From Bacteroidota bacterium (GTDB lineage Bacteria; Bacteroidota; Bacteroidia; Bacteroidales; JAGNHN01), in the NCBI GenBank assembly GCA_022710185.1, contig JAKLHK010000001.1, forward strand, positions 632-64,631: a stretch of 64,000 nucleotides of DNA. The letters are read 5' to 3'. The notes beneath the pieces are model-generated. The model did no database searches and had not been told where the DNA came from. It was given only the letters and a program-made list of their open reading frames with translations. How positions within the stretch are numbered: the first letter of the stretch is position 1; each line of letters begins with the position of its first letter. Made by a program: the position numbers and the translations under genes. This document shows positions 1-64,000 of the stretch, piece by piece.

Positions 1-40
1 CTGGATCAACGAGAGCACCACAGTAAGGGCAGTCAAATAG
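1..40 (+). CDS. 3' end of a gene paralogous to the downstream TPR-like protein (partial, cut by the window edge)
   Basis: Frame 2 reads WINESTTVRAVK-stop. This nearly matches the C-terminus GCWINESTTVRSLK-stop of ORF 152..1468, and the DNA at 1-40 resembles 1429-1468. Confidence 0.5.
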   Translation, partial: WINESTTVRAVK

Positions 41-76
41 CCCCGGATTGCGACAGCATGTGATTAAGAAACAGTT

Positions 77-112
77 AAGCGCTGCTGTTCCCCGAAACGG
101 CAGCGCTTTTTT
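77..112 (+). terminator. Rho-independent terminator of the upstream paralog
   Basis: An 11-12 bp stem (AAGCGCTGCTGT / ACGGCAGCGCTT) with a CCCCGAA loop, followed by a T-run (107-112). Confidence 0.65.
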
Positions 113-114
113 CA

Positions 115-122
115 TACTTTTG
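115..122 (+). promoter_or_regulatory. Bacteroidota-type -7 box TACTTTTG
   Basis: Matches the TAnnTTTG consensus 30 nt upstream of the ATG at 152. Confidence 0.45.
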
Positions 123-151
123 CACCCTCGGAGCACCATAATCATCTCATC

Positions 152-1468
152 ATGAAAAGAATCGTTCTGTTACTGGCCCTTCCGGCCCTGATGTTTACGC
201 AATCGCTCATGGCCCAGCGTTACGGAAAGGACAGTGTTGCCTGCATCACCAACCTCTCCTTATACATCGAGGATTACAAGATATACAAGGAGGGTACCGG
301 AAGTGAAGAATCCATCCAGAATATGATCAGGGCGTGGAACTGGGTTTTTAAAAACTGTCCGGCCGCTACCGAGAACATCTATGTTGACGGGGCTGTGATC
401 CTTGAGCTCAAAATGGAAAGGACCAAGGATGAGGCGCTGAAGTCGCGTCTGGTGGATACCCTGATGATGATGTACGACCAGCGTGTCAAATATTTCGGCA
501 AGGAAGGTTTTGTGCTTGGGCGCAAGGGGGTCGACCTCTACACCAAGGCGCCGGAGCGCTACACCGATGCCTATCCGGCCCTCAAGCGGTCCGTGGAACT
601 TGAAGGCGATGGCTCCACCGCCGCGGTGCTGGTGTACTATTTCCGCGTTGCGGCTAAGATGGTACAGATGAAGAAGATCGAGAAGGCTGAACTGGTGGAT
701 GCCTATGACCGGGTGAGCACCATCATCGACCATAACCTGAAGAATTCTGCCAAGGCCAGTGCTTATGAAAACGCCCAGCGCAACGTTGAGCTGACCTTCG
801 AGCCTTATGCCAGCTGTCCGGACCTGATCGGGATATATGAGGAGAAGTACAAGGCCAGTCCCGAGGATGCGGAACTCATGCGCAAGATCATCAGCATATT
901 GGAGAAGAAATCCTGCACGGATGCCGAGCTGTATATGAACGCCACCATTCGGCTGAACGCCCTGGAGCCTAGTCCCGAATCCTCTTACCTTATCGGGAAG
1001 ATGTACATCCGCAAAGGCAACCAGCAGAAGGCCGCAGAATACCTGGCCAAGGGCACGACCATGGAGGATCCTGAGGAGAGGGCCGATTGCTACCTGCTGC
1101 TGGCCAACGCCCACTTTCAGTTGAAGAGCTACCGTCAGGCCCGTGAAGCTGCTCTGGAGGCATCCAAACTGCGGCCGGCTGACGGACGTCCCTGGATACT
1201 TATCGGGGATATGTATGCCTCCACTGCCGGAGAATGCGGTGACAACAAGGTGAGCGCACGTGCCGCCTACTGGGCTGCCGTGGATAAATATGTGAGGGCC
1301 CGTTCAGTGGATCCAGGCATGGAAAAGGAGGCCAATGAAAAGATCGCCACCTATTCGCGGTATTTCCCACCGGCCGAGGACATCTTTTTTTACGGCTTCG
1401 CTGACGGCCAGGCCTATACCGTAGGGTGCTGGATCAACGAAAGCACCACGGTGAGGTCACTCAAATAA
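152..1468 (+). CDS. Secreted TPR-like repeat protein, function unknown
   Basis: 438-aa ORF with a signal peptide (MKRIVLLLALPALMFTQSLMAQ) and TPR-like helical repeats in the C-terminal half (YLLLANAHFQLKSYRQAREAALEA). Confidence 0.7.
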   Translation: MKRIVLLLALPALMFTQSLMAQRYGKDSVACITNLSLYIEDYKIYKEGTGSEESIQNMIRAWNWVFKNCPAATENIYVDGAVILELKMERTKDEALKSRLVDTLMMMYDQRVKYFGKEGFVLGRKGVDLYTKAPERYTDAYPALKRSVELEGDGSTAAVLVYYFRVAAKMVQMKKIEKAELVDAYDRVSTIIDHNLKNSAKASAYENAQRNVELTFEPYASCPDLIGIYEEKYKASPEDAELMRKIISILEKKSCTDAELYMNATIRLNALEPSPESSYLIGKMYIRKGNQQKAAEYLAKGTTMEDPEERADCYLLLANAHFQLKSYRQAREAALEASKLRPADGRPWILIGDMYASTAGECGDNKVSARAAYWAAVDKYVRARSVDPGMEKEANEKIATYSRYFPPAEDIFFYGFADGQAYTVGCWINESTTVRSLK

Positions 1469-1515
1469 GCCCTGTGTCCGTTCCTGCAGCATTCCGCCTT
1501 CCTGTGCTGGGGCTG

Positions 1516-2052
1516 ATGGCGTTCACCGGCCTGGTCCTGCTTGCCTCCTCCTGCGTCAACGATATGGCCGAGGTGAACGCCCTTACCCGCTCCGACGACT
1601 CGCCTGCCGATTCGGCCACGGGCATAGAGGTGATTTACAGTGACTCGGGCCAGGTGCAGGCCCTGCTGACCAGCCCTGTGATGGTGAGGTTTGAGGATGA
1701 GGAACCCCGGACTGTCTTCCCCCAGGGGATCTTTGTGGTCTTTTATGACCGCAGGATGAACGTCCGCTCTGATCTGAGGGCCAATCACGCCGTATCCTAC
1801 GATCACACCTCGGTGGTGGAAGCCAGGGGGAATGTGGAAGTGAACAATTATACACGCCAGGAGAAAATCAACACCGAACACATGGTTTGGGACCAGCGAA
1901 ACCACCGTATTTCCTCCGATGTCTTTGTAAAGATCACCACACCGGACAAGGTATTGTTCGGGGACGAGGGCTTTGAGGCCGACGAGCGCATGGAACGCTG
2001 GACCATCCGCAAGCCCCGCGGCACCTTTGAATTAGAGGAAGGCATAGAATAG
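1516..2052 (+). CDS. lptC: LptC-family LPS export periplasmic lipoprotein
   Basis: Frame of track ORF 1426..2052, which I start at the internal ATG 1516 (MAFTGLVLLASSC lipobox). The size, beta-rich sequence pattern and position before a DUF21-CBS gene fit Bacteroidota LptC. Confidence 0.6.
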   Translation: MAFTGLVLLASSCVNDMAEVNALTRSDDSPADSATGIEVIYSDSGQVQALLTSPVMVRFEDEEPRTVFPQGIFVVFYDRRMNVRSDLRANHAVSYDHTSVVEARGNVEVNNYTRQEKINTEHMVWDQRNHRISSDVFVKITTPDKVLFGDEGFEADERMERWTIRKPRGTFELEEGIE

Positions 2053-2082
2053 CCTCCGCCAAACGTCATTACCCAAAGTACC

Positions 2083-3351
2083 ATGAGCATCGCGGCCCTC
2101 ATCGTCATAACCCTCCTGCTTTCTGCCTTCTTCACCGGGATAGAGACCGCTTATGTTAATGCCAACAAGCTGAAGATCGAGGTGGACCGAAACCAGGGCA
2201 TCCTGAGCGCCCGGATACTGTCGCGCCTGGTGCGCAGGCCCTCCCGCTTCCTGGGCATCATGCTGCTGGGAAACAACATTGCCCTGGTGGCCTATGGCAT
2301 CCTGATGGCCCAATGGCTGGAAGCCCCGCTGAAGGGTATGCTGCCCGCGGGCTTGTCCTCGGGAGTGATGGTAATGGTGGCCCAGATCATTCTGGCTACC
2401 CTGCTGGTATTGCTGGTTGCCGAGTTCCTGCCCCGCATACTGTTCAGGATACGACCCAATGACCTGCTGGCGGCCCTGGCCATACCCACACTGCTGCTGT
2501 TCTGGCTGCTGTACCCGGTGATCCTCCTTTTTACCAGCATGGCGGAGTTTATTCTCCGCAGGGTGTTCCGCATGAAGCTGCAGAGCGGTGAATATCATTT
2601 CAGTGCCCTGGACCTGGATGCCTTCGTCAGGGAATTCGCTCCTGATGATGAGAAGGACCCGGAGAGGGCGCAGGAGATCCAGATGTTCCAGAACGCCATT
2701 GAGTTCCGCACCGTGAAGCTGAGGGAGTGCATGGTGCCGCGTACCGAGATCGTGGCGGTGGAAGAGGGGGAGCCGGTGAACTCGCTGAGGCTGAAGTTCA
2801 TCGAATCCGGATTTTCCCGCATCATGGTTTACCGGGGCAGCATCGACCAGATTATTGGCTATGTGCACACCTTCGACCTCTTCAGGGAGCCGGCACAGCT
2901 CAGCCGCATACTGAAGCCTGTGCCCATTTTCCCGGAGACCATGCCGGCCAACAAGGCCCTGACCGAACTGCTGCGGAGCCGGAGGAGCCTGGGCGTGGTG
3001 GTGGACGAATTCGGAGGGACCTCGGGCATGGTGACCATGGAAGACCTGATGGAAGAGATCTTCGGAGAGATTGCCGACGAGTTCGATGTGGAGGAGCTCA
3101 CCGAAAAACGGGTGGCGGAGGATGAGTTCCTTTTCAGCGGCCGGCTGGAGATCGACTACCTTAACCAGGAGTATGACCTTGGGCTTCCGGAATCGGAACA
3201 ATACGAAACCCTGGCCGGATTCATACTGGTCCACAGCCAGAGCATCCCCCGCAGCGGGGAGTCCATCGCGATCGGCGATTTCCTGTTCACCGTGGTCCAT
3301 GCTTCCAACAACCGCATCGACCTGGTCAGGCTGAAAGTCATGCAGGAGTGA
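2083..3351 (+). CDS. DUF21-CBS-CorC/HlyC family transporter-like protein (hemolysin / GldE-like)
   Basis: 422 aa with N-terminal TM helices, a CBS pair region (ECMVPRTEIVAV, GVVVDEFGGTSGMVTMEDLMEEI) and a C-terminal CorC_HlyC-like domain. Confidence 0.85.
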   Translation: MSIAALIVITLLLSAFFTGIETAYVNANKLKIEVDRNQGILSARILSRLVRRPSRFLGIMLLGNNIALVAYGILMAQWLEAPLKGMLPAGLSSGVMVMVAQIILATLLVLLVAEFLPRILFRIRPNDLLAALAIPTLLLFWLLYPVILLFTSMAEFILRRVFRMKLQSGEYHFSALDLDAFVREFAPDDEKDPERAQEIQMFQNAIEFRTVKLRECMVPRTEIVAVEEGEPVNSLRLKFIESGFSRIMVYRGSIDQIIGYVHTFDLFREPAQLSRILKPVPIFPETMPANKALTELLRSRRSLGVVVDEFGGTSGMVTMEDLMEEIFGEIADEFDVEELTEKRVAEDEFLFSGRLEIDYLNQEYDLGLPESEQYETLAGFILVHSQSIPRSGESIAIGDFLFTVVHASNNRIDLVRLKVMQE

Positions 3352-3423
3352 GTCCTCTGCCCCGGGCCTCGTATCCTTCCTAAGTCATTCATAAAAAGAT
3401 TTTTCAGGCTTAAGTTTCTTCCC

Positions 3424-3431
3424 TACCTTTG
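3424..3431 (+). promoter_or_regulatory. -7 box TACCTTTG
   Basis: TAnnTTTG match 27 nt upstream of the ATG at 3458. Confidence 0.45.
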
Positions 3432-3457
3432 CAAGCCTGAAAAAAAACCATAAGACC

Positions 3458-5572
3458 ATGGCGGTTATTGGACAGATACGCAAACGTTCCGGAATCCTCA
3501 TCATCATCGTTGGTATTGCCCTCGCATCTTTTGTGCTGGGCGACTTTCTGAGCCCCCGGCAGGGAAGGCGTTCGAACAATATCGGGATGGTGAACGGTGA
3601 AGCCCTCACCTATATGGACTTTTCCACCCGTTCAGAAGAACAGATGGAGCTGGTGCGTCAGAACCAGAACAAGGACAAACTGAGCCCGGACGAAATGTTC
3701 CAGATCCGTCAGCAGACCTGGAACGAGATGCTCAGCGAGGTCATCCTGGGCGAAGAGTACAAGAAACTGGGGCTTTCCGTTACCCCGGAAGAGCTGTTTG
3801 ATCAGGTACAGGGTCCTGAGCCTCATGCCTATATCCTTCAGTATTTCCGTGACCCCCAGACCAATATGTACAATCCTGAACTCGTCAGGAATTACCTGCG
3901 CAACCTGGACCAGATGGAGCCTGAGGCCAAGAACCAGTGGCTGCTCCTGGAAAAGGCCATCAAACAGGATCGCATCACGGCCAAATACCGCAACCTGTTG
4001 GGTAAGGCCTACTACATGCCTTCGGCCTTCGCCAAAATGGACTATGAGCTCCGCAATACCGGTCTGAGCGCCCGGGTAATCGGACTGCGTTACGATATTA
4101 TCCCCAACGACCAGGTGAGCCTCACGGATGCAGATTACCAGGCCTATTATGAGGAGAACAAGTTCCGCTACGAGCAGGAGGAAAGCCGCGACATCGATTA
4201 TGTGGTGTTCAATGTGGCTCCTTCACCCGAAGACATCGCCCAGGCCGAGAAGGACATCGCCGAGATCAATGCCGAGTTCGGAGCCGCTTCCGATGTGGCA
4301 GACTATGTCAACGCAAACTCCGACGAACGTTACGATTCAACCTACAAGACCCGGGGCAGCCTTTCCCCCACGCTCGACAGCGTGATGTTCAGCGCCCCCG
4401 TGGGTGCAGTGGTTGGTCCCTTTTTCGAAAATCAGCAGTATCAGATCGCCAGGCTGATTGACCGTCAGGCCCGCCCCGACTCCATGAAAGCCAGCCACCT
4501 TCTCATCGCCTACCAGGGCGCCTTCAACGCCCAGGAAGGCGTAAGCCGGACCAAGGACCAGGCCAAGGCCCTGGCTGACAGCCTCAGCGGCATCCTCCGG
4601 CCGAACGTGGCCATGTTCGAAGCTGCAGCGCGTCAGTATTCCAACGACCCCAGCGTGAAAGACAACGGCGGCAACCTTGACTGGTTTGCCGACCAGAGCA
4701 TGGTGGGCCCCTTCAATGATGCTGTGCTGAAAGGCAAGGTGGGGGACGTTACCGTGGCCGAAACACCCTTCGGATATCATGTGATCCACATCACCGGAAA
4801 GAAGGAGCCCGTGCAGAAAGTCAGGGTAGCCATCGTCAAACGCTCACTTGAGGCCAGTTCGAATACCTTCCAGGACATCTACACCAAGGCCAGCCAGTTC
4901 GCCGGAGAAAACAACACCGCCGAAGCTTTCGAGGCCGCAGTGACTGCCCAGGGGCTTAACAAGCTCAGCGCCACCGACATCAAGAAGATGGACAGCCGTA
5001 TCCCCGGACTCACCTCCCCGCGCGCCGTGATCCAGTGGGCCTTCATGGAAGAAACCGAAAAAGGCAGCGTTTCCACCGTTTTCGACGTGGAAGGCAGCTT
5101 TGTGGTGGCCCTGCTCAAAGAGGTGAGGGAAGAAGGCATCGCCCCGCTGGAACAGATCAAAACGCGTATCGAACCCCTGGTAATCCGTGAGAAGAAAGCC
5201 AAAATGCTGATCGACCGCTTCACCTCGGCCAAGGGCGACCTCAACCAGATGGCCGCCACCCTGGGCGCCAAAGTGGACACGCTGACCAACGTCTCCTTCG
5301 CCAGCGCCAACCTTCCGGCCTTCGGGCCCGAGCCCGAAGTGGTAGGGGGAATGTTCAGCGCCTCTGCCGGAGCAGTGAGCAGCCCGGTCCAGGGCAATAT
5401 GGCGGTGTATGTCTATCAGGTAGACGCCGTCACGCCTCCCCCGGCCAAGGAAGACCTGAGCCAGGAAAGCCTGATGCTGCGCCGGGTGTTCGAGAACAAG
5501 GTAGCCCAGCTCTATTTCGAGGTGATCCAGGATCTGAGTGACATAGAGGACAACCGTTATATGTATTTCTAA
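3458..5572 (+). CDS. ppiD: PpiD-type membrane-anchored periplasmic peptidyl-prolyl isomerase/chaperone
   Basis: 704 aa with an N-terminal anchor (GILIIIVGIALASFVLGDF), a SurA-N-like region and a parvulin rotamase block (SHLLIAY...FGYHVIHITGK). Confidence 0.8.
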   Translation: MAVIGQIRKRSGILIIIVGIALASFVLGDFLSPRQGRRSNNIGMVNGEALTYMDFSTRSEEQMELVRQNQNKDKLSPDEMFQIRQQTWNEMLSEVILGEEYKKLGLSVTPEELFDQVQGPEPHAYILQYFRDPQTNMYNPELVRNYLRNLDQMEPEAKNQWLLLEKAIKQDRITAKYRNLLGKAYYMPSAFAKMDYELRNTGLSARVIGLRYDIIPNDQVSLTDADYQAYYEENKFRYEQEESRDIDYVVFNVAPSPEDIAQAEKDIAEINAEFGAASDVADYVNANSDERYDSTYKTRGSLSPTLDSVMFSAPVGAVVGPFFENQQYQIARLIDRQARPDSMKASHLLIAYQGAFNAQEGVSRTKDQAKALADSLSGILRPNVAMFEAAARQYSNDPSVKDNGGNLDWFADQSMVGPFNDAVLKGKVGDVTVAETPFGYHVIHITGKKEPVQKVRVAIVKRSLEASSNTFQDIYTKASQFAGENNTAEAFEAAVTAQGLNKLSATDIKKMDSRIPGLTSPRAVIQWAFMEETEKGSVSTVFDVEGSFVVALLKEVREEGIAPLEQIKTRIEPLVIREKKAKMLIDRFTSAKGDLNQMAATLGAKVDTLTNVSFASANLPAFGPEPEVVGGMFSASAGAVSSPVQGNMAVYVYQVDAVTPPPAKEDLSQESLMLRRVFENKVAQLYFEVIQDLSDIEDNRYMYF

Positions 5573-5593
5573 GTCATTCTTCCACAAAAATAT

Positions 5594-5625
5594 AAGGGCC
5601 ATTCCCGAGGGAGTTGGCCCTTTTT
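5594..5625 (+). terminator. Rho-independent terminator after ppiD
   Basis: Stem AAGGGCCA / TGGCCCTT followed by TTTTT. Confidence 0.6.
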
Positions 5626-5686
5626 GCTGAACAGCGGTCACCAGACCCCCCGATGACCTTAAAACCCCGGACACTCTAATTGGCCT

Positions 5687-5694
5687 TATCTTTG
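5687..5694 (+). promoter_or_regulatory. -7 box TATCTTTG
   Basis: TAnnTTTG match 27 nt upstream of the ATG at 5721. Confidence 0.45.
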
Positions 5695-5720
5695 TTATTC
5701 CCCGGAAAAGCCGATAACCT

Positions 5721-6254
5721 ATGAAGACCCTTTCCTTCATCCTCGCCCTGATGCTAACCACCTCCGCCCTGGCCCAGGAGGAGGGGCCCGTGGTACCGGT
5801 GAATGCCGAAGGCATGATCATGTACCGTGCCGTGGTAGAACAGCCTGGGCCCGCCGACTCGCTCTACCTCAGGTCGATTGGCTGGCTCAATTCAGAGTTC
5901 AGCAATCCCTGGGACGTTTCCCGGGAGAGGCGGAGGGAAGACGGCATACTGTCGGGTACGGCGCGGATGACCCTGATGGGGACCAATACCGACGGTTCCT
6001 CCAAACAACTGGGGCTGGTGGAGTACACCTTCACCATTGAAAGCAAGGATGGGCGTTACCGTTATACCTTCACTGATTTCCTGCTGAAACAAACCTCCCG
6101 CTTCCCTCTGGAACGCTGGCTCGACACCAAGGACCCCCTCTACACCGAGGCCGCAAAAGGCCAGCTGAGGCAGGTGAACGAACATATCCTCGCCAGGATC
6201 GAAAGCCTGAAGAAGGGGATGCAGCCCAAGCCGAAAGTGTTGGATGAATGGTAG
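5721..6254 (+). CDS. Secreted DUF4468-like protein
   Basis: 177 aa with a signal peptide (MKTLSFILALMLTTSALAQ). The layout resembles DUF4468 (MIMYRAVVEQPG...YTFTIESKDGRYRYTFTDF). Family assignment is by eye only. Confidence 0.5.
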   Translation: MKTLSFILALMLTTSALAQEEGPVVPVNAEGMIMYRAVVEQPGPADSLYLRSIGWLNSEFSNPWDVSRERRREDGILSGTARMTLMGTNTDGSSKQLGLVEYTFTIESKDGRYRYTFTDFLLKQTSRFPLERWLDTKDPLYTEAAKGQLRQVNEHILARIESLKKGMQPKPKVLDEW

Positions 6255-6268
6255 TCAGGGCTGAGACC

Positions 6269-7465
6269 TCAGCCAAGCCGGCGGATCCTGGTCCCGGCGC
6301 CTATCCTGCCGTCTACTATCCCGTCAAGGCATAGCAGCCCCGGTCGCTTACCCGGCTGCAACGAACCTAGTTCCTGTTCCATTCCCAATGCCCGGGCTCC
6401 GTGGAGCGTAGCCCATGGGATGAGGGTATCCAGGGTGAGCCACGGGAAGTGGGCCTGCAGTACCTTCATTTCCTGCACCATGGAAAGGTCATCATTGGAG
6501 GCCAGGCTGTCGGTGCCCAGGGCGATTTCGGCCCCTTTCTGCATCAGCAGTTCCACGTCAGGCAGCCGGCCTTCGATGTAAAGATTGGCCCTGGGACACA
6601 GTACCCAGCTCAAGGGTGTCGCACTTCCCCGGGCAGCCTCCATATCCTCTGCCGTGGCGTAGGTATTATGTACAAGCAACAGGCGACGGGCCACCGGCAT
6701 ACGCGAGAGAATGAATTCCAGGGGCCTGCGACCCGCAGGGAAGGCCGGTGGCAAGGGGATCCCCATATCCTCCAGGCGCAGCGCCACCGGTCCGGAGCCA
6801 TGGAGGTAGTATTCCGTTTCTGCCGGGTTCTCCTGATGGTGCATACTGAGTATGGCCTGCTCGGCCCCGGCCTGGGCCAGGATACGGTCGAGCAGGGGAA
6901 CGGAGACGGAGTAAGGGGCATGGGGCACCAGGGAACTGTCTCCCATATCGCGGAAGGCCGCCCTGAGCTCCATTCCCCTCCGGAAATGATCTTCGGCTTC
7001 GCCTTCGTGTGAACCGAACAGCTCGATGAACGTATGCCAGCGGATTTCTTTTTCTCTCTTCAGTTCAAGACCGGAGAGGCCGTTGGCGATATCTCCAGCG
7101 GCTACCGTACCCGAGACAAGCATTTCATTCAACGCGGATTGCATGGCTGCTTGACGGATAGCCTCAACGGGAATCTCGCGGCGCAGGGCGGCCACCGACC
7201 GGATGAAATGGTCGAGCCCCAGGCCCTTTTCTATGCGGCCATGCATCCAGGACAGCTCCAGATGGGTATGTGCATTGATGAAGCCCGGGCAAAGAACAGT
7301 CCCCTCCCCCAGGTAATCCGGATCCCAGGACTCACCCGCAGCCGTAGCTGCACTCAGGATGGTGCCCTGCCCATCCACCATCACCTTCCCGGGAGCGAAC
7401 ACCCTGCCATCGCCGGTATGCACCCTGCCTGCGCTGTATGTCCTCATCATGGCGTGAAGATACAC
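6269..7465 (-). CDS. Metal-dependent amidohydrolase (chlorohydrolase / aminohydrolase superfamily)
   Basis: 398 aa with the HxH metal motif GFINAHTHLELS and amidohydrolase-fold conservation. The substrate is not assignable, and the start may be a few codons downstream. Confidence 0.75.
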   Translation of the reverse strand: MYLHAMMRTYSAGRVHTGDGRVFAPGKVMVDGQGTILSAATAAGESWDPDYLGEGTVLCPGFINAHTHLELSWMHGRIEKGLGLDHFIRSVAALRREIPVEAIRQAAMQSALNEMLVSGTVAAGDIANGLSGLELKREKEIRWHTFIELFGSHEGEAEDHFRRGMELRAAFRDMGDSSLVPHAPYSVSVPLLDRILAQAGAEQAILSMHHQENPAETEYYLHGSGPVALRLEDMGIPLPPAFPAGRRPLEFILSRMPVARRLLLVHNTYATAEDMEAARGSATPLSWVLCPRANLYIEGRLPDVELLMQKGAEIALGTDSLASNDDLSMVQEMKVLQAHFPWLTLDTLIPWATLHGARALGMEQELGSLQPGKRPGLLCLDGIVDGRIGAGTRIRRLG

Positions 7466-7586
7466 AAGCCTGGCGCATTCCGGCCAGGAAGGGATGCAAG
7501 GGAGGGATTGTGCTGGGTAGGAAACATTTATTACCGAGGGCTGTTTATTGCCCCGGGAGTACCGGACAACATACAGGGCTTAACAC

Positions 7587-7594
7587 TATATTTG
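7587..7594 (+). promoter_or_regulatory. -7 box TATATTTG (mevalonate operon)
   Basis: TAnnTTTG match 32 nt upstream of the ATG at 7626. Confidence 0.45.
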
Positions 7595-7625
7595 CCGCGT
7601 TGGCGCAGGAAAGAGAGACCAGACC

Positions 7626-8960
7626 ATGAGCATAACCATAACCGATAGCCGGCTCATTGCGGGATTTTCCCGCCTCGGCAAGCAGGAGAAACTGGAGATT
7701 ATTGCAGGCCTGCTGAATGATCCCGCAAAGAAGGAAGCCCTACTCCGCTCATTCTTCCATGAGGATGCCACCCTGCAGCGAAAGTTCGATGAGTTCAGTG
7801 AGAACACGATTTCCAACTTCTATTTCCCTTATGGCATAGCTCCAAATTTCCTCATCAACGGGCAAGTGTATATGGTTCCTATGGTGATTGAGGAAAGCTC
7901 CGTTGTTGCCGCCGCTTCCAAGTCGGCCAAGTTCTGGAGCGAACATGGAGGTTTTCATGCCGAGATCGTGAACAACCTCAAGGTAGGGCAGGTGCACTTC
8001 ATCTGGAAGGGCAGCCGTGATGTGCTCTATGGAATTTTTCCGGAGCTCAGGTCCAGCCTGTTGCAGAGCACCCGCCACCTCACGGCCAATATGGAGCGCC
8101 GGGGCGGCGGCATACGCGATGTGGAGCTGGTGGATATGACGGCGGAAATGCCCCATTATTACCAGTTGAAGGCCACTTTCGATACCGTGGACTCCATGGG
8201 GGCCAATTTCATCAACAGCTGCCTGGAGGAATTCGCCCGCACCCTGCCTGAATTCCTGAGCGGGGAAGGGGAAAGGGAATCCCCCGACTGCCAGGTGATC
8301 ATGTCCATACTTTCCAACTATTCCCCCGACTGCAGGGTACGCTGCTGGGTGGAAGCCCCGCTGGAGGCCTTTGCCGGGATGGACGACCGTTTGGGTGCCA
8401 AGGGATTTGTTGAGAAGTTCATGCGGGCTGCCCGCATTGCTGAGATCGACATCCATCGTGCCGCCACGCACAACAAAGGGATATTCAACGGCATAGATGC
8501 AGTAGCCCTGGCTACCGGCAACGATTTCAGGGCCATTGAGGCCGGAGGGCATGCCTGGGCCTCCCGCGAAGGAAAATACCGCAGCCTGACCCATGCCGAA
8601 CTGAATGGGGACCAATTCAGGTACACCCTGGAGCTTCCCATGGCCCTGGGCACTGTTGGAGGACTTACGCGCCTCCACCCCCTGGCCGATCTTTCACTGG
8701 AGCTGCTGGGAGATCCCGGGGCCGAGGAACTTATGATGATCGCCGCCGCCGTGGGCCTGGCCAACAATTTCAGTGCGCTTAGGTCGCTGGTAACCAAAGG
8801 CATACAGCTTGGCCACATGAAGATGCACCTCCTCAACATCCTCAATCATTACGATGCAACCGACGAGGAAAAAGTGGCGGCTGTGGAGCATTTCAAGACC
8901 AACAAGGTATCATTCAGCGCGGTAAGTTCCTATCTTGCCTCGTATCGCGCATTGAAGTGA
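7626..8960 (+). CDS. mvaA: HMG-CoA reductase, class II
   Basis: 444 aa with typical class II blocks (ENTISNFYFPYGIAPNFLINGQ...MVIEESSVVAAASKSAKFW; DSMGANFIN; GHMKMH). Confidence 0.9.
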   Translation: MSITITDSRLIAGFSRLGKQEKLEIIAGLLNDPAKKEALLRSFFHEDATLQRKFDEFSENTISNFYFPYGIAPNFLINGQVYMVPMVIEESSVVAAASKSAKFWSEHGGFHAEIVNNLKVGQVHFIWKGSRDVLYGIFPELRSSLLQSTRHLTANMERRGGGIRDVELVDMTAEMPHYYQLKATFDTVDSMGANFINSCLEEFARTLPEFLSGEGERESPDCQVIMSILSNYSPDCRVRCWVEAPLEAFAGMDDRLGAKGFVEKFMRAARIAEIDIHRAATHNKGIFNGIDAVALATGNDFRAIEAGGHAWASREGKYRSLTHAELNGDQFRYTLELPMALGTVGGLTRLHPLADLSLELLGDPGAEELMMIAAAVGLANNFSALRSLVTKGIQLGHMKMHLLNILNHYDATDEEKVAAVEHFKTNKVSFSAVSSYLASYRALK

Positions 8961-8976
8961 TAATCTGTAACACCCT

Positions 8977-9924
8977 TTGGAAACCCCATCACATACCTTT
9001 TCGGCCAACGGGAAACTCCTCCTGACGGCCGAATACGCCGTGCTGTTCGGGGCCCTGGCGCTGGCGCTGCCCGCCCGCCGTGGTCAGCGGTTGACAGTGA
9101 CTTATGGTCAGAAGGACGGGCTATTGTCGTGGACGAGCCGTGAACTGGGAAAGGACTGGTTTAGTGCAAGCCTTCGCCTGCCCGGGCTGGAAGTGATCTC
9201 CTCAAGCAACGCCGCCCTGGCCCTAAGGCTGAGCAGCCTGCTGCAGACCGTCCGCCAGCTGTCACCCGACTTCCTTCACACTTCCCGAGGGGCAGCGGTG
9301 ATCACTGACCTGGATTTCCCCCGCGACTGGGGACTGGGAACCTCATCCACCCTCATCCACCTCGTTTCGCAATGGTCGGGGACAGATCCTTACGCCCTGC
9401 TGGACGCCACCTTCGGTGGCTCAGGCTACGATATTGCCTGTGCGGAACGCAACATGCCCATCCTCTACCAACGCGAACAGGGTCGGGTCAGGATACAAGC
9501 CACGCGCTTCAATCCTCCTTTTCTCGACTGCCTGTTCCTAGGCTTCAGTGGGGTTAAAAAGGACTCAGGACAGGAGGTGCGCCGTGTGCTGCAACACGGG
9601 GCCTTCCCCGGGAGTGTGATCTCCCGTTTGAGTGAAATCAGTACCCTGATAACGCAATGTACTGACCTGAAAGATTTTATATCACTGATGCAGGAGCATG
9701 AGCAGCTCCTGGGGATACAATTGGGTCAGGAGGTAGTGTGTATGCGCTTTCCGGACCATGATGGCCTGGTGAAATCGCTGGGTGCCTGGGGCGGGGATTT
9801 CCTGCTCTTCAGCTGGGAAGGACCCCAGGATGAGCTCCGCATGCGCCTGGGACGAGATAGGGTAGGACCGGTTTTCTCTCTGGATGAATTGTTGTATACC
9901 CATGAACCCACAAACGGCGTATAA
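8977..9924 (+). CDS. GYDIA-family GHMP kinase (candidate phosphomevalonate kinase)
   Basis: TTG start. It has a GHMP-kinase layout and the literal GGSGYDIACA motif that names the family. It sits between HMGR and MVD and overlaps MVD by 1 nt (TAATG). Confidence 0.75.
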   Translation: METPSHTFSANGKLLLTAEYAVLFGALALALPARRGQRLTVTYGQKDGLLSWTSRELGKDWFSASLRLPGLEVISSSNAALALRLSSLLQTVRQLSPDFLHTSRGAAVITDLDFPRDWGLGTSSTLIHLVSQWSGTDPYALLDATFGGSGYDIACAERNMPILYQREQGRVRIQATRFNPPFLDCLFLGFSGVKKDSGQEVRRVLQHGAFPGSVISRLSEISTLITQCTDLKDFISLMQEHEQLLGIQLGQEVVCMRFPDHDGLVKSLGAWGGDFLLFSWEGPQDELRMRLGRDRVGPVFSLDELLYTHEPTNGV

Positions 9925-11009
9925 TGGATGACCATGCCTTTCCTTTGTATGCGCGGCCTGCCTTGCTGAAAGGAGAGATCCCGTCAGAAGGCCTTGGAAG
10001 CCGCTGGCAGAGTCCCTCGAACATTGCCCTGGTAAAATACTGGGGCAAGCATGGGGACCAGCTGCCCGCGAATGCCTCGGTCAGCCTTACCCTCGAAAAG
10101 AGCCATACCATCACGCGGGTCAATTTGAAGCCCGGGCATGGCAGGTTGCGCTTTTTTCTTGATGAGAAGGAGCAGCCCCTGTTTCAGCAGCGGCTGCAGA
10201 AAACCCTGCAGGGCTGGAAAGGCAGTTTGCCCTTCCTTGCGTCTGCGGACCTGGAGATCCATTCCTCGAACAGTTTCCCCCATTCTGCAGGCATCGCCTC
10301 CTCGGCTTCGGCCATGAGCGCACTGGCCTTATGTCTGGTTGACCTGGAGCACCAGCTGGGAGGCGACCTGAGCGAAAAGGAACGCCTCGACAAGGCCTCC
10401 TACCTGGCCAGGCTGGGGTCGGGCAGCGCATCCCGTTCTGTTTACCCCTTTGCTGCGGTGTGGGGGAAAACCACGACGCTGCCTGGCAGCGGACCGCTGA
10501 AAGCGGTGCCAGCTCCTCTCATCCATCCGGTATTCAAAGGGATGAAGGACAGCATCCTCATTGTAGACCCCGGGGTGAAGGCCGTTTCGAGTAGCGCGGG
10601 GCACCGCTTGATGGAAGGACACCCTTTCGCCCGGCAACGCTTCGAGCAGGCGGATGCCCATACCGCTGAAATGGTGAGCATTCTGGGCAGCGGCGACCTG
10701 GAGGCCTTCCTACGTATCGTGGAACAGGAGGCGCTTACCCTGCACGGGCTCATGATGAGCTCTGTCCCGGGATACCTTCTCCTGAGGCCCGGAACGCTCG
10801 AGATCATCCGTATCCTACGCGACTTCAGGGAACAAAACCATGTGCCCCTTTGTTTTACCCTGGATGCAGGCCCCAATGTGCACCTGCTGTATCCTGAAAC
10901 TGATGGGAACAAGGTCAGAACCCTGATCGATGAAATGCTGCTCCCCTGGTGCCACCAGGGATCTGTGATCCATGATGAAACCGGTGCCGGCCCCCGTCCA
11001 TTAACATAA
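9924..11009 (+). CDS. mvaD: Diphosphomevalonate decarboxylase
   Basis: 361 aa with WQSPSNIALVKYWGK and the GHMP motif SNSFPHSAGIASSAS. Confidence 0.9.
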   Translation: MDDHAFPLYARPALLKGEIPSEGLGSRWQSPSNIALVKYWGKHGDQLPANASVSLTLEKSHTITRVNLKPGHGRLRFFLDEKEQPLFQQRLQKTLQGWKGSLPFLASADLEIHSSNSFPHSAGIASSASAMSALALCLVDLEHQLGGDLSEKERLDKASYLARLGSGSASRSVYPFAAVWGKTTTLPGSGPLKAVPAPLIHPVFKGMKDSILIVDPGVKAVSSSAGHRLMEGHPFARQRFEQADAHTAEMVSILGSGDLEAFLRIVEQEALTLHGLMMSSVPGYLLLRPGTLEIIRILRDFREQNHVPLCFTLDAGPNVHLLYPETDGNKVRTLIDEMLLPWCHQGSVIHDETGAGPRPLT

Positions 11010-11028
11010 AGTACTGATTGAAAATAAG

Positions 11029-12003
11029 ATGAAGCAGAACAAGGATGTATTTTATGCCAAGGTGTTGCTCTTCGGGGAGTATTCGGTGATCTGCGACTCC
11101 ATGGGGCTTACCATGCCCTATACCCATTTCACGGGGGAGCTCAGCTTCATCAGTGATGAAAAATATACCGACTGCGAATTCGCGCTCAAGTCGAATCACA
11201 TGCTGAAGGACTACCTTCCCTTTCTGGAGGATCTGAAAGAGGAGGGCAAGCTGCTGTGCAATTTCGACCTGGAGGCCTTCCGTCGTGACCTGAGGCGGGG
11301 AATATATTTCGAATCGAGCATTCCCCAGGGCTATGGTATGGGCAGTTCGGGGGCATTGGTGGCCGCCTTGTACACCCGCTATGTAAGAGACCGCATCAAC
11401 GGGGACAGGCAGGTAAGTCCGGAAGGCATTCTCAGGCTGAAGACCATTTTTTCCCAGCTGGAGTCCCATTTTCACGGCACCAGCTCCGGCATAGATCCGC
11501 TCAACTGCTACATCAGCTATCCCTTGCTTATCCGCAGCAAGCAAGACATCCAGATCGTGGGAATCCCCCGCAACAAGCACGGCAACGGTGCCATATTCGC
11601 CATTAATACCCGCAGGGCGGGCAAGACCTCGCCCCTGGTGAGCTATTTCGTGGAACGCTGCAAGGAGCCGAGGTTCATGAAGAAGGTCAAGGAAGAGATG
11701 ATCCCGCTCACCAATTCTTGTATCAGCAGCCTCATCGATGGCGACACTCCTGGCTTCTTCCAGCATCTCCGGGCCCTGTCGCAGTTTCAGCTCGACAACC
11801 TGGATCCGATGATCCCTTCTGACTATCGCGACCTATGGGAGAACGGCATACGCACCGGGGATTATACCCTGAAGCTCTGTGGCTCCGGTGGGGGCGGCTT
11901 CATTCTGGGTTTCACGGAAAAATTTGACAAGGTAAGGGCCGACCTCATTCGCCTGGGGGAAGAGGTCGTTACCGTGTATCGTAATACCAGCCTGGACCAC
12001 TAA
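11029..12003 (+). CDS. mvk: Mevalonate kinase
   Basis: 324 aa with KVLLFGEYSVI and the GHMP ATP motif PQGYGMGSSGALVAAL. Confidence 0.8.
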   Translation: MKQNKDVFYAKVLLFGEYSVICDSMGLTMPYTHFTGELSFISDEKYTDCEFALKSNHMLKDYLPFLEDLKEEGKLLCNFDLEAFRRDLRRGIYFESSIPQGYGMGSSGALVAALYTRYVRDRINGDRQVSPEGILRLKTIFSQLESHFHGTSSGIDPLNCYISYPLLIRSKQDIQIVGIPRNKHGNGAIFAINTRRAGKTSPLVSYFVERCKEPRFMKKVKEEMIPLTNSCISSLIDGDTPGFFQHLRALSQFQLDNLDPMIPSDYRDLWENGIRTGDYTLKLCGSGGGGFILGFTEKFDKVRADLIRLGEEVVTVYRNTSLDH

Positions 12004-12008
12004 ACCTG

Positions 12009-13640
12009 ATGCTCATGACCTTATCCGGAATGATTGTGGATGTGGTTGGAGGAACAATGTTCCCCGGCACCCTGCATATTGAAGGTGGCCGTATTACCCG
12101 GGTGGAAAAGGGGGGACGGGCCGGGGGGCCGTACATCCTCCCCGGGCTGATCGACGCCCATGTGCACATTGAGAGTTCCATGCTCCTGCCCTCAGAGTTT
12201 GCCCGGCTGGCCGTGGTGCATGGCACCACCGGCAGTGTTTCCGACCCTCATGAGATCGCCAACGTGCTGGGGGTGGAAGGGGTCAGGTTTATGATTGACA
12301 ATGGGCGTAAGGTTCCCTTCCGATTCTGTTTTGGTGCGCCTTCCTGTGTGCCGGCTACCGCTTTCGAAACGGCTGGGGCCAGCCTGGGTTTGGCCGAAGT
12401 GGAAGAACTGCTTGCCCTGGATGAGGTGAAGTACCTCAGTGAGATGATGAACTTTCCCGGTGTCCTGCATGCCGACCCTGAGGTGATGGCCAAACTGGGC
12501 GCCGCCGCCCGGGCAGGCAAACCCGTGGACGGCCATGCGCCGGGGCTGCGTGCTGAGGGTGCCGCTCGCTATGCTGCGGCTGGAATCAGCACTGATCATG
12601 AATGTTTTGACCTGGATGAGGCCCGTGAGAAGATACACCATGGTATGAAGGTGCTGATCCGCGAAGGCAGCGCCGCCCGTAACTTCGATACCCTCCTTCC
12701 CCTGCTGGCCGAATCCCCGGAAAAGGTGATGTTCTGTTCCGATGACAAGCATCCCGACGATCTGGTTGCCGGCCATCTTGACATACTGGTGCGCAGGGCC
12801 CTGGCTGCGGGCTACGAACCAATACCTGTGTTGCGCGCCGTAACCCTGAACCCCATCAGGCATTACGGCATGGAGGCCGGATTGCTGCAGGAAGGCGATA
12901 TGGCCGACTTTATCATTGTGGACGACCTGGACACTTTCCGGGTAAGGCAGACCTGGATCGGCGGACAATTGGTAGCCGAGGATGGCCGCAGCCTGATTGC
13001 CGGGGTACAGGAGAGTGCCCCCAATAAATTTCTGGCCAGAATGCCCCGGGCCGAAGAGCTCAGGGTTGCCGAGGTTCCGGGTGCGTTGAGGGTACTCCGT
13101 GCCTTTGACGGACAGTTGATCACCGAATCCTGTACTATGACCCCCCGGGTCGAGCAAGGAGAGGTAGTATGCGACCCCGGGCGCGACCTGCTCAAGCTGG
13201 TGGTGCTCAACCGTTATGCCGAGGCCCTTCCGGCGCTCGGTTTTATTACCGGCTTCGGGTTGAAGCGAGGGGCCCTGGCATCCACCGTGGCCCACGACAG
13301 CCACAACATCATCTGCGTCGGGACCAACGATACCGATATCCTGAGGGCCATTTCCCTGCTGATCCAATGCAAGGGAGGAATAGTGGCCGTTGATGGTAAC
13401 CAGGAAGTCCTGCTCCCCCTGCCTGTGGCCGGGATTATGTCGGACCGCGACGGATATACCGTGGCCCGCGACTATGAGCGCCTCGACGCACAGGCCAAGG
13501 CCCTGGGTTCAGGCCTTCGCTCCCCCTTCATGACCCTTTCCTTCATGGCCCTGCTGGTGATCCCTTCATTGAAGCTCAGCGACCAGGGGATTTTTGACGG
13601 GGATACCTTCCGCTTTACCACCCTGTTTAAAAGTTTATGA
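12009..13640 (+). CDS. ade: Adenine deaminase
   Basis: 543 aa with GLIDAHVHIESSML and the full-length adenine deaminase pattern (DGHAPG, STDHE). It starts 5 nt after the mvk stop. Confidence 0.85.
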   Translation: MLMTLSGMIVDVVGGTMFPGTLHIEGGRITRVEKGGRAGGPYILPGLIDAHVHIESSMLLPSEFARLAVVHGTTGSVSDPHEIANVLGVEGVRFMIDNGRKVPFRFCFGAPSCVPATAFETAGASLGLAEVEELLALDEVKYLSEMMNFPGVLHADPEVMAKLGAAARAGKPVDGHAPGLRAEGAARYAAAGISTDHECFDLDEAREKIHHGMKVLIREGSAARNFDTLLPLLAESPEKVMFCSDDKHPDDLVAGHLDILVRRALAAGYEPIPVLRAVTLNPIRHYGMEAGLLQEGDMADFIIVDDLDTFRVRQTWIGGQLVAEDGRSLIAGVQESAPNKFLARMPRAEELRVAEVPGALRVLRAFDGQLITESCTMTPRVEQGEVVCDPGRDLLKLVVLNRYAEALPALGFITGFGLKRGALASTVAHDSHNIICVGTNDTDILRAISLLIQCKGGIVAVDGNQEVLLPLPVAGIMSDRDGYTVARDYERLDAQAKALGSGLRSPFMTLSFMALLVIPSLKLSDQGIFDGDTFRFTTLFKSL

Positions 13641-13673
13641 CATTTACATATCTATTTATTAGTAATTAGCCTA

Positions 13674-13681
13674 TATATTTG
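13674..13681 (+). promoter_or_regulatory. -7 box TATATTTG
   Basis: TAnnTTTG match 17 nt upstream of the ATG at 13698. Confidence 0.4.
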
Positions 13682-13697
13682 TGCAAATTTCTGGAAA

Positions 13698-13997
13698 ATG
13701 AAAAAACTGGATTTGGATGTTGTGAAGCTGGAGATGGCTGCAAGTAAGCTCAGGGCCATGGCCCATCCGATGCGTATAGCCATCATCGACCTCCTACACA
13801 ACCATAAGAAGCAGAGTGTGACCGAGATCTATCAGAAGCTTGATATCGAGCAGGCCGCGGCTTCCCATCACCTCAATATCCTCAAGAACAAAGGGGTACT
13901 GGTATCGAAGCGGGACGGCAAGAAGATCTTCTATTCCCTGCGCAACGACACGCTGACGGAGATCATCGATTGCATCAACCGCTGCAACGAGGAATAA
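13698..13997 (+). CDS. ArsR/SmtB-family winged-helix transcriptional regulator
   Basis: 99 aa with MAHPMRIAIIDLL...SVTEIYQKLDIEQAAASHHLNILKNKGVLVSKRDGKKIFYSL. Confidence 0.85.
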   Translation: MKKLDLDVVKLEMAASKLRAMAHPMRIAIIDLLHNHKKQSVTEIYQKLDIEQAAASHHLNILKNKGVLVSKRDGKKIFYSLRNDTLTEIIDCINRCNEE

Positions 13998-14003
13998 GCC
14001 GGA

Positions 14004-15779
14004 CTATTCAGGGTTTAGGCGGAACTTTTCCCTGAGCTCCCATTTAGCCCTTACGTTGAGTTCTGCAGGGAAGCGGACCATGCGTTCCGCTTGGATCCCC
14101 GCCTTGAAGAACCCGCTGTCCCATCGACCATTATCATTGGCGTCATGGTAAGCCCTGAGTTGGTATTTGCCGGCCTGAAGCAAGGTAAACACCACTTCAC
14201 CCACTCCCTGCCGTCGTACCCTGGCGGCCACTTCCTTACGCGGGCCCATCAATTCCACCGTCCATAAGGAATCATACGCCCCGCTCAGTTCTATGGTGAG
14301 CGACCCGGCATCTTCAGCCGTCAGGGTCCTCAGCCGGAAAGCGGTGGAATCGTTGTACCATCCGCGGATATCGCGGAAGGCGCTGTCGTAGCATATCAGC
14401 AGGTATTCAGTCCCCGGCTTCAGGGGGCTGAGCAGCCGCACTTTCCCCGGATCTACTGTATCCATGCTGTAGAGCGCTTCCAGCGTATCCCCTCCTCCCT
14501 GCAGCCACAGTTGCCCGGGGTACAGGCTGTCGAGGGGGTAGGAAAAGCTCAGGAACGCGGGCTCTGTGGCGAAGAAGTTGCGCATGGGCTGGAAGCCGGC
14601 CTGCAATCGTTCACTGGCAGGTGTAGGGGTGATGGCACGCCCGGGCTTGCGTGTCACACTGCGCTCTTTCAGACTGAGCGCCAGAGTATCCTTCCAACCG
14701 CTATGCTCGTCTGTGACTTGCAGGCGCAGGCTGTCGCCTGCAGACTGAAGCAACCATAGGTCAATACTGTCACGGGTTTGGTTAAAGGTCAGGAGGGACC
14801 ATCTTCCTGAAAATGTAGTGTCCAGGGGATGAAGTTTCAATGACCCTACGGGATTGCTGAATTCCAGCCTGATGTGCGCCGTACCTGGCACCCAGGCCTT
14901 GAGCAGCCGCTGGCTGGTGTCCTGATCAAGGAACAATCGCAGGGCGGGCTGGGGCACCGACATTAATCTGAGCGTATCCTCCGCGATCGGCACCATGCTG
15001 TCGGGCATCAGGCTGTCCCGGGCCAGACTATCCCTTTGGGCCATCCCCTGTCCTGTATCCGGAGCCCGGGGTGGTATTTGGGGGATGAAGGAGAGGGCAT
15101 CGAAGGCGATGGCCTCGTTCGGCAAGTCGAAGTAGGCGTTTGCGTTGGCATCTTTGAGCGCGTATACCCGGAATGAGTCCATGGGAAGGTTATACACCGA
15201 GAAGCTTCCATCGGCACGGCTACGGGTGATGTAATCCGGCGGTCGTAGGGTGAACAGGCTGTCCCCGGCATCCCGGTACAGGCAGATCAGGGCATCTGCG
15301 ACGGCTTCCCCGCTATAGGCATCCGTGAGTCTGCCCTTCATCTCCAGTGAGTCGCGGACTGGCCCTGTACTGAAAGAGTAGGTGAAGTCCTTCAGCACGT
15401 TGCCTTCCGTGATATCGCGGATGGCATTGCCGAAATACAGGGTATAGGTAGTGTTCTCCGTCAGGCTGTCGGGCAGGTCGACAAGCATGGACTTCCCCCT
15501 GAGGTGGACCTCGGGGGTTTCGCCCAATGGCGGGGATATGAACAGCTGACTCTGAAGGTCCTTCAGCTCCAGAAACTCATCGAAGGTGATCCTTACCTGC
15601 CCTGCGTGAAGGTTCAGACTGCGGTCGGGGGGATCGGCCTGGAGTACTGCGGGGGGACGGAGGTCTTTGGGGCCTCCTTCCGGGGATACGATATTGGCAC
15701 AGCCTGCGGCCAGCATCAAGGCAAAGCACCCTGCCATCAGGACCGCTGGGTGGAGGAGGTCACGATACCGAAGAGCCAT
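14004..15779 (-). CDS. Ig-like domain lipoprotein, function unknown
   Basis: Track ORF 14004..15791. I prefer the second Met (MALRYRDLLHPAVLMAGCFALMLAAGC, with a lipobox). It is the last gene of the DUF2723-deacetylase operon. The SbsA-type Ig-like N-terminal region is judged by eye. Confidence 0.6.
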   Translation of the reverse strand: MALRYRDLLHPAVLMAGCFALMLAAGCANIVSPEGGPKDLRPPAVLQADPPDRSLNLHAGQVRITFDEFLELKDLQSQLFISPPLGETPEVHLRGKSMLVDLPDSLTENTTYTLYFGNAIRDITEGNVLKDFTYSFSTGPVRDSLEMKGRLTDAYSGEAVADALICLYRDAGDSLFTLRPPDYITRSRADGSFSVYNLPMDSFRVYALKDANANAYFDLPNEAIAFDALSFIPQIPPRAPDTGQGMAQRDSLARDSLMPDSMVPIAEDTLRLMSVPQPALRLFLDQDTSQRLLKAWVPGTAHIRLEFSNPVGSLKLHPLDTTFSGRWSLLTFNQTRDSIDLWLLQSAGDSLRLQVTDEHSGWKDTLALSLKERSVTRKPGRAITPTPASERLQAGFQPMRNFFATEPAFLSFSYPLDSLYPGQLWLQGGGDTLEALYSMDTVDPGKVRLLSPLKPGTEYLLICYDSAFRDIRGWYNDSTAFRLRTLTAEDAGSLTIELSGAYDSLWTVELMGPRKEVAARVRRQGVGEVVFTLLQAGKYQLRAYHDANDNGRWDSGFFKAGIQAERMVRFPAELNVRAKWELREKFRLNPE

Positions 15780-16431
15780 CTGAACGGGCATTTCTTAGTC
15801 GATCGGGGGTCAAGGGTTCAAAAGTAAAGCCTTTCGCGCGGAATTCCTCCAGGAAAGGGGGAAGGACGCGGTTCAGCTTATCCAGGCAGCGCGGACTGTC
15901 GTGGAACACCACCACTGAGCCTGACCCACTGAACTTGAGCACGTTATCCAGGCATTGCCCGGCACTGACCTCAGGATGGAAGTCCCAGCTCAGCACCGTC
16001 CACAGCACGATGTCCATTTCCGGGGCTATGGCTTTCACCTGTGAAGGCCGGATCCGGCCGTAGGGCGGCCTGAACAAACTACCACCGATAAGTGCCTGTG
16101 CCTTTCGGACATCCTCAAGATAGTCGGGTGTAGCAGTACGCCAGCCGTTGAGATGGGAGAAGGTATGGTTCCCGGCAGCATGGCCTTCCTCCTTCAACCG
16201 TTGCAGGAGGTCCGGGTACTTACGCGCATTGTCGCCCACACAGAAGAAGGTGGCCCGGGCATCGAAGGACTTCAGGATATCGAGCACCCTGGGGGTGGCA
16301 CCGGGCACCGGGCCGTCGTCGAATGTCAGGTAAAGGACTGAACCCCCGGGATCACCCTGCCAATGCAACTGTTTCGGCAACAGCCGGCGCAGCAGCCTGG
16401 GAGAGTGAACGGGATGGTAGGCCAGCCCCAT
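15760..16431 (-). CDS. Polysaccharide deacetylase (NodB homology) family protein
   Basis: 223 aa with LTFDDGP, and FFCVGDN...HAAGNHTFSH motifs. Confidence 0.85.
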   Translation of the reverse strand: MGLAYHPVHSPRLLRRLLPKQLHWQGDPGGSVLYLTFDDGPVPGATPRVLDILKSFDARATFFCVGDNARKYPDLLQRLKEEGHAAGNHTFSHLNGWRTATPDYLEDVRKAQALIGGSLFRPPYGRIRPSQVKAIAPEMDIVLWTVLSWDFHPEVSAGQCLDNVLKFSGSGSVVVFHDSPRCLDKLNRVLPPFLEEFRAKGFTFEPLTPDRLRNARSDGSSVS

Positions 16432-16433
16432 GC

Positions 16434-19400
16434 TCAGGGATTGGCCGGGAGAGAAGTCCCGGGTTGTCCCACATAACGCCCGTAGTAATCCTCAAGCGCC
16501 GTTCGCGCCTGTTCCGACAATGCAGTGCTCTGGTAACGCTTGCTGACCTCCGTAATGCTGTTCAGCACGGCCAGGGCCTGGCGCTTGTTGTCATCCAATG
16601 AAGGTGCAAAACGGGTGGGGTAGCGGAAATAATGCCTCAGGTCGTCGGTAGTGGTCTCCAACAGCCGGGCAAGGATGGTGTCAGCCTTATCCTGGTCTCC
16701 GCAGCCGTAATAGGCCTCGGCCACCGGTATCATGAAGAAATTGTATGGAATGCTGGCATCGGGGATGGCCTGGACGATGCGGTCGCAGACCTCCCTGGCT
16801 CTCAGGGTGTCGCCTTGCTGCAGCAGTTCGAAGGCCAGCCTTCCGTATGAGTTCCTCAGGTTCATGGCCATACGCACATGGTCGTTGCTCATGAAGAGGC
16901 CCGGGTCGCTCATATCCAGCCGGAACCTTTCCATAAGGTTGGTGTACATCTTCTCTGCGTTCACCCTGCCGAACTGCCCGTCGGCGCTGGGGGTACGAAT
17001 GGGTACCAGCCGATAGGCCAGGCCCTCCACCTGGAAGTAGTCGGTGAGCCCGGCATAGGCTTCTTCTCCGGCGGTGATGGCGAAATACACCGGACGGTCC
17101 CAGTTGAAATGGGCCAGCAGGTCAAGCATCATGAGGTTGTTCTTCTGCACCCCGCCCCCCGGAACGGTCCATTGCAGCACCGGCTGCACCAGATGGGCAT
17201 CGCGTGGGGAAACAGTACCGTTGGCGACCACCTTGGCCGAATCGACGCTGATCTGGAAGTTACGGGTGGGGAAGAAATCCACTTTCCCGATCTGGGTCTG
17301 CATCTGCAGGCGTTCGGGCTGTTCATGCATCACGGTGAACAGGTCGGTGAGGTCCACATAGCCCTTCATATCGTCCCGTTCAACGAAATAAACGATATCG
17401 CGGGTCCCCTGACGGTATTGTTCCTGGGTGAGCGAGAAGGGCACCGGATCGGAATCGTAGGCCTTGCGCTTCATCTGGTCAACATACCAGTCGGTATTCA
17501 GCAGGCTGAGGTTCACCACGCGCACATCGGTACGTATGCCTTCCACCTCCTGGGCATACCAGAGGGGGAAGGTGTCGTTGTCGCCGTTGGTAAACAGGAT
17601 GGCATGGGGATCACAGGAGTTCAGGTAATTGATGGCCACCTCAAGTGCGGTATACCTGCGGGCACGGGTGTGGTCGTCCCATCCTTCGCTGGCCATGATG
17701 GCCGGGACGGCGGTGAGCGTAACCACGGTAGCCACCAGCGCTGCCGGAGCGGGGGAAACGATCTTACGCAGCCCCTGCCATACCGCGAGCACGCCTAATC
17801 CGATCCATATCCCGAAAGCATAGAAGGACGCAGCGTAAGCATAATCCCTCTCCCTGGGCTGGTATGCATGCTGGTTCAGATAGATTACGATGGCCAGGCC
17901 GGTCATTGCAAACAGCAGGCCCACGATGAGGGTGTCGTGGGGGCTCCGCTTCCACTGGAAGAAAAGACCGGCCAGTCCGAGCAACAGGGGCAGGAGGTAA
18001 AACTTGTTGGTGGCCTTGTTCTCCATGGATTCGGGCAGGTTGTCCTGGGGCCCTAGCCGGGCCTCATCCAGGAAAGGGATCCCGCTGATCCAGTTCCCAT
18101 CCAAAGGGCCACCCATCCCCTGGTGGTCATTCTGCCTTCCGGCGAAGTTCCACATGAAATAACGGAAATACATATAGTCCAGCTGGTACCTCCAGAAATA
18201 CCGGAGGTTTTCGCGGAAGGTAGGCACGGACTCTGTCTGGGTGCTGCCATCCGGACCGGTAATGCTGACCGGTCTACCCTGCATCTTCGACCATTCCTTG
18301 TAATTACGGGCGTAGGAGGAGGCCTGGTTGTTCCACATGCGGGGGAAGATCGTGGTGAAGCGGGGATCATAAACCGGGATAGTACCTTCCCGGGTATCGG
18401 TGATGATGTAGCGTCCGCTTTCTTTATCCTTGGTATACAAGGGCTTGCCATCCTCCCGGTCGATCACTGGGGCATTGAAATACGGTCCTTTGAACAGTGG
18501 GGTGCTGCCGTACTGCTCACGGTTGAGATAGGCCAGCAGGCCGATGGCATTTTCAGGATTGTTCTCGTCGATGGGTGGATTGGCATTGGAGCGGATGATA
18601 AGCAGGAAGAAGGACGAGTAGCCAATGAGCAGGAAGGTAAAGGCCAGGATGGCGGTATAGGCCACCTGTTTTCCACGGCTGACAGCCCAGCGTAGTCCGA
18701 ATACGATACCTGCGGTGAGCGTGAGGAAGTATATCACCGTACCCACATCGAAGGGCATACCCAGGACATTGACGAAGAACAGCTCGAACCAGCCTGCCAG
18801 CTTCACGATCCAGGGGATAATGCCGTAGAGGGCGAGGGCAAGCAGGGCAACGGAAATGATCAGGGTAAGGAAGATCCCTTTTCGGGTGGCCTGATATTTT
18901 CTGAAGTAGAAAATGAAGGCGATGGCGGGAATAGCCAGGAGATTAAGCAAGTGGACGCCGATGGACAGGCCGATCAGGTAAGCGATGAGGATAAGCCACC
19001 GCCAGGAGCGGGGTTCATCGGCCACGGCTTCCCAGCGCAGCATGGCCCAGAACACCAGGGCCGTGAAGAAGCTGGACATGGCGTATACCTCGCCTTCCAC
19101 CGCACTGAACCAGAAGGAATCGGAAAAGGTGTAGGCGAGGGCGCCGACCAATCCGCTGCCTAAAATGGCCAGCATCTCCCCTTTTTCAGGTTCCCGGCCG
19201 GGGGCAACGATTTTGCGGGCCAGCATGGTGATGCTCCAGAAGAGGAAAAGGATGGTGAAGCTGCTCGACAAGGCCGACATCGTGTTCACCATGCGGGCCA
19301 CCTGGGTTTCATCCCCGAAGGCAAAAAGGGAAAAGAAACGCCCCAGCATCTGGAAAAGGGGTGCTCCGGGCGGGTGGCCAACCTGAAGCTTGAAGGCGGT

Positions 19401-19517
19401 GGCGATATACTCTCCGCAGTCCCAGAAGCTCACGGTAGGTTCAGCGGTCATGATATAGACCACGGAGGCGGCCAGGAACACCAGCCATCCCTGGATGTTG
19501 TTGATCTTCTTATACAT
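16434..19517 (-). CDS. DUF2723 (GT117-like) large polytopic membrane protein
   Basis: Track ORF 16434..19556. I start at MYKKINNIQGWLVF (ATG at 19517). It has the FWDCGEYIATAFKLQVGHPPGAPLF motif, many TM helices and a C-terminal TPR-like tail. Confidence 0.8.
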   Translation of the reverse strand: MYKKINNIQGWLVFLAASVVYIMTAEPTVSFWDCGEYIATAFKLQVGHPPGAPLFQMLGRFFSLFAFGDETQVARMVNTMSALSSSFTILFLFWSITMLARKIVAPGREPEKGEMLAILGSGLVGALAYTFSDSFWFSAVEGEVYAMSSFFTALVFWAMLRWEAVADEPRSWRWLILIAYLIGLSIGVHLLNLLAIPAIAFIFYFRKYQATRKGIFLTLIISVALLALALYGIIPWIVKLAGWFELFFVNVLGMPFDVGTVIYFLTLTAGIVFGLRWAVSRGKQVAYTAILAFTFLLIGYSSFFLLIIRSNANPPIDENNPENAIGLLAYLNREQYGSTPLFKGPYFNAPVIDREDGKPLYTKDKESGRYIITDTREGTIPVYDPRFTTIFPRMWNNQASSYARNYKEWSKMQGRPVSITGPDGSTQTESVPTFRENLRYFWRYQLDYMYFRYFMWNFAGRQNDHQGMGGPLDGNWISGIPFLDEARLGPQDNLPESMENKATNKFYLLPLLLGLAGLFFQWKRSPHDTLIVGLLFAMTGLAIVIYLNQHAYQPRERDYAYAASFYAFGIWIGLGVLAVWQGLRKIVSPAPAALVATVVTLTAVPAIMASEGWDDHTRARRYTALEVAINYLNSCDPHAILFTNGDNDTFPLWYAQEVEGIRTDVRVVNLSLLNTDWYVDQMKRKAYDSDPVPFSLTQEQYRQGTRDIVYFVERDDMKGYVDLTDLFTVMHEQPERLQMQTQIGKVDFFPTRNFQISVDSAKVVANGTVSPRDAHLVQPVLQWTVPGGGVQKNNLMMLDLLAHFNWDRPVYFAITAGEEAYAGLTDYFQVEGLAYRLVPIRTPSADGQFGRVNAEKMYTNLMERFRLDMSDPGLFMSNDHVRMAMNLRNSYGRLAFELLQQGDTLRAREVCDRIVQAIPDASIPYNFFMIPVAEAYYGCGDQDKADTILARLLETTTDDLRHYFRYPTRFAPSLDDNKRQALAVLNSITEVSKRYQSTALSEQARTALEDYYGRYVGQPGTSLPANP

Positions 19518-19685
19518 AGAATTATTCCGATGCGTTTTTTTCAAAATCCGCTGCAAGATACCAAATGATCAGGCATCAAGGCATGGAAGGGTACAGAATG
19601 CGAAGGCCACAAGGGCAAAGCAGGGGGCCTGGCAACACGGCTTCCATGAGGGCTAAGGAAAGGGACGAAGGGGAGAGCCCGCGCT

Positions 19686-20039
19686 TTATTGTCCGATGTA
19701 GACAGTGCGGTATACTGTTTTGCCCGGCTTGAGGCGGATGACGGAGGCTCCGGTGAGGATGGTTCCGGTATCCTGGGTAACATGGATATCCAGAATGGCC
19801 TCCAGCTCGAACACATGGCTGAACTCCCCATCGCCGTTGGTAACCCCTTCAACATGAATGTCGTTCTTGCTCAGGACCACATTGGCCCCTGACACCAGTT
19901 GGGTGGTATCCCCCAGGTATTTGACCACGACCACTGCCTCCATGTCCCCCCCTTCTTCTTCACAGGAAGGAAAAACGAACAGGGCGGCAAGCACCATCAG
20001 TGGCAGTATGGCACGGATTATGCGGAAAGGGATGCTCAT
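19686..20039 (-). CDS. Small lipoprotein, function unknown (carboxypeptidase-regulatory-like beta sandwich?)
   Basis: 117 aa with a lipobox (LFVFPSC) and a GANVVL...GVTNGDGEF pattern. Confidence 0.55.
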   Translation of the reverse strand: MSIPFRIIRAILPLMVLAALFVFPSCEEEGGDMEAVVVVKYLGDTTQLVSGANVVLSKNDIHVEGVTNGDGEFSHVFELEAILDIHVTQDTGTILTGASVIRLKPGKTVYRTVYIGQ

Positions 20040-20049
20040 GGAAAAATCG

Positions 20050-20057
20050 TACTTTTG
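20050..20057 (+). promoter_or_regulatory. -7 box TACTTTTG
   Basis: TAnnTTTG match 41 nt upstream of the ATG at 20098. Confidence 0.45.
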
Positions 20058-20097
20058 CCCGATAAGGCTTCAAATATACGCAATCTCTCATACAGCC

Positions 20098-20733
20098 ATG
20101 AAAAAAACCATTGCATCCGTACTGTTGCTTTGCCTAATACCCCTAACCATGACCCTGGCCCAGAACGAAAAACGCACCCGGGTGCTCATCCAGACCGATC
20201 TGGGTGACATCACCGTAGAACTGTACAACGAAACCCCTCAGCACCGCGACAATTTCATCAAGCTGGTCAAAGAGGGCTATTATAACGGCTCAATTTTCCA
20301 CCGGGTCATCCGCCAGTTCATGATCCAAGGCGGGGGTGGAAAGAGCGGGAACGAAGATCCGGGCTATACCGTGCCGGCGGAATTCAACCCCAAATTCTAT
20401 CACAAGCGCGGGGCCCTGTGCGCTGCCCGTATGGGAGACCAGGTGAACCCCAGGAAGGCCAGCTCCGGCTCACAGTTTTACATCGTAGATGGCCGCACGT
20501 TTTCCCCTCCTGAGATCGAAGCCCTGGCTACGCGGGCCGGAAAGAGCTGGACGGAAGAGCAGAAAAAGGCTTACACCACCCAGGGCGGGGCTCCCCATCT
20601 GGATGGGGACTACACCGTTTATGGTGAGGTAGTCAGCGGGATGGAGGTGGTCGATAAGATTGCCGCAGTCCAGACCGGGGGCGCCAACCGGCCCCTGCAG
20701 GAAGTAAAAATGAGCATGAAGCTTCTCCCCTGA
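20098..20733 (+). CDS. Cyclophilin-type peptidyl-prolyl isomerase, secreted
   Basis: Frame of track ORF 19858..20733, started at MKKTIASVLLLCLIPLTMTLAQ. It has cyclophilin blocks FHRVIRQFMIQGG and SQFYIV. Confidence 0.85.
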   Translation: MKKTIASVLLLCLIPLTMTLAQNEKRTRVLIQTDLGDITVELYNETPQHRDNFIKLVKEGYYNGSIFHRVIRQFMIQGGGGKSGNEDPGYTVPAEFNPKFYHKRGALCAARMGDQVNPRKASSGSQFYIVDGRTFSPPEIEALATRAGKSWTEEQKKAYTTQGGAPHLDGDYTVYGEVVSGMEVVDKIAAVQTGGANRPLQEVKMSMKLLP

Positions 20734-20741
20734 GCGCGGAT

Positions 20742-21761
20742 ATGAAAGACAAAGTTGCCGGATACCTGGGCGAGATTGCAGCGGTCCGCATCGACAGCCA
20801 TGAAGCACTGGAGGCTTACCGGCTGAAGTACCTTTCCCGCAAGGGTGTGGTCCAGCAGCTTTTTGCCGAGTTCAAGACTGTGGCCCCGGAACAGCGCAGG
20901 GAGATGGGCGTCCTGCTCAATGAGCTGAAGGAGAAGGCCCAGGAACGCTTTGATGCGCTGAAGGAGGCCCTGGAGCGCAGTGCACAACCCAGCGGCCCCG
21001 CCACCGATTTCTCCCGCCCTGCCATTCAGCACCCCCTGGGCAGCCGTCACCCCATCGCCATTGTGCGCAACCAGGTCGACGAGATTTTCACCCGGCTGGG
21101 ATTCGTGGTCAGTGAAGGCCCCGAAATCGAAGACGACTGGCATAATTTCTCCGCCCTCAACTTCGCCCCGGAACATCCGGCCCGGGACATGCAGGACACC
21201 TTTTTCATCCACCGTGATCCCGAAGTGCTGCTGCGCACCCATACCAGCTCGGTACAGGTGAGGGTCATGAGCTCCCAGGCCCCGCCCATACGCACCATTT
21301 CACCCGGCAGGGTCTTCCGCAACGAAGCCATCTCAGCCCGGGCCCATGTCATCTTCCATCAGGTAGAAGGACTATACATCGACAAAGGCGTATCCTTCGC
21401 CGACCTGAGGCAAACCCTACTGTATTTCGCCCGCGAGATGTTCGGGGAAGAGACACGGATAAGGCTCCGTCCTTCTTACTTCCCCTTCACAGAACCTTCA
21501 GCGGAGATGGACATCTCCTGTTCATGCAAGGGCGCCGGATGCCGCATCTGCAAATACACCGGCTGGGTAGAGATTCTGGGCTGTGGAATGGTGGACCCCG
21601 CCGTACTGGCCAATTGCGGTATCGACCCGGAAGTATACAGCGGATATGCCTTTGGGATGGGTATTGAGCGCATGACGCTCGTCAAGTACAATGTGAACGA
21701 CCTGAGGCTTTTCTTCGAGAACGATATCCGTTTCCTCAGGCAGTTCACCGGTGTAAGCTGA
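20742..21761 (+). CDS. pheS: Phenylalanine--tRNA ligase alpha subunit
   Basis: 339 aa with class II aaRS motifs (FRNEAISARAH, GFAFGMGIERM) and the PheS N-terminal coiled coil. Confidence 0.92.
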   Translation: MKDKVAGYLGEIAAVRIDSHEALEAYRLKYLSRKGVVQQLFAEFKTVAPEQRREMGVLLNELKEKAQERFDALKEALERSAQPSGPATDFSRPAIQHPLGSRHPIAIVRNQVDEIFTRLGFVVSEGPEIEDDWHNFSALNFAPEHPARDMQDTFFIHRDPEVLLRTHTSSVQVRVMSSQAPPIRTISPGRVFRNEAISARAHVIFHQVEGLYIDKGVSFADLRQTLLYFAREMFGEETRIRLRPSYFPFTEPSAEMDISCSCKGAGCRICKYTGWVEILGCGMVDPAVLANCGIDPEVYSGYAFGMGIERMTLVKYNVNDLRLFFENDIRFLRQFTGVS

Positions 21762-21820
21762 TCTTACCCAGCGGGTTCATGCTTTTTTCCCATCCAAGGA
21801 TTTAGTATCTTTAGGGTGAG

Positions 21821-24163
21821 ATGATGATGACCCGAATGCGAATCTATATCCTTTGTGTTCTTGGGTGGACCCTATGGCAAGGCCCGGTCTACGCACAGCG
21901 CCAGGGCTGGGAAAATCTGGGACGTGGTCTGAATACCATGCATGCCAGTTTTTGGCTGGAACGGGCCTATCTTCACACCGACCGTACCCTATACCAGGCC
22001 GGAGAGACCGTGTGGTTCAAAGCATGGCACACCCTTGGACCCCTGCATCACCCTTCCGGGGGCCATGTCGTACTCACCCTTGATCTCATCGGGCCTGACC
22101 ATCAGGTGAAGCAAACCCACCTGCTGCGCACCGACGAAGGGATGGCTTGTGGTTCCTTCCTGCTGCCAGACACCATTCCTGAGGGTATCTATGCGCTGGA
22201 GCTTCGGTCTGCCCGGATGAAGGACGCTCCTTTGTCCGGGGCTTACACCATGGACATCCATGTAGTAAGCCCGCTCAACAGTTTTCACAGCCGCAAGCAT
22301 AGCCGGAAAGCCCATACGGCCGGGCTCAGTGTGGAGTTCAGCCCGGAAGGCGGCCCTCTGCTGAAGGGGAAGGATCGCAGGCTCGGATTCAGGGTCACCG
22401 ACGGCTTTGGAAGGGGAGTGGAAACGGATTATCGCATTACGGAAGGTAAGCACAGCCCGTCGCCCTGGTTAGAACACACCAGGTTTAACGGCATGGCCCG
22501 GACAAGGCTGCGACCGGAAGAAGGCAAACAATACTGGCTTGAGCTGAGAGACCATGAAGGTAAAGTCCTGCGCTTCCGTATCCCCCCGGCCCAGTCTACC
22601 GGTGCGGCCCTCAGCCTGGATAACCGGCCAGATGAGCTGCTGGTCCGGCTGGATGCTGTCGGGATGAAAGGGCCCTATCTGGTCCTGGTCCAGGACATGG
22701 CAGGATTGCGGGCCTCCCGTGAACTGCCTTCGGATAGCGGCGGGGCCTTTAGTATTTCTACCCTGCACTTCAGCCCCGGTCTGATCCTGGTGACTGCCTT
22801 CGATGTCCTTGGGCGACCGTTGAGCGAGCGCAGGGCATTCCACGGCCTGCGACAACTCTATATGGCCGCCCCTGTGGTCGACATCGTTCCCGGTACCGAC
22901 AGCCTCACCCTCCGCATCCCAATCCCTGACGCCAATGCGTTCGGGCAGGGTGCCGCCTCCCTTTCCATCACTACCCTGCCTGAAGCCGGCAGTCCCTGGC
23001 TGAGCCCTGACCCACCTACCCTTCTGGCCGGCCTCTTTCTCCAGCCCTTGCTTGCCCCTGCATTGGAACAGCCCGGCTGGTATTTCAGCGGTTCTCCTGA
23101 AGCGGATGAGGCCCTGGACGAAATGCTGATGACCCTGGGCTGGAGCCGCTTTAGCTGGAATGACCTGGCCAGGGGAGTGTCCCCTCCTCTTCCGCCGGAT
23201 AACCCCAGTGAACTAAGCCTGCGGGGGAAGGTGACCCGAATGCTCCTGGACCTGCCCGCAGAAGGCAGTATAGTGAAAATGACGGTGATGGACCGTCACT
23301 TCGACCAGTTTACGGATACTGCGGATGCTCAGGGGCGCTTCAGTTTCGGGGGCCTGGTGTATGAAGACACCATCAGGGTCCTGCTTGAGGCCCGGCTGCC
23401 CGACGGAAGGTCACAAGTACTAATTGAGGCCGAAGGAGCCCTGAATGCCCCGACCCTGGTCCCCAGCCGCTTCGCCAGGCCCCAGCCTTACCGGGAGAAT
23501 GAGATCCTGGCCCTGGACAGGCAATACTTGCAGCGGGAGCGGGGTAACCCGCGCAGTGTCCGCGGAAGGACCGGCATCCACAGGGAAGCCGACTATATTG
23601 TACGGTTTGATGAAAAGACCCCTCGTTACACCAGTCCGCTCGAAGCCCTGGTTAATGTTCCAGGCGTTGATGTTCAAGGCAGTGGGATTAATACCCGGGT
23701 GAGCATACGCGGCAACTCCACCATACTGCTCAGCAACGACCCGCTCTATGTTGTCGACGGGGTGCCGGTTGACCGGTACACGGTCAACTCCCTCGATGCC
23801 GGGGAGGTTGACCGGATCGAAGTGCTCAGTGGCACCCGTGCCGCCATATATGGCCTTAGGGGAGGCCAAGGTGTCGTTGCCATTTTCACGCGCCGCGGCA
23901 GCGGGATGAAGCCAGGGGAGCTTTCGCTTAAGATCCTGGGCTTTACGGGCTGCAAGGAGTTTCATCCCGGCCCTCCAGCCGCTGCAATGGAGCAGGGCAT
24001 TCCCCGTACCCTGGCCTGGTTCCCCCGCCTCAGCCCTGGCCCTGACGGAACGCTCCAGGTGAGGATACCGCTGCCCTCCGCTGGAACAGCCATGGAATAC
24101 CGAGTGGAGGCCCTCGGTCCCCAAGGCATGATTTTCAGCACCGGCCTGCGCCCGCTCCCATAG
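21821..24163 (+). CDS. Secreted large protein with a C-terminal TonB-receptor Plug-like domain but no barrel
   Basis: 780 aa with a signal peptide and an N-terminal YLHTDRTLYQAGETVWFKAW (MG2/macroglobulin-like) motif. A Plug-like block (VSIRGNSTILLSNDPLYVVDGVPVD...VDRIEVLSGTRAAIYGLRGGQGVVAIFTRRG) lies about 90 aa from the C-terminus. Confidence 0.65.
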   Translation: MMMTRMRIYILCVLGWTLWQGPVYAQRQGWENLGRGLNTMHASFWLERAYLHTDRTLYQAGETVWFKAWHTLGPLHHPSGGHVVLTLDLIGPDHQVKQTHLLRTDEGMACGSFLLPDTIPEGIYALELRSARMKDAPLSGAYTMDIHVVSPLNSFHSRKHSRKAHTAGLSVEFSPEGGPLLKGKDRRLGFRVTDGFGRGVETDYRITEGKHSPSPWLEHTRFNGMARTRLRPEEGKQYWLELRDHEGKVLRFRIPPAQSTGAALSLDNRPDELLVRLDAVGMKGPYLVLVQDMAGLRASRELPSDSGGAFSISTLHFSPGLILVTAFDVLGRPLSERRAFHGLRQLYMAAPVVDIVPGTDSLTLRIPIPDANAFGQGAASLSITTLPEAGSPWLSPDPPTLLAGLFLQPLLAPALEQPGWYFSGSPEADEALDEMLMTLGWSRFSWNDLARGVSPPLPPDNPSELSLRGKVTRMLLDLPAEGSIVKMTVMDRHFDQFTDTADAQGRFSFGGLVYEDTIRVLLEARLPDGRSQVLIEAEGALNAPTLVPSRFARPQPYRENEILALDRQYLQRERGNPRSVRGRTGIHREADYIVRFDEKTPRYTSPLEALVNVPGVDVQGSGINTRVSIRGNSTILLSNDPLYVVDGVPVDRYTVNSLDAGEVDRIEVLSGTRAAIYGLRGGQGVVAIFTRRGSGMKPGELSLKILGFTGCKEFHPGPPAAAMEQGIPRTLAWFPRLSPGPDGTLQVRIPLPSAGTAMEYRVEALGPQGMIFSTGLRPLP

Positions 24164-24182
24164 GAATCGCATAGGATTTGGC

Positions 24183-24190
24183 TATCTTTG
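24183..24190 (+). promoter_or_regulatory. -7 box TATCTTTG
   Basis: TAnnTTTG match 33 nt upstream of the ATG at 24223. Confidence 0.45.
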
Positions 24191-24222
24191 CCCTCATCCA
24201 TCCATCAGAAAAAAAGCAACCC

Positions 24223-25209
24223 ATGGATCTCAGTACCACTTACCTCGGATTGAAGCTCAAGAACCCCCTGATTGCCGGTAGTTCAGGCCTCACCAATTCC
24301 CTCGACGACCTGAAAAAGATCGAAGCCCAGGGCGCCGCCGCCGTGGTGCTCAAGTCCATTTTCGAAGAAGAGATCGTGATGGAGCTGGAAGAGACCTTCA
24401 GCCAGATGAGCTCCCAGGGTTTCATCTACCCTGAAACGATGGAATACTTCGATTATGACTCCATCGAAGACACCCTCTCTCGCTACCTCAAGCTCATCAG
24501 CGATGCCAAGAAGGAGCTGAGCATCCCGGTCATCGCCAGCATCAACTGCGTCACTGCCCAGAAATGGACCACCTTTGCGCATGACATACAGGAAGCCGGC
24601 GCCGATGCCATTGAGCTTAACGCCTTCATCCTGCCCTCCGATTTCAACCGCAGCACGGAAGACTTCGAGCAGGTCTATTTCGATATCGTCAGTGAGGTTA
24701 AGAAACAGGTCAGCATCCCGGTGAGCCTCAAGGTGGGGTATTTCTTCAGCAACCTCGGGCCCTTTCTCCAGAAACTGAGCCACAGCGGGGTGGATGGTCT
24801 GGTCCTGTTCAACCGTTTCTACCATCCGGATGTAGACATAGACAAGATGATCATCACGGCGAGCAATGTGCTGAGCTCTCCTGATGAGTTGTCCACCTCC
24901 CTCCGATGGATCGCTATACTCTCGGAGCGGGTGGGCTGCGACCTGGCCGCCTCCACCGGCATCCACGACGGCGGCGCCATCGTGAAGCAGATCCTGGCCG
25001 GGGCCCAGGCCGTGCAGGTAGCTTCCGCCCTCTACAAGAACGGCTTCGGACATATCGAGCAAATGCTTTCCCAGCTTGAGGACTGGATGGAGGCCCACGA
25101 CTACCACAGCCTCGACCGCTTCCGTGGCAAGCTGAGCCAGAGCCGCAGCAAGAACCCTGCAGCTTACGAGCGCGTGCAGTTCATGAAGTACTTCCGAGAT
25201 CGGTCCTGA
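24223..25209 (+). CDS. Dihydroorotate dehydrogenase-like (class 1 DHOD/DHPD family) flavoprotein
   Basis: Frame of track ORF 24178..25209, started at MDLSTTYLGLKLKNPLIAGSSGL. It follows the TIM-barrel DHOD family pattern. Confidence 0.7.
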   Translation: MDLSTTYLGLKLKNPLIAGSSGLTNSLDDLKKIEAQGAAAVVLKSIFEEEIVMELEETFSQMSSQGFIYPETMEYFDYDSIEDTLSRYLKLISDAKKELSIPVIASINCVTAQKWTTFAHDIQEAGADAIELNAFILPSDFNRSTEDFEQVYFDIVSEVKKQVSIPVSLKVGYFFSNLGPFLQKLSHSGVDGLVLFNRFYHPDVDIDKMIITASNVLSSPDELSTSLRWIAILSERVGCDLAASTGIHDGGAIVKQILAGAQAVQVASALYKNGFGHIEQMLSQLEDWMEAHDYHSLDRFRGKLSQSRSKNPAAYERVQFMKYFRDRS

Positions 25210-25323
25210 TCACCGACGGCCTTCCGATCCCGTCAGCCCTGGAACCCCGACCCCGCCTTTTTCAATGGCCAGGCGTTGATTGGGATCTTCCGGGAAGAAG
25301 GTGCCATCATCCGCTTCCATTGC

Positions 25324-25331
25324 TATCTTTG
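25324..25331 (+). promoter_or_regulatory. -7 box TATCTTTG
   Basis: TAnnTTTG match 19 nt upstream of the ATG at 25350. Confidence 0.45.
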
Positions 25332-25349
25332 GAAAGCCAAGCCATTCCT

Positions 25350-26972
25350 ATGCGTCGATCTACCCTCCTGCTGCTCTCCCTGGCTTCCGGGCTGATGCTC
25401 AGCCTTGCCTGGCCGGCCGGCGGTTTCCCGGGCCTGCTCTTCATCGCCATGGTGCCCCTGCTATATCTTGAGGACCATGTAAGCGAACACCCCCACAACT
25501 ACCATGGGTACACCGTCTTCCTAAACAGCTGGCTGGCCTTCTTCCTTTTCAACCTGCTCACTACCTGGTGGATCAGCAACTCCACGCTATTCGGGGCGGT
25601 GATGGCCGTTGTACTCAATTCCATCCTGATGGCCCTCACGTTCCATATCTACCACCTTTCTAAGCGCAGCATTTTCGGCGCCGGCAGGGGGCACTGGCTG
25701 CTTGCCGCGTACTGGATGAGCTGGGAGTTTTTCCACCTTGATTGGGACCTTTCCTGGTCGTGGCTCAACCTGGGCAACGGCTTTGCCTCCGTCCCCTCCT
25801 GGGTGCAGTGGTACGAGTACACCGGCGCTTTCGGCGGAACACTCTGGGTAATCCTGGCCAATATTCTGATATACCGTTCAGTCAATGAGGCCCGCCGCAG
25901 CGGATACCGCCATGCCAGGCCATGGATCCTGAGCACCCTGGCCCTGTTGACCGTGGTGCTGCCCCTGCTCTGGTCGCTCTGGCGCTATAACCATTGGACA
26001 GACCAGGGACTTCCGGTTGAAGTTGTGGTGACGCAACCCAATATCGACCCCTATAAGGAACAATACGAGATCCCCGTGGAGGAATCGGCCTTCCGAAACC
26101 TTCGTTTAGCCAACGAATTGATGGATAGCACGGTAGACTATCTGGTCTGTCCTGAGTCCAGCCTGCAGGAGAACCTTTGGGAGGGCGAAATCGAGAGTTC
26201 CCTGAGCTACCGTATCCTTAGTGATTACATGGCCCCCTGGCCACGGCTGAAAGTAGTGATCGGGGCTTCCAGCTTTACCCGTTACCGTGAAGGGGAAGCG
26301 CTGTCGCCCACCGTGCGCTGGCACAAAGCCCAGCAGTTCTGGTATGACGCCCACAATGCCGCGCTCTTCGTCGAACAGGGGCGCAAGGTGGAGACCTATC
26401 ATAAATCGGTGCTTGTACCCGGGGTGGAGAAGATGCCATTCCGAAAATACCTTACATTCATGGAAGGCCTGGCCATTGACCTGGGGGGTACGGTAGGCAG
26501 CATAGCACCCTATGCCGTGCGCAAGGTGGTGGTACCGCTTGACGGTTCCCCTCCTGTGGCAACTGCCATCTGTTATGAATCGGCTTACGGGGGGTTTTTC
26601 AGTGGCTTTGTGCGCAACGGCGCTGAGCTGATGTTCATCATCACCAACGACGGATGGTGGGGGAATACCGCAGGGCACCGCCAGCACCTGACCTTCGCTT
26701 CGCTAAGGGCCATCGAGAACCGCCGCAGTATTGCACGCTCAGCCAATACCGGCATTTCCGCTTTCGTAAATCAACGGGGTGATATTCTCCAAGCCACGCC
26801 CTACTGGGAACCCGCCGTGATCCGTGGTACGCTTCCCGCCAACAGTCAAAAGACGTTCTACACCATCCAGGGGGATTACCTGGCCCGCATCGCCGCCTTC
26901 GTTACGGCCTTCATGCTGTTGATCAGCATAACGCAGGGAATATTGAAGCGGAGAAGGAAGGGGGATTTGTGA
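25350..26972 (+). CDS. lnt: Apolipoprotein N-acyltransferase
   Basis: Frame of track ORF 25320..26972, started at MRRSTLLLLSLASG. It has N-terminal TM helices plus a C-terminal nitrilase/CN-hydrolase domain (ICYESAYG, NDGWWG). Confidence 0.85.
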   Translation: MRRSTLLLLSLASGLMLSLAWPAGGFPGLLFIAMVPLLYLEDHVSEHPHNYHGYTVFLNSWLAFFLFNLLTTWWISNSTLFGAVMAVVLNSILMALTFHIYHLSKRSIFGAGRGHWLLAAYWMSWEFFHLDWDLSWSWLNLGNGFASVPSWVQWYEYTGAFGGTLWVILANILIYRSVNEARRSGYRHARPWILSTLALLTVVLPLLWSLWRYNHWTDQGLPVEVVVTQPNIDPYKEQYEIPVEESAFRNLRLANELMDSTVDYLVCPESSLQENLWEGEIESSLSYRILSDYMAPWPRLKVVIGASSFTRYREGEALSPTVRWHKAQQFWYDAHNAALFVEQGRKVETYHKSVLVPGVEKMPFRKYLTFMEGLAIDLGGTVGSIAPYAVRKVVVPLDGSPPVATAICYESAYGGFFSGFVRNGAELMFIITNDGWWGNTAGHRQHLTFASLRAIENRRSIARSANTGISAFVNQRGDILQATPYWEPAVIRGTLPANSQKTFYTIQGDYLARIAAFVTAFMLLISITQGILKRRRKGDL

Positions 26973-27038
26973 TGCTTCGGAATGCGCAGTATGGCTTTCT
27001 GAAGCCTGGCGTATAAGGCGGTTACAGCTGAGGGACTC

Positions 27039-28079
27039 CTATTTTCCGTCCCGGCACTGAAGGTGGAGGTATTCACGATTGGCAGTACAGAACCCACGAA
27101 CGTTTTTCAAGGTATCTTCCAGAGAATAAAAGGAATACTTCAACAGTTCGCTAATTTTCCCATTGTCGTAGGCCGCGGTGATGTAGGCATTATGTGCAGT
27201 TTCGCGGGTTAGCTCGGGGTTGATACGCAACAGGAAGCTGATCACGGCATTGAAGCGCCAGATTGCCTTCAGGCCGAAGGCCGGCACCTTGAAGCGGGGA
27301 GGGCGGGTGCCCAGGATACGGGCGGTAGTGCTAAACACTTCGAGGTAGGAACTGTTGGCCCCGGAGACCACAAAACGCTGGCTACTGGTGCCTTGTTCCA
27401 TCAGGATAACCATAATTCGCACCACATCGCGCACATCAACAAAGCCATTGGCCCCGGGCGGATAGAAGGACAGGCCTTTCTCCATGGCCGAGAAGAGCCG
27501 GCATGAGGCCTTGTGGGGCTCTCCCGGGCCCAGGATCACGCTGGGGTTCACGATTACGGCATTCAGGCCTTCTTCAATGCCCCTCCACACTTCGCGTTCC
27601 GCTGCAAACTTCGACAGTCCGTAAGGGGAATGCCTCACCCCGCTGTTCCATGGCGTGCGCTCATCCACGGGGCGCCCATCCTCACTGGTACCCAGGGCGG
27701 CGATAGAACTGACATGACACAATCTTTTTACTCCGTGCTGCAGGCAGGCATCCACCACATTGGCGGTACCGCGGATGTTTACAGAGCCGATCAGCGGATA
27801 ATCGGAACGTCGGAAGGACACGAAAGCAGCGCAGTGGTATACCTCCTCTATGCCTTTCAGGGCTTCGTCGAGGGATGAAGGGTCGCAAACATCCCCATCT
27901 ACCCACTGGATGCGCCCGAACATTTCCGGCCGGTCAGGAAAATACCAGCGGAATATCCGACAGACGTTGTCGAGGCGGGAGCCCGGCCGGCGAATGGCCC
28001 GCACCTCTTTCCCGCGGCCCAGCAGTTCGATGAGCAAGTGGGAGCCGACCAAACCCGTACCACCGGTTACCAGTACCAT
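27039..28079 (-). CDS. NAD-dependent epimerase/dehydratase (SDR) family protein
   Basis: Track ORF 27039..28142 (TTG start). I start at MVLVTGGTGLVGSHL (ATG 28079) because a perfect -7 box lies at 28098-28105, inside the longer version. It has the Rossmann motif GGTGLVG. Confidence 0.8.
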   Translation of the reverse strand: MVLVTGGTGLVGSHLLIELLGRGKEVRAIRRPGSRLDNVCRIFRWYFPDRPEMFGRIQWVDGDVCDPSSLDEALKGIEEVYHCAAFVSFRRSDYPLIGSVNIRGTANVVDACLQHGVKRLCHVSSIAALGTSEDGRPVDERTPWNSGVRHSPYGLSKFAAEREVWRGIEEGLNAVIVNPSVILGPGEPHKASCRLFSAMEKGLSFYPPGANGFVDVRDVVRIMVILMEQGTSSQRFVVSGANSSYLEVFSTTARILGTRPPRFKVPAFGLKAIWRFNAVISFLLRINPELTRETAHNAYITAAYDNGKISELLKYSFYSLEDTLKNVRGFCTANREYLHLQCRDGK

Positions 28080-28097
28080 CCTGTGCGTGTTGTCTGA

Positions 28098-28105
28098 CAA
28101 AGATA
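28098..28105 (-). promoter_or_regulatory. -7 box TATCTTTG (minus strand) for the epimerase gene
   Basis: CAAAGATA on the plus strand, 19 nt upstream of the ATG at 28079. Confidence 0.5.
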
Positions 28106-28122
28106 CGATCCGCCTCATTCCG

Positions 28123-28130
28123 TATCTTTG
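28123..28130 (+). promoter_or_regulatory. -7 box TATCTTTG for tyrS
   Basis: TAnnTTTG match 28 nt upstream of the ATG at 28158. It is the mirror image of the box at 28098-28105. Confidence 0.5.
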
Positions 28131-28157
28131 CCCCTCGATCAATAATTCCGCTGAAGG

Positions 28158-29438
28158 ATGAACTTAGCTGAAGAACTGCGCTGGCGCGGCATGGTGCATG
28201 ACATGATGCCGGGAACGGAGGAACTGCTGCAGAAAGAGAGAGTAACAGGGTATGTAGGCATCGATCCCACAGCGGATTCCCTGCATATCGGTCACCTGGT
28301 CGGTATAATGCTGCTGAAACATCTGCAGCGACACGGTCACAAACCCGTCGCCCTCATAGGCGGGGCCACCGGGATGATCGGCGACCCCTCCGGAAAATCC
28401 GAAGAACGCAACCTCCTCAGTGAGGAGACCCTCCGGCATAATCAGGAAAGCCTGAGAAAACAACTGGTCCGCTTCCTGGATTTCGAGGCCGTAGAGAATC
28501 CGGCAGAACTGGTCAATAATTATGACTGGATGAAGGAGTTCTCCTTCCTGGGTTTTCTTCGTGATGTAGGTAAGCACCTCAGTGTGAACTACATGATGGC
28601 AAAGGACAGCGTGCAGAAGCGGCTGGAGACCGGCTTATCCTTCACGGAGTTCAGCTACCAGCTGGTGCAGGGCTACGATTTCCTCTGGCTATACCAGCAT
28701 AAGGGTTGCAAGCTGCAGATGGGCGGCTCTGACCAGTGGGGCAACATCGTTACAGGCACCGAACTGATCCGCCGCAAGACCGGAGGGGAGGCCTTCGCGC
28801 TCACCTGCCCGCTCATCACCAAGGCCGATGGGGGGAAATTCGGCAAGACGGAACAGGGCAACGTCTGGCTTGATCCTGAAAAGACCTCTCCTTACGCCTT
28901 TTATCAGTTCTGGCTCAACGCAAGCGACGAGGACGCGAAAAAGTGGGTGCGCATCTTCTCGGTAAAAGACCAGGAATTCCTCCTGGCCTTAGAGGCGGAA
29001 CATGATAAGGCTCCGCACCTGAGGACACTGCAAAAGGCGCTGGCCGAGGAGCTTACCGTTGCGGTCCATTCCGCCGAAGACCTGCGCCAGGCCCAGGAAG
29101 CCTCCGCCATACTCTTTGGCCAGGGCACCACGGAAGCCCTCCGGAGCCTGCCGGAGAAAATGCTGCTCAGTGTGTTTGAGGGCGTGCCGCAAAGCACTGT
29201 TCCGTCGGCGCTGTTGCATCCCGGGATCCCTGTGGTGGACTTTCTCAGCGAAGTCACCGGCATTTTCCCCTCCAAGGGTGAAGCCCGCCGCATGCTGAAA
29301 GACAACGGGGTTTCCATCAATAAGGAAAAAGTTCAGGAAGAAACCCTGATGGATACTACTTTCCTTCTGCAGAAAAAATACATCCTGGTTCAGAAAGGAA
29401 AAAAGAACTACTTCCTGGTCAGGGTATCGGGGGAATGA
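28158..29438 (+). CDS. tyrS: Tyrosine--tRNA ligase
   Basis: 426 aa with HIGH (DSLHIGH), KMSKS-type KFGKT and a C-terminal S4 domain. Confidence 0.93.
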
Positions 29439-29517
29439 TTGCTGCCTGCCAGCAGACCAAATTCATTGCATATTTCTCATGGCGCAGTGCTCATGGTTAA
29501 TGCGCATTGAGCAATAT

Positions 29518-29554
29518 CCGGGCTGGCTCGCGTCGCAGACGCTCGCCAGCCCGG
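29518..29554. other. GC-rich 15/17-bp hairpin between convergent tyrS and cysS
   Basis: Arms CCGGGCTGGCTCGCGTC / GACGCTCGCCAGCCCGG. No T-run follows it in either orientation; an A-run follows on the plus strand. Confidence 0.4.
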
Positions 29555-29592
29555 AGAAAAAAAGTCCTAAGGTAAAGTCTTCGGATAGAAAT

Positions 29593-29610
29593 CAGCATTC
29601 TATACTGCTG
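29593..29610 (-). terminator. Possible cysS terminator hairpin
   Basis: CAGCA-8 nt-TGCTG stem-loop followed on the minus strand by ATTTCTAT. It is weak. Confidence 0.3.
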
Positions 29611-29635
29611 AAAATCAGAGATCAAAAATCAGATA

Positions 29636-31114
29636 TCAGATATCTTTCCCGCTGATCTGCCATTCCACACCATCGCGGGTGTCCTTGAGGACAATGCCGA
29701 CCTTCCCCAGTTCGTCGCGGATCTCGTCGGCGGTCTGAAAGTCCTTACGGGCCTTGGCTTCGGCCCTCAGCCGGATCAGCAGGCCCACCACATCAGACAT
29801 CAGGCTGCTTTCGCTTCCTCCCACTTCCTCCTTAAGTCCAAGGATATCCACCACAAAAGATTCGACCCATTCCCTCAGCCCATGCAGGTCCGTAGCGGTG
29901 AGGCTGCCCTTTCCGTCCTTGATGCTGTTGATGATGCGCACTGCATCGAAGAGGTGGGCAATGGCAATGGGACTATTGAAGTCGTCGTCCATGGCGGCAT
30001 AGCATTTCGCCTGGAGGCCAGCCACATCGAAGGTACTTTCCGATCCAGGCTTCAGCTGCTCCAGCACTTTACGCCCGGCCATCAGGCGCTCCAGTCCTTT
30101 CTCTGCCGCCATCAGTGCTTCATTGGAGAAATCGAGGGTGCTGCGGTAGTGAGCCTGCAGGATGAAGAAGCGTATGGTCATGGGGCTGAAGGCCTTCTCC
30201 AGCCGTACATGGGCCCCGTTAAAGAACTCATTGAGGGTGATGAAGTTGCCTAATGATTTCCCCATCTTCTGCCCTTCGATGGTGATCATGTTGTTGTGCA
30301 TCCAGTATTTCACCGGATCCTTGCCGTGTACGGTACACGACTGGGCAATCTCCGCCTCGTGGTGGGGGAAGAGCAGGTCCATACCTCCGCCGTGGATGTC
30401 GAAAAGGTCGCCGAGGTAACGGTTGCTCATGGCCGAACATTCCAGGTGCCAGCCGGGGAAGCCCTCGCTCCAGGGACTGGGCCAACGCATGATGTGTTCG
30501 GGTTGGGCCTTTTTCCACAGCGCAAAATCAAAGGGGTTGCGCTTTTCGTCCTGTCCTTCCAGGGCGCGGGTGTTGGCGAGCAGGTCATCCAGTACCCTGC
30601 CGCTGAGCTTGCCGTAGCGGTGCCCGCGGTTATAGGCCTCTACGTCAAAGTATACTGAGCCATTCACTTCGTACCCCATTCCCGCCTTCAGTATCTCCCT
30701 GACCATCTCGATCTGTTCGATGATGTGCCCGGAGGCCCTGGGCTCGATGGACGGGCTCTTCACGTTCAGCTGGGCCATATTGAGGTGGTAGCGGTCGGTA
30801 AAATACTGTACCACTTCCATGGGTTCGAGTTGTTCCAGCCGGGCCTTGCGGGCAATCTTGTCTTCCCCTTCATCGGCATCGTTCTCCAGGTGGCCTACAT
30901 CGGTGATGTTGCGCACGTAGCGTACCTTATATCCCAGGTGGCTGAGGTAGCGGAAGACCAGGTCGAAGGTGATGGCCGGACGGGCATGCCCCAGGTGGGC
31001 ATCGCCATAAACTGTGGGCCCGCACACATAGAGTCCGACAAAAGGAGGGTTGAGCGGTTCAAACCTTTCCTTGGTCCGGGAAAGGGTGTTGTAGATCTGG
31101 ATCTCGCGCTGCAT
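29636..31114 (-). CDS. cysS: Cysteine--tRNA ligase
   Basis: 492 aa with HIGH-type HLGHARP and KMSKS-type KMGKS. Confidence 0.93.
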
Positions 31115-31137
31115 CGGCCGGGGTAATGGAACAGCCG

Positions 31138-31145
31138 CAAAGATA
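31138..31145 (-). promoter_or_regulatory. -7 box TATCTTTG (minus strand) for cysS
   Basis: CAAAGATA on the plus strand, 24 nt upstream of the ATG at 31114. Confidence 0.45.
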
Positions 31146-31177
31146 CCTATTTCAGGACTAAGCCGCTTTGGCCAGGC

Positions 31178-32596
31178 TTACCGTGTTCCCCAAAGGATAT
31201 TGATCCACTGCGCGATCTCGGTATTGTTGAGGTACTTGCCCCTCACCGGGTCTACTTCATCGGCGAAGAGAAGTGCCCGTTCCGAGCCGGCCCCGCGGGC
31301 AAACAAGGGGATTAGCTGGTTGGTATGGTTGTCGTGGTTCCATTGCATCCCGGGCATGGTGCCCTGTCCGTGGTTAAGCACCGGGAGCTTGACGTTGAAG
31401 CCTTCCTGCTGGACCGGGCCGGTAAGGTAACCGCATTCGTGGTCACCGGTAACGATGAGCAGGGTCTCCTCCCAGCTGCTGTGGACCTCTACCCATTCGA
31501 TCAGGGCATCCACCGTACGATTGAAGTCGTCCATCTCCTCGATCATCCGTCCGCTCTGGTTATCGTGCGAGGCCCAGTCGATGGCCCCCCCTTCTACCAT
31601 AAGAAAGAAGCCTTCCGGATCCCCGTCCAGCACATTCAGTGCTGCCAGGGTCATCTCCCTCAGTGTGGGCATCCCTACAATGAAAGGAGCAGCGAAGGCC
31701 GGGGCTTTCCCATCGCCCGGACGGTCCTGCTGCAAGGTGGAAGCCACGGGGGCCAACCCCAGCACGCGGGTGGGAGCAGGTCCGGAAGCCAGCCGCAGGA
31801 AGCCTTCGCGGTCCTGTACCAGGCTCCAGGGGTCGGGGGTACCATCGCCGTTTGCATCCAATACCTGATTATTGCCTGAAGGAGCGGCCGTCCTGAACTC
31901 CGTCCTTCCGGCCAGCAGGTCTTCCCAGGTCTCCTTGCCCCCCACATACTTATAGTTGTCGGTGACGCTAAGTGTTTCGCCTCCTTTGCCGTACTGCGGG
32001 TGTCCGCAGCCCATGATCACGTCGACCCGGCTGTCGAGCAGCATGTCCCGGGCGATCTGGTCATAGTTGTTCCGATGAACATTATGGGCCACGAAACCGG
32101 CCGGGGTGGCGTGGCTGATGGGGACACTGGTGACCACCCCGGTGGCCTTGCCCAGGGCCTCGGCCATTTCGGTGAGGTTGGGCAGGGGTTTCCCATGAAT
32201 GTCCATCCCGATGGCGCCATTCACCGTTTTCTGTCCGCAGGCCATGGCCGTAGCGGCGGCAGCAGAACAGGTGGCCCCCTTTCTGGGATAATCTGCATCG
32301 GACCATGCCCGGGCCGGGTCGTAGCCCGTAGCAAACTGCTTCAGGTCTTCCCCATCCTTCAGTTTGGCGGGGTAGGTGCTCATGAAGAGCCGAAGCGGAA
32401 AGGACTCGTAGGCCTGGGCCTCAGCTTTCCCATTGAGAAAATAATTGGCGGCCAGGATGTGGTTCTGGCTCCATCCGTCGGAGATGCAGAGGATCACGTT
32501 CTTCGGAGGCTTACGGTGGGCTGTCTGGGCCACTCCATTGGCAGGAATGATAAAATATACGGCCAGGGTGAGAATGATAAGGCGAAGTATGGTCAT
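31178..32596 (-). CDS. Alkaline phosphatase (PhoA family), secreted
   Basis: 472 aa with a signal peptide and motifs ILCISDGW, HATPAGF and GGAIDWASHDN...TGDHECG. Confidence 0.85.
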   Translation of the reverse strand: MTILRLIILTLAVYFIIPANGVAQTAHRKPPKNVILCISDGWSQNHILAANYFLNGKAEAQAYESFPLRLFMSTYPAKLKDGEDLKQFATGYDPARAWSDADYPRKGATCSAAAATAMACGQKTVNGAIGMDIHGKPLPNLTEMAEALGKATGVVTSVPISHATPAGFVAHNVHRNNYDQIARDMLLDSRVDVIMGCGHPQYGKGGETLSVTDNYKYVGGKETWEDLLAGRTEFRTAAPSGNNQVLDANGDGTPDPWSLVQDREGFLRLASGPAPTRVLGLAPVASTLQQDRPGDGKAPAFAAPFIVGMPTLREMTLAALNVLDGDPEGFFLMVEGGAIDWASHDNQSGRMIEEMDDFNRTVDALIEWVEVHSSWEETLLIVTGDHECGYLTGPVQQEGFNVKLPVLNHGQGTMPGMQWNHDNHTNQLIPLFARGAGSERALLFADEVDPVRGKYLNNTEIAQWINILWGTR

Positions 32597-32628
32597 GATG
32601 ATGGTGCTAATGCTGGTGCAAAGAACGC

Positions 32629-32655
32629 AAAAACGGGCCGGAGGTTTACCGGCCC
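32629..32655 (-). terminator. Rho-independent terminator after the AOS operon
   Basis: On the minus strand: GGGCCGG-7 nt-CCGGCCC followed by GTTTTT. Confidence 0.6.
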
Positions 32656-32728
32656 GGGGTTATGTTATGGTTAAGGAATAGGAGTTTATGCAGGCTGCCG
32701 GCATTGCCACCGGTGGAATGCCCCGGTC

Positions 32729-33976
32729 TTACAATCCGTATTGATCGATGATCTCTTGCTTGGTTTTTCCCAGGATATCATATTTCTTGCCGACTTTTCG
32801 GAAGGCTTCCAGGGCTTTATCCAGGTGATGGGTCTCATGTCCTGCAGAGATCTGGGTCCGGATCCTTGCCGCCCCTTTCGCTACCACCGGGAAGAAAAAT
32901 CCAATGGCATAAATGCCCTCACCGAACAGATCGATGGAGAATTTCTGTGCAAGGCTGGCATTGAAAAGCATCACCGGGACGATCGGGGTATCGCCCGGTT
33001 GCAGTATCAGGCCAGCCTCCTCCAGTCCCTTGCGCCAATATGCTGCGTTCTTCTCGAGCTTATCCCTGCGCTCGGTGCTGCGCGAAAGGATGTCGAACAC
33101 CTTGAGGACGCCGGAAACGACAACAGGCGCCATGGTGTTGGAGAAAAGATAAGGCCTGGCTTTCTGACGGCACATTTCCACGATCTCCCTGCGGCCCGAA
33201 ACACAACCGCCGGAAGCCCCGCCCAGGGCCTTGCCAAAGGTGGTGGTAATGATATCGATCTTTCCGAAAACCCCGCACTTTTCGTGTGTACCTCTGCCTG
33301 TCTTCCCGATGAACCCGCTGGAATGCGATTCATCGACGAAGAGCAGGGCGTCATACTTCTCGCAAAGGGTCACCATTTCATCGAGCCTGGCGGTATCTCC
33401 GTCCATGGAGAACACCCCGTCCGTGATCACGACCTTGATCCGCTTATCTGAATGGAGCTCGAGTTTGCTTTCGAGGTGCTCCATATTGGAATGCTTGAAC
33501 GTATCGTGAATGGCCGGGCAGAGCCGCATCCCGTCCACTATGGAAGCGTGCACCAGCCGATCGGATATCATTACATCCTCAGCGGTCATGAAGGCCTCAA
33601 ATACCCCGGTGTTGGCATCCATGCAGGAGGGGAACAAAACGGTATCCTCGGTCCCGAGGAATTCCGTCACTTTCTGCTCGAGCTCGCGGTGGATGTCCTG
33701 AGTGCCACAGATAAACCTGACGGAGGACATCCCGTACCCGCGGTGGTCGAGGCCCCGGTGTGCTGCTTCGATTACCTCCGGATGGCTGGACAGCCCCAGA
33801 TAGTTGTTGGAGCACATATTGATGACTCTCTTCAGGGAAGAGCCCGCCGGAAATTCAACCTCGATATCCGCCGATTGCACCGAATGGATGAACCTTTCCT
33901 TCTTGAAGATACCTGCTTGCTCAATGGCACTGAGCTCCCGCTGCAGTATTCCCTTAATGTGACCGCTGTATCCCAT
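32729..33976 (-). CDS. PLP-dependent alpha-oxoamine synthase, Kbl (glycine C-acetyltransferase) paralog
   Basis: 415 aa. It aligns along its whole length with the Kbl at 36553..37746 (NNYLGLSSHPEV, SVRFICGTQDIH, DGVFSMDGD, TFGKALGG). It also has a ~17-aa C-terminal extension (YDILGKTKQEIIDQYGL). Confidence 0.85.
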   Translation of the reverse strand: MGYSGHIKGILQRELSAIEQAGIFKKERFIHSVQSADIEVEFPAGSSLKRVINMCSNNYLGLSSHPEVIEAAHRGLDHRGYGMSSVRFICGTQDIHRELEQKVTEFLGTEDTVLFPSCMDANTGVFEAFMTAEDVMISDRLVHASIVDGMRLCPAIHDTFKHSNMEHLESKLELHSDKRIKVVITDGVFSMDGDTARLDEMVTLCEKYDALLFVDESHSSGFIGKTGRGTHEKCGVFGKIDIITTTFGKALGGASGGCVSGRREIVEMCRQKARPYLFSNTMAPVVVSGVLKVFDILSRSTERRDKLEKNAAYWRKGLEEAGLILQPGDTPIVPVMLFNASLAQKFSIDLFGEGIYAIGFFFPVVAKGAARIRTQISAGHETHHLDKALEAFRKVGKKYDILGKTKQEIIDQYGL

Positions 33977-33987
33977 GGCTGTATGTC

Positions 33988-34236
33988 TTATTTGTTCATG
34001 AATTCGGTAACGAGCGCCGCGATCTTGTTCACCGTGTCGAAGGCCTCAGGGGTTGCCCTGTCGTCGGGAAGGCTGATGCTGTATTTGTTCTCCAGGAATC
34101 GCTTCAATGATACCATGGAGAAGGAATCCACGATGCCGGCGGAAATGAGCGGGCTGTCGAAAGTCAGTTCTTCATCCGGATCATCGAGGTACTCATCGAC
34201 GACATAATTGAGGATGGTGGTTTTCAGGTCTTCCAT
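33988..34236 (-). CDS. Stand-alone acyl/peptidyl carrier protein
   Basis: 82 aa, acidic, four-helix-bundle-sized. The phosphopantetheine serine sits in GIVDSFSMVSL. It lies 11 nt upstream of the AOS gene. Confidence 0.75.
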   Translation of the reverse strand: MEDLKTTILNYVVDEYLDDPDEELTFDSPLISAGIVDSFSMVSLKRFLENKYSISLPDDRATPEAFDTVNKIAALVTEFMNK

Positions 34237-34296
34237 AATGTTGCATTTTTATTGTGTGGAGAAACTCCCGGCGGAGATGCCGGCATGGGTTGGTTA

Positions 34297-36003
34297 TTAT
34301 TCGTCATCTTCCAGGGTGGAGGTATCCCCGATCTCTTCTCCCCATTCCCTGGCATGGAGTATCCTGCGCATGATCTTGCCACTCCTCGTCTTGGGAAGGG
34401 AACCTACAAATTCAATCTCCTGCGGCATAGCCAGGGGGGAGAGTTTCTTGCGGATGAAGTTCATTATTTCAAGTTCGGTATCCTGATTGGCCAAGTATCC
34501 ATCCTTCAGCAGTACATAGGCCTTGACCACTTCCATATTGACCTCATCAGGTTTGGCCACCACAGCGGATTCGGCCACTGCCTCGTATTCCAGAAGGGCC
34601 GATTCCACCTCGAAGGGGCTGATCAGGTGACCCCCGGTATTGATCACATCATCATCGCGGCCAACGAACCAGAAATAGCCTTCCGCATCGAGCTTGGCGC
34701 GGTCGCCCGGCAGGTACCATCCGTTCCTGAACTTCTCCTGATAAACCTTTTCGTTTTTCCAGTATCCACGCATCATTGCGGGCCAGCCAGGCCTGAAGCC
34801 GATCAGTCCAACGATTCCCGGTTCGGTAATGGGCTCGAAGGTTTTGGCGTTGAGCACAGCGCCTTGTATCCCCGGGAAGCATTTCCCCATCGATCCAGGT
34901 TTTATCGGCATACCCGGGAGGTTGGTGATCATGATCGACCCGGTCTCTGTTTGCCAGTATGTGTCGAGGAAAGGCTTACCCAGCACACGCTCCGACCATA
35001 TCACGGCCTCAGCGTTCAGTGGCTCGCCCACGCTGGCCAGGTGGCGCAGGCTCGACAGGTCTGCACGCTTCACCACCTCTTCCCCGGCCTTCATGAGGGA
35101 GCGTATGGCGGTGGGGGCAGAATACCACATTGAAATGCTGTGCTTATCAATGAAGCGGTACCAGGCTTCGGCCGAAAACCCTGCATCCAGCACGCACTGG
35201 GTAATGCCCAGGCTCCAGGGGCCGATGATCCCATATGAGGTTCCGGTAACCCAGCCCGGGTCGGCCGTGCACCAGTATATATCGTTTTCCTGAAGGTCGA
35301 GCACCCATTTGGTGGTCAGGTACTGTGAGATCAGGGAGTAATGGACATGCTGCACCCCCTTGGGTTGGCCGGTAGTGCCGGAGGTATAATGGAGTACAGA
35401 AGGGGATTCAGCCCGGGTCGGGAAAATGTCGAAGGCATCTACTGTCTCAGCCTCGGCCAGGTTGAACACCGATTCCCGGTCTTCAAGCGCCTTTTTTCCA
35501 TCGTGGTCGACAATGATGATATGCTCGAGCTGGGGCAGCCTGTCGAGGATTTTTCTCACCTTGCCCACATGCTTGCGCTGGGTTAAAATGGCCCGGGTTC
35601 CGGCATTATCGAGCCTCACAAAGAGCGACTCATCGCCAAAAGCCGAGAACAGCGGCTGGGCTACCGCTCCTATCTTGAGAATGCCAAGGAAACCGATGTA
35701 GAGTTCCGGTATACGGTCCATGAACAGACATACCCTGTCTTCGTCGCGAATCCCCAGCTTTCGCAGGTGAGCGCCGATGGTGTTGCTGGCCAGGCGCAGC
35801 TCGTTGAATGTATACCTTTTCTCGTGCCCGCAAACGTTTTCCCAGAGGAGAGCCAGTTTGTCGCCCTTTCCCTGACGGCAGATCCTGTCGGAACAATGCC
35901 AGCCAATATTCAGGATTCCCTCAGGCCGGTAGTCGAGTTCCTCGTGGACCTCAGACCAATCGGAATGGGCCAGCCTTTCTTTGTAATCGCCAATGTTGGA
36001 CAT
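34297..36003 (-). CDS. Adenylate-forming acyl-CoA/acyl-carrier-protein ligase, acetyl/propionyl-CoA-synthetase-like
   Basis: Track ORF 34297..36144 overlaps acpS, so I start at MSNIGDYKERL (ATG 36003). Motifs are YTSGTTGQPKGV, WCTADPGWVTGTSY and GDRAKLDAEGYFWFVGRDDDVI. Confidence 0.8.
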   Translation of the reverse strand: MSNIGDYKERLAHSDWSEVHEELDYRPEGILNIGWHCSDRICRQGKGDKLALLWENVCGHEKRYTFNELRLASNTIGAHLRKLGIRDEDRVCLFMDRIPELYIGFLGILKIGAVAQPLFSAFGDESLFVRLDNAGTRAILTQRKHVGKVRKILDRLPQLEHIIIVDHDGKKALEDRESVFNLAEAETVDAFDIFPTRAESPSVLHYTSGTTGQPKGVQHVHYSLISQYLTTKWVLDLQENDIYWCTADPGWVTGTSYGIIGPWSLGITQCVLDAGFSAEAWYRFIDKHSISMWYSAPTAIRSLMKAGEEVVKRADLSSLRHLASVGEPLNAEAVIWSERVLGKPFLDTYWQTETGSIMITNLPGMPIKPGSMGKCFPGIQGAVLNAKTFEPITEPGIVGLIGFRPGWPAMMRGYWKNEKVYQEKFRNGWYLPGDRAKLDAEGYFWFVGRDDDVINTGGHLISPFEVESALLEYEAVAESAVVAKPDEVNMEVVKAYVLLKDGYLANQDTELEIMNFIRKKLSPLAMPQEIEFVGSLPKTRSGKIMRRILHAREWGEEIGDTSTLEDDE

Positions 36004-36037
36004 ATTTACGCTCGGATTGGTTAGGTTCGGGTGGTTC

Positions 36038-36412
36038 TCAACACTCCAGCACAACGGTAGCCATGGCGAAATGCCGAATATGGGACAGCGATACATGGAT
36101 CGCCCTGATATTATGTGTATGGGCATACTCCCCGCATTTACCATGCAGCCGGATCATCGGTTTCCCCAGCTCATCCCTGAGGATCTCCACTTCTCTGTAA
36201 GCCATTCCATGGCGCCATCCCGTGCCAAAGGCCTTAAAACACGCTTCCTTGGCTGCAAGGCGCGCCGCAAAATGCTGTTCACTATGCTTCATCGACCGGC
36301 AATACGCCAGCTCGGATGGGGTAAACAGCTGCTCACATAAGCCTTCAACCTTCTCGAGTTGCTCCTTAACCCTGGAAGTCTCGATCAGGTCTGTACCAAT
36401 GCCGTATATCAA
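36038..36412 (-). CDS. acpS: Holo-[acyl-carrier-protein] synthase (4'-phosphopantetheinyl transferase)
   Basis: 124 aa with the MIYGIGTDLIETSRV N-terminus and SLSH near the C-terminus, the typical AcpS layout. Confidence 0.85.
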   Translation of the reverse strand: MIYGIGTDLIETSRVKEQLEKVEGLCEQLFTPSELAYCRSMKHSEQHFAARLAAKEACFKAFGTGWRHGMAYREVEILRDELGKPMIRLHGKCGEYAHTHNIRAIHVSLSHIRHFAMATVVLEC

Positions 36413-36552
36413 GAAGTCCAGGTGTTTATGGGACTTCCAAGGTAGGAAATTAGAAAAGGCGCAACGAAGGTGCCCTGGCAGGACGCCTAATTCAGATTGA
36501 TTTTACATAAGCAATGCTCAATAACACTTGTCAGTGAGCAAGGATATTGCTG

Positions 36553-37746
36553 TTAACCCGCAATAACCCCAAGTTCCTTGCCTACTTTCGAGAAGGCCTC
36601 AAGGGCTTTATCCAGGTGTTCCCGGCTATGCGCGGCGGAAAGCTGTACCCTGATCCTGGCCTGTCCTTTGGCAACCACCGGATAGTAGAAGCCAATGACA
36701 TATACACCCTCTTCCAGCAAACGTGCGGCGAACACCTGGGACAGTTTGGCATCGTACAGCATAATGGCCAGGATCGCAGATTCGGATTCCTTGACATCGA
36801 ACCCTGCTGCCCGTATGCCTTTTTTGAAATACTCTGCGTTGTCCAGTACCCGGTCGTGCAATTCGGTGGTCTCACTGAGCATATCAAATACCCGGATCGC
36901 TGCGCCCACGATGGAAGGGGCGAGTGAATTGGAAAAAAGGTAAGGGCGTGAACGTTGGCGGAGGAGGTCGATTATCTCCTGACGGCCGGTGATGAAGCCC
37001 CCCATAGCACCCCCCAGGGCCTTGCCCAGGGTACCGGTGATAATGTCGACCCGGCCCATGACATTATGATGTTCGGCAGTACCCCGTCCTGTTTTGCCGA
37101 TCACGCCGGACGCGTGGCATTCATCGATCATCACCAGGGCGTCGTACTTCTCGGCCAGGTCGCAGATCTGGTCCAGCTTGGCAATATCCCCATCCATAGA
37201 GAACACCCCATCGGTGGCAATGATGCGGAACCTGCGGTCGGTGGCCATTTTCAGGTGGTCTTCCAGGTCCTCCATATTGTTGTGCTTGTAGCGGTAGCGG
37301 TGGGCCTTGCTCAGACGGACGCCATCAATGATGGACGCATGGTTAAGTTCATCGGAGAAGATGGCATCGTCTGCCCCGAACAGGGGTTCAAACACCCCTC
37401 CATTGGCATCGAACGCTGCCGCATACAATATGGTGTCCTCTGTTGCGAAAAAGGCGGCAATCTTCTTTTCCAGGGTCTTGTGAATATCCTGGGTACCACA
37501 GATGAAACGTACAGAGGACAGGCCGTACCCGTGGGTGTCCAGTGCCTTTTTGGCTGCAATGATGAGCTCAGGGTTCGATGACAGGCCCAGGTAATTGTTC
37601 GCACAGAAATTGAGCACCTCCCGGCCATCTTCAAGCCGGATCTCTGCCCCCTGAGGACCGGTAATAATGCGTTCCTTTTTATAAAGACCTGCATCCCTGA
37701 TCGACTGCAACTCCTGTTGCAGGTACTCCTTCATTTTCCCATACAT
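36553..37746 (-). CDS. kbl: Glycine C-acetyltransferase (2-amino-3-ketobutyrate CoA ligase)
   Basis: 397 aa, colinear with E. coli Kbl as I recall it (LYKKERIITGPQGAEI, NNYLGL, GTLGKALGG, GFYYPVVAKGQARIRVQLSAAH). It is divergent from tdh. The start could be Met5 (37734). Confidence 0.88.
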   Translation of the reverse strand: MYGKMKEYLQQELQSIRDAGLYKKERIITGPQGAEIRLEDGREVLNFCANNYLGLSSNPELIIAAKKALDTHGYGLSSVRFICGTQDIHKTLEKKIAAFFATEDTILYAAAFDANGGVFEPLFGADDAIFSDELNHASIIDGVRLSKAHRYRYKHNNMEDLEDHLKMATDRRFRIIATDGVFSMDGDIAKLDQICDLAEKYDALVMIDECHASGVIGKTGRGTAEHHNVMGRVDIITGTLGKALGGAMGGFITGRQEIIDLLRQRSRPYLFSNSLAPSIVGAAIRVFDMLSETTELHDRVLDNAEYFKKGIRAAGFDVKESESAILAIMLYDAKLSQVFAARLLEEGVYVIGFYYPVVAKGQARIRVQLSAAHSREHLDKALEAFSKVGKELGVIAG

Positions 37747-37887
37747 CGTATAGCGTTCTTTGGTTGTAGAATATTCAATAAGCGCACGCGCCAGCCATCA
37801 AATCAAAGATCTATTATCCTGAATACCAGACTAATTCATCAGGACTCAAAATTACAATGCCAGCCGGCAAGCCGCCGCAAATTTATT

Positions 37888-37895
37888 TAATTTTG
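37888..37895 (+). promoter_or_regulatory. -7 box TAATTTTG for tdh
   Basis: TAnnTTTG match 45 nt upstream of the ATG at 37940. Confidence 0.4.
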
Positions 37896-37939
37896 AATCG
37901 CACTATTGTTAAGTCATTAACACAATAATCAACCCACGG

Positions 37940-38890
37940 ATGAAAAAGATCATGGTGATCGGGGCGCTCGGACAGATCGGTTCAGAGCTCACGGTATTGC
38001 TGAGGCAGAAGTATGGGGTGGAGAATGTCATTGCCACCGACTGGAAGACCAAGACCGACAACAAGGTACTGGCGGAAGGACCGCTGGAGTATACCGACGT
38101 GATGGACAAGCCCTCGCTTCGCATCGTGATCGAGAAGCACCAGATTGATGCCATCATTCATATGGCGGCCATCCTGAGCGCCACCGGGGAGGAGCACCCC
38201 AACCTGGCCTGGAATGTGAACATGGGCGGGCTTTACAATGTACTGGAGCTGGCCCGGGCGTACAATATGGAGCGGGTGCTGGTGCCCTCCTCTATCGCCG
38301 TATTCGGTCCGGAAACCCCGCGGGAGGATACTCCCCAGGAGACCATACTGCGGCCCACCACCATGTACGGAGTTACCAAAGTGGCCGGGGAGCTGCTGGG
38401 AGATTACTATGTGCGGAGGTTCGGCCTGGATGTACGTGGACTGCGCTATCCCGGCATTATATCTTCCGAGACCCTGCCCGGGGGCGGCACCACCGACTAT
38501 GCCGTGGCCATTTATTATGATGCCATCCGTTACAAGAAATACACCTGCTTCGTTAAGGAGGACACCCGGCTGCCGATGATGTATATGCCGGATTGCCTGA
38601 AGGCGACGATGGACCTTTTGCACGCGCCATTTGATAACCTGGTGCACCACAACGACTTCAACGTAGGTGCAATGAGTTTCACCGCCGGAGAACTGGCTGA
38701 ATCAATACGAAAGTATATCCCTGATTTCCAGATTGAATACAAGCCTGATCACCGGCAGAAGATCGCCGACTCATGGCCCATGAGCGTGGATGACAGCGCA
38801 GCCCGCGCCGAGTGGGGCTGGACCCCAAGCTACGACCTGGACGCCATGACCCGCGATATGCTGGAGAAACTGGAGCAGAAGCTCGGGTAA
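37940..38890 (+). CDS. tdh: L-threonine 3-dehydrogenase, SDR/epimerase-type
   Basis: 316 aa with MKKIMVIGALGQIGSEL (Rossmann), an extended-SDR layout, and pairing with kbl. Confidence 0.8.
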   Translation: MKKIMVIGALGQIGSELTVLLRQKYGVENVIATDWKTKTDNKVLAEGPLEYTDVMDKPSLRIVIEKHQIDAIIHMAAILSATGEEHPNLAWNVNMGGLYNVLELARAYNMERVLVPSSIAVFGPETPREDTPQETILRPTTMYGVTKVAGELLGDYYVRRFGLDVRGLRYPGIISSETLPGGGTTDYAVAIYYDAIRYKKYTCFVKEDTRLPMMYMPDCLKATMDLLHAPFDNLVHHNDFNVGAMSFTAGELAESIRKYIPDFQIEYKPDHRQKIADSWPMSVDDSAARAEWGWTPSYDLDAMTRDMLEKLEQKLG

Positions 38891-38916
38891 ACAAGGCTCA
38901 GTGCTCAGTGCTAAAT

Positions 38917-38938
38917 GCTCAGTAATTTATTACTGAGC
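38917..38938. terminator. Hairpin between convergent tdh and hsdR
   Basis: GCTCAGTAAT / ATTACTGAGC inverted repeat. It is preceded by two further GCTCAGT words. Confidence 0.45.
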
Positions 38939-39011
38939 GCTGAATGTTGCCCCCTGAAGCCGCCGGTAACTCAATATAGGGTTTCTCTGTTCAGCCCGGA
39001 AAGCCTGGAAA

Positions 39012-42000
39012 CTAAATCTTTCCGTCAGAAATATCGAAGAACCGCTCAAAGAAGCGCGTCAACCTTTCCAACACGCTCTCACGTTTCTGAGATCGCTCAC
39101 CTCCTGGGGAGAAGCGGGAAACAGGCGGTAAAACTTTAGCCAATGCTGTTCCAGTGGTTGCCAGGCTACCGTTACGAAAAGCATTGCGCACAAATTTATA
39201 CGTTTCGTCGTGATCAAGATTTTCCCTTTCGATGATCTCTTCCAGCTCCTCTATCCTCTTCTTCTCAACATACTTCTGCCAGTCTTCTTCCACCACCGAG
39301 TGAATATCAAGGGATGCAATGAACTGGTCGATAAGGTCCTTCTTATTGCGCAACTCTACGCTTGAGTCGATGGCCTTGTTAATGTCCACAAGCAATTCAC
39401 GGTTCTTGATGTGGTCTTCGTGGTATTTCTTAACAAGTCCTAAGATGTAGTCAATATTGATCTCTATCTGTTTGATGAGCTCCATTTCGAAGACGAGATC
39501 ATCGTTGATGTATTCCTTCTCGCTATCCAGAGGTTTCCGGAATTCATTATAGAGATCAATGTAGGCACTGTGGTAGTCCTGAATGTCACGCTCTGTTAAA
39601 ATCTCATTCCCAGTGAATTCATCGAAAGTTCCGAGGATATTTCTCACTCTTAGGATCGCGCTGTAGAGGCGGATGAAGTCCTTTTTATCCTGTTCCCCGA
39701 GAATGCGTTCGCCTACCGGAAATTTTCCCAGAAGCTCCTCCACCAGGCTGCGGTATCCACGGACTACCTTTTCCCCGTCTTTATATCCGTTGTAGTACTC
39801 CTCATACGTCTTTAAAAGCACGATTCCGCTGGCTTCCTTATCACCAAAAAGGGCAATAGATTCATTCGTCGCTTTCTCCAGATTACGGAAGCAAACTATA
39901 TTGCCAAAGGTCTTTACCGTATTCAGTATGCGGTTTGTGCGAGAGAATGCCTGCAACAGGCCGTGCAGACGCAGGTTTTTATCTACCCATAATGTATTGA
40001 GTGTTTTAGCATCAAAGCCAGTAAGAAACATATTGACCACCAGTAAAATATCAATTTCCCGGTTTTTAACCCGTTCACTTACATCCTTATAGTAATTCTG
40101 AAATTTGTCGGAAGAAGTATCGTAGGATGTGCCGAACATTGCGTTATAATCCTGGATGGCCTTCTCCAGGAAATCCCTTGAGCTTTGATCCAAACCGCTG
40201 GTGTCCTCTGAATTCTCATCCAGCATCCCGTCTGGTTCTTCCTCGTTTACACCAAAACTGTAGATAATCGCAATTTTGAGCTTTTTATCACTGGGCGCGC
40301 CATCAAGCTGTCTTTGGAATTCAACGTAATACCTTATGGCAGCATCTATGGACGAAACGGCGAAGATGGAGTTAAAGCCGGATAGGCGGATTTTCTCCAT
40401 AATCCTTTCAACCTTCGACCTGTCCTTCGAGGTAACGATCTCATTGATATTTCTGGTGACACTATGGGCGAAGAACTTGCTGTTGCGCTTGGTTTTCTGA
40501 TTAAAATGTTCAATTATGTACTGCACAATATTCGATAGACGCTCCGGAGCAGCAAGCACTGCCTCACGGTCGATGTCGCTTACTTTCTTGTCCTCAATGT
40601 CTTCGGCTTCGCGCACGGTAGAGATGTAATCCACCTTGAAAGGCAGGACATTTTTATCGGCTATGGCGTCAACAATAGTATAGGTGTGTAATTTATCACC
40701 AAAGGCCTGGGCGGTGGTCTTGAAACCTGGCCGCCCGCCGGAAGAGGAATTTACAGCAAAGATCGGCGTACCGGTGAAACCAAATAGATGATAGTTCTTG
40801 AACGCCCTGGTAATGGCGGCGTGCATTTCGCCAAACTGCGAGCGGTGGCATTCATCAAAAATCAGCACGATATGGCCATCAAAAATATTATGCCTTGCGT
40901 TACGGCCAATGAACCGATCGAGTTTTTGAATGGTGGTGATGATGATGCGTGCATTGGCATCTTCAAGCTGGCGCTTTAATATCGCTGTACTGGTATTGCT
41001 GTTGGCCGCACCTTTCTCGAATTTGTCGTATTCGAGCATTGTCTGATAATCGAGGTCTTTGCGGTCAACAATAAAAAGTACTTTGTCGACATAGGGCAAT
41101 TTACTTGCCAATTGGGCGGTTTTGAAACTGGTCAGGGTTTTGCCTGAGCCGGTAGTGTGCCAGATGTAACCACCGGCCTCCACTGTTCCGAGCTTTTTAT
41201 AGTTAGTGCTTGTCTCGATCCTGCTCAGTATCTTCTCGGTGGCCACGATCTGATAGGGCCGCATCGCCAGAAGCTGTTTGTCGGTGGTAAACACGCAGTA
41301 GCGCGTGAGGATATTTAGCAGCGCGTGTTTTGCAAAAAAGGTTTTTGTAAAATCAACAAGATCGGTAATGGGTCGGTTGGTTGCGTCGGCCCACCAACTG
41401 GTAAACTCAAAGCTGTTGCTGCTTCGTTTGCCTTTATTGATGGCGCCCGGCAATGATTCCCTGATGTGTTCCGCGCGCGTGGTATTGCTGTAGTATTTGG
41501 TGTGTGTGCCGTTGGAGATGACGAATATCTGCACGTACTCAAAAAGCCCGGAGCCTGCCCAGAAACTCTCGCGTTGATATCGGTTGATCTGATTAAATGC
41601 TTCCTGTATGGCTACGCCTCGCCGTTTAAGCTCGATATGCACCAGCGGAAGGCCGTTCACCAGCACCGTTACATCGTAGCGGTTGGTTCTTTGGCCGTTT
41701 GCGGTGGCAAATTGGTTGATCACCTGAACACGGTTTTCGTGGATCTTGTCTTTGCGAAGCAGATGGATATTTTTGACAGTGCCATCGTCGCGCTTCAGAT
41801 TTTTGATGTAGTCTTCCTGAATGGTAAGTGTTTTGTCGGCAATGTTCTGATTGGGATTGGCAATCTCGCCGGTAAAAAACCTGTCCCATTCGGTATCCGA
41901 AAACGTGATATCATTAAGCTTTTCAAGCTTTTGACGTAGATTGAGCACCAGATCGGCCTCAGATGAAATGGGCAGATACTCATAGGCCTGTGATTGCAAC

Positions 42001-42134
42001 TGCTCAATAAAGGTGTGTTCCAGTTCGGCTTCGCTCTGGTACGACTTCGCGGCGCGATAAGCGGGTGTGTATTCGGCCAGCACAGTGCTTTGCGGATTTT
42101 CCGCAACCAAGTTGTATCGGGTACTAACTGGCAT
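39012..42134 (-). CDS. hsdR: Type I restriction endonuclease subunit R
   Basis: 1040 aa with SF2 helicase motifs (HTTGSGKTLTS, LIFDECHRSQFG, FTGTPIF) and type I HsdR N- and C-terminal regions. It overlaps hsdS by 11 nt. Confidence 0.92.
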   Translation of the reverse strand: MPVSTRYNLVAENPQSTVLAEYTPAYRAAKSYQSEAELEHTFIEQLQSQAYEYLPISSEADLVLNLRQKLEKLNDITFSDTEWDRFFTGEIANPNQNIADKTLTIQEDYIKNLKRDDGTVKNIHLLRKDKIHENRVQVINQFATANGQRTNRYDVTVLVNGLPLVHIELKRRGVAIQEAFNQINRYQRESFWAGSGLFEYVQIFVISNGTHTKYYSNTTRAEHIRESLPGAINKGKRSSNSFEFTSWWADATNRPITDLVDFTKTFFAKHALLNILTRYCVFTTDKQLLAMRPYQIVATEKILSRIETSTNYKKLGTVEAGGYIWHTTGSGKTLTSFKTAQLASKLPYVDKVLFIVDRKDLDYQTMLEYDKFEKGAANSNTSTAILKRQLEDANARIIITTIQKLDRFIGRNARHNIFDGHIVLIFDECHRSQFGEMHAAITRAFKNYHLFGFTGTPIFAVNSSSGGRPGFKTTAQAFGDKLHTYTIVDAIADKNVLPFKVDYISTVREAEDIEDKKVSDIDREAVLAAPERLSNIVQYIIEHFNQKTKRNSKFFAHSVTRNINEIVTSKDRSKVERIMEKIRLSGFNSIFAVSSIDAAIRYYVEFQRQLDGAPSDKKLKIAIIYSFGVNEEEPDGMLDENSEDTSGLDQSSRDFLEKAIQDYNAMFGTSYDTSSDKFQNYYKDVSERVKNREIDILLVVNMFLTGFDAKTLNTLWVDKNLRLHGLLQAFSRTNRILNTVKTFGNIVCFRNLEKATNESIALFGDKEASGIVLLKTYEEYYNGYKDGEKVVRGYRSLVEELLGKFPVGERILGEQDKKDFIRLYSAILRVRNILGTFDEFTGNEILTERDIQDYHSAYIDLYNEFRKPLDSEKEYINDDLVFEMELIKQIEINIDYILGLVKKYHEDHIKNRELLVDINKAIDSSVELRNKKDLIDQFIASLDIHSVVEEDWQKYVEKKRIEELEEIIERENLDHDETYKFVRNAFRNGSLATTGTALAKVLPPVSRFSPGGERSQKRESVLERLTRFFERFFDISDGKI

Positions 42135-43368
42135 TCTCTAATGGCTTAAATGTTAGCAGTTTGTTCCGGTAGTATTCGTATTGTTTGCGCCGGGCATTGA
42201 GTTCCGCCGGTAGGCCGGCAGAAATGTCGTTCACCAATGCGTCGAATTTATCGAGAATAGCCACAATGCGTTCTTGTTCGGCAAGGGGCGGGATGGGAAT
42301 TTTAATTTTTGTCAGATTATCATTATAAAGCCTTTGGATTGTACCGCCTTCAGTTTTCCATTCAATGATTGCGTACAAGTAATACAAGAATCTATTTAAC
42401 ACCTTTCTCTCGTCATTATCGATCCAAATAATATTTGAATCTTGAAAATATGCAGGCTCACCATTGTATATTACGCGGCGTCCAATTGTTCCAGACGCTG
42501 ATAACAGCACATCGCCCTTCTTTGGAAAAGAGAATTTTCTGCGATATTTATTAAAAACCTCTTGTGATATAAAAGCATTTGGCTGTTTGCCAAAGGTTCC
42601 AATTTTATAGAATGGGATATCACCACTCGTTAATGTTTCATTCTTAAAAATTCGTTTACACATAGATACTCTTCCTATCTCTCCCAACGCCCTCCACTCC
42701 ACATCATTCCCAAAGCTCAGCAGCTCCTCCCGATAGTGCTCATATTGCTTTTTTCGCGATTCCAGCTCCGCTTCCAGCTCCGCTTCCAGCTCCGCTTCCA
42801 GCGTGGTGAAGGTGTCCAGGATTCTTACGATCTCGTGCTGGATAGGGAGGGGGGGGATGGGGATGAGAATTTTCGAAAAGCGCTTTTTTGAGATATTAAA
42901 TCGTGTTACACCGCTGGCGGTATTCGCAATTTGATTCCTTATCTGTTCAGCTCTAAACAGATACTTTGAAAATCCTGGAAGAAGTACATTGGTGACATTA
43001 AAACGAAAACCAAAACAGAAGCTATTCAAATACAATGGTTCATCTGTCGTTGTTGTTAAAACAGAAGACATTCCACACTCATCTGGTGTTTCAGATGAGC
43101 CTGTAAACAGTACATCACCATATTCAATTCTGTTTTGCTTTTCGTCTTTGCCTATTCTTACAAAAACATCAATGTCAGTATCGAGGGAGATATTAGAATA
43201 GATATTCAGATAGGTTACAAGTTTTGCGTTACCATTATTAAAGTCGTTCTTGTTTTTTCCGGTTAGTCCCCCATAAAAATTGCCTAATAATCCCAGTTCC
43301 TTAAATACCACTCCCTCCGGGCAGAGCTCAGCAATCAGCTTTTCTATTTTATTCAAAGGCTTATTCAT
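42124..43368 (-). CDS. hsdS: Type I R-M specificity subunit S
   Basis: 414 aa with two target-recognition domains. These are separated by the central helix (TTLEAELEAELEAELESRKKQYEHYREELLSF) and closed by a C-terminal helix (LNARRKQYEYYRNKLLTF). Confidence 0.9.
   Translation of the reverse strand: MNKPLNKIEKLIAELCPEGVVFKELGLLGNFYGGLTGKNKNDFNNGNAKLVTYLNIYSNISLDTDIDVFVRIGKDEKQNRIEYGDVLFTGSSETPDECGMSSVLTTTTDEPLYLNSFCFGFRFNVTNVLLPGFSKYLFRAEQIRNQIANTASGVTRFNISKKRFSKILIPIPPLPIQHEIVRILDTFTTLEAELEAELEAELESRKKQYEHYREELLSFGNDVEWRALGEIGRVSMCKRIFKNETLTSGDIPFYKIGTFGKQPNAFISQEVFNKYRRKFSFPKKGDVLLSASGTIGRRVIYNGEPAYFQDSNIIWIDNDERKVLNRFLYYLYAIIEWKTEGGTIQRLYNDNLTKIKIPIPPLAEQERIVAILDKFDALVNDISAGLPAELNARRKQYEYYRNKLLTFKPLENAS
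42760..42801 (-). repeat. 12-nt tandem repeat x3.5 encoding (LEAE)n in the HsdS central helix
   Basis: TTCCAGCTCCGC occurs three times plus TTCCAG on the plus strand, and reads LEAELEAELEAELE on the coding strand. Confidence 0.9.
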
Positions 43369-44401
43369 TATCTTTCTCCTTGGCTGATTCTGAAATTCTG
43401 CTGCCTTTCTTCAGCTTCTTTTCGGCCTTTCCCAGTGTTTCCAGGTAGGAACGTTCCACCGCGCTGAGGGTTGCCGACTGGTATTTCCTGTATTCTGTCT
43501 CGGCCTTGTGTATTGCCTGATCGTGGCTTACACCGCCTGCGTTCTCCAGCAATTTCCCGTCGAAGCTCAGGATGAGCCTGTCCAATTGTGCGATCCAGTC
43601 CTTCATATACATTGCTTCCTGGTTCAGCGCTTTAAGCTCTGCAAGGTCAAAGTAGGCTGAAACGATGTTGTTGAGCTTTTTGAGCTCGTTTTCGGTGAGA
43701 TAGTTTTTGGCGATGCTGATATCTTTCCGGGTGACTTCTCCGCCGGAAAAGGTAAGCAGTCCCATAAACGGCTGCCCGGCATCGGCGCGCTTTGCGATCA
43801 CCTCGGCGGCAGTATGTCCGTGAGCGGCATAATGCAGCTTGTTCTGCACTATCCTGAAAAACTGTATGGACTCTTTGGTGTTAGGATCGTAATCAAGGCT
43901 GGTGGCGTAAAGATCCAGCACCTGGCGGTAGAGGACCTTCTCGCTGCTACGGATATCGCGTATGCGGTCGAGCAGCTCCTTCCAGTAATTTCCGCCTCCT
44001 GTGCCCTTGAGCCGCTCATCATCCATAGTGAAGCCCTTGACCAGGTACTCCTTAAGACGTGCAGTGGCCCAGATTCGAAATTTCGTAGCTATATGAGATT
44101 TTATGCGGTAACCGACAGAAATAATAGCATCCAGGTTATAGAACTTATGTTTTCGCTCAACCTTTCTTGTACCCTCATACTGAACTTGTAAAAATTCCTT
44201 ACACGTTGCTTCCTCCTGAAGTTCAGCTTCATCAAAAATATTCTTCAGGTGTATGGTAATGTTCTGAGGTGTAGTGTGAAACAGTTCGGCCATCATCTTT
44301 TGCGTGAGCCAAACATTCTCATTCTCCAGGCGGACCTCAATTTTTGTTGTGTCGTCATTATCCTGATAAAGAATGAGTTCCCCTTTGTTCTCTTCTCTCA
44401 T
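43361..44401 (-). CDS. rhuM: RhuM-family protein embedded in the hsd operon
   Basis: 346 aa. N-terminus LILYQDNDDTTKIEVRLENENVWLTQKMMAELFHTTPQNITIHLKNIF and FYNLDAIISVGYRIKS are typical of the RhuM family. It has an ATGA overlap with hsdM and an 8-nt overlap with hsdS. Confidence 0.8.
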   Translation of the reverse strand: MREENKGELILYQDNDDTTKIEVRLENENVWLTQKMMAELFHTTPQNITIHLKNIFDEAELQEEATCKEFLQVQYEGTRKVERKHKFYNLDAIISVGYRIKSHIATKFRIWATARLKEYLVKGFTMDDERLKGTGGGNYWKELLDRIRDIRSSEKVLYRQVLDLYATSLDYDPNTKESIQFFRIVQNKLHYAAHGHTAAEVIAKRADAGQPFMGLLTFSGGEVTRKDISIAKNYLTENELKKLNNIVSAYFDLAELKALNQEAMYMKDWIAQLDRLILSFDGKLLENAGGVSHDQAIHKAETEYRKYQSATLSAVERSYLETLGKAEKKLKKGSRISESAKEKDNE

Positions 44402-45978
44402 TGCTTGCCCCTTTCCAGATCTGCAACTATTTCGTCAATTGCTTCGCGCAGTTCGTTTTGCCGGGCCACAATACCGGCGATCTCAGCATTGAGCTTCATA
44501 ATGTCGATCACTTCGCGGGTGTCTTCCTGGGCTACATAGCTTGATACGGCTATATTGTAGTCGTTTTCTCCTATTTCTTTATTATCCACCAGCCTGGCAA
44601 AATGCGCGATGTCGGCGCGTGCCATAAACGCCTTCAGTATTCGCGTGCGGTTCTCCTCGCTCAATTTGTTTTTGTTTCCTCCGCGTACAAATTCTGCCGA
44701 GGCATCGATAAAGAAGGTTTTATTGTCCTTCTTGCTCTTTTTCAGCACAATAATGCAGGTTGCGATGGTAGTACCGAAGAAGAGGTCGGGTGGAAGCTGG
44801 ATTACGGCATCGATGTAGTTGTTGTCCACCAGATACTTGCGGATCTTCTGTTCAGCGCCGCCGCGGTAGAGCACGCCGGGAAACTCAACGATAGCCGCTG
44901 TGCCGCTGGTAGAAAGCCAGGAGAGCATATGCATCGTAAAGGCCAGGTCGGCCTTGCTCTTGGGTGCCAAAACGCCCGCCGGCGAGAAGCGTGGATCATT
45001 GATCAACAGCGGATTACTGTCGCCTTCCCACTTGATGGAATAGGGCGGATTGGAGACAATGGCATCAAAGGGCTCGTCATCCCAGTGCCTGGGATCCATC
45101 AGGGTATCGCCGAGAGCAATATCAAAGTGATTAAAGTTGATGTCGTGCAGGAACATATTGATCCGGCAGAGGTTATAGATTGTAAGGTTACTTTCCTGTC
45201 CAAAGAATCCTTGCCGCACGTTTTCCTTACCAAGAACCTTGACGAACTTCAGCAGCAGGGAACCTGAGCCGCAGGCCGGGTCATACACCTTGTTTACTTC
45301 CTTTTTCCCGACTGTGGTAATTTCGGCAAGCAGTTCGCTGACTTCCTGCGGCGTAAAAAATTCCCCGCCCGACTTGCCCGCATTGGCAGCATACATTGTC
45401 ATCAGAAACTCATAGGCATCGCCGAAGGCGTCAATCGTATTGTCGTAATAATTACCGAGTCGAAGATCGCCTATGGCTTCCAGAAGCTTAACCAGTTTTT
45501 GGTTTCGCTTTTCCACCGTATTGCCAAGTTTACTGGCATTCACGTCGAGATCATCAAACAGACCTTTGAGGTCATCTTCGCTATCTGCTCCCTTGGCTGA
45601 GCTTTCTATGTTGCGGAATATGGTAGCGAGGGTTTCGTTGAGGTTAGCATCGTTGCGGGCCCTGACCCTCACATTCACAAAAAGCTCGCTGGGCAGGATA
45701 TAGAACCCCTTTTCCCTTACCGTGTCAAGGCGTCCGAATTCCGCCTGAGTATCCGAAAGTTTGGCGTAATCAAAATCCTTCCTGCCGCTGCGCCTCTCGT
45801 CTTCATTGATGTAGCTTGTAAGATTCTCGCTGATGAAGCGGTAAAAAAGCATCCCCAGAACATATTGCTTGAAATCCCAGCCGTCCACGCTGCCGCGCAG
45901 GTCGTTGGCGATCTGCCAGATGGCGCGGTGCAGTTCGGCGCGTTCTTGTTCTTTGGTGATATTATTATTGTTTGCCAT
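44398..45978 (-). CDS. hsdM: Type I R-M DNA methyltransferase subunit M
   Basis: Track ORF 44398..46044, started at MANNNNITKEQERAELHRAIWQIANDLRG (ATG 45978). It has the SAM motif DPACGSG and the catalytic motif SNPPYS. Confidence 0.92.
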   Translation of the reverse strand: MANNNNITKEQERAELHRAIWQIANDLRGSVDGWDFKQYVLGMLFYRFISENLTSYINEDERRSGRKDFDYAKLSDTQAEFGRLDTVREKGFYILPSELFVNVRVRARNDANLNETLATIFRNIESSAKGADSEDDLKGLFDDLDVNASKLGNTVEKRNQKLVKLLEAIGDLRLGNYYDNTIDAFGDAYEFLMTMYAANAGKSGGEFFTPQEVSELLAEITTVGKKEVNKVYDPACGSGSLLLKFVKVLGKENVRQGFFGQESNLTIYNLCRINMFLHDINFNHFDIALGDTLMDPRHWDDEPFDAIVSNPPYSIKWEGDSNPLLINDPRFSPAGVLAPKSKADLAFTMHMLSWLSTSGTAAIVEFPGVLYRGGAEQKIRKYLVDNNYIDAVIQLPPDLFFGTTIATCIIVLKKSKKDNKTFFIDASAEFVRGGNKNKLSEENRTRILKAFMARADIAHFARLVDNKEIGENDYNIAVSSYVAQEDTREVIDIMKLNAEIAGIVARQNELREAIDEIVADLERGKQ

Positions 45979-46025
45979 AGAAATTTTCAGATGTGTCATT
46001 GATATATTGCCTCCGACGGTAATCT

Positions 46026-46033
46026 CAAAAATA
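46026..46033 (-). promoter_or_regulatory. -7 box TATTTTTG (minus strand) for hsdM
   Basis: CAAAAATA on the plus strand, 48 nt upstream of the ATG at 45978. It lies inside the longer track ORF, which supports the shorter start. Confidence 0.45.
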
Positions 46034-46148
46034 GAGAATTCCACTTAAACCAGGTATGACGTGTGAATTCATCCAATCTGCCGGCTTACTTATTATGTTT
46101 TTTACTCTAATAAACGGAATCTTTGTACTAAACGATTGGACAGGTTGC

Positions 46149-47231
46149 CTATTCGTGAAAATACTCCCAGTTACTAAAAGTCAATTCTCTGCCTGATGTG
46201 GGTATACAGGTATAATACTTAATATTTTGTGAGTGGTGTCGGTCAAATATTTTAAAAACTCTTTTCTTAACGTCTTCTGGAGTCCTGATTCCAAAATAGA
46301 TGCCAGTCAAACATTCAATTGGATAGTAGCTAATTCTCTCTTCAGGTTCTTTCTTATCCTTAAAGTTGATTATTATTGCTCGCCACTCCTTTTCGTAAGC
46401 CCAGGGCAATGTCTTTGTCGAAAATACAGATTCTAATTCCCTCGCAAAATTGTGAGTCCAGCTTTTAGTTAAGCCAATTAGATCACAATCGTACTCGTTA
46501 TCAATTACAGGTGCAAATTCAAAAAAATTGATATGCGGTTGATTATCTTGATATTTTACTTTGTGGATTTTTTTCCAAAAAATGGTTTCGCTAATATTCC
46601 AATTAGAGATTGTTTGCAGATATTCTTGGTTATTTGCAATTCTTAGACCTGTCTTTTTGAATGGGAAAAGTTCGTGTTTATCAAGTGTAAATTCTAAACA
46701 AATTCCTGAATGTTTACTGGCATAGTGCGACCACATTAAAAAATCATTTTTGCATTCTGAAAAGCAATTCATATAGCTATTTTCAAAAAACATTTGCGAT
46801 AATCGATTCAGTTCAATTTTTAAATCGATTATTGAAAAGCGACAGGGAATGCAATCAGATGTAGATTGTAGAATACTTTCTAATTCATCTATTGAGATAA
46901 AGCTATGTTTTTTAGCTAGTTGAGTTAATCTGTCGAAAAGTAATGACTTATAATTATTTCGTAATTTTTCATTCTTGTTGAATTCTATAAGGTTTTTATT
47001 ATTCAACTGCTCTAAACCTGTCAATGGATTCTCGTCAATTACTATAGTCGTTTTGAAAAGCAACCCGAGCAAGTTCTCTATTTGCTGTATGTCTGCTGGT
47101 GTAAAATCAATTCTTGCACTTAGGTCCAATGGGTCATTAAGTTCTGAATAGGAAGCAAAGTAAAGTTCTTGATAATACAACTCTTTGAATAATAATTCAT
47201 TTAATGGTCTGTATTTGTATAGTTTTATCAT
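46149..47231 (-). CDS. DUF2971 domain protein
   Basis: 360 aa with LYKYRPLNELLFKELYYQELYFASYSELNDPLDL at the N-terminus, MWSHYASKHSGICLEF in the middle and a YEKEWR block. This is the characteristic DUF2971 pattern. It is the most AT-rich gene in the window. Confidence 0.8.
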   Translation of the reverse strand: MIKLYKYRPLNELLFKELYYQELYFASYSELNDPLDLSARIDFTPADIQQIENLLGLLFKTTIVIDENPLTGLEQLNNKNLIEFNKNEKLRNNYKSLLFDRLTQLAKKHSFISIDELESILQSTSDCIPCRFSIIDLKIELNRLSQMFFENSYMNCFSECKNDFLMWSHYASKHSGICLEFTLDKHELFPFKKTGLRIANNQEYLQTISNWNISETIFWKKIHKVKYQDNQPHINFFEFAPVIDNEYDCDLIGLTKSWTHNFARELESVFSTKTLPWAYEKEWRAIIINFKDKKEPEERISYYPIECLTGIYFGIRTPEDVKKRVFKIFDRHHSQNIKYYTCIPTSGRELTFSNWEYFHE

Positions 47232-47259
47232 TGGTGGTTATCTTATTTCAGGGCGACAT

Positions 47260-47267
47260 CAAATTTA
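47260..47267 (-). promoter_or_regulatory. -7 box TAAATTTG (minus strand) for the DUF2971 gene
   Basis: CAAATTTA on the plus strand, 29 nt upstream of the ATG at 47231. Confidence 0.45.
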
Positions 47268-47475
47268 TCATAATAACGCGCAGAAAAAATGACTTTTGTC
47301 CAATCGCTAGGCAAGATACTCCCAGTCGGAGTGTAATGCAATAGGAAAAGTAAGGATGATGTATGAGCGAGAAAAGCGAGGAAGGGAATATCGGATAAAG
47401 CTTGTCCGCCTACTGGCGGAAACACCTATTATCGTTTGAAGCGCAATGAAGCAGGGAATATCATCCCACCCCCGG

Positions 47476-47997
47476 CTAGAGAAAGAACTTGTTCATCAGC
47501 ATATAATCGATGTTCCCATCCTGCGAATGACAACCTATGCAGGAGCTGCCCTTTTTGGAGGCGGGTTCAGCCACGCTACCATCAGCATTGATGTAACCCC
47601 ATACCCAACCCCTGGCATCCGCGTCAGGGTGGTCCGAATCCTTAAAGAGGATGGCATACCTGGCCCGTGAGTTTGAATTCTCGTATAGCTCTTTAACCAC
47701 CAGGGATCCTTCAGGGAACGCCGCACCGGGCATTATCTTCCCGCTGGAATCCAACTGGGTTGCCGCGGCGGTGTTGTACCAGGTCCTAAGGAAAGGTTGA
47801 GGGTGGCCGCTTCCCGAACTCTTATCCAATAAAGCGCTGGAATTCTTATACCAATGGATCCCACTGGATAACAGTACCATATCGTAGAGCTCCTTGTCAG
47901 TCCCGGCAGCCTCCTTGTCCTTCTTACACGACGAAACGGCCCCTAGGCACAGCAATGTTATGGATATGATAATCAATCTGCTAAACGTATTTCTCAT
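47476..47997 (-). CDS. Cytochrome P460-family haem lipoprotein
   Basis: 173 aa with a lipobox (LGAVSSC), a single CxxCH haem motif near the C-terminus (SSCIGCHSQ) and a FPEGSLVVKE pattern. Confidence 0.6.
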   Translation of the reverse strand: MRNTFSRLIIISITLLCLGAVSSCKKDKEAAGTDKELYDMVLLSSGIHWYKNSSALLDKSSGSGHPQPFLRTWYNTAAATQLDSSGKIMPGAAFPEGSLVVKELYENSNSRARYAILFKDSDHPDADARGWVWGYINADGSVAEPASKKGSSCIGCHSQDGNIDYMLMNKFFL

Positions 47998-48130
47998 CTC
48001 TTCGCATTTTTTAATGATCGAAATATGGCACAGGTCTGCTTAATTCGATTGGGTTAAAGCTGCATCGAAAATAAGTTTGCGCCATTTCGAAGCAAACATA
48101 TAGAATATTGAATATCGAACAAGGATCAAG

Positions 48131-48300
48131 GGATTGACGATTGCCGAATACCATTGACGATTGACGAGGTGGATTGACGATTGAGAGCGAGGAAAGCGGG
48201 AAAAGCGGGAAAAGCGGGAAGCGAAAATGCGAACTTGTGTACATCGCCCATCGCCCATCAATATGAGCCATCAACCATCATCCATCAACCATCGACCATC
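48131..48300 (+). repeat. Composite short-word repeat element, copy A
   Basis: Module order is (ATTGACG) pairs x3, (AAAAGCGGG) x3, CATCGCC x2, then CCATCAA/CCATCGA words x4-5. Confidence 0.8.
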
Positions 48301-48306
48301 GTTCCT

Positions 48307-48314
48307 TACCTTTG
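48307..48314 (+). promoter_or_regulatory. -7 box TACCTTTG, only 4 nt before the mnmA ATG
   Basis: TAnnTTTG match. The spacing would put the transcription start at or next to the ATG. Confidence 0.35.
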
Positions 48315-48318
48315 CAGC

Positions 48319-49386
48319 ATGAACATCGCTGCGCTGGTGTCGGGGGGAGTGGACAGCTCGGTTACCATTCCTATTCTAAAGGAGCAAGGGTATGATCCGG
48401 TGGTTTGCTATATCCGCATCACGTTGAAGGACGACCCTGCCTTCAGCGGGTGCCCCCAGGACGAGGACCTGGAGATCGTGCGCTACCTGGTACGCAAGTA
48501 TGGCTGCCGTTTCGAGGAAGTGGACCTGGAAAAAGAATACCGGGAGCGTATTATCGCATACCTCATCGATTCGGTGGCCCGGGGCTTTACGCCCAATCCG
48601 GATGTGCTCTGCAACCGCCTGATCAAGTTCGGGGCCTTCGAGGAGAAGCTCGGGAAGGATTTCGACCTGATAACCACCGGGCATTATGCCCGCAAGGAGG
48701 TGATTGACGGGGTCCATTGCCTGAAAACCGCGGCTGACCGTCATAAGGACCAGACCTATTTCCTTGCCAGGATCACGGAGGATCAGCTGCGCAAAATCAG
48801 CTTCCCCATTGGTGAGCTGTTGAAGGCGGAAGTACGGGAGTGGGCGGAACGGGAAAAGCTCCCCAGTGCTCACCGCCCCGACAGTCAGGGGATCTGCTTT
48901 CTGGGAGAGATAAATTATAATGATTTCATTAAGAGATATATAGGAGAAAAAACCGGCCGGATCGTTGAGTTGGAAACGGGGCGTGTGCTCGGGAACCACA
49001 AGGGCTTCTGGTTCCACACCATCGGCCAGCGCAAGGGACTGGGGCTGGCCCAGGGGCCTTGGTTCGTGGTAAAAAAGGACCCTGAAGAGAACGTGGTGTA
49101 CGTGTCCCATGGCTATGATCCCGAGGCCCAGTATCGCAGCGCAGTGTTGCTCGGGGACTTCCTCAGCCTGGGTAAGGGCCCCTTTGAGGGAGATGGGCCA
49201 TGGCCGGTCAGTTTGAAGATCCGCCACACCCCGGAGTTTATGCCGGCGCAAATGCGCCGGGAGGGAGCCTTGATGCAACTGTTGCCGGAAAGTGCCATGT
49301 CGGGCGTGGCCCCCGGACAGTTCGGAGTAGTCTATGATCCCGAAATGAACCTTTGCCTGGGGAGTGGGGTTATTGTTGATGGTTGA
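48319..49386 (+). CDS. mnmA: tRNA 2-thiouridine(34) synthase
   Basis: Frame of track ORF 48181..49386, started at MNIAALVSGGVDSS (PP-loop SGGxDS). MnmA-like throughout (TGHYAR, DQTYFL). Confidence 0.88.
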   Translation: MNIAALVSGGVDSSVTIPILKEQGYDPVVCYIRITLKDDPAFSGCPQDEDLEIVRYLVRKYGCRFEEVDLEKEYRERIIAYLIDSVARGFTPNPDVLCNRLIKFGAFEEKLGKDFDLITTGHYARKEVIDGVHCLKTAADRHKDQTYFLARITEDQLRKISFPIGELLKAEVREWAEREKLPSAHRPDSQGICFLGEINYNDFIKRYIGEKTGRIVELETGRVLGNHKGFWFHTIGQRKGLGLAQGPWFVVKKDPEENVVYVSHGYDPEAQYRSAVLLGDFLSLGKGPFEGDGPWPVSLKIRHTPEFMPAQMRREGALMQLLPESAMSGVAPGQFGVVYDPEMNLCLGSGVIVDG

Positions 49387-49473
49387 TGGTTGATGCTTCG
49401 ACAGGCTCAGCACAAGGGGGTGATTTTGATTTGCGATGGGCGATGTACCCATGTGCGCATGTGTGCATTTTTC
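49376..49473 (-). repeat. Composite short-word repeat element, copy B (inverted relative to A)
   Basis: TTGATGG x3 spans the mnmA stop codon. GCGATGGGCGATGTAC and GCATTTTTC are reverse-complement counterparts of modules in copy A. Confidence 0.7.
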
Positions 49474-49614
49474 TGTCACCGCGAAGCAGGAGTTGCCCCT
49501 ATGGAAAAAACGATTGCCGGTTGTGCGAATACAGGTCATCCGACTCATGAGCCTCAGCGCTTCTCTTTATCCAATGTTCCACTTTTCACTTTTCACTTCT
49601 AACGCTTAACTTCA

Positions 49615-50757
49615 ATGGAAAACTTCACCATGTATAATCCAACCCGCGTCCACTTCGGTAAGGGCGTGGTGGCAGGTTTGGGGAACACCGTAAGCGGCTA
49701 TGGCCGTCAGGTGCTCCTGGTTTACGGCAAGGGATCGATCAAGGCTAATGGGATCTACGACCAGGTGATGGGACAGCTGCAGGCGGTGGGCTCGGTGGTG
49801 CACGAGTATTCCGGGATCAAGTCGAACCCCCTGGTGGAGGATGTTGACCTGGCAGCGGAGCTGGGCAGGGAGAAAGGGGTGGATGTAATCGTTGCCGTGG
49901 GCGGCGGCAGCGTGATCGACAGCGCCAAGGTAATCAGCATCACGATTCCGGCCGACCATGGTGCCTGGGAGTTCATGGAGGGGCGGCGCAAACCCCGGGC
50001 TGCCGTGCCGCTCATCAGCGTGCTTACCCTGGCGGCTACCGGGACGGAAATGAACAAGTTCGCCGTGATCCAGGATACGGCCAACCACAGGAAACTGGGG
50101 TATGGGCATGACCTTATTTATCCGAGGCACTCATTCCTGGATCCTGCGTATACCTTGAGTGTCAACGCGGGCTATACCGCATACGGTATTGCCGACCTTA
50201 TGGCCCACGCCATGGAGTTGTGGTTTGGGGAGGGCGATGCCCCGCTGAGCGACCGCTTCATCCTTGCTATCATGCAGGAGGCCCTGGAAGCCGGGCCCCT
50301 GCTGATGAAGGAGCTGGGGAACTACGAGCTGAGGGCCCGCATCATGTATGCCGCTACTTCTGCCCTTAACGGGTTTACCGCCTATGGCAAGGCGAAGGGT
50401 GACTGGGGGGTGCATTCCTTCGGCCATGTGCTCAGCGTGATGTACGATGTACCGCACGGGGCCTCGCTCAGCATAGTATATCCTGCCTGGCTGAAACTGA
50501 TGCAGGAAAGGATCCCTGAGCGGGTGGGGGCCCTGATGAAGGGTCTTTTCGGGACTGACGACAGCAGTGAGGGCATTGCTCGCCTGGAGGCTTTCTTACT
50601 GGAGCTGGGATGTCCGGTACGTTTGGCCGACCATTACGCCGGAGACTGGGACAAAGAAGCCGTGGTGGCCGTGATGGAGCGCAATGCGTCGAACGGGGCG
50701 GTGCACAAGCTCAGTGCAGAGGATTACCGTTTGTTGGTGGATTTGTATTTTTCGTGA
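49615..50757 (+). CDS. Iron-containing (group III) alcohol dehydrogenase, YqhD/BdhA-like
   Basis: 380 aa with VAVGGGSVIDSAK and the Fe-ADH histidine pattern (HAMELWFG..., HSFGHVLS). Confidence 0.85.
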   Translation: MENFTMYNPTRVHFGKGVVAGLGNTVSGYGRQVLLVYGKGSIKANGIYDQVMGQLQAVGSVVHEYSGIKSNPLVEDVDLAAELGREKGVDVIVAVGGGSVIDSAKVISITIPADHGAWEFMEGRRKPRAAVPLISVLTLAATGTEMNKFAVIQDTANHRKLGYGHDLIYPRHSFLDPAYTLSVNAGYTAYGIADLMAHAMELWFGEGDAPLSDRFILAIMQEALEAGPLLMKELGNYELRARIMYAATSALNGFTAYGKAKGDWGVHSFGHVLSVMYDVPHGASLSIVYPAWLKLMQERIPERVGALMKGLFGTDDSSEGIARLEAFLLELGCPVRLADHYAGDWDKEAVVAVMERNASNGAVHKLSAEDYRLLVDLYFS

Positions 50758-50810
50758 GGGTAAAGGGGGGAAAGGGCTGTGCTATACCCTTGATTTTCTT
50801 TTAATTAGCC

Positions 50811-50880
50811 CCCCCTAACCGTTATAACCGTTTATAACCGTTATAACGGATATAACGGTTAAGGGGACGTATAACGCTGA
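50811..50880. repeat. Phased TATAAC(C/G)G array with nested palindromes
   Basis: TATAAC occurs at 50823, 50833, 50842, 50851 and 50870 (spacings 10, 9, 9, 19). CCGTTATAACGG is a perfect palindrome at 50838-50849. The outer arms CCCCTAACCGTTATA / TATAACGGTTAAGGGG also pair. Confidence 0.75.
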
Positions 50881-50897
50881 TCCTGAGTCGACTACAT

Positions 50898-51010
50898 TTG
50901 CCTCCTCCTCCAACGCCCTCCCATAACCCCTCTTCCATTCCGCCTCCCTACCCCATCTTTCCACACCCCCCTGTGCATAACAATCCACCCCACTCTCTTC
51001 CAGGGGTACC
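50898..51010 (+). other. Polypyrimidine (C/T-rich, nearly G-free) tract
   Basis: About 110 nt of CCTCCTCC...CCCTACCCCATCTTTCC with only a handful of G residues on the plus strand. Confidence 0.7.
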
Positions 51011-51403
51011 TCCTGGAATTAACTTTAGTTCAGCCCGTTCTTTGAAGCGCCTGTTTATGCCCAGTGAAGGCTCCTGGGAATGCCTTTCCCCTGGCCGTTT
51101 CAGTCCGTCCAGGCTATGACTCTCATTATTAATCTGTTATATTTGTGATGCGTCTCATATCCATATTCAAGGCAATCTGAACGTATTTGCCTCATAATAT
51201 GTTAGTTACGCTATCTGTTCCCAGAAAATGAAAAACGCACCGGGCCCAAAATGCGCTTCATCCCGAGGTCAAGGGACCTACGGAAGTCCTCTGTCGCCAG
51301 GCCATAAAGCCAGTGCGGCATCCACGGCAAAAGGCCGGGAAAATGGACGACCTACAAGCCCCTTTCCGGGATATTAACATACATCAACCTGATCATCAAT
51401 GCT

Positions 51404-54241
51404 TTGAAAGAAGCTGTTCACAACATACGCACCCTCGCCCTACTCCTGATGGTCCTGAGCGGCACCCTGCACCTCCAGGCACAGGTTTTCCCTATCGGGA
51501 TGTTCAACGGGCAGACCATCACCACCTGCAGCGGCACCTTCTACGATGCCGGGGGTAACTATGCCGGGTATACATTCAACGAAGACTACAGCATCACCTT
51601 CTGTTCCTCCGACCCACTCAACACCCATATCAAACTCTATTTCACCACGTTCAACGTTCAGGCCGGGGATACCCTGTGGATATTCGACGGACCGACCATT
51701 GCTTCCCCTCTGCTGGGAACATTCCATACCGGCAACAACCCCAGTCTGCAGTTTTTCATGGCTACCATGGCCAACAGCAGCGGATGCCTGACCGCCCGCT
51801 TCGTGTCCGACGCCCAGCTTAACGCCCCCGGATGGGCCGCAGGCATTACCTGCAACACCATCTGCCAGCAGGTCATTGCCGCCTTCGACAGCAGCGCCTC
51901 CTCCCATCTACCCAGTGATTCAGGATACATCGACCTCTGCCTGGGCGAAGCCGTGACCTTCGCAGGCAGTGGATCCTATCCCTACAATCAGCTGACCTAC
52001 GCACAATCCGATACCTCCTCGCTTTTCGTATGGCATTTCAGCGACGGCACCACCGATACCGGACAAGTGGTGACCCATACCTTTGACAGCGTTATGGGGT
52101 ACGATGTGAACCTGCGCATCACCGACGACCATGGGTGCAGCAGTACCAACAGCCTGGGTATACGCGTCCGTACCGGGGGCAACCCATTGAGACGTATCAA
52201 CCCACTGCCCGGCATTTGCCTGGGCGACACCGCGCTGCTAAATATCGGGGACCACAGCGGAGACCACTTTATCGTGAGGCCGGTGCACCATGAGCAGACG
52301 GCCCAGTTGCGCTACGACAGCCTCACCTTTATCCCCGACGGGGGCGCCTCCGGAGGCCAGTGCTACACTTCCTCCGTCACCTTCAGCCTCTTCGATCCCG
52401 GACAGACGGTGCTCGATTCCGTCGACATCCTCTCCGTTCGTCTTAATGCCGAGCACAGCTGGGTGGGTGATCTCAAGATCCGTCTGGTGTGCCCCAACGG
52501 ACAGAGCGTCATCCTGAAAGATTATATCCAGAATGGGGGTGCCGACCTGGGACAGCCCAATTTCAGCGACTGCCTTCTCCCCTGGTGCGTCAGCCTGCCG
52601 GCCCAGAACCCCCCGGGAGCCGGATGGACCTATACCTGGTCGATGACTGCCCCCTTGGGCGTGATGAACGACTATGTCACCCTACCCCAGCTCGACAGTC
52701 TGACCTACCGCCCCGAACAAAGCTTCAGCGACCTTGCCGGCTGCCCGCTCAACGGGACATGGACCATGGAAGTGTGCGACTATTGGGCATATGACAACGG
52801 TTACATCTTCTGGTGGGAATTGGAGATCGACCCGGCCCTCATCCCGCAGGCCTGGGAATATACGGTTCCTATAGATTCCCTCTGGTTCAGCGGTCCCCAC
52901 ATCCTTTCAGCCTCGGACAGCCTGCTTACCATAGCGCACAACGCAGCGGGGACCTATCCCTATACTATGGATATCGTAGACCATTACGGCTGCCAATTCG
53001 ATACCACCTTTACCCTCAGCGTGCATGCCCTGCCCGATGCAGGGCTGCCTTCGGATACCCTGTTTTGTGAAGGCCATGCCGCACCGGTGTTGCAAAGCGC
53101 CGGAATGGGCCCGGGCTCAGCCTATGCCTGGTGGAAGAACGGAAGCCTTGTTTCCACCAACCCATCCTTCCATACCGGGAGTGCCGGAACCTTTGTCCTG
53201 GGGGTGATCGACAGCAATGGCTGCCGCGCTTCGGACACCATCCTGGTCAGCCAGTCACCTAAGCCCTGGTGGGATACAAGCATCCAGGAAGCCACCTGCG
53301 GGCTGGCCAACGGGCTGGCCAATGTCCTGACCACCGATTCAAGTCTCCAGATTATCTGGGCGACCCTGCCCCCACGGCCCGGCCCCATACTTTCTGATGC
53401 ACTGCCCGGAACTTACCTCTACATCGTCCAGGATGCCCTCTGCACCTATACCGATTCTGTCATCATCGGCCATATTCCCCCGCCCACATGGGCTGTCGCC
53501 TCGATGCAGGAAGAAAACTGCGGCAAGGGCAATGGCGAGATCCGTCTTCTCCTTGGCGGCGGCAGTCCGCCCTACACCCTTGAATGGGCTACCCAGCCCT
53601 CACAAACCGGCCCCCTGGCCAGCGGGCTGCATGCAGGGTCGATCGGGTTCACCCTGAGCGACAGTATTTGTGTGATCAGTGACTCGGTGCTCCTTGGCCA
53701 CATTCCCGGTGCCAGTGCGGCCTTCAGCTTTCTTCCCTCCATCGCTGAAATGCCCGAGGCCATCTACCGCTTCCGCGACGAGAGTGATCCCGGGGTAGTG
53801 AGCTGGCGCTGGGACTTCGGAGATGGCATGGGCACCTCCATGGAGGCCAATCCGGTATACCGCTATCAGCGTGCCGATACCTTCCAGGTGCTCCTGGTGA
53901 CCAGCGACACCGCCGGCTGCCCGGATTCCGCCCGGGCCACCCTGAGCGTCCGCGATTTTCTTACCCTATACATCCCCAACGCCTTTACCCCCAATGGCGA
54001 TGGCCTCAACGAAGGCTTCGGCCCCCAGGGATACAACCTTGAGGTAGAGGCATTTGAAATGAGCATCTTCGATCGCTGGGGAAAACTGGTTTTCTTCAGC
54101 CGTGACCATCAGGAGACCTGGAACGGCAGGCTGAACAACCAGGGTGACCTGGTACCCCTGGGCGCTTATGCCTACCGCATCCTCCTCAAGGCCGCCCACC
54201 GTCCCCTGCAGCAGTTCCGCGGCACCGTGACGGTTTATTAG
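51404..54241 (+). CDS. Large T9SS type B cargo protein (CUB, PKD, proprotein-convertase P domain, C-terminal gliding-motility-associated sorting domain)
   Basis: 945 aa with a TTG start and a signal peptide (LALLLMVLSGTLHLQAQ). It has PKD blocks (WHFSDGTTDTG, WRWDFGDGMG), a P-domain block (HSWVGDLKIRLVCPNGQ) and the C-terminal motif IPNAFTPNGDGLNEGF. Confidence 0.8.
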   Translation: MKEAVHNIRTLALLLMVLSGTLHLQAQVFPIGMFNGQTITTCSGTFYDAGGNYAGYTFNEDYSITFCSSDPLNTHIKLYFTTFNVQAGDTLWIFDGPTIASPLLGTFHTGNNPSLQFFMATMANSSGCLTARFVSDAQLNAPGWAAGITCNTICQQVIAAFDSSASSHLPSDSGYIDLCLGEAVTFAGSGSYPYNQLTYAQSDTSSLFVWHFSDGTTDTGQVVTHTFDSVMGYDVNLRITDDHGCSSTNSLGIRVRTGGNPLRRINPLPGICLGDTALLNIGDHSGDHFIVRPVHHEQTAQLRYDSLTFIPDGGASGGQCYTSSVTFSLFDPGQTVLDSVDILSVRLNAEHSWVGDLKIRLVCPNGQSVILKDYIQNGGADLGQPNFSDCLLPWCVSLPAQNPPGAGWTYTWSMTAPLGVMNDYVTLPQLDSLTYRPEQSFSDLAGCPLNGTWTMEVCDYWAYDNGYIFWWELEIDPALIPQAWEYTVPIDSLWFSGPHILSASDSLLTIAHNAAGTYPYTMDIVDHYGCQFDTTFTLSVHALPDAGLPSDTLFCEGHAAPVLQSAGMGPGSAYAWWKNGSLVSTNPSFHTGSAGTFVLGVIDSNGCRASDTILVSQSPKPWWDTSIQEATCGLANGLANVLTTDSSLQIIWATLPPRPGPILSDALPGTYLYIVQDALCTYTDSVIIGHIPPPTWAVASMQEENCGKGNGEIRLLLGGGSPPYTLEWATQPSQTGPLASGLHAGSIGFTLSDSICVISDSVLLGHIPGASAAFSFLPSIAEMPEAIYRFRDESDPGVVSWRWDFGDGMGTSMEANPVYRYQRADTFQVLLVTSDTAGCPDSARATLSVRDFLTLYIPNAFTPNGDGLNEGFGPQGYNLEVEAFEMSIFDRWGKLVFFSRDHQETWNGRLNNQGDLVPLGAYAYRILLKAAHRPLQQFRGTVTVY

Positions 54242-54373
54242 GCTCGGTGACGATTTCCGTAACCCGATTGCCCCTCCCTGAAGGCTGAGCAAGCAACCAA
54301 TTACGTATTAGTTTGGGTTTCCCGTAAGCCACTTGGGATCCGGTACCTGCAGCGTACTCGTAGGTTGGGTATT

Positions 54374-54401
54374 AAAAAAGGCCGGAGTGGAAACCCCGGC
54401 C
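54374..54401 (-). terminator. Rho-independent terminator after the EF-G paralog
   Basis: On the minus strand: GGCCGG-10 nt-CCGGCC followed by TTTTTT. Confidence 0.6.
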
Positions 54402-54469
54402 AGTTGCAAGCGGATATCGAACCTAAACATTTTTCATTCCTTGTTCGACATTCCTTGTTCAGTGTTCTT

Positions 54470-56605
54470 CTAGTCTTCTTCCTCCTGCTGATCTTCGTAC
54501 TCTTTCAGCAGTTTATCCTGGACATCCCCGGGAACCTGGGCATACTCAGCAAAGGCGAGCGAGTACATGGCCCGCCCGCTGGTGATGGAGCTGAGGGAGG
54601 TGGAGTAGCGGTTCATTTCGGCCAGGGGCACCCGGGCCTTGATCTTCTGGTAGGTCCCTTCGGATTCCATACCGAGGATTACCGCGCGGCGGCCCTGTAG
54701 GTCGGTCATCACATCGCCCATACGGTCCTCAGGAACGATGACTTCCACATCGTAGATGGGCTCAAGGATCTTGGGGCCGGCATTTTTGAATGCCTCCCGG
54801 AAGGCGTTGCGCGAAGCCAGCTTGAAGGAGATTTCGTTGGAATCAACCGGGTGCATTTTCCCGTCATAGATGTTCACCACGATGTCGCGGGCGTATGATC
54901 CGGTGAGGGGACCGCTCTCCATCTTCTCCATGAGCCCCTTCATGATGGCCGGCATAAAACGTGCGTCGATGGCGCCGCCAACAATGCAGTTGTTCAGGAG
55001 GAGCTTGCCCCCCCAGCTCAGGGGCACTTCTTCAGTGCCACGAATGGGGAATTCCTTCTGCGGATCCATCCCTTCCACATAGGGGTGAATCATCATATGC
55101 ACTTCACCGAACTGGCCCGATCCACCGGACTGCTTCTTGTGGCGGTACATCGACTTGGCCGATTTGGTAATGGTCTCACGGTAGGGGATCCTCGGGGCGA
55201 AGTATTCCATGGGAACCTTGTCCAGGGTCTCCACATGCCACTTTACGAAGTTCAGGTGAAGTTCACCCTGCCCACTCACGATCATCTGCTTGAGTTCCTT
55301 CGACATTTCCACTTTGAGGGTAGGGTCCATGCGGTGGATCTCGTGCAGCGCGCCGGCGAGCTTCTCTTCATCAGCGGTGTTCTTGGCCCGGGCAGCCATT
55401 GAGATCTTGGGATTGGGGAATACGATAGGTGCCACCACATCCTCAGCGTTCTTCAATCCGCATAGGGTATCGTTGGTTGCGGTATCCTTGAGCTTGATGG
55501 TTGCGCCGATGTCGCCGGCTACCATTTTATCCACCTTCTGACGGTTCTTGCCCCAGATGGAAAAGATCTGTGATATCCTTTCCTTGTTGTCTCGACGCGG
55601 ATTGTTCACGTCCAGTGCTTCGGTGAGCTCTCCACTGAGGACTTTGAAGAAGGAGATCTCTCCGATATGCGATTCGATGCTGGTCTTGAAAACAAGGGCC
55701 ACGAAACCGGCAGCGGCATCGCACCTGATCTCCTTGCCTCCTGTGGTACGCAGCGGAGTGACGCTGTGGGGGGCTGGTGCGGCGGACGCGATGAACTCCA
55801 TCAGCACGCCAACACCCATATTGTGCTTGGCATTAGTACAGAAGACAGGGTAAATGTCCCGGTTGGCGATGCCCTTCTCCAGACCGACGTGCAGTTCTTC
55901 TTCCGTAAGTGTGCCATTTTCGAAGAACTTCTCCATCAGGGCCTCATCGGCTTCCGCAGCGTTCTCTATCAGACGGGCCTGCAGGTCCTCAGCCTTGGCC
56001 CTTTCTGCATCGGGGATATCCAGCACTTCGGGTGCTCCGCCGTTGGCAGGGAACTTCAACATCTTCATCTTCACCAGGTCGATGATGGCATTGAATGATG
56101 CTCCGGGGTTCATAGGGTATTGGGCAAGGGTGACCTTGGGACCGAACTGAGCGGTGAGCTGGCGCAGGGTCTCATCGAAATTGGAATTGTCGTGCTCCAG
56201 ATGGTTCACCACGAAGATCACCGGCTTTTCGTCGCGTGTAGTATAGCGCCAGGCGATCTCGGCCCCGACCTCAACACCGTTCTGGGCATTGATGACCATC
56301 AGGGCGGTATCGGCTACCTTGAGCGCAGCCACCACCTCGCCCACGAAGTCATCCATGCCAGGGCAATCGATGATATTGATCTTCTTCCCTTTATATTCGG
56401 CATACATTACCGTGGACGACACCGAGTTCTGGCGCTCCAGCTCAATCTGCCGGTAGTCCGACACCGTGTTCTTGTCATCTACGGATCCCCTGCGGCTGAT
56501 CAGCCCTCCTTCAAAGAGCATACATTCTGCCAGCGTGGTCTTGCCCGCCTTCGCACCCCCAACCAGGGCGATGTTTCTGATCTCGTTCGTTTGATAAACC
56601 TTCAT
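54470..56605 (-). CDS. Elongation factor G paralog (EF-G2-like, lacks the switch II histidine)
   Basis: 711 aa and EF-G-like throughout. However, G1 is GGAKAGKT (canonical AHIDAGKT), switch II is DCPGM (canonical DTPGH), and the tail is acidic (EYEDQQEEED). Confidence 0.85.
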   Translation of the reverse strand: MKVYQTNEIRNIALVGGAKAGKTTLAECMLFEGGLISRRGSVDDKNTVSDYRQIELERQNSVSSTVMYAEYKGKKINIIDCPGMDDFVGEVVAALKVADTALMVINAQNGVEVGAEIAWRYTTRDEKPVIFVVNHLEHDNSNFDETLRQLTAQFGPKVTLAQYPMNPGASFNAIIDLVKMKMLKFPANGGAPEVLDIPDAERAKAEDLQARLIENAAEADEALMEKFFENGTLTEEELHVGLEKGIANRDIYPVFCTNAKHNMGVGVLMEFIASAAPAPHSVTPLRTTGGKEIRCDAAAGFVALVFKTSIESHIGEISFFKVLSGELTEALDVNNPRRDNKERISQIFSIWGKNRQKVDKMVAGDIGATIKLKDTATNDTLCGLKNAEDVVAPIVFPNPKISMAARAKNTADEEKLAGALHEIHRMDPTLKVEMSKELKQMIVSGQGELHLNFVKWHVETLDKVPMEYFAPRIPYRETITKSAKSMYRHKKQSGGSGQFGEVHMMIHPYVEGMDPQKEFPIRGTEEVPLSWGGKLLLNNCIVGGAIDARFMPAIMKGLMEKMESGPLTGSYARDIVVNIYDGKMHPVDSNEISFKLASRNAFREAFKNAGPKILEPIYDVEVIVPEDRMGDVMTDLQGRRAVILGMESEGTYQKIKARVPLAEMNRYSTSLSSITSGRAMYSLAFAEYAQVPGDVQDKLLKEYEDQQEEED

Positions 56606-56652
56606 CGTATCGTTTAGTTAATCGATTTTAATACAGTATGTTCCGGAGGCGG

Positions 56653-56660
56653 CAAATTTA
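56653..56660 (-). promoter_or_regulatory. -7 box TAAATTTG (minus strand) for the EF-G paralog
   Basis: CAAATTTA on the plus strand, 48 nt upstream of the ATG at 56605. Confidence 0.45.
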
Positions 56661-56709
56661 TAAAAAACCGCATATAAACTAAAGAAAGTGCGTGCCGGGC
56701 CGATTTTCC

Positions 56710-57705
56710 CTACTGTGGCCGGTAAACAAGGAGTTCCGCGCTCTGCTGTCGCAGTTCCTCCCAGGTGGCCGTGGGAAGGGTGGTGCCGCTGATGCCGATA
56801 ACGCGGGCGGCGCAGCGCGTGCCGATCAGGGCGCATTCCTCGGGGCTGCGGCCGAAGGCCCATCCGGCCAGGTAGCCTGAGGCGAAGAGGTCGCCGGCCC
56901 CATTGGTATCGGTTACCTCCGCCTTCTCTGCCGGGATGGCCCATGTTTTCTCAAATTCGGAAACCAGGCAACCCTGATCGCCGGTCTTCACGACAACCTG
57001 CCAGAACTCTCCGTTCATCGCGGCCAGGGCCTTGCGGGGATCCTTTTCCCCGGTATAGGCCTGGGCTTCCTGGGCATTGGCGAATACGATGTCTACGTTG
57101 CCGGGTAACACCTGGCGCAGGAAGCCGATGTGCTCCTGCACCACATTGTAGCTGGCCAGGTCCACGCTCACCATCAGTCCCTCTTCGGCGGCCAGCTCCA
57201 GGATGGACTCGAAGAGCTGGTGGTCCTGAACCAGGTAGCCCTCAAGGTGAACCAGATCATAACTGGCAAAGGTATCTTCATCGATATCGCTGGCGCTGAG
57301 CTCACTGGCTGATCCCAGGTAGGTGGCGAACGTGCGTTCTGAATCGGGGCTGATGAGGGTAAGGGCCACCCCTGTGTCCAGGGAGCCCTCGAGCAGCTGG
57401 GGCTCTACCCCGGCCTGCTCCAGTTCGGCATAGAAAAACTGACCATAATCATCGTCGCCCGCACTCCCCAGAAAGCCAGAGGGGATGCCCAGGCCAGCCA
57501 GGCCCCGGGCGGTATTCGCGGCGGAGCCTCCCGAAGCCATGGAGGAAGGGAGATCCTTCAAAGCCTTGCGCAATGCTCTCGACCGTTCCTGGTCCACCAG
57601 GGTCATGCTGCCCCTGGGGAGGCTGAAGGCCTCGAGGACCTTATCGTCAGGGATCCTTACAATGTGGTCGACCAGGGCATTGCCAATGCAGAGTATACGG
57701 GCCAT
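56710..57705 (-). CDS. PfkB-family carbohydrate/adenosine kinase
   Basis: Track ORF 56710..57729, started at MARILCIGNALVD (ATG 57705) because a -7 box overlaps the longer start. It has the PfkB motif DTNGAGDLFASG. Confidence 0.8.
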   Translation of the reverse strand: MARILCIGNALVDHIVRIPDDKVLEAFSLPRGSMTLVDQERSRALRKALKDLPSSMASGGSAANTARGLAGLGIPSGFLGSAGDDDYGQFFYAELEQAGVEPQLLEGSLDTGVALTLISPDSERTFATYLGSASELSASDIDEDTFASYDLVHLEGYLVQDHQLFESILELAAEEGLMVSVDLASYNVVQEHIGFLRQVLPGNVDIVFANAQEAQAYTGEKDPRKALAAMNGEFWQVVVKTGDQGCLVSEFEKTWAIPAEKAEVTDTNGAGDLFASGYLAGWAFGRSPEECALIGTRCAARVIGISGTTLPTATWEELRQQSAELLVYRPQ

Positions 57706-57726
57706 ATTAGGGTGCGTTTGGGAGGC

Positions 57727-57734
57727 CAAAACTA
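57727..57734 (-). promoter_or_regulatory. -7 box TAGTTTTG (minus strand) for the kinase gene
   Basis: CAAAACTA on the plus strand, 22 nt upstream of the ATG at 57705. Confidence 0.4.
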
Positions 57735-57830
57735 AGAAAATTGGGAAGATGAGAGATAGGAGAGTTGTATGTGTATCTTTAGATGCGAATCACCATCCCA
57801 CATTACCAAAGCTTGCAAACGATTCTAACT

Positions 57831-58667
57831 ATGCGGAGAAAACTCATTACGATCCTCATTGCCGCCGGCCTTTCTCTTGCCGGCCCCGCAGGCGCACAGA
57901 CACAAATCACCTTTTATACTTCGATGGGCGATTTCGTGGTAGAGATGACCGATTCCCTCACCCCCATCACCTCGGGGAACTTCATCGCGCTCACGATGCA
58001 ACATTTCTACGATGGCGTGATCTTTCACCGGGTAATCAACAATTTCGTGGTACAGGGAGGCGATCCTACGGGTACCGGTTACGGAGGTCCCGGCTATTCT
58101 ATCCCCGACGAGTTCGACAGCACGCTGAGCAATGTGACCGGCACCATATCCATGGCCAATGCCGGCCCGAACACCGGAGGCAGCCAGTTCTTCTTCAACC
58201 TGAAGGACAATACCCACCTGGATTTCAACAAGCCCCCTTTGACCTCTGCACACCCCGTCTTCGGCTGGGTAGTGTCCGGCTGGCAGGTGGTACTCGACAT
58301 TGGGAATGTGCCGGTGAACGCCGCATACCGCCCCTTAACCCCGGTGGTAATGGACAGTCTCAGGGTGACTTACTGGAATCCATTATCGGTAAACAGCCTG
58401 CCGACCGGCATCGGCAAGCCGTTCGTATATCCGAACCCCAGTACCCGGGACAGCCGGATTAATATCTTCAGCAAGGAGGAAACCCCTGTTAATATTTGCG
58501 TGTACGACCAACTGGGCAGAAAATGGAGTTCAGGCGAAATTAAGCTGACCAGCGGTCAGAACAGCATACCGCTGAGCCCGCTGATTGGGACTGAGCTCCC
58601 CAAAGGCCTCTACTTCCTTGTACTCGAACAAGGCCGGCAGCGGGAGGTGGTGAAGTTCGTCAGATGA
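57831..58667 (+). CDS. Cyclophilin-type peptidyl-prolyl isomerase fused to a T9SS type A C-terminal sorting domain
   Basis: Frame of track ORF 57783..58667, started at MRRKLITILIAAGLSLAGPAGAQ. It has a cyclophilin core (FHRVINNFVVQGGDP, SQFFFN). The C-terminal ~80 aa (YPNPSTRDSRINIF...GLYFLVLEQGRQREVVKFVR) match the Por secretion tail pattern. Confidence 0.8.
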   Translation: MRRKLITILIAAGLSLAGPAGAQTQITFYTSMGDFVVEMTDSLTPITSGNFIALTMQHFYDGVIFHRVINNFVVQGGDPTGTGYGGPGYSIPDEFDSTLSNVTGTISMANAGPNTGGSQFFFNLKDNTHLDFNKPPLTSAHPVFGWVVSGWQVVLDIGNVPVNAAYRPLTPVVMDSLRVTYWNPLSVNSLPTGIGKPFVYPNPSTRDSRINIFSKEETPVNICVYDQLGRKWSSGEIKLTSGQNSIPLSPLIGTELPKGLYFLVLEQGRQREVVKFVR

Positions 58668-58680
58668 AACAGCAACCTAC

Positions 58681-58741
58681 GGATTGACGATTGACGGGGG
58701 CCATTGACGATTGACGAGGAAAAATGAACCATCAACCATCA
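58681..58741 (+). repeat. Composite short-word repeat element, copy C (compact)
   Basis: GGATTGACGATTGACGGGGGCCATTGACGATTGACGAGG followed by CCATCAACCATCA, in the same module order and orientation as copy A. Confidence 0.8.
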
Positions 58742-58749
58742 TTTATTAT

Positions 58750-58980
58750 CTATTTTTCCGACAGTTTGCGCTCCAGCTCGTCCAGGCGGTCGTTGGCCGA
58801 ATGGATCATCATGAAGGCGCGGGCCATGGGCAGGGCGATGAGCAGAAGGGCCACTGAAGTGATCAGGCCGATCCAGCAGAAATTAATGATGTAATACACT
58901 ATGCCCACCAGGGCGATCAGGGCGGCGATGATGGCACCGGGAACGCCCATCGGGCAACGGAGCTTGGCTTTGTTTTCCAT
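58750..58980 (-). CDS. Small two-TM membrane protein, function unknown
   Basis: 76 aa with two hydrophobic helices and a charged C-terminal tail (NDRLDELERKLSEK). It lies 13 nt downstream of the thioredoxin-like gene. Confidence 0.5.
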   Translation of the reverse strand: MENKAKLRCPMGVPGAIIAALIALVGIVYYIINFCWIGLITSVALLLIALPMARAFMMIHSANDRLDELERKLSEK

Positions 58981-58993
58981 TTCCTTAATGAAT

Positions 58994-59281
58994 TTAGGGT
59001 TGAACGCTGTTCAATGTTTCGATTAGTTCCTGACGGGAGGGGAGCTGGCGGAATACCACCTTGCCCCCGATGAGCAGGGCAGGCACTGCATGGATCCCCA
59101 GGCGAAGGGTGCGCACGTAGCCCATGGGGCCGCTGGCCAGAGTACGCTTCAGACGGAAGCGGTCACCATAGCCGGGCAGCAGCTCGTCAAGCATCTGCCC
59201 CAGGGCCTTGCAGGCCGGGCATCCGGGGGTATGAAATAGTTCAAGTTGAACAGGAGGGGTCTGGTCCATTTCCGATAGCAT
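58994..59281 (-). CDS. Thioredoxin/glutaredoxin-fold protein (CPAC active site)
   Basis: 95 aa with LFHTPGCPACKAL and a cis-Pro context (HAVPALLIGGK). Confidence 0.7.
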   Translation of the reverse strand: MLSEMDQTPPVQLELFHTPGCPACKALGQMLDELLPGYGDRFRLKRTLASGPMGYVRTLRLGIHAVPALLIGGKVVFRQLPSRQELIETLNSVQP

Positions 59282-59294
59282 TGGCTATCCATAA

Positions 59295-59302
59295 CAAAGG
59301 TA
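59295..59302 (-). promoter_or_regulatory. -7 box TACCTTTG (minus strand)
   Basis: CAAAGGTA on the plus strand, 14 nt upstream of the ATG at 59281. Confidence 0.4.
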
Positions 59303-59418
59303 TGAGGGATTTGGTTCCGCCTTAAGGGAAATCGCATAGGGCGACCACTATCTCCAGATCAGGGGGGAAATAATTCTGCATTCCTTCTGCCACTGAACCA
59401 GGCTTTTCAATGCCACCC

Positions 59419-60867
59419 TTAGGCTTTGTCCGACGCCTTTTCTATCCTGCTGAGCTTGATCATATTCGTGCCCTTTTTCTGGTATACGGGAAGGCTGCCG
59501 ATGTGTACCACGATGTCCTCAAGTTCGATATATCCATTAGTGATCAGGAAATGATCGGTAGCGTCGAAGAACTGGTCCGTGGATTGGGCCATTTCGAAGG
59601 TAAAGGCTTCCACGCCCCATACCAGGGCCAACTGTCGCCGTATCACCTCGCTGGCGGTGAACGCGAAAAGTCTCGCCCGGGGCCTGTATCGGGACACCTG
59701 GAGCACCGTGAAGCCTGTGTGGGTGAAGGATATGAGCGCCCGGGCATCGCTTTGCTCGGCCATTTTTTGTGCATTGTAAGCGATGGACTTCGGCAGGAAG
59801 TCGGGGTCGGAGGATTTGGGCTGCGCACCCTTGTGGAAACCGTAGGCGTTTGCCTCCGTGTGGCTGATGATCCGCTGCATAGCTGTGGCAGCTTCCACCG
59901 GGAATTTTCCGACGGAGGTCTCGCCGCTCAGCATCAGGGCATCTGCCCCGTCGAGCACGGCATTGGCCACGTCGTTGGCTTCGGCCCGGGTGGGCCTGAA
60001 ATTACCGATCATACTCTCGAGCATCTGGGTGGCGATGATCACCGGTCGGGCCTTCCTCAGACACTTCTGTACGATCTCCTTCTGTATCAGGGGTATCTGG
60101 TGGAAGGGCATCTCTACCCCCAGGTCCCCGCGGGCTACCATAATGCCATCGGCCACTTCAAGGATGCTGTCGATGTTGCGCACAGCCTCCGGCTTTTCGA
60201 TCTTGGCGATCACCTTCACGTTCTTTCCCCTGGACAAGATCAGCTCCTTCAGGCGCACGACATCCTCGGCTTTACGAACGAAGGAGAGGGCGATCCAGTC
60301 TATATCGTTATCCAGCATAAACACGACATCCTGAACATCCTTATCGGTAAGGCTGGGCAGGCTGAGGTCCGAATCCGGCAGGTTGACCCCTTTGCGGGAA
60401 TAGAGTTCGCCTCCATAAATGATCTTACAAAAAATGCTTTTCCCTCCATCCGTTTCCTGCACTTCGAGCTTCAGCTTGCCATCGTCGAGAAGGATCGTTT
60501 CCCCCGCTTTCACTTCGCGGGCCAGGGCTGCATAGCGCACCTGCACCTTTTGCGCGGTGCCGGGAACATCTTCGGTAGTCAGTTCGATCCGTTCTCCTTC
60601 CTTAAGCAGTACCGGCTCGTCCTGAATTTCCCCTACCCTGATCTTGGGGCCCTGGAGATCCCCCAGGATGGCGATGTTGCGGGTTTGCGTAGACCGTAAC
60701 CGTTTGATTTTCTCGATGTTTTCTAACTGTTGGGAATGAGCACCGTGAGAAAAGTTCAGGCGGAACACATCCACCCCCTCCCTCATCAGGCTTTGCAGCA
60801 CTTCTTCCCCGGAAGAAGCGGGGCCTATGGTTACCACGATTTTGGTCCTCGAACGAAAGGTGTGCAT
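59419..60867 (-). CDS. pyk: Pyruvate kinase
   Basis: 482 aa with TKIVVTIGPAS, NFSHG, MVARGDLGVE and the C-terminal regulatory domain. Confidence 0.93.
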   Translation of the reverse strand: MHTFRSRTKIVVTIGPASSGEEVLQSLMREGVDVFRLNFSHGAHSQQLENIEKIKRLRSTQTRNIAILGDLQGPKIRVGEIQDEPVLLKEGERIELTTEDVPGTAQKVQVRYAALAREVKAGETILLDDGKLKLEVQETDGGKSIFCKIIYGGELYSRKGVNLPDSDLSLPSLTDKDVQDVVFMLDNDIDWIALSFVRKAEDVVRLKELILSRGKNVKVIAKIEKPEAVRNIDSILEVADGIMVARGDLGVEMPFHQIPLIQKEIVQKCLRKARPVIIATQMLESMIGNFRPTRAEANDVANAVLDGADALMLSGETSVGKFPVEAATAMQRIISHTEANAYGFHKGAQPKSSDPDFLPKSIAYNAQKMAEQSDARALISFTHTGFTVLQVSRYRPRARLFAFTASEVIRRQLALVWGVEAFTFEMAQSTDQFFDATDHFLITNGYIELEDIVVHIGSLPVYQKKGTNMIKLSRIEKASDKA

Positions 60868-61040
60868 ACCTGGATTTGTTTATGTGAAGATAATTGATTA
60901 ACACGCTGCATCTTGACAAACATCAGAGTTTGTTGTATATTAAAGCCTTGCATTCGAACAGCTCTCGGCGTTAGGCGGAAGCCATATTCCTTCCGATATC
61001 TCCTGCACCAAAATGCCGCCAGACATAAACCCCACCAACT

Positions 61041-63077
61041 ATGAAAAGGACATATGCAAGTGCGCTGAAAACAGCTGGTCTGTTGTTTGGACTCATTGGG
61101 ATCGCTTCATCCTGCAGCGTCGAGTTTTCCATCAAACAACCAGGCACAACGGAACAGGATTCCAGTTTCGCGGTTCAGCTCTACTTCCAAGAATTCCCCT
61201 ATATGGGGATAACGTATCCAGCAGAAGGTCAGCACATCTTCGGCATACAGCTCCCGCTGGGATGGACCGTCGAGGATAGCATTGCGATCTATGATAGTTC
61301 AATAACACCATCAAGCGTTCCCATCAGCCAAATAATCTATTCGCAAGGACTTGCGGATTCGATGAATATTTTTCATCCGTCCGATCCGGGACGTTATTGG
61401 TGGGTGGGGAATTGGTCCATTCCTAATAATATTGCGTTTGGCGCCGTATCGATAGATCCCACCGATACCACCGGTTCCTTTTTGATCGACTATTTTGGAG
61501 GGACCGATCTTCTTAATTATGATGATTATGTGATCGTCAGGAACACCAATATTACCGTAGGGCTGCCCGATACCCAATATGTTACCTCAAACCAGGATTC
61601 GGGTCCGGGCTCCCTGAGATGGGCCGTGGAGCATACAGCCAATGATGGAGTGGTTCTATTCGGCCTGACTGGTGAGGATACGATACTCCTGACAGAATCC
61701 ATAAAAGTGTATTCCGGCCTCACCATCGATGGGGGCCCAAATATGCCGGTGATTAGTGGAAATGACAGCTGTACGGTATTTGTCATCGACGGGTACAATA
61801 ACACTCCGACCTTGAAAAACCTCATCATTACCCGTGGAAAGGGTATTCACGGAGGAGGTATAAGGTGCGGAGGATTCTCGGGGCTGATCCTGTCCAATGT
61901 GAAGCTCATTGATAATCGAGCAGAAGAGGGTGCAGGATTGTTTGCAGACTTTAACCTGGATAAGTGGAAGCTCACGGCTCTTGACATTCAGAAGATGCTG
62001 TCGCTGAACGAGGTAGTTATCAGTGATTGTTATGCCACTGGATTCGGCGGTGGTATTTATTCCAGCAATGGAAAATTGTCGCTGAACGATGTAGTTATCA
62101 GGAACAATTATGCCACCTATGCAGGTGGTGGTGTTTATTGCAGCTATAACGGAGAGTTGAAAATTAATGGAGGTATAATAGCGAATAACCGCGCTGATAT
62201 GTGGGGCGGGGGGGTATGCGTGTTTTCTAATTCCGTTAATATCACAAACTCCCTGATCATCGGCAATTCCTCCAAGAATGCGGGGGGGATACTTAGCAAT
62301 TATTGTGAACCCCTGTCGCTGATCAATAATACCATCGCGGGTAACATAGCAGATTCAACTTCAGCCGGCGGTTTAGACTTCGGTGATAGACAATACTATT
62401 CTGGTCCTTATGGTAAGATGGAGAACAACATTCTCTGGGGAAACTTTAATGCACAAGGACCTGCAAGTTTGGGTATAGGCACTCCGAGTGCTTCCTCAGG
62501 GGCCAAGTTGACCCTTTCCCACTGCAACTTCCCTGCCAATTCAATCATCGGAAACCTTCCGGTAATCACCAATGGGTGTTGCTATTCCCCTCCCTTGTTT
62601 GATAGCCTGTCTGCCTATCATCCTTACTCACTGCTCCCGGCTTCTCCGTGTATTGAGGCCGGCATTTACCCTACTGACCCCTTATTCCCGACAACAGATA
62701 TCGTTGGGAACCCACGAGTACAGGACGGAGATAATGATGGTGTTTCGGTGATTGACATCGGGGCCTATGAGTATGACGCGATATGGGCCGGCCTGGGGGA
62801 ACGTCCTGGGAAAATCGCTGAACGCCTGGATGTCCGGATATTCCCAAATCCCGCCAGGAACCAGGTCAATGTTGAGGTCACCACCCATAGGAGCGGTCGC
62901 GTTTCAATGAGCTTATACAGCCTCAACGGGCGTATGGCAGGGACCTGGGAGGCCTTACAAGCGGCTAATTTCCAGACGACCACCACCATAGACCTCAGCA
63001 GGTTTAAACCGGGACTGTATATGCTTGAGGTTATTGCCGGGGATGACATTGCTCATAAGAAGCTGGTAGTATATTGA
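61041..63077 (+). CDS. Right-handed beta-helix (choice-of-anchor Q / Pmp-repeat-like) T9SS type A cargo protein
   Basis: 678 aa with a lipoprotein-like signal (LIGIASSC), a GPGSLRWAVEH motif and repeated GGGI/GGGV beta-helix rungs. The C-terminal tail is IFPNPARNQVNVEV...GLYMLEVIAGDDIAHKKLVVY. Confidence 0.75.
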   Translation: MKRTYASALKTAGLLFGLIGIASSCSVEFSIKQPGTTEQDSSFAVQLYFQEFPYMGITYPAEGQHIFGIQLPLGWTVEDSIAIYDSSITPSSVPISQIIYSQGLADSMNIFHPSDPGRYWWVGNWSIPNNIAFGAVSIDPTDTTGSFLIDYFGGTDLLNYDDYVIVRNTNITVGLPDTQYVTSNQDSGPGSLRWAVEHTANDGVVLFGLTGEDTILLTESIKVYSGLTIDGGPNMPVISGNDSCTVFVIDGYNNTPTLKNLIITRGKGIHGGGIRCGGFSGLILSNVKLIDNRAEEGAGLFADFNLDKWKLTALDIQKMLSLNEVVISDCYATGFGGGIYSSNGKLSLNDVVIRNNYATYAGGGVYCSYNGELKINGGIIANNRADMWGGGVCVFSNSVNITNSLIIGNSSKNAGGILSNYCEPLSLINNTIAGNIADSTSAGGLDFGDRQYYSGPYGKMENNILWGNFNAQGPASLGIGTPSASSGAKLTLSHCNFPANSIIGNLPVITNGCCYSPPLFDSLSAYHPYSLLPASPCIEAGIYPTDPLFPTTDIVGNPRVQDGDNDGVSVIDIGAYEYDAIWAGLGERPGKIAERLDVRIFPNPARNQVNVEVTTHRSGRVSMSLYSLNGRMAGTWEALQAANFQTTTTIDLSRFKPGLYMLEVIAGDDIAHKKLVVY

Positions 63078-63222
63078 GCTTCGGAGTATTTGTGTATCGG
63101 GGCTCGACCTTTAACAGGGATCGGCGGAATGACCGACATAGTACTTATCAGCTGTAGTATTAATCAATTATGTACAGATAGTACATAGACATAAGCACAG
63201 AGCACTGCGCATGGATAAATGC

Positions 63223-63247
63223 AAAAACCCGGCGTTGCCGGGCTTTT
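63223..63247. terminator. Bidirectional hairpin terminator
   Basis: AAAAA-CCCGGC-GTT-GCCGGG-CTTTT. It serves the minus-strand tRNA-like copy and possibly the upstream plus-strand gene. Confidence 0.55.
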
Positions 63248-63250
63248 GTC

Positions 63251-63345
63251 GCTCCCCTGCTGGACTTCCCGAATCACTTCGTTCTCGGGACGCGTGAACC
63301 AGCGACCCTCTGATTAATCCCGCACGTGCGGGGCAATGACCAATC
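63251..63345 (-). pseudogene. Degenerate, insertion-bearing copy of tRNA-Asn
   Basis: 63295-63317 is the exact reverse complement of 63558-63580. 63251-63266 matches the T-loop 3' half plus acceptor with one G fewer. There is a 28-nt insert at 63267-63294. The D-loop TTGGTCA is retained (63337-63343). The anticodon stem is replaced by the palindrome CCCGCACGTGCGGG. Confidence 0.55.
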
Positions 63346-63499
63346 GAGGCATGTGTATACCTATCGTCCTGGCGCATTGCGTACCTAATACTATGAACAG
63401 CTAACCGGGAACCTGCGTCCATGTGAGAGGAAACGAACCTCCAACCTAACAGGAGCGAAAATCTTCAAAGAAGGTTATTGGTAGGTTTAGATTTATTTG

Positions 63500-63507
63500 T
63501 ACCTTTG
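63500..63507 (+). promoter_or_regulatory. -7 box TACCTTTG for tRNA-Asn
   Basis: TAnnTTTG match 15 nt upstream of the tRNA 5' end. Confidence 0.45.
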
Positions 63508-63522
63508 CCCTCCATTAAATAC

Positions 63523-63596
63523 TCCTCCTTAGCTCAGTTGGTCAGAGCATCTGACTGTTAATCAGAGGGTCGCTGGTTCAAGTCCAGCAGGGGGAG
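63523..63596 (+). tRNA. tRNA-Asn (anticodon GTT)
   Basis: 74-nt cloverleaf by hand. Acceptor TCCTCCT/AGGGGGA (one G-U pair), D arm GCTC-AGTTGGTCA-GAGC, anticodon arm TCTGA-CTGTTAA-TCAGA (GTT at 63557-63559), T arm GCTGG-TTCAAGT-CCAGC. CCA is not encoded. Confidence 0.9.
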
Positions 63597-63600
63597 CAAC

Positions 63601-63625
63601 AAAAAGCGGCGCATGGCCGCTTTTT
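63601..63625 (+). terminator. Rho-independent terminator after tRNA-Asn
   Basis: AAAAA-GCGGC-GCATG-GCCGC-TTTTT. Confidence 0.7.
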
Positions 63626-63783
63626 GCATTTAAGCACCTCCCTTTCTTAATGGGCACCTGGCCCAACAGGGGAATTTATATCTAAGAGCGGGTCTGCCAC
63701 CTATGATGAAAGAATATAGACATTGAACAACACGTTATTCATAGATCTCCTGTATATTTGACCTCACCACAAAAACAAATCCC

Positions 63784-64000
63784 ATGGAAAAAACCCGGAT
63801 CTTCCTGCTGGGCATATTGCTCAGCTTCACAGCCTTTACCTTCGCCCAGGAATTCGCCGCGCCCTTCGATGCTTTCTCCCGCTCCAAAACCGCCTATATC
63901 CATATGAAGGACGGCTCAGTGAAGGAAGGCGTCCTCGACGGCTTCAAACGTACCAAGGGCCTCATCGAGGTGGTTAAGCTGGAAACACCCAACGGCCGCA
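63784..64000 (+). CDS. 5' part of a secreted protein (partial, runs off the window)
   Basis: The ATG at 63784 opens MEKTRIFLLGILLSFTAFTFAQEFAAP... (signal peptide), and the frame stays open to the window end. Confidence 0.55.
   Translation, partial: MEKTRIFLLGILLSFTAFTFAQEFAAPFDAFSRSKTAYIHMKDGSVKEGVLDGFKRTKGLIEVVKLETPNGR

Follow-up and report, generated by a model that had tools for sequence, protein, structure and literature searches.

A set of four genes in the window (the whole 64,000-nucleotide stretch of a Bacteroidales genome that was analysed) is real and persists with hardly any change in hundreds of anaerobic bacteria that have not been cultured. Its products probably form a carrier-protein-dependent version of the threonine dehydrogenase (Tdh)/glycine C-acetyltransferase (Kbl) pathway, with the same chemistry irrespective of the direction in which it runs. 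The set codes for a holo-ACP synthase (AcpS), a ligase, a carrier protein, and an alpha-oxoamine synthase (AOS), the last three of which are referred to here as the trio. Coordinates are given in Table 1.

Table 1. Features of the locus and its neighbours in the window
Feature	Position	Strand	Models, matches, or elements
AcpS-type holo-ACP synthase (phosphopantetheinyl transferase), 124 aa	36038..36412	-	PF01648, TIGR00516
Short AcsA-type AMP-forming adenylating ligase, predicted to be acetate-specific, 568 aa	34297..36003	-	AMP-binding, AMP-binding_C, PRK04319
Dedicated acidic carrier, DltC/type-II PCP kind, 82 aa	33988..34236	-	PF00550
Kbl-subfamily AOS, 415 aa	32729..33976	-	TIGR01822, Aminotran_1_2
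Intrinsic terminator, operon end	32624..32656	-	8 G-C stem CGGGCCGG/CCGGCCCG, 7-nt loop, then TTTTTGCGTT
Canonical Kbl, 397 aa	36553..37746	-	TIGR01822
SDR-type L-threonine 3-dehydrogenase (Tdh), 316 aa	37940..38890	+	Solved Tdh structures

Products of the four genes

Profile searches were run with Pfam and NCBIfam/TIGRFAM models and their cut-offs, and PDB matches were ranked by bits. The open reading frames bear out four co-directional genes on the minus strand, with gaps of 34, 60, and 11 nt separating the acpS, ligase, carrier, and AOS genes. The hairpin and T-run terminator reported in a preliminary description of this DNA is present on the same strand, one base from where it had been placed; the stem runs from 32656 to 32634, 73 nt past the AOS stop codon. 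All four family assignments in that description hold in the profile searches, and every motif it quoted was found.

The AOS scored 194 bits against Aminotran_1_2 and passed the Kbl model TIGR01822 (556 bits, cut-off 493). It fell below the cut-offs of the serine palmitoyltransferase models SPT-CFB (302 bits, cut-off 640), SPT-Beta (273, cut-off 500), and SPT-Alpha (218, cut-off 670). Kbl entries in the PDB gave 435–446 bits compared to 218 for SPT and 170–175 for CapB and SulA, and scores for SPT, ALAS, BioF, CapB, and CqsA were all far under those for Kbl. The enzyme is therefore Kbl-like and not SPT-like, as had been proposed, and an identity as SPT or SulA/CapB is ruled out by the NCBIfam and PDB scores. 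It shares 54% identity with the neighbouring Kbl and belongs to a clade whose members are 78.6%–87% identical to it and 51%–57% identical to Kbl. The PLP residues H143, D215, H218, and K249 and the ARIR motif are retained, 45 positions are specific to the clade, and the C-terminal extension noticed earlier is real and conserved (ILGKTKxEIIxxYG). Canonical Kbl residues K147, R150, and R152 are replaced in the clade by S/P, H, and T, and Y151 by D. This strand maps without gaps onto the strand of Rhodobacter capsulatus ALAS that holds Lys156, a residue lining the adenosyl pocket for succinyl-CoA (PMC4615937). In the AOS clade, the strand that contacts the CoA adenosine in ALAS has lost its basic residues, which counts toward use of a carrier over CoA. 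The position equivalent to Lys156 is His in the clade, which could still form a ribose hydrogen bond.

The carrier matched PP-binding PF00550 with 23.9 bits (cut-off 20.8). None of the NCBIfam models passed for this protein, the best being ACP_for_OlsHI (60 bits, cut-off 130). Its pI is 4.1, and its top PDB matches were 6cxt, PltL, PigG, and DltC, which support the earlier view that it is of the DltC/PCP kind. The predicted phosphopantetheine site is Ser38 in PLISxGxVDSFSMVSL, a motif conserved in 55 sequences, and Ser38 of GIVDSFSM is at least 95% conserved across the 55 carriers.

The ligase scored 254 bits against AMP-binding and 81 bits against AMP-binding_C. Its score on the NCBIfam acetate-CoA ligase model PRK04319 was 727.8 bits with a cut-off of 729, and its top PDB match was a 572-aa AcsA (9g79, 535 bits). 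The mechanical open reading frame extends to 36144 (615 aa); the start is at the 568-aa position (MSNIG) in gene callers and in all 63 homologues. Pocket residues V252, T253, V325, and W350 align with V310, T311, V386, and W414 of Salmonella enterica Acs, and the catalytic Lys543 aligns with K609; each is at least 95% conserved among the 63 homologues. The acetate pocket is thus intact and closed by Trp350, which agrees with the description of an Acs-like rather than FadD-like enzyme. A basic residue equivalent to S. enterica R584 is also kept. The ligase was searched for features ruling out CoA as acceptor and none were found; comparison of the CoA loop gives no discrimination because short AcsA enzymes are without that loop. 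Among the four nearest outgroup ligases with context examined, two adjoin DltC-like carriers within Dlt-like operons, which also hold an MBOAT and a DltX-like ORF.

AcpS scored 60 bits against ACPS (PF01648) and 105.8 bits against TIGR00516 (cut-off 59.8), and presumably converts the apo-carrier to the holo form. Its family assignment stands, and its description as private to the operon is less secure: among the 43 fully flanked loci, 29 place the gene directly upstream of the ligase and about one-third lack it in the cluster, and its rate of evolution is ordinary, with conservation of 95% or more reached in just 19% of the columns.

Conservation and genomic neighbourhood

The loci compared were the 80 closest relatives of the window's AOS rather than a random sample of the family; 43 were fully flanked and 67 had enough sequence for the order of carrier and ligase. 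Co-conservation of the block was confirmed, with the trio fixed across 80 species genomes, all of them MAGs, that represent at least nine phyla. The carrier is immediately upstream of the AOS in 67/67 loci, and the ligase is upstream of both in 63/67. Between phyla the AOS is 79%–87% identical, while identity at third codon positions is ~38% and synonymous sites are saturated. GC3 spans 0.18–0.91 and follows the GC content of the host (r = 0.96). A hyperconserved trio with saturated synonymous sites and host-like GC3 indicates strong selection and not recent transfer, and this pattern suggests a core role.

Either Tdh or Kbl occurs beside the trio in 30 of the 43 full loci. Tdh was found within 8 kb in 24 of them and belongs to one of two unrelated families (SDR-type in 11 loci, Zn-MDR-type in 13; Zn-MDR NF003808, 541 bits), and a canonical Kbl adjoins the trio in 18. 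Both were absent within 8 kb in the remaining 13 full loci. In some loci tdh separates acpS from the ligase gene, and in some the trio lies between tdh and kbl. Genes for a dipeptidase, an NhaC-type transporter, and a YaaH acetate channel adjoin the trio in some loci, and a YaaH/SatP-type channel is directly downstream in three. In the window, the canonical Kbl (TIGR01822, 683 bits, cut-off 493) is 140 nt upstream of acpS on the same strand, and no terminator-like site was found in 36413–36552, so it is possibly co-transcribed with the operon. The divergent tdh codes for a protein matching solved L-threonine dehydrogenases (7cgv, 2yy7, and 3a1n) with 340–423 bits, which is probably the enzyme making or consuming 2-amino-3-oxobutanoate (AKB). 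Kbl-type enzymes do not decarboxylate, so AKB is the expected intermediate. The preliminary description had left the amino-ketone product open; a Kbl-type AOS and the linkage to Tdh point to AKB.

Proposed chemistry and its direction

In the proposed mechanism, AcpS would place phosphopantetheine on Ser38 of the carrier, and the AOS would interconvert AKB plus HS-carrier with glycine plus acetyl-S-carrier. The ligase would interconvert acetyl-S-carrier, AMP, and PPi with acetate, ATP, and HS-carrier, and Tdh would interconvert AKB and L-threonine via NAD(H). The net reaction would be Thr + NAD+ + AMP + PPi <-> Gly + acetate + NADH + ATP, which by rough estimate is close to equilibrium. A private carrier would separate the acetyl-thioester/thiol ratio from the acetyl-CoA/CoA pool.

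We infer that ligase and AOS both use the carrier as their thiol in place of CoA, that the ligase acetylates or deacetylates the adjoining carrier, and that the acyl group is acetyl. Carrier use is supported by the outgroup ligases beside DltC-like carriers and by two precedents described below, a rhodobacterial private ACP and the acyl-ACP preference of SulA. Weighing against it are a ligase score near the Acs threshold and a ligase with no CoA-excluding feature. The same ligase score, the R584-equivalent residue, and an AOS that passes the Kbl model would also fit a conventional acetyl-CoA synthetase alongside a second Kbl isozyme that uses CoA, with an unrelated or accessory role for the carrier, and public annotation carries exactly such names. 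We regard this as very improbable because the three genes are consistently adjacent and hyperconserved together, the adenosyl-pocket strand that is basic in CoA-using relatives is no longer so in the AOS clade, AcpS has been recruited to the operon in most loci, and related ligases pair with carriers. A sphingolipid- or sulfonolipid-type entry step (SPT/AcpR/AasR or SulA/CapB), which would share the three-part rhodobacterial scheme (acyl-ACP synthetase, private ACP, AOS) and suit a Bacteroidales host, is effectively refuted by the family scores, with the AOS under all SPT cut-offs and nearer to Kbl in the PDB (446 vs 218 bits). The ligase pocket of the locus is also closed by Trp350, and neither a reductase nor a ceramide synthase is co-conserved with the trio. 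Aminoacetone or another alpha-amino ketone, or pyrazines or signals derived from it, would be a product of specialised rather than primary metabolism, and is improbable. The layout of ligase, carrier, AOS, and AcpS is typical of natural-product entry modules, and Tdh and Kbl operons are reported to be able to yield aminoacetone-derived alkylpyrazines when CoA is low (PMC9814548). Against such a product, the trio has no co-conserved genes for tailoring, export, or regulation, its conservation across phyla is far above what is usual for specialised metabolism, the AOS passes the Kbl equivalog model and retains its catalytic residues, and the conserved partners are threonine dehydrogenase and Kbl.

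The biosynthetic direction given earlier was an assumption, and our slight, tentative preference is for catabolism over a synthetic route that we consider doubtful. In the catabolic direction, threonine would be oxidised, AKB cleaved by the carrier thiol, and the thioester saved as ATP by the reversed ligase. This is supported by the position of the trio within a classically catabolic tdh-kbl operon, by the dipeptidase, NhaC-type, and YaaH neighbours, and by an environmental Cloacimonadota clade that has no acetate kinase and in which most members carry an 'acs' gene. ATP formation by a reversed AMP-forming Acs, documented for Syntrophus Acs1 (PMC4992975, PMC13404658), supports it further. The catabolic reading is weakened by the stoichiometric PPi and AMP that a reversed ligase consumes. 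Channels of the YaaH/SatP family are usually considered to take acetate up, which also weighs against it, and the 13 full loci with neither Tdh nor Kbl nearby weigh against the carrier-dependent Tdh/Kbl pathway itself. Run in reverse, the chemistry would be ATP-driven threonine formation or co-assimilation of acetate and glycine: acetate would be loaded on the carrier (ATP to AMP + PPi) and condensed with glycine to AKB, which Tdh and NADH would reduce to L-threonine, with a nearly fully acetylated carrier pool driving the unfavourable Claisen condensation. AMP-forming ligases normally run forwards, as do all characterised systems of ligase, carrier, and AOS (PMC9386255), and the nearest outgroup ligases load carriers in Dlt-like operons. 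This direction would also fit the channel directly downstream in three loci, requires no stoichiometric PPi supply, and by our own estimate is favoured by reducing anaerobic conditions, under which AKB would be reduced. It would, however, duplicate the aspartate pathway to threonine with no evident physiological need, a co-expressed canonical Kbl would turn AKB into acetyl-CoA and glycine, and the dipeptidase neighbours suit catabolism better.

Relation to characterised systems

The locus resembles the Tdh-Kbl pathway (EC 1.1.1.103 / 2.3.1.29) in the subfamily and catalytic residues of its AOS, in a Tdh partner of either family, and in the AKB expected. It differs in that the AOS forms a separate clade with its own specific positions, tail, and lost basic strand, always occurs together with a private carrier and an acetate-adenylating ligase, and would use protein-bound phosphopantetheine instead of CoA. 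The rhodobacterial sphingolipid module has the same clustering of genes and loading of a private ACP: an AasR-type synthetase acylates only AcpR, which is the acyl donor preferred by SPT (PMC9386255). That SPT takes serine and decarboxylates, with a long-chain ligase and a lipid product, whereas the locus described here has a Kbl-type glycine AOS without decarboxylation, a probably acetate-specific ligase, and threonine-catabolic partners. SulA is likewise an AOS that prefers acyl-ACP (PMC9304779), but it uses housekeeping long-chain acyl-ACP and cysteate. Like SulA, the ACP-AONS didomain SxtA of saxitoxin synthesis, which uses a short acyl-ACP and arginine in a fused PKS-like protein and decarboxylates, is neither Kbl-type nor linked to Tdh.

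Among ligases, Acs1 of Syntrophus aciditrophicus shares the family, acetate pocket, and catalytic lysine, and is a precedent for ATP from acetyl thioester, AMP, and PPi, a mode that the ligase here may share (PMC4992975, PMC13404658). The latter is a short AcsA of 568 aa without the long CoA-binding loop and with a carrier as its probable partner. DltA/DltC and Dlt-like pairs share a DltC/PCP-like carrier with GxxDSF, served by an AcpS-type transferase; they transfer D-alanine in DltA/DltC, rather than the acetate proposed here, and have an MBOAT/DltD partner in place of a downstream cytoplasmic PLP enzyme. Citrate lyase and malonate decarboxylase are catabolic systems in which a lyase acts on an acetylated carrier, and the AMP-forming CitC acetylates the carrier. 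The dedicated acetylated carrier and AMP-forming ligase are thus similar; differences lie in unrelated proteins, a prosthetic group of 2'-(5''-phosphoribosyl)-3'-dephospho-CoA, and a ligase that only primes the cycle.

A literature search found no paper on such a module and no characterised pathway of this composition, in agreement with the preliminary description, and public annotation names the parts Kbl, Acs, and ACP. The gene set is uncharacterised and is most likely a new variant of the threonine-glycine-acetate pathway that runs on a private carrier. Linkage of the trio to Tdh in many phyla places it in primary threonine/glycine metabolism rather than in specialised metabolism.

Gene content and family membership of the operon

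The operon comprises four co-directional genes, encoding AcpS (holo-ACP synthase), an adenylating ligase, a carrier protein, and an alpha-oxoamine synthase (AOS), with intergenic gaps of 34, 60, and 11 nt. It is closed by a strong intrinsic terminator 3' of the AOS gene (stem 32656–32634 with eight G-C pairs, then TTTTT). This layout, traced through open reading frames and the terminator stem, is as given in the preliminary description, and Pfam and NCBIfam profile searches upheld all four of its family assignments. The longest open reading frame for the ligase (34297–36144, 615 aa) extends 141 nt beyond the start at 36003 and overlaps acpS by 107 nt; because gene callers and 63 homologs start at MSxIG, 36003 was taken as the true start. 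Neighboring genes encode a canonical Kbl, the ordinary CoA-dependent glycine C-acetyltransferase, and an L-threonine 3-dehydrogenase (Tdh) of the short-chain dehydrogenase (SDR) type. The source is a Bacteroidales MAG from JGI metagenome 3300010429, with a parent contig of 310 kb. A sigma-70 promoter scan, which is ill-suited to Bacteroidota, gave no signal above chance. Searches of the window and of nine diverse related loci turned up neither a riboswitch nor a leader RNA. Beyond tdh, a restriction gene is flanked on the parent contig by a 414-aa protein without a Pfam match and a RhuM-family gene. GC over 40–48 kb of the window falls from about 0.55 to 0.39–0.48, and the region 39012–48000 looks like an acquired restriction/defense island adjoining the operon.

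Features of the operon, its surroundings, and related loci from other MAGs (locus names starting with L; all other positions are window coordinates)
Feature	Position	Strand	Remarks
AcpS	36038–36412	minus	Family confirmed by Pfam and NCBIfam
Adenylating ligase, 568 aa	34297–36003	minus	Family confirmed by Pfam and NCBIfam
Carrier, 82 aa	33988–34236	minus	Family confirmed by Pfam and NCBIfam
PLP enzyme (AOS), 415 aa	32729–33976	minus	Family confirmed by Pfam and NCBIfam
Canonical Kbl	36553–37746	minus	140 nt upstream of the operon; 683 bits; no terminator-like site in between
SDR-type Tdh	37940–38890		Divergent from canonical Kbl; 340–423 bits vs solved enzymes
Type I restriction enzyme R subunit, 1040 aa	39012–42134		Just past tdh
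tRNA gene	63523–63596		Sole Rfam match in the window at gathering threshold
GPR1/FUN34/YaaH channel gene	L001:9305–9874		Directly 3' of AOS
Two 243-aa proteins	L002:9298–10757; L003:3249–4708	same as AOS	Acidobacteriota MAG; after AOS
Second AOS, 417 aa	L013:9316–10569		Delongbacteria MAG; in tandem directly after clade AOS
Dlt-like operons with closest outgroup ligases	L089:6001–7890; L091:129–4630		

The AOS scored above the Kbl equivalog cut-offs (TIGR01822, 556.2 bits vs 493; NF005394, 550.9 vs 460) and reached 430–446 bits against the Kbl entries 7bxp, 1fc4, 7v58, and 3tqx in the PDB. Scores against other solved families were 294 bits for a Thermus AOS, 218 for serine palmitoyltransferase (SPT), 195 for ALAS, 178 for BioF, and 105 for CqsA; CapB (28eh) and SulA (7u7h) gave 169.5 and 175.4 bits, compared with 446 for Kbl. 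The protein fell below the cut-offs for SPT-CFB (301.9 vs 640), SPT-Beta (272.9 vs 500), and SPT-Alpha (218.3 vs 670) and likewise fell far short of those for BioF, ALAS, and CqsA. The initial view of the AOS as Kbl-like rather than SPT-like is therefore borne out by equivalog models and PDB scores, which place it outside the SPT and SulA/CapB clades, and a sphingolipid or sulfonolipid entry module was rejected on these family scores. The PLP and catalytic residues align with those of Kbl (K249 in TFGKALGG, H143, D215/H218 in DESHSSG, and ARIRTQ) and are ≥95% conserved in 76 members of the clade of AOS relatives. Clade members are 78.6%–87% identical to the window AOS and only 51%–57% identical to canonical Kbl, and canonical Kbls adjoining the ligase-carrier-AOS trio are 52%–71% identical to the window canonical Kbl. 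There are 45 clade-specific positions, and the C-terminal extension noticed earlier proved to be a tail conserved across clade members. Sequence places the AOS in the Kbl subfamily, although it is not filed as an ordinary Kbl because its defining thiol substrate probably differs. The second AOS of locus L013 shares 60% identity with the window AOS and 57% with the window Kbl. It scores higher on the Kbl model (596–599 bits) yet has the C-terminal tail typical of the clade (ILGKTKKEIIEMYPL), and may represent either an intermediate stage of evolution or a sub-functionalized copy.

The top models for the ligase are acetate-CoA ligases, and its score on PRK04319, the short AcsA-type acetate-CoA ligase, is 1.2 bits short of the cut-off (727.8 vs 729). 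The closest solved structure is a 572-aa AcsA (9g79). Residues V252, T253, V325, and W350 are identical to the acetate-pocket residues V310, T311, V386, and W414 of Salmonella enterica Acs, and K543 corresponds to the catalytic K609; all are ≥95% conserved in the 63 homologs. Conserved motifs include GWVTG, SVGEP, YWQTETG, and SGKIMRR. Sequence alignment thus indicates that an acetate-sized acyl pocket and the catalytic A10 lysine are retained, in line with the proposal that the ligase is Acs-like rather than FadD-like. Propionate is an unlikely substrate since Val325 is retained at the position of V386, where PrpE has Ala. Loading of glycine or another amino acid onto the carrier is also unlikely, given the hydrophobic Acs acetate pocket and the carboxylate-binding Arg motif kept by the AOS.

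The carrier passes the general PP-binding model only. Structure matches place it nearer to type-II peptidyl/aminoacyl carriers (6cxt, PltL, PigG, and DltC) than to fatty-acid ACPs, as its sequence context had first suggested. It is strongly acidic (pI 4.1) and fails the DltC equivalog (NF003464, 28 bits vs 68), and neither the window nor the 80 related loci contain an MBOAT or DltD gene. Its likeness to DltC is one of carrier class only.

Distribution, linkage, and conservation

The AOS belongs to a very large family. The best 120 database matches to it are all exactly 415 aa long, 81%–100% identical, and annotated as glycine C-acetyltransferase. They come from MAGs of Bacteroidales, Marinilabiliales, Cloacimonadota, Marinimicrobia, Delongbacteria, and Acidobacteriota. 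With one genome per species, at least 486 relatives were confirmed. The best 80 of these, which are the closest relatives of the window AOS, are 79%–87% identical to it and, by the MAG depositors' own labels, add Zixibacteria, Aminicenantes, KSB1, CSSED10-310, Chlorobiota, and some Clostridia-labeled MAGs. No cultured host was found among the named cluster members or these 80 relatives.

Linkage was counted with tblastn because ORF calling in high-GC loci gave some opposite-strand artifacts. The carrier gene lies directly upstream of the AOS gene at all 67 loci with enough sequence, and the ligase gene lies upstream of the carrier gene at 63 of them. AcpS is within the cluster at 29 of the 43 loci with complete flanks. 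The block is co-conserved in relatives. As with canonical Kbl, association with Tdh is common: within 8 kb, full loci contain Tdh (24/43), canonical Kbl (18/43), or at least one of the two (30/43). The Tdh enzymes near the trio belong to two unrelated families, the SDR type at 11 loci and the Zn-dependent MDR type at 13 (541 bits on NF003808 vs a cut-off of 380). That non-orthologous enzymes replace one another here strongly indicates that Tdh stays beside the trio because of its function and not through shared ancestry. Common architectures are AcpS-Lig-ACP-AOS, TdhMDR-Lig-ACP-AOS-Kbl, AcpS-TdhSDR-Lig-ACP-AOS, and TdhSDR-AcpS-Lig-ACP-AOS(-YaaH); Tdh can therefore sit within the module (trio plus AcpS) and the trio within a tdh-kbl operon.

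Any further conserved partners in the 80 loci are limited to certain lineages (NhaC-type transporter, six; SDR, five; YaaH, three; MFS transporter, three). At two loci from Cloacimonadota and one from Aminicenantes (L001, L016, and L085), the AOS gene is followed directly by a gene for a GPR1/FUN34/YaaH (SatP-type) acetate channel. An NhaC-family transporter is directly upstream of AcpS at six Acidobacteriota/Aminicenantes loci. Three loci have an MFS transporter downstream. At L002 and L003, the AOS gene is followed by genes for a protein without a Pfam match and a short-chain dehydrogenase, and in five Aminicenantes-type loci a related 240-aa SDR recurs close to the module.

Mean AOS identity within phyla (about 84%–89%) is hardly above that between phyla (82%–86%), and phylum signal is weak, yet present in small phyla. 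GC3 of the AOS gene ranges from 0.18 to 0.91 and tracks the GC of flanking DNA (r = 0.96). Identity to the window AOS gene is about 38% at third codon positions and 87% at positions 1 and 2. Recent horizontal transfer, which could produce such high identity, was rejected because GC3 follows the host and third positions are so diverged. Columns conserved at ≥95% make up 59% of the AOS, 50% of the ligase, 41% of the carrier, and 19% of AcpS, compared with 37% of canonical Kbl from a narrower taxon range. This column conservation indicates unusually strong purifying selection on the trio. It fits a core function, probably highly expressed, with tight protein-protein contacts; about 80% identity between phyla with saturated synonymous sites likewise points to a high-value function that probably involves tight multi-protein interaction.

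Probable use of a carrier protein in place of CoA

Canonical Kbl has K147, R150, and R152 on the strand that follows the PLP-stacking His, and all three are conserved in 24 sequences. Clade AOS enzymes have S/P, H, and T at these positions and Asp at Y151. Kbl R150 aligns without gaps to Lys156 of Rhodobacter capsulatus ALAS, which lines the adenosyl-binding pocket and contacts the succinyl-CoA ribose; mutation of the equivalent residue in murine ALAS2 raises the succinyl-CoA Km 23-fold (PMC4615937). Loss of this basic strand, together with the ever-adjacent carrier, argues against CoA as the thiol partner of the AOS. Clade enzymes have, in addition, acquired conserved basic residues (R140, K178, R303, and K406). 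Together with the conserved C-terminal tail, these residues could offer the acidic carrier a docking surface of the kind described for SulA (PMC9304779).

No feature of the ligase sequence was found that would exclude CoA. The Acs CoA-loop determinants (R191/R194; SaAcs1 G196/T197) are silent on CoA versus carrier and on direction because short AcsA enzymes lack the loop. In a 50%-clustered library, the closest full-length ligase relatives are ≤48% identical, and a whole-library search returned outgroups only, with no closer characterized relative. Two of four outgroup ligases examined for gene context are in Dlt-like operons beside a 77–79-aa carrier and an MBOAT, which suggests that carrier loading recurs in this AcsA-like branch; the third belongs to a polysaccharide cluster without a carrier, and the 2.3-kb contig of the fourth reveals nothing. 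The window carrier and one of the Dlt-like carriers are 29% identical and have the GxIDSF motif in common. The ligase is a member of the AcsA family, and genomic context favors the carrier as its acyl acceptor. The outgroup ligases of L089 and L091 are 45%–47% identical and have Phe replacing the acetate-pocket Trp. Their operons place an AcsA-like ligase in the DltA position with the carrier, the MBOAT acyltransferase, and a 379–393-aa protein, plus a 38-aa DltX-like ORF in L091, and may encode a short-acyl, not D-alanyl, cell-envelope modification system.

Besides the clade changes and the ligase relatives, replacement of CoA by the carrier is suggested by the fixed gene order, with the carrier between ligase and AOS, and by a biochemical precedent. 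Caulobacter AasR acylates its private AcpR only, not CoA, and SPT prefers acyl-AcpR (PMC9386255). The SPT/AcpR/AasR system has the same architecture of clustered private ACP, dedicated acyl-ACP synthetase, and AOS, but the parts are not orthologous, and its ligase is long-chain specific whereas the window ligase has an acetate pocket. SulA, an ACP-dependent AOS, is like the module in logic and differs in parts and metabolic context. The same holds for SxtA, which is also ACP-dependent. The preliminary description knew of no characterized pathway with this composition, and none appeared in the literature searched, which gave no account of the module or of a Kbl-like enzyme with a carrier protein or acetyl-ACP.

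Proposed chemistry, direction, and significance

The simplest chemistry using every conserved part would have three reversible steps. The ligase would convert acetate, ATP, and HS-carrier to acetyl-S-carrier, AMP, and PPi; the AOS would condense acetyl-S-carrier with glycine to 2-amino-3-oxobutanoate (AKB) and HS-carrier; and Tdh would reduce AKB with NADH to L-threonine and NAD+. This chemistry via the carrier, in one direction or the other, is likely. By our own estimate from textbook free energies, the three steps together lie no more than about 10 kJ/mol from equilibrium, so either direction would be feasible. A private carrier pool would set the acetyl-thioester/thiol ratio apart from that of acetyl-CoA/CoA, which would be useful both ways.

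We slightly prefer the catabolic direction, from threonine to glycine and acetate with ATP conserved via the reversed ligase, while giving it somewhat less than an even chance. It is favored by the embedding of the trio in a classically catabolic tdh-kbl operon and by the dipeptidase and transporter genes that adjoin in some lineages. AMP-forming Acs is documented to run in the ATP-forming direction in Syntrophus (PMC4992975, PMC13404658), and published surveys find no acetate kinase in the environmental clade of Cloacimonadota but acs (K01895), read by their authors as ATP-forming, in 79% of its genomes (PMC12590816; bioRxiv 10.1101/2021.10.08.463351); both observations also favor catabolism. 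The Cloacimonadota acs may be the carrier-linked module ligase. In the anabolic alternative, which we regard as somewhat less likely, acetate would be loaded on the carrier and condensed with glycine, and AKB would be reduced to threonine. In its favor, all characterized ligase-carrier-AOS systems run forwards, the Dlt-like relatives of the ligase imply forward loading, a reversed ligase would need stoichiometric PPi, and the adjacent YaaH/SatP-type channels are usually tied to acetate uptake. To our knowledge, catabolic primary metabolism rarely employs dedicated carrier proteins; the acetyl-ACP cycles of citrate lyase and malonate decarboxylase are precedents. Under catabolic operation, the module may, with less than an even chance, work as a stand-alone, CoA-independent unit of substrate-level phosphorylation, in which threonine is oxidized to AKB, the acetyl group passes to the carrier, the reversed ligase makes ATP from AMP and PPi, and acetate leaves. 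The carrier would keep the acetyl-thioester/thiol ratio high and drive ATP synthesis with the acetyl-CoA pool undisturbed. Such a unit would also account for the acs genes of Cloacimonadota without acetate kinase.

All support for the module is comparative, drawn from sequence and gene context, and its interest lies in breadth, extreme conservation, and direct testability; with four or five soluble proteins, it is small and open to direct reconstitution. Public annotation gives its parts generic names only, and automatic annotation masks it as glycine C-acetyltransferase, acetyl-CoA synthetase, and acyl carrier protein. If the proposal is true, a textbook CoA-dependent amino-acid step has a carrier-protein-dependent counterpart that is widespread in uncultured sediment and digester anaerobes, including Bacteroidota, Cloacimonadota, Acidobacteriota/Aminicenantes, Zixibacteria, KSB1, and Delongbacteria. 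Because reconstructions enter the ligase under Acs and the AOS under Kbl, acetate and threonine inferences for these phyla may be wrong, and if the Cloacimonadota acs is the module ligase, published reconstructions would need revisiting.
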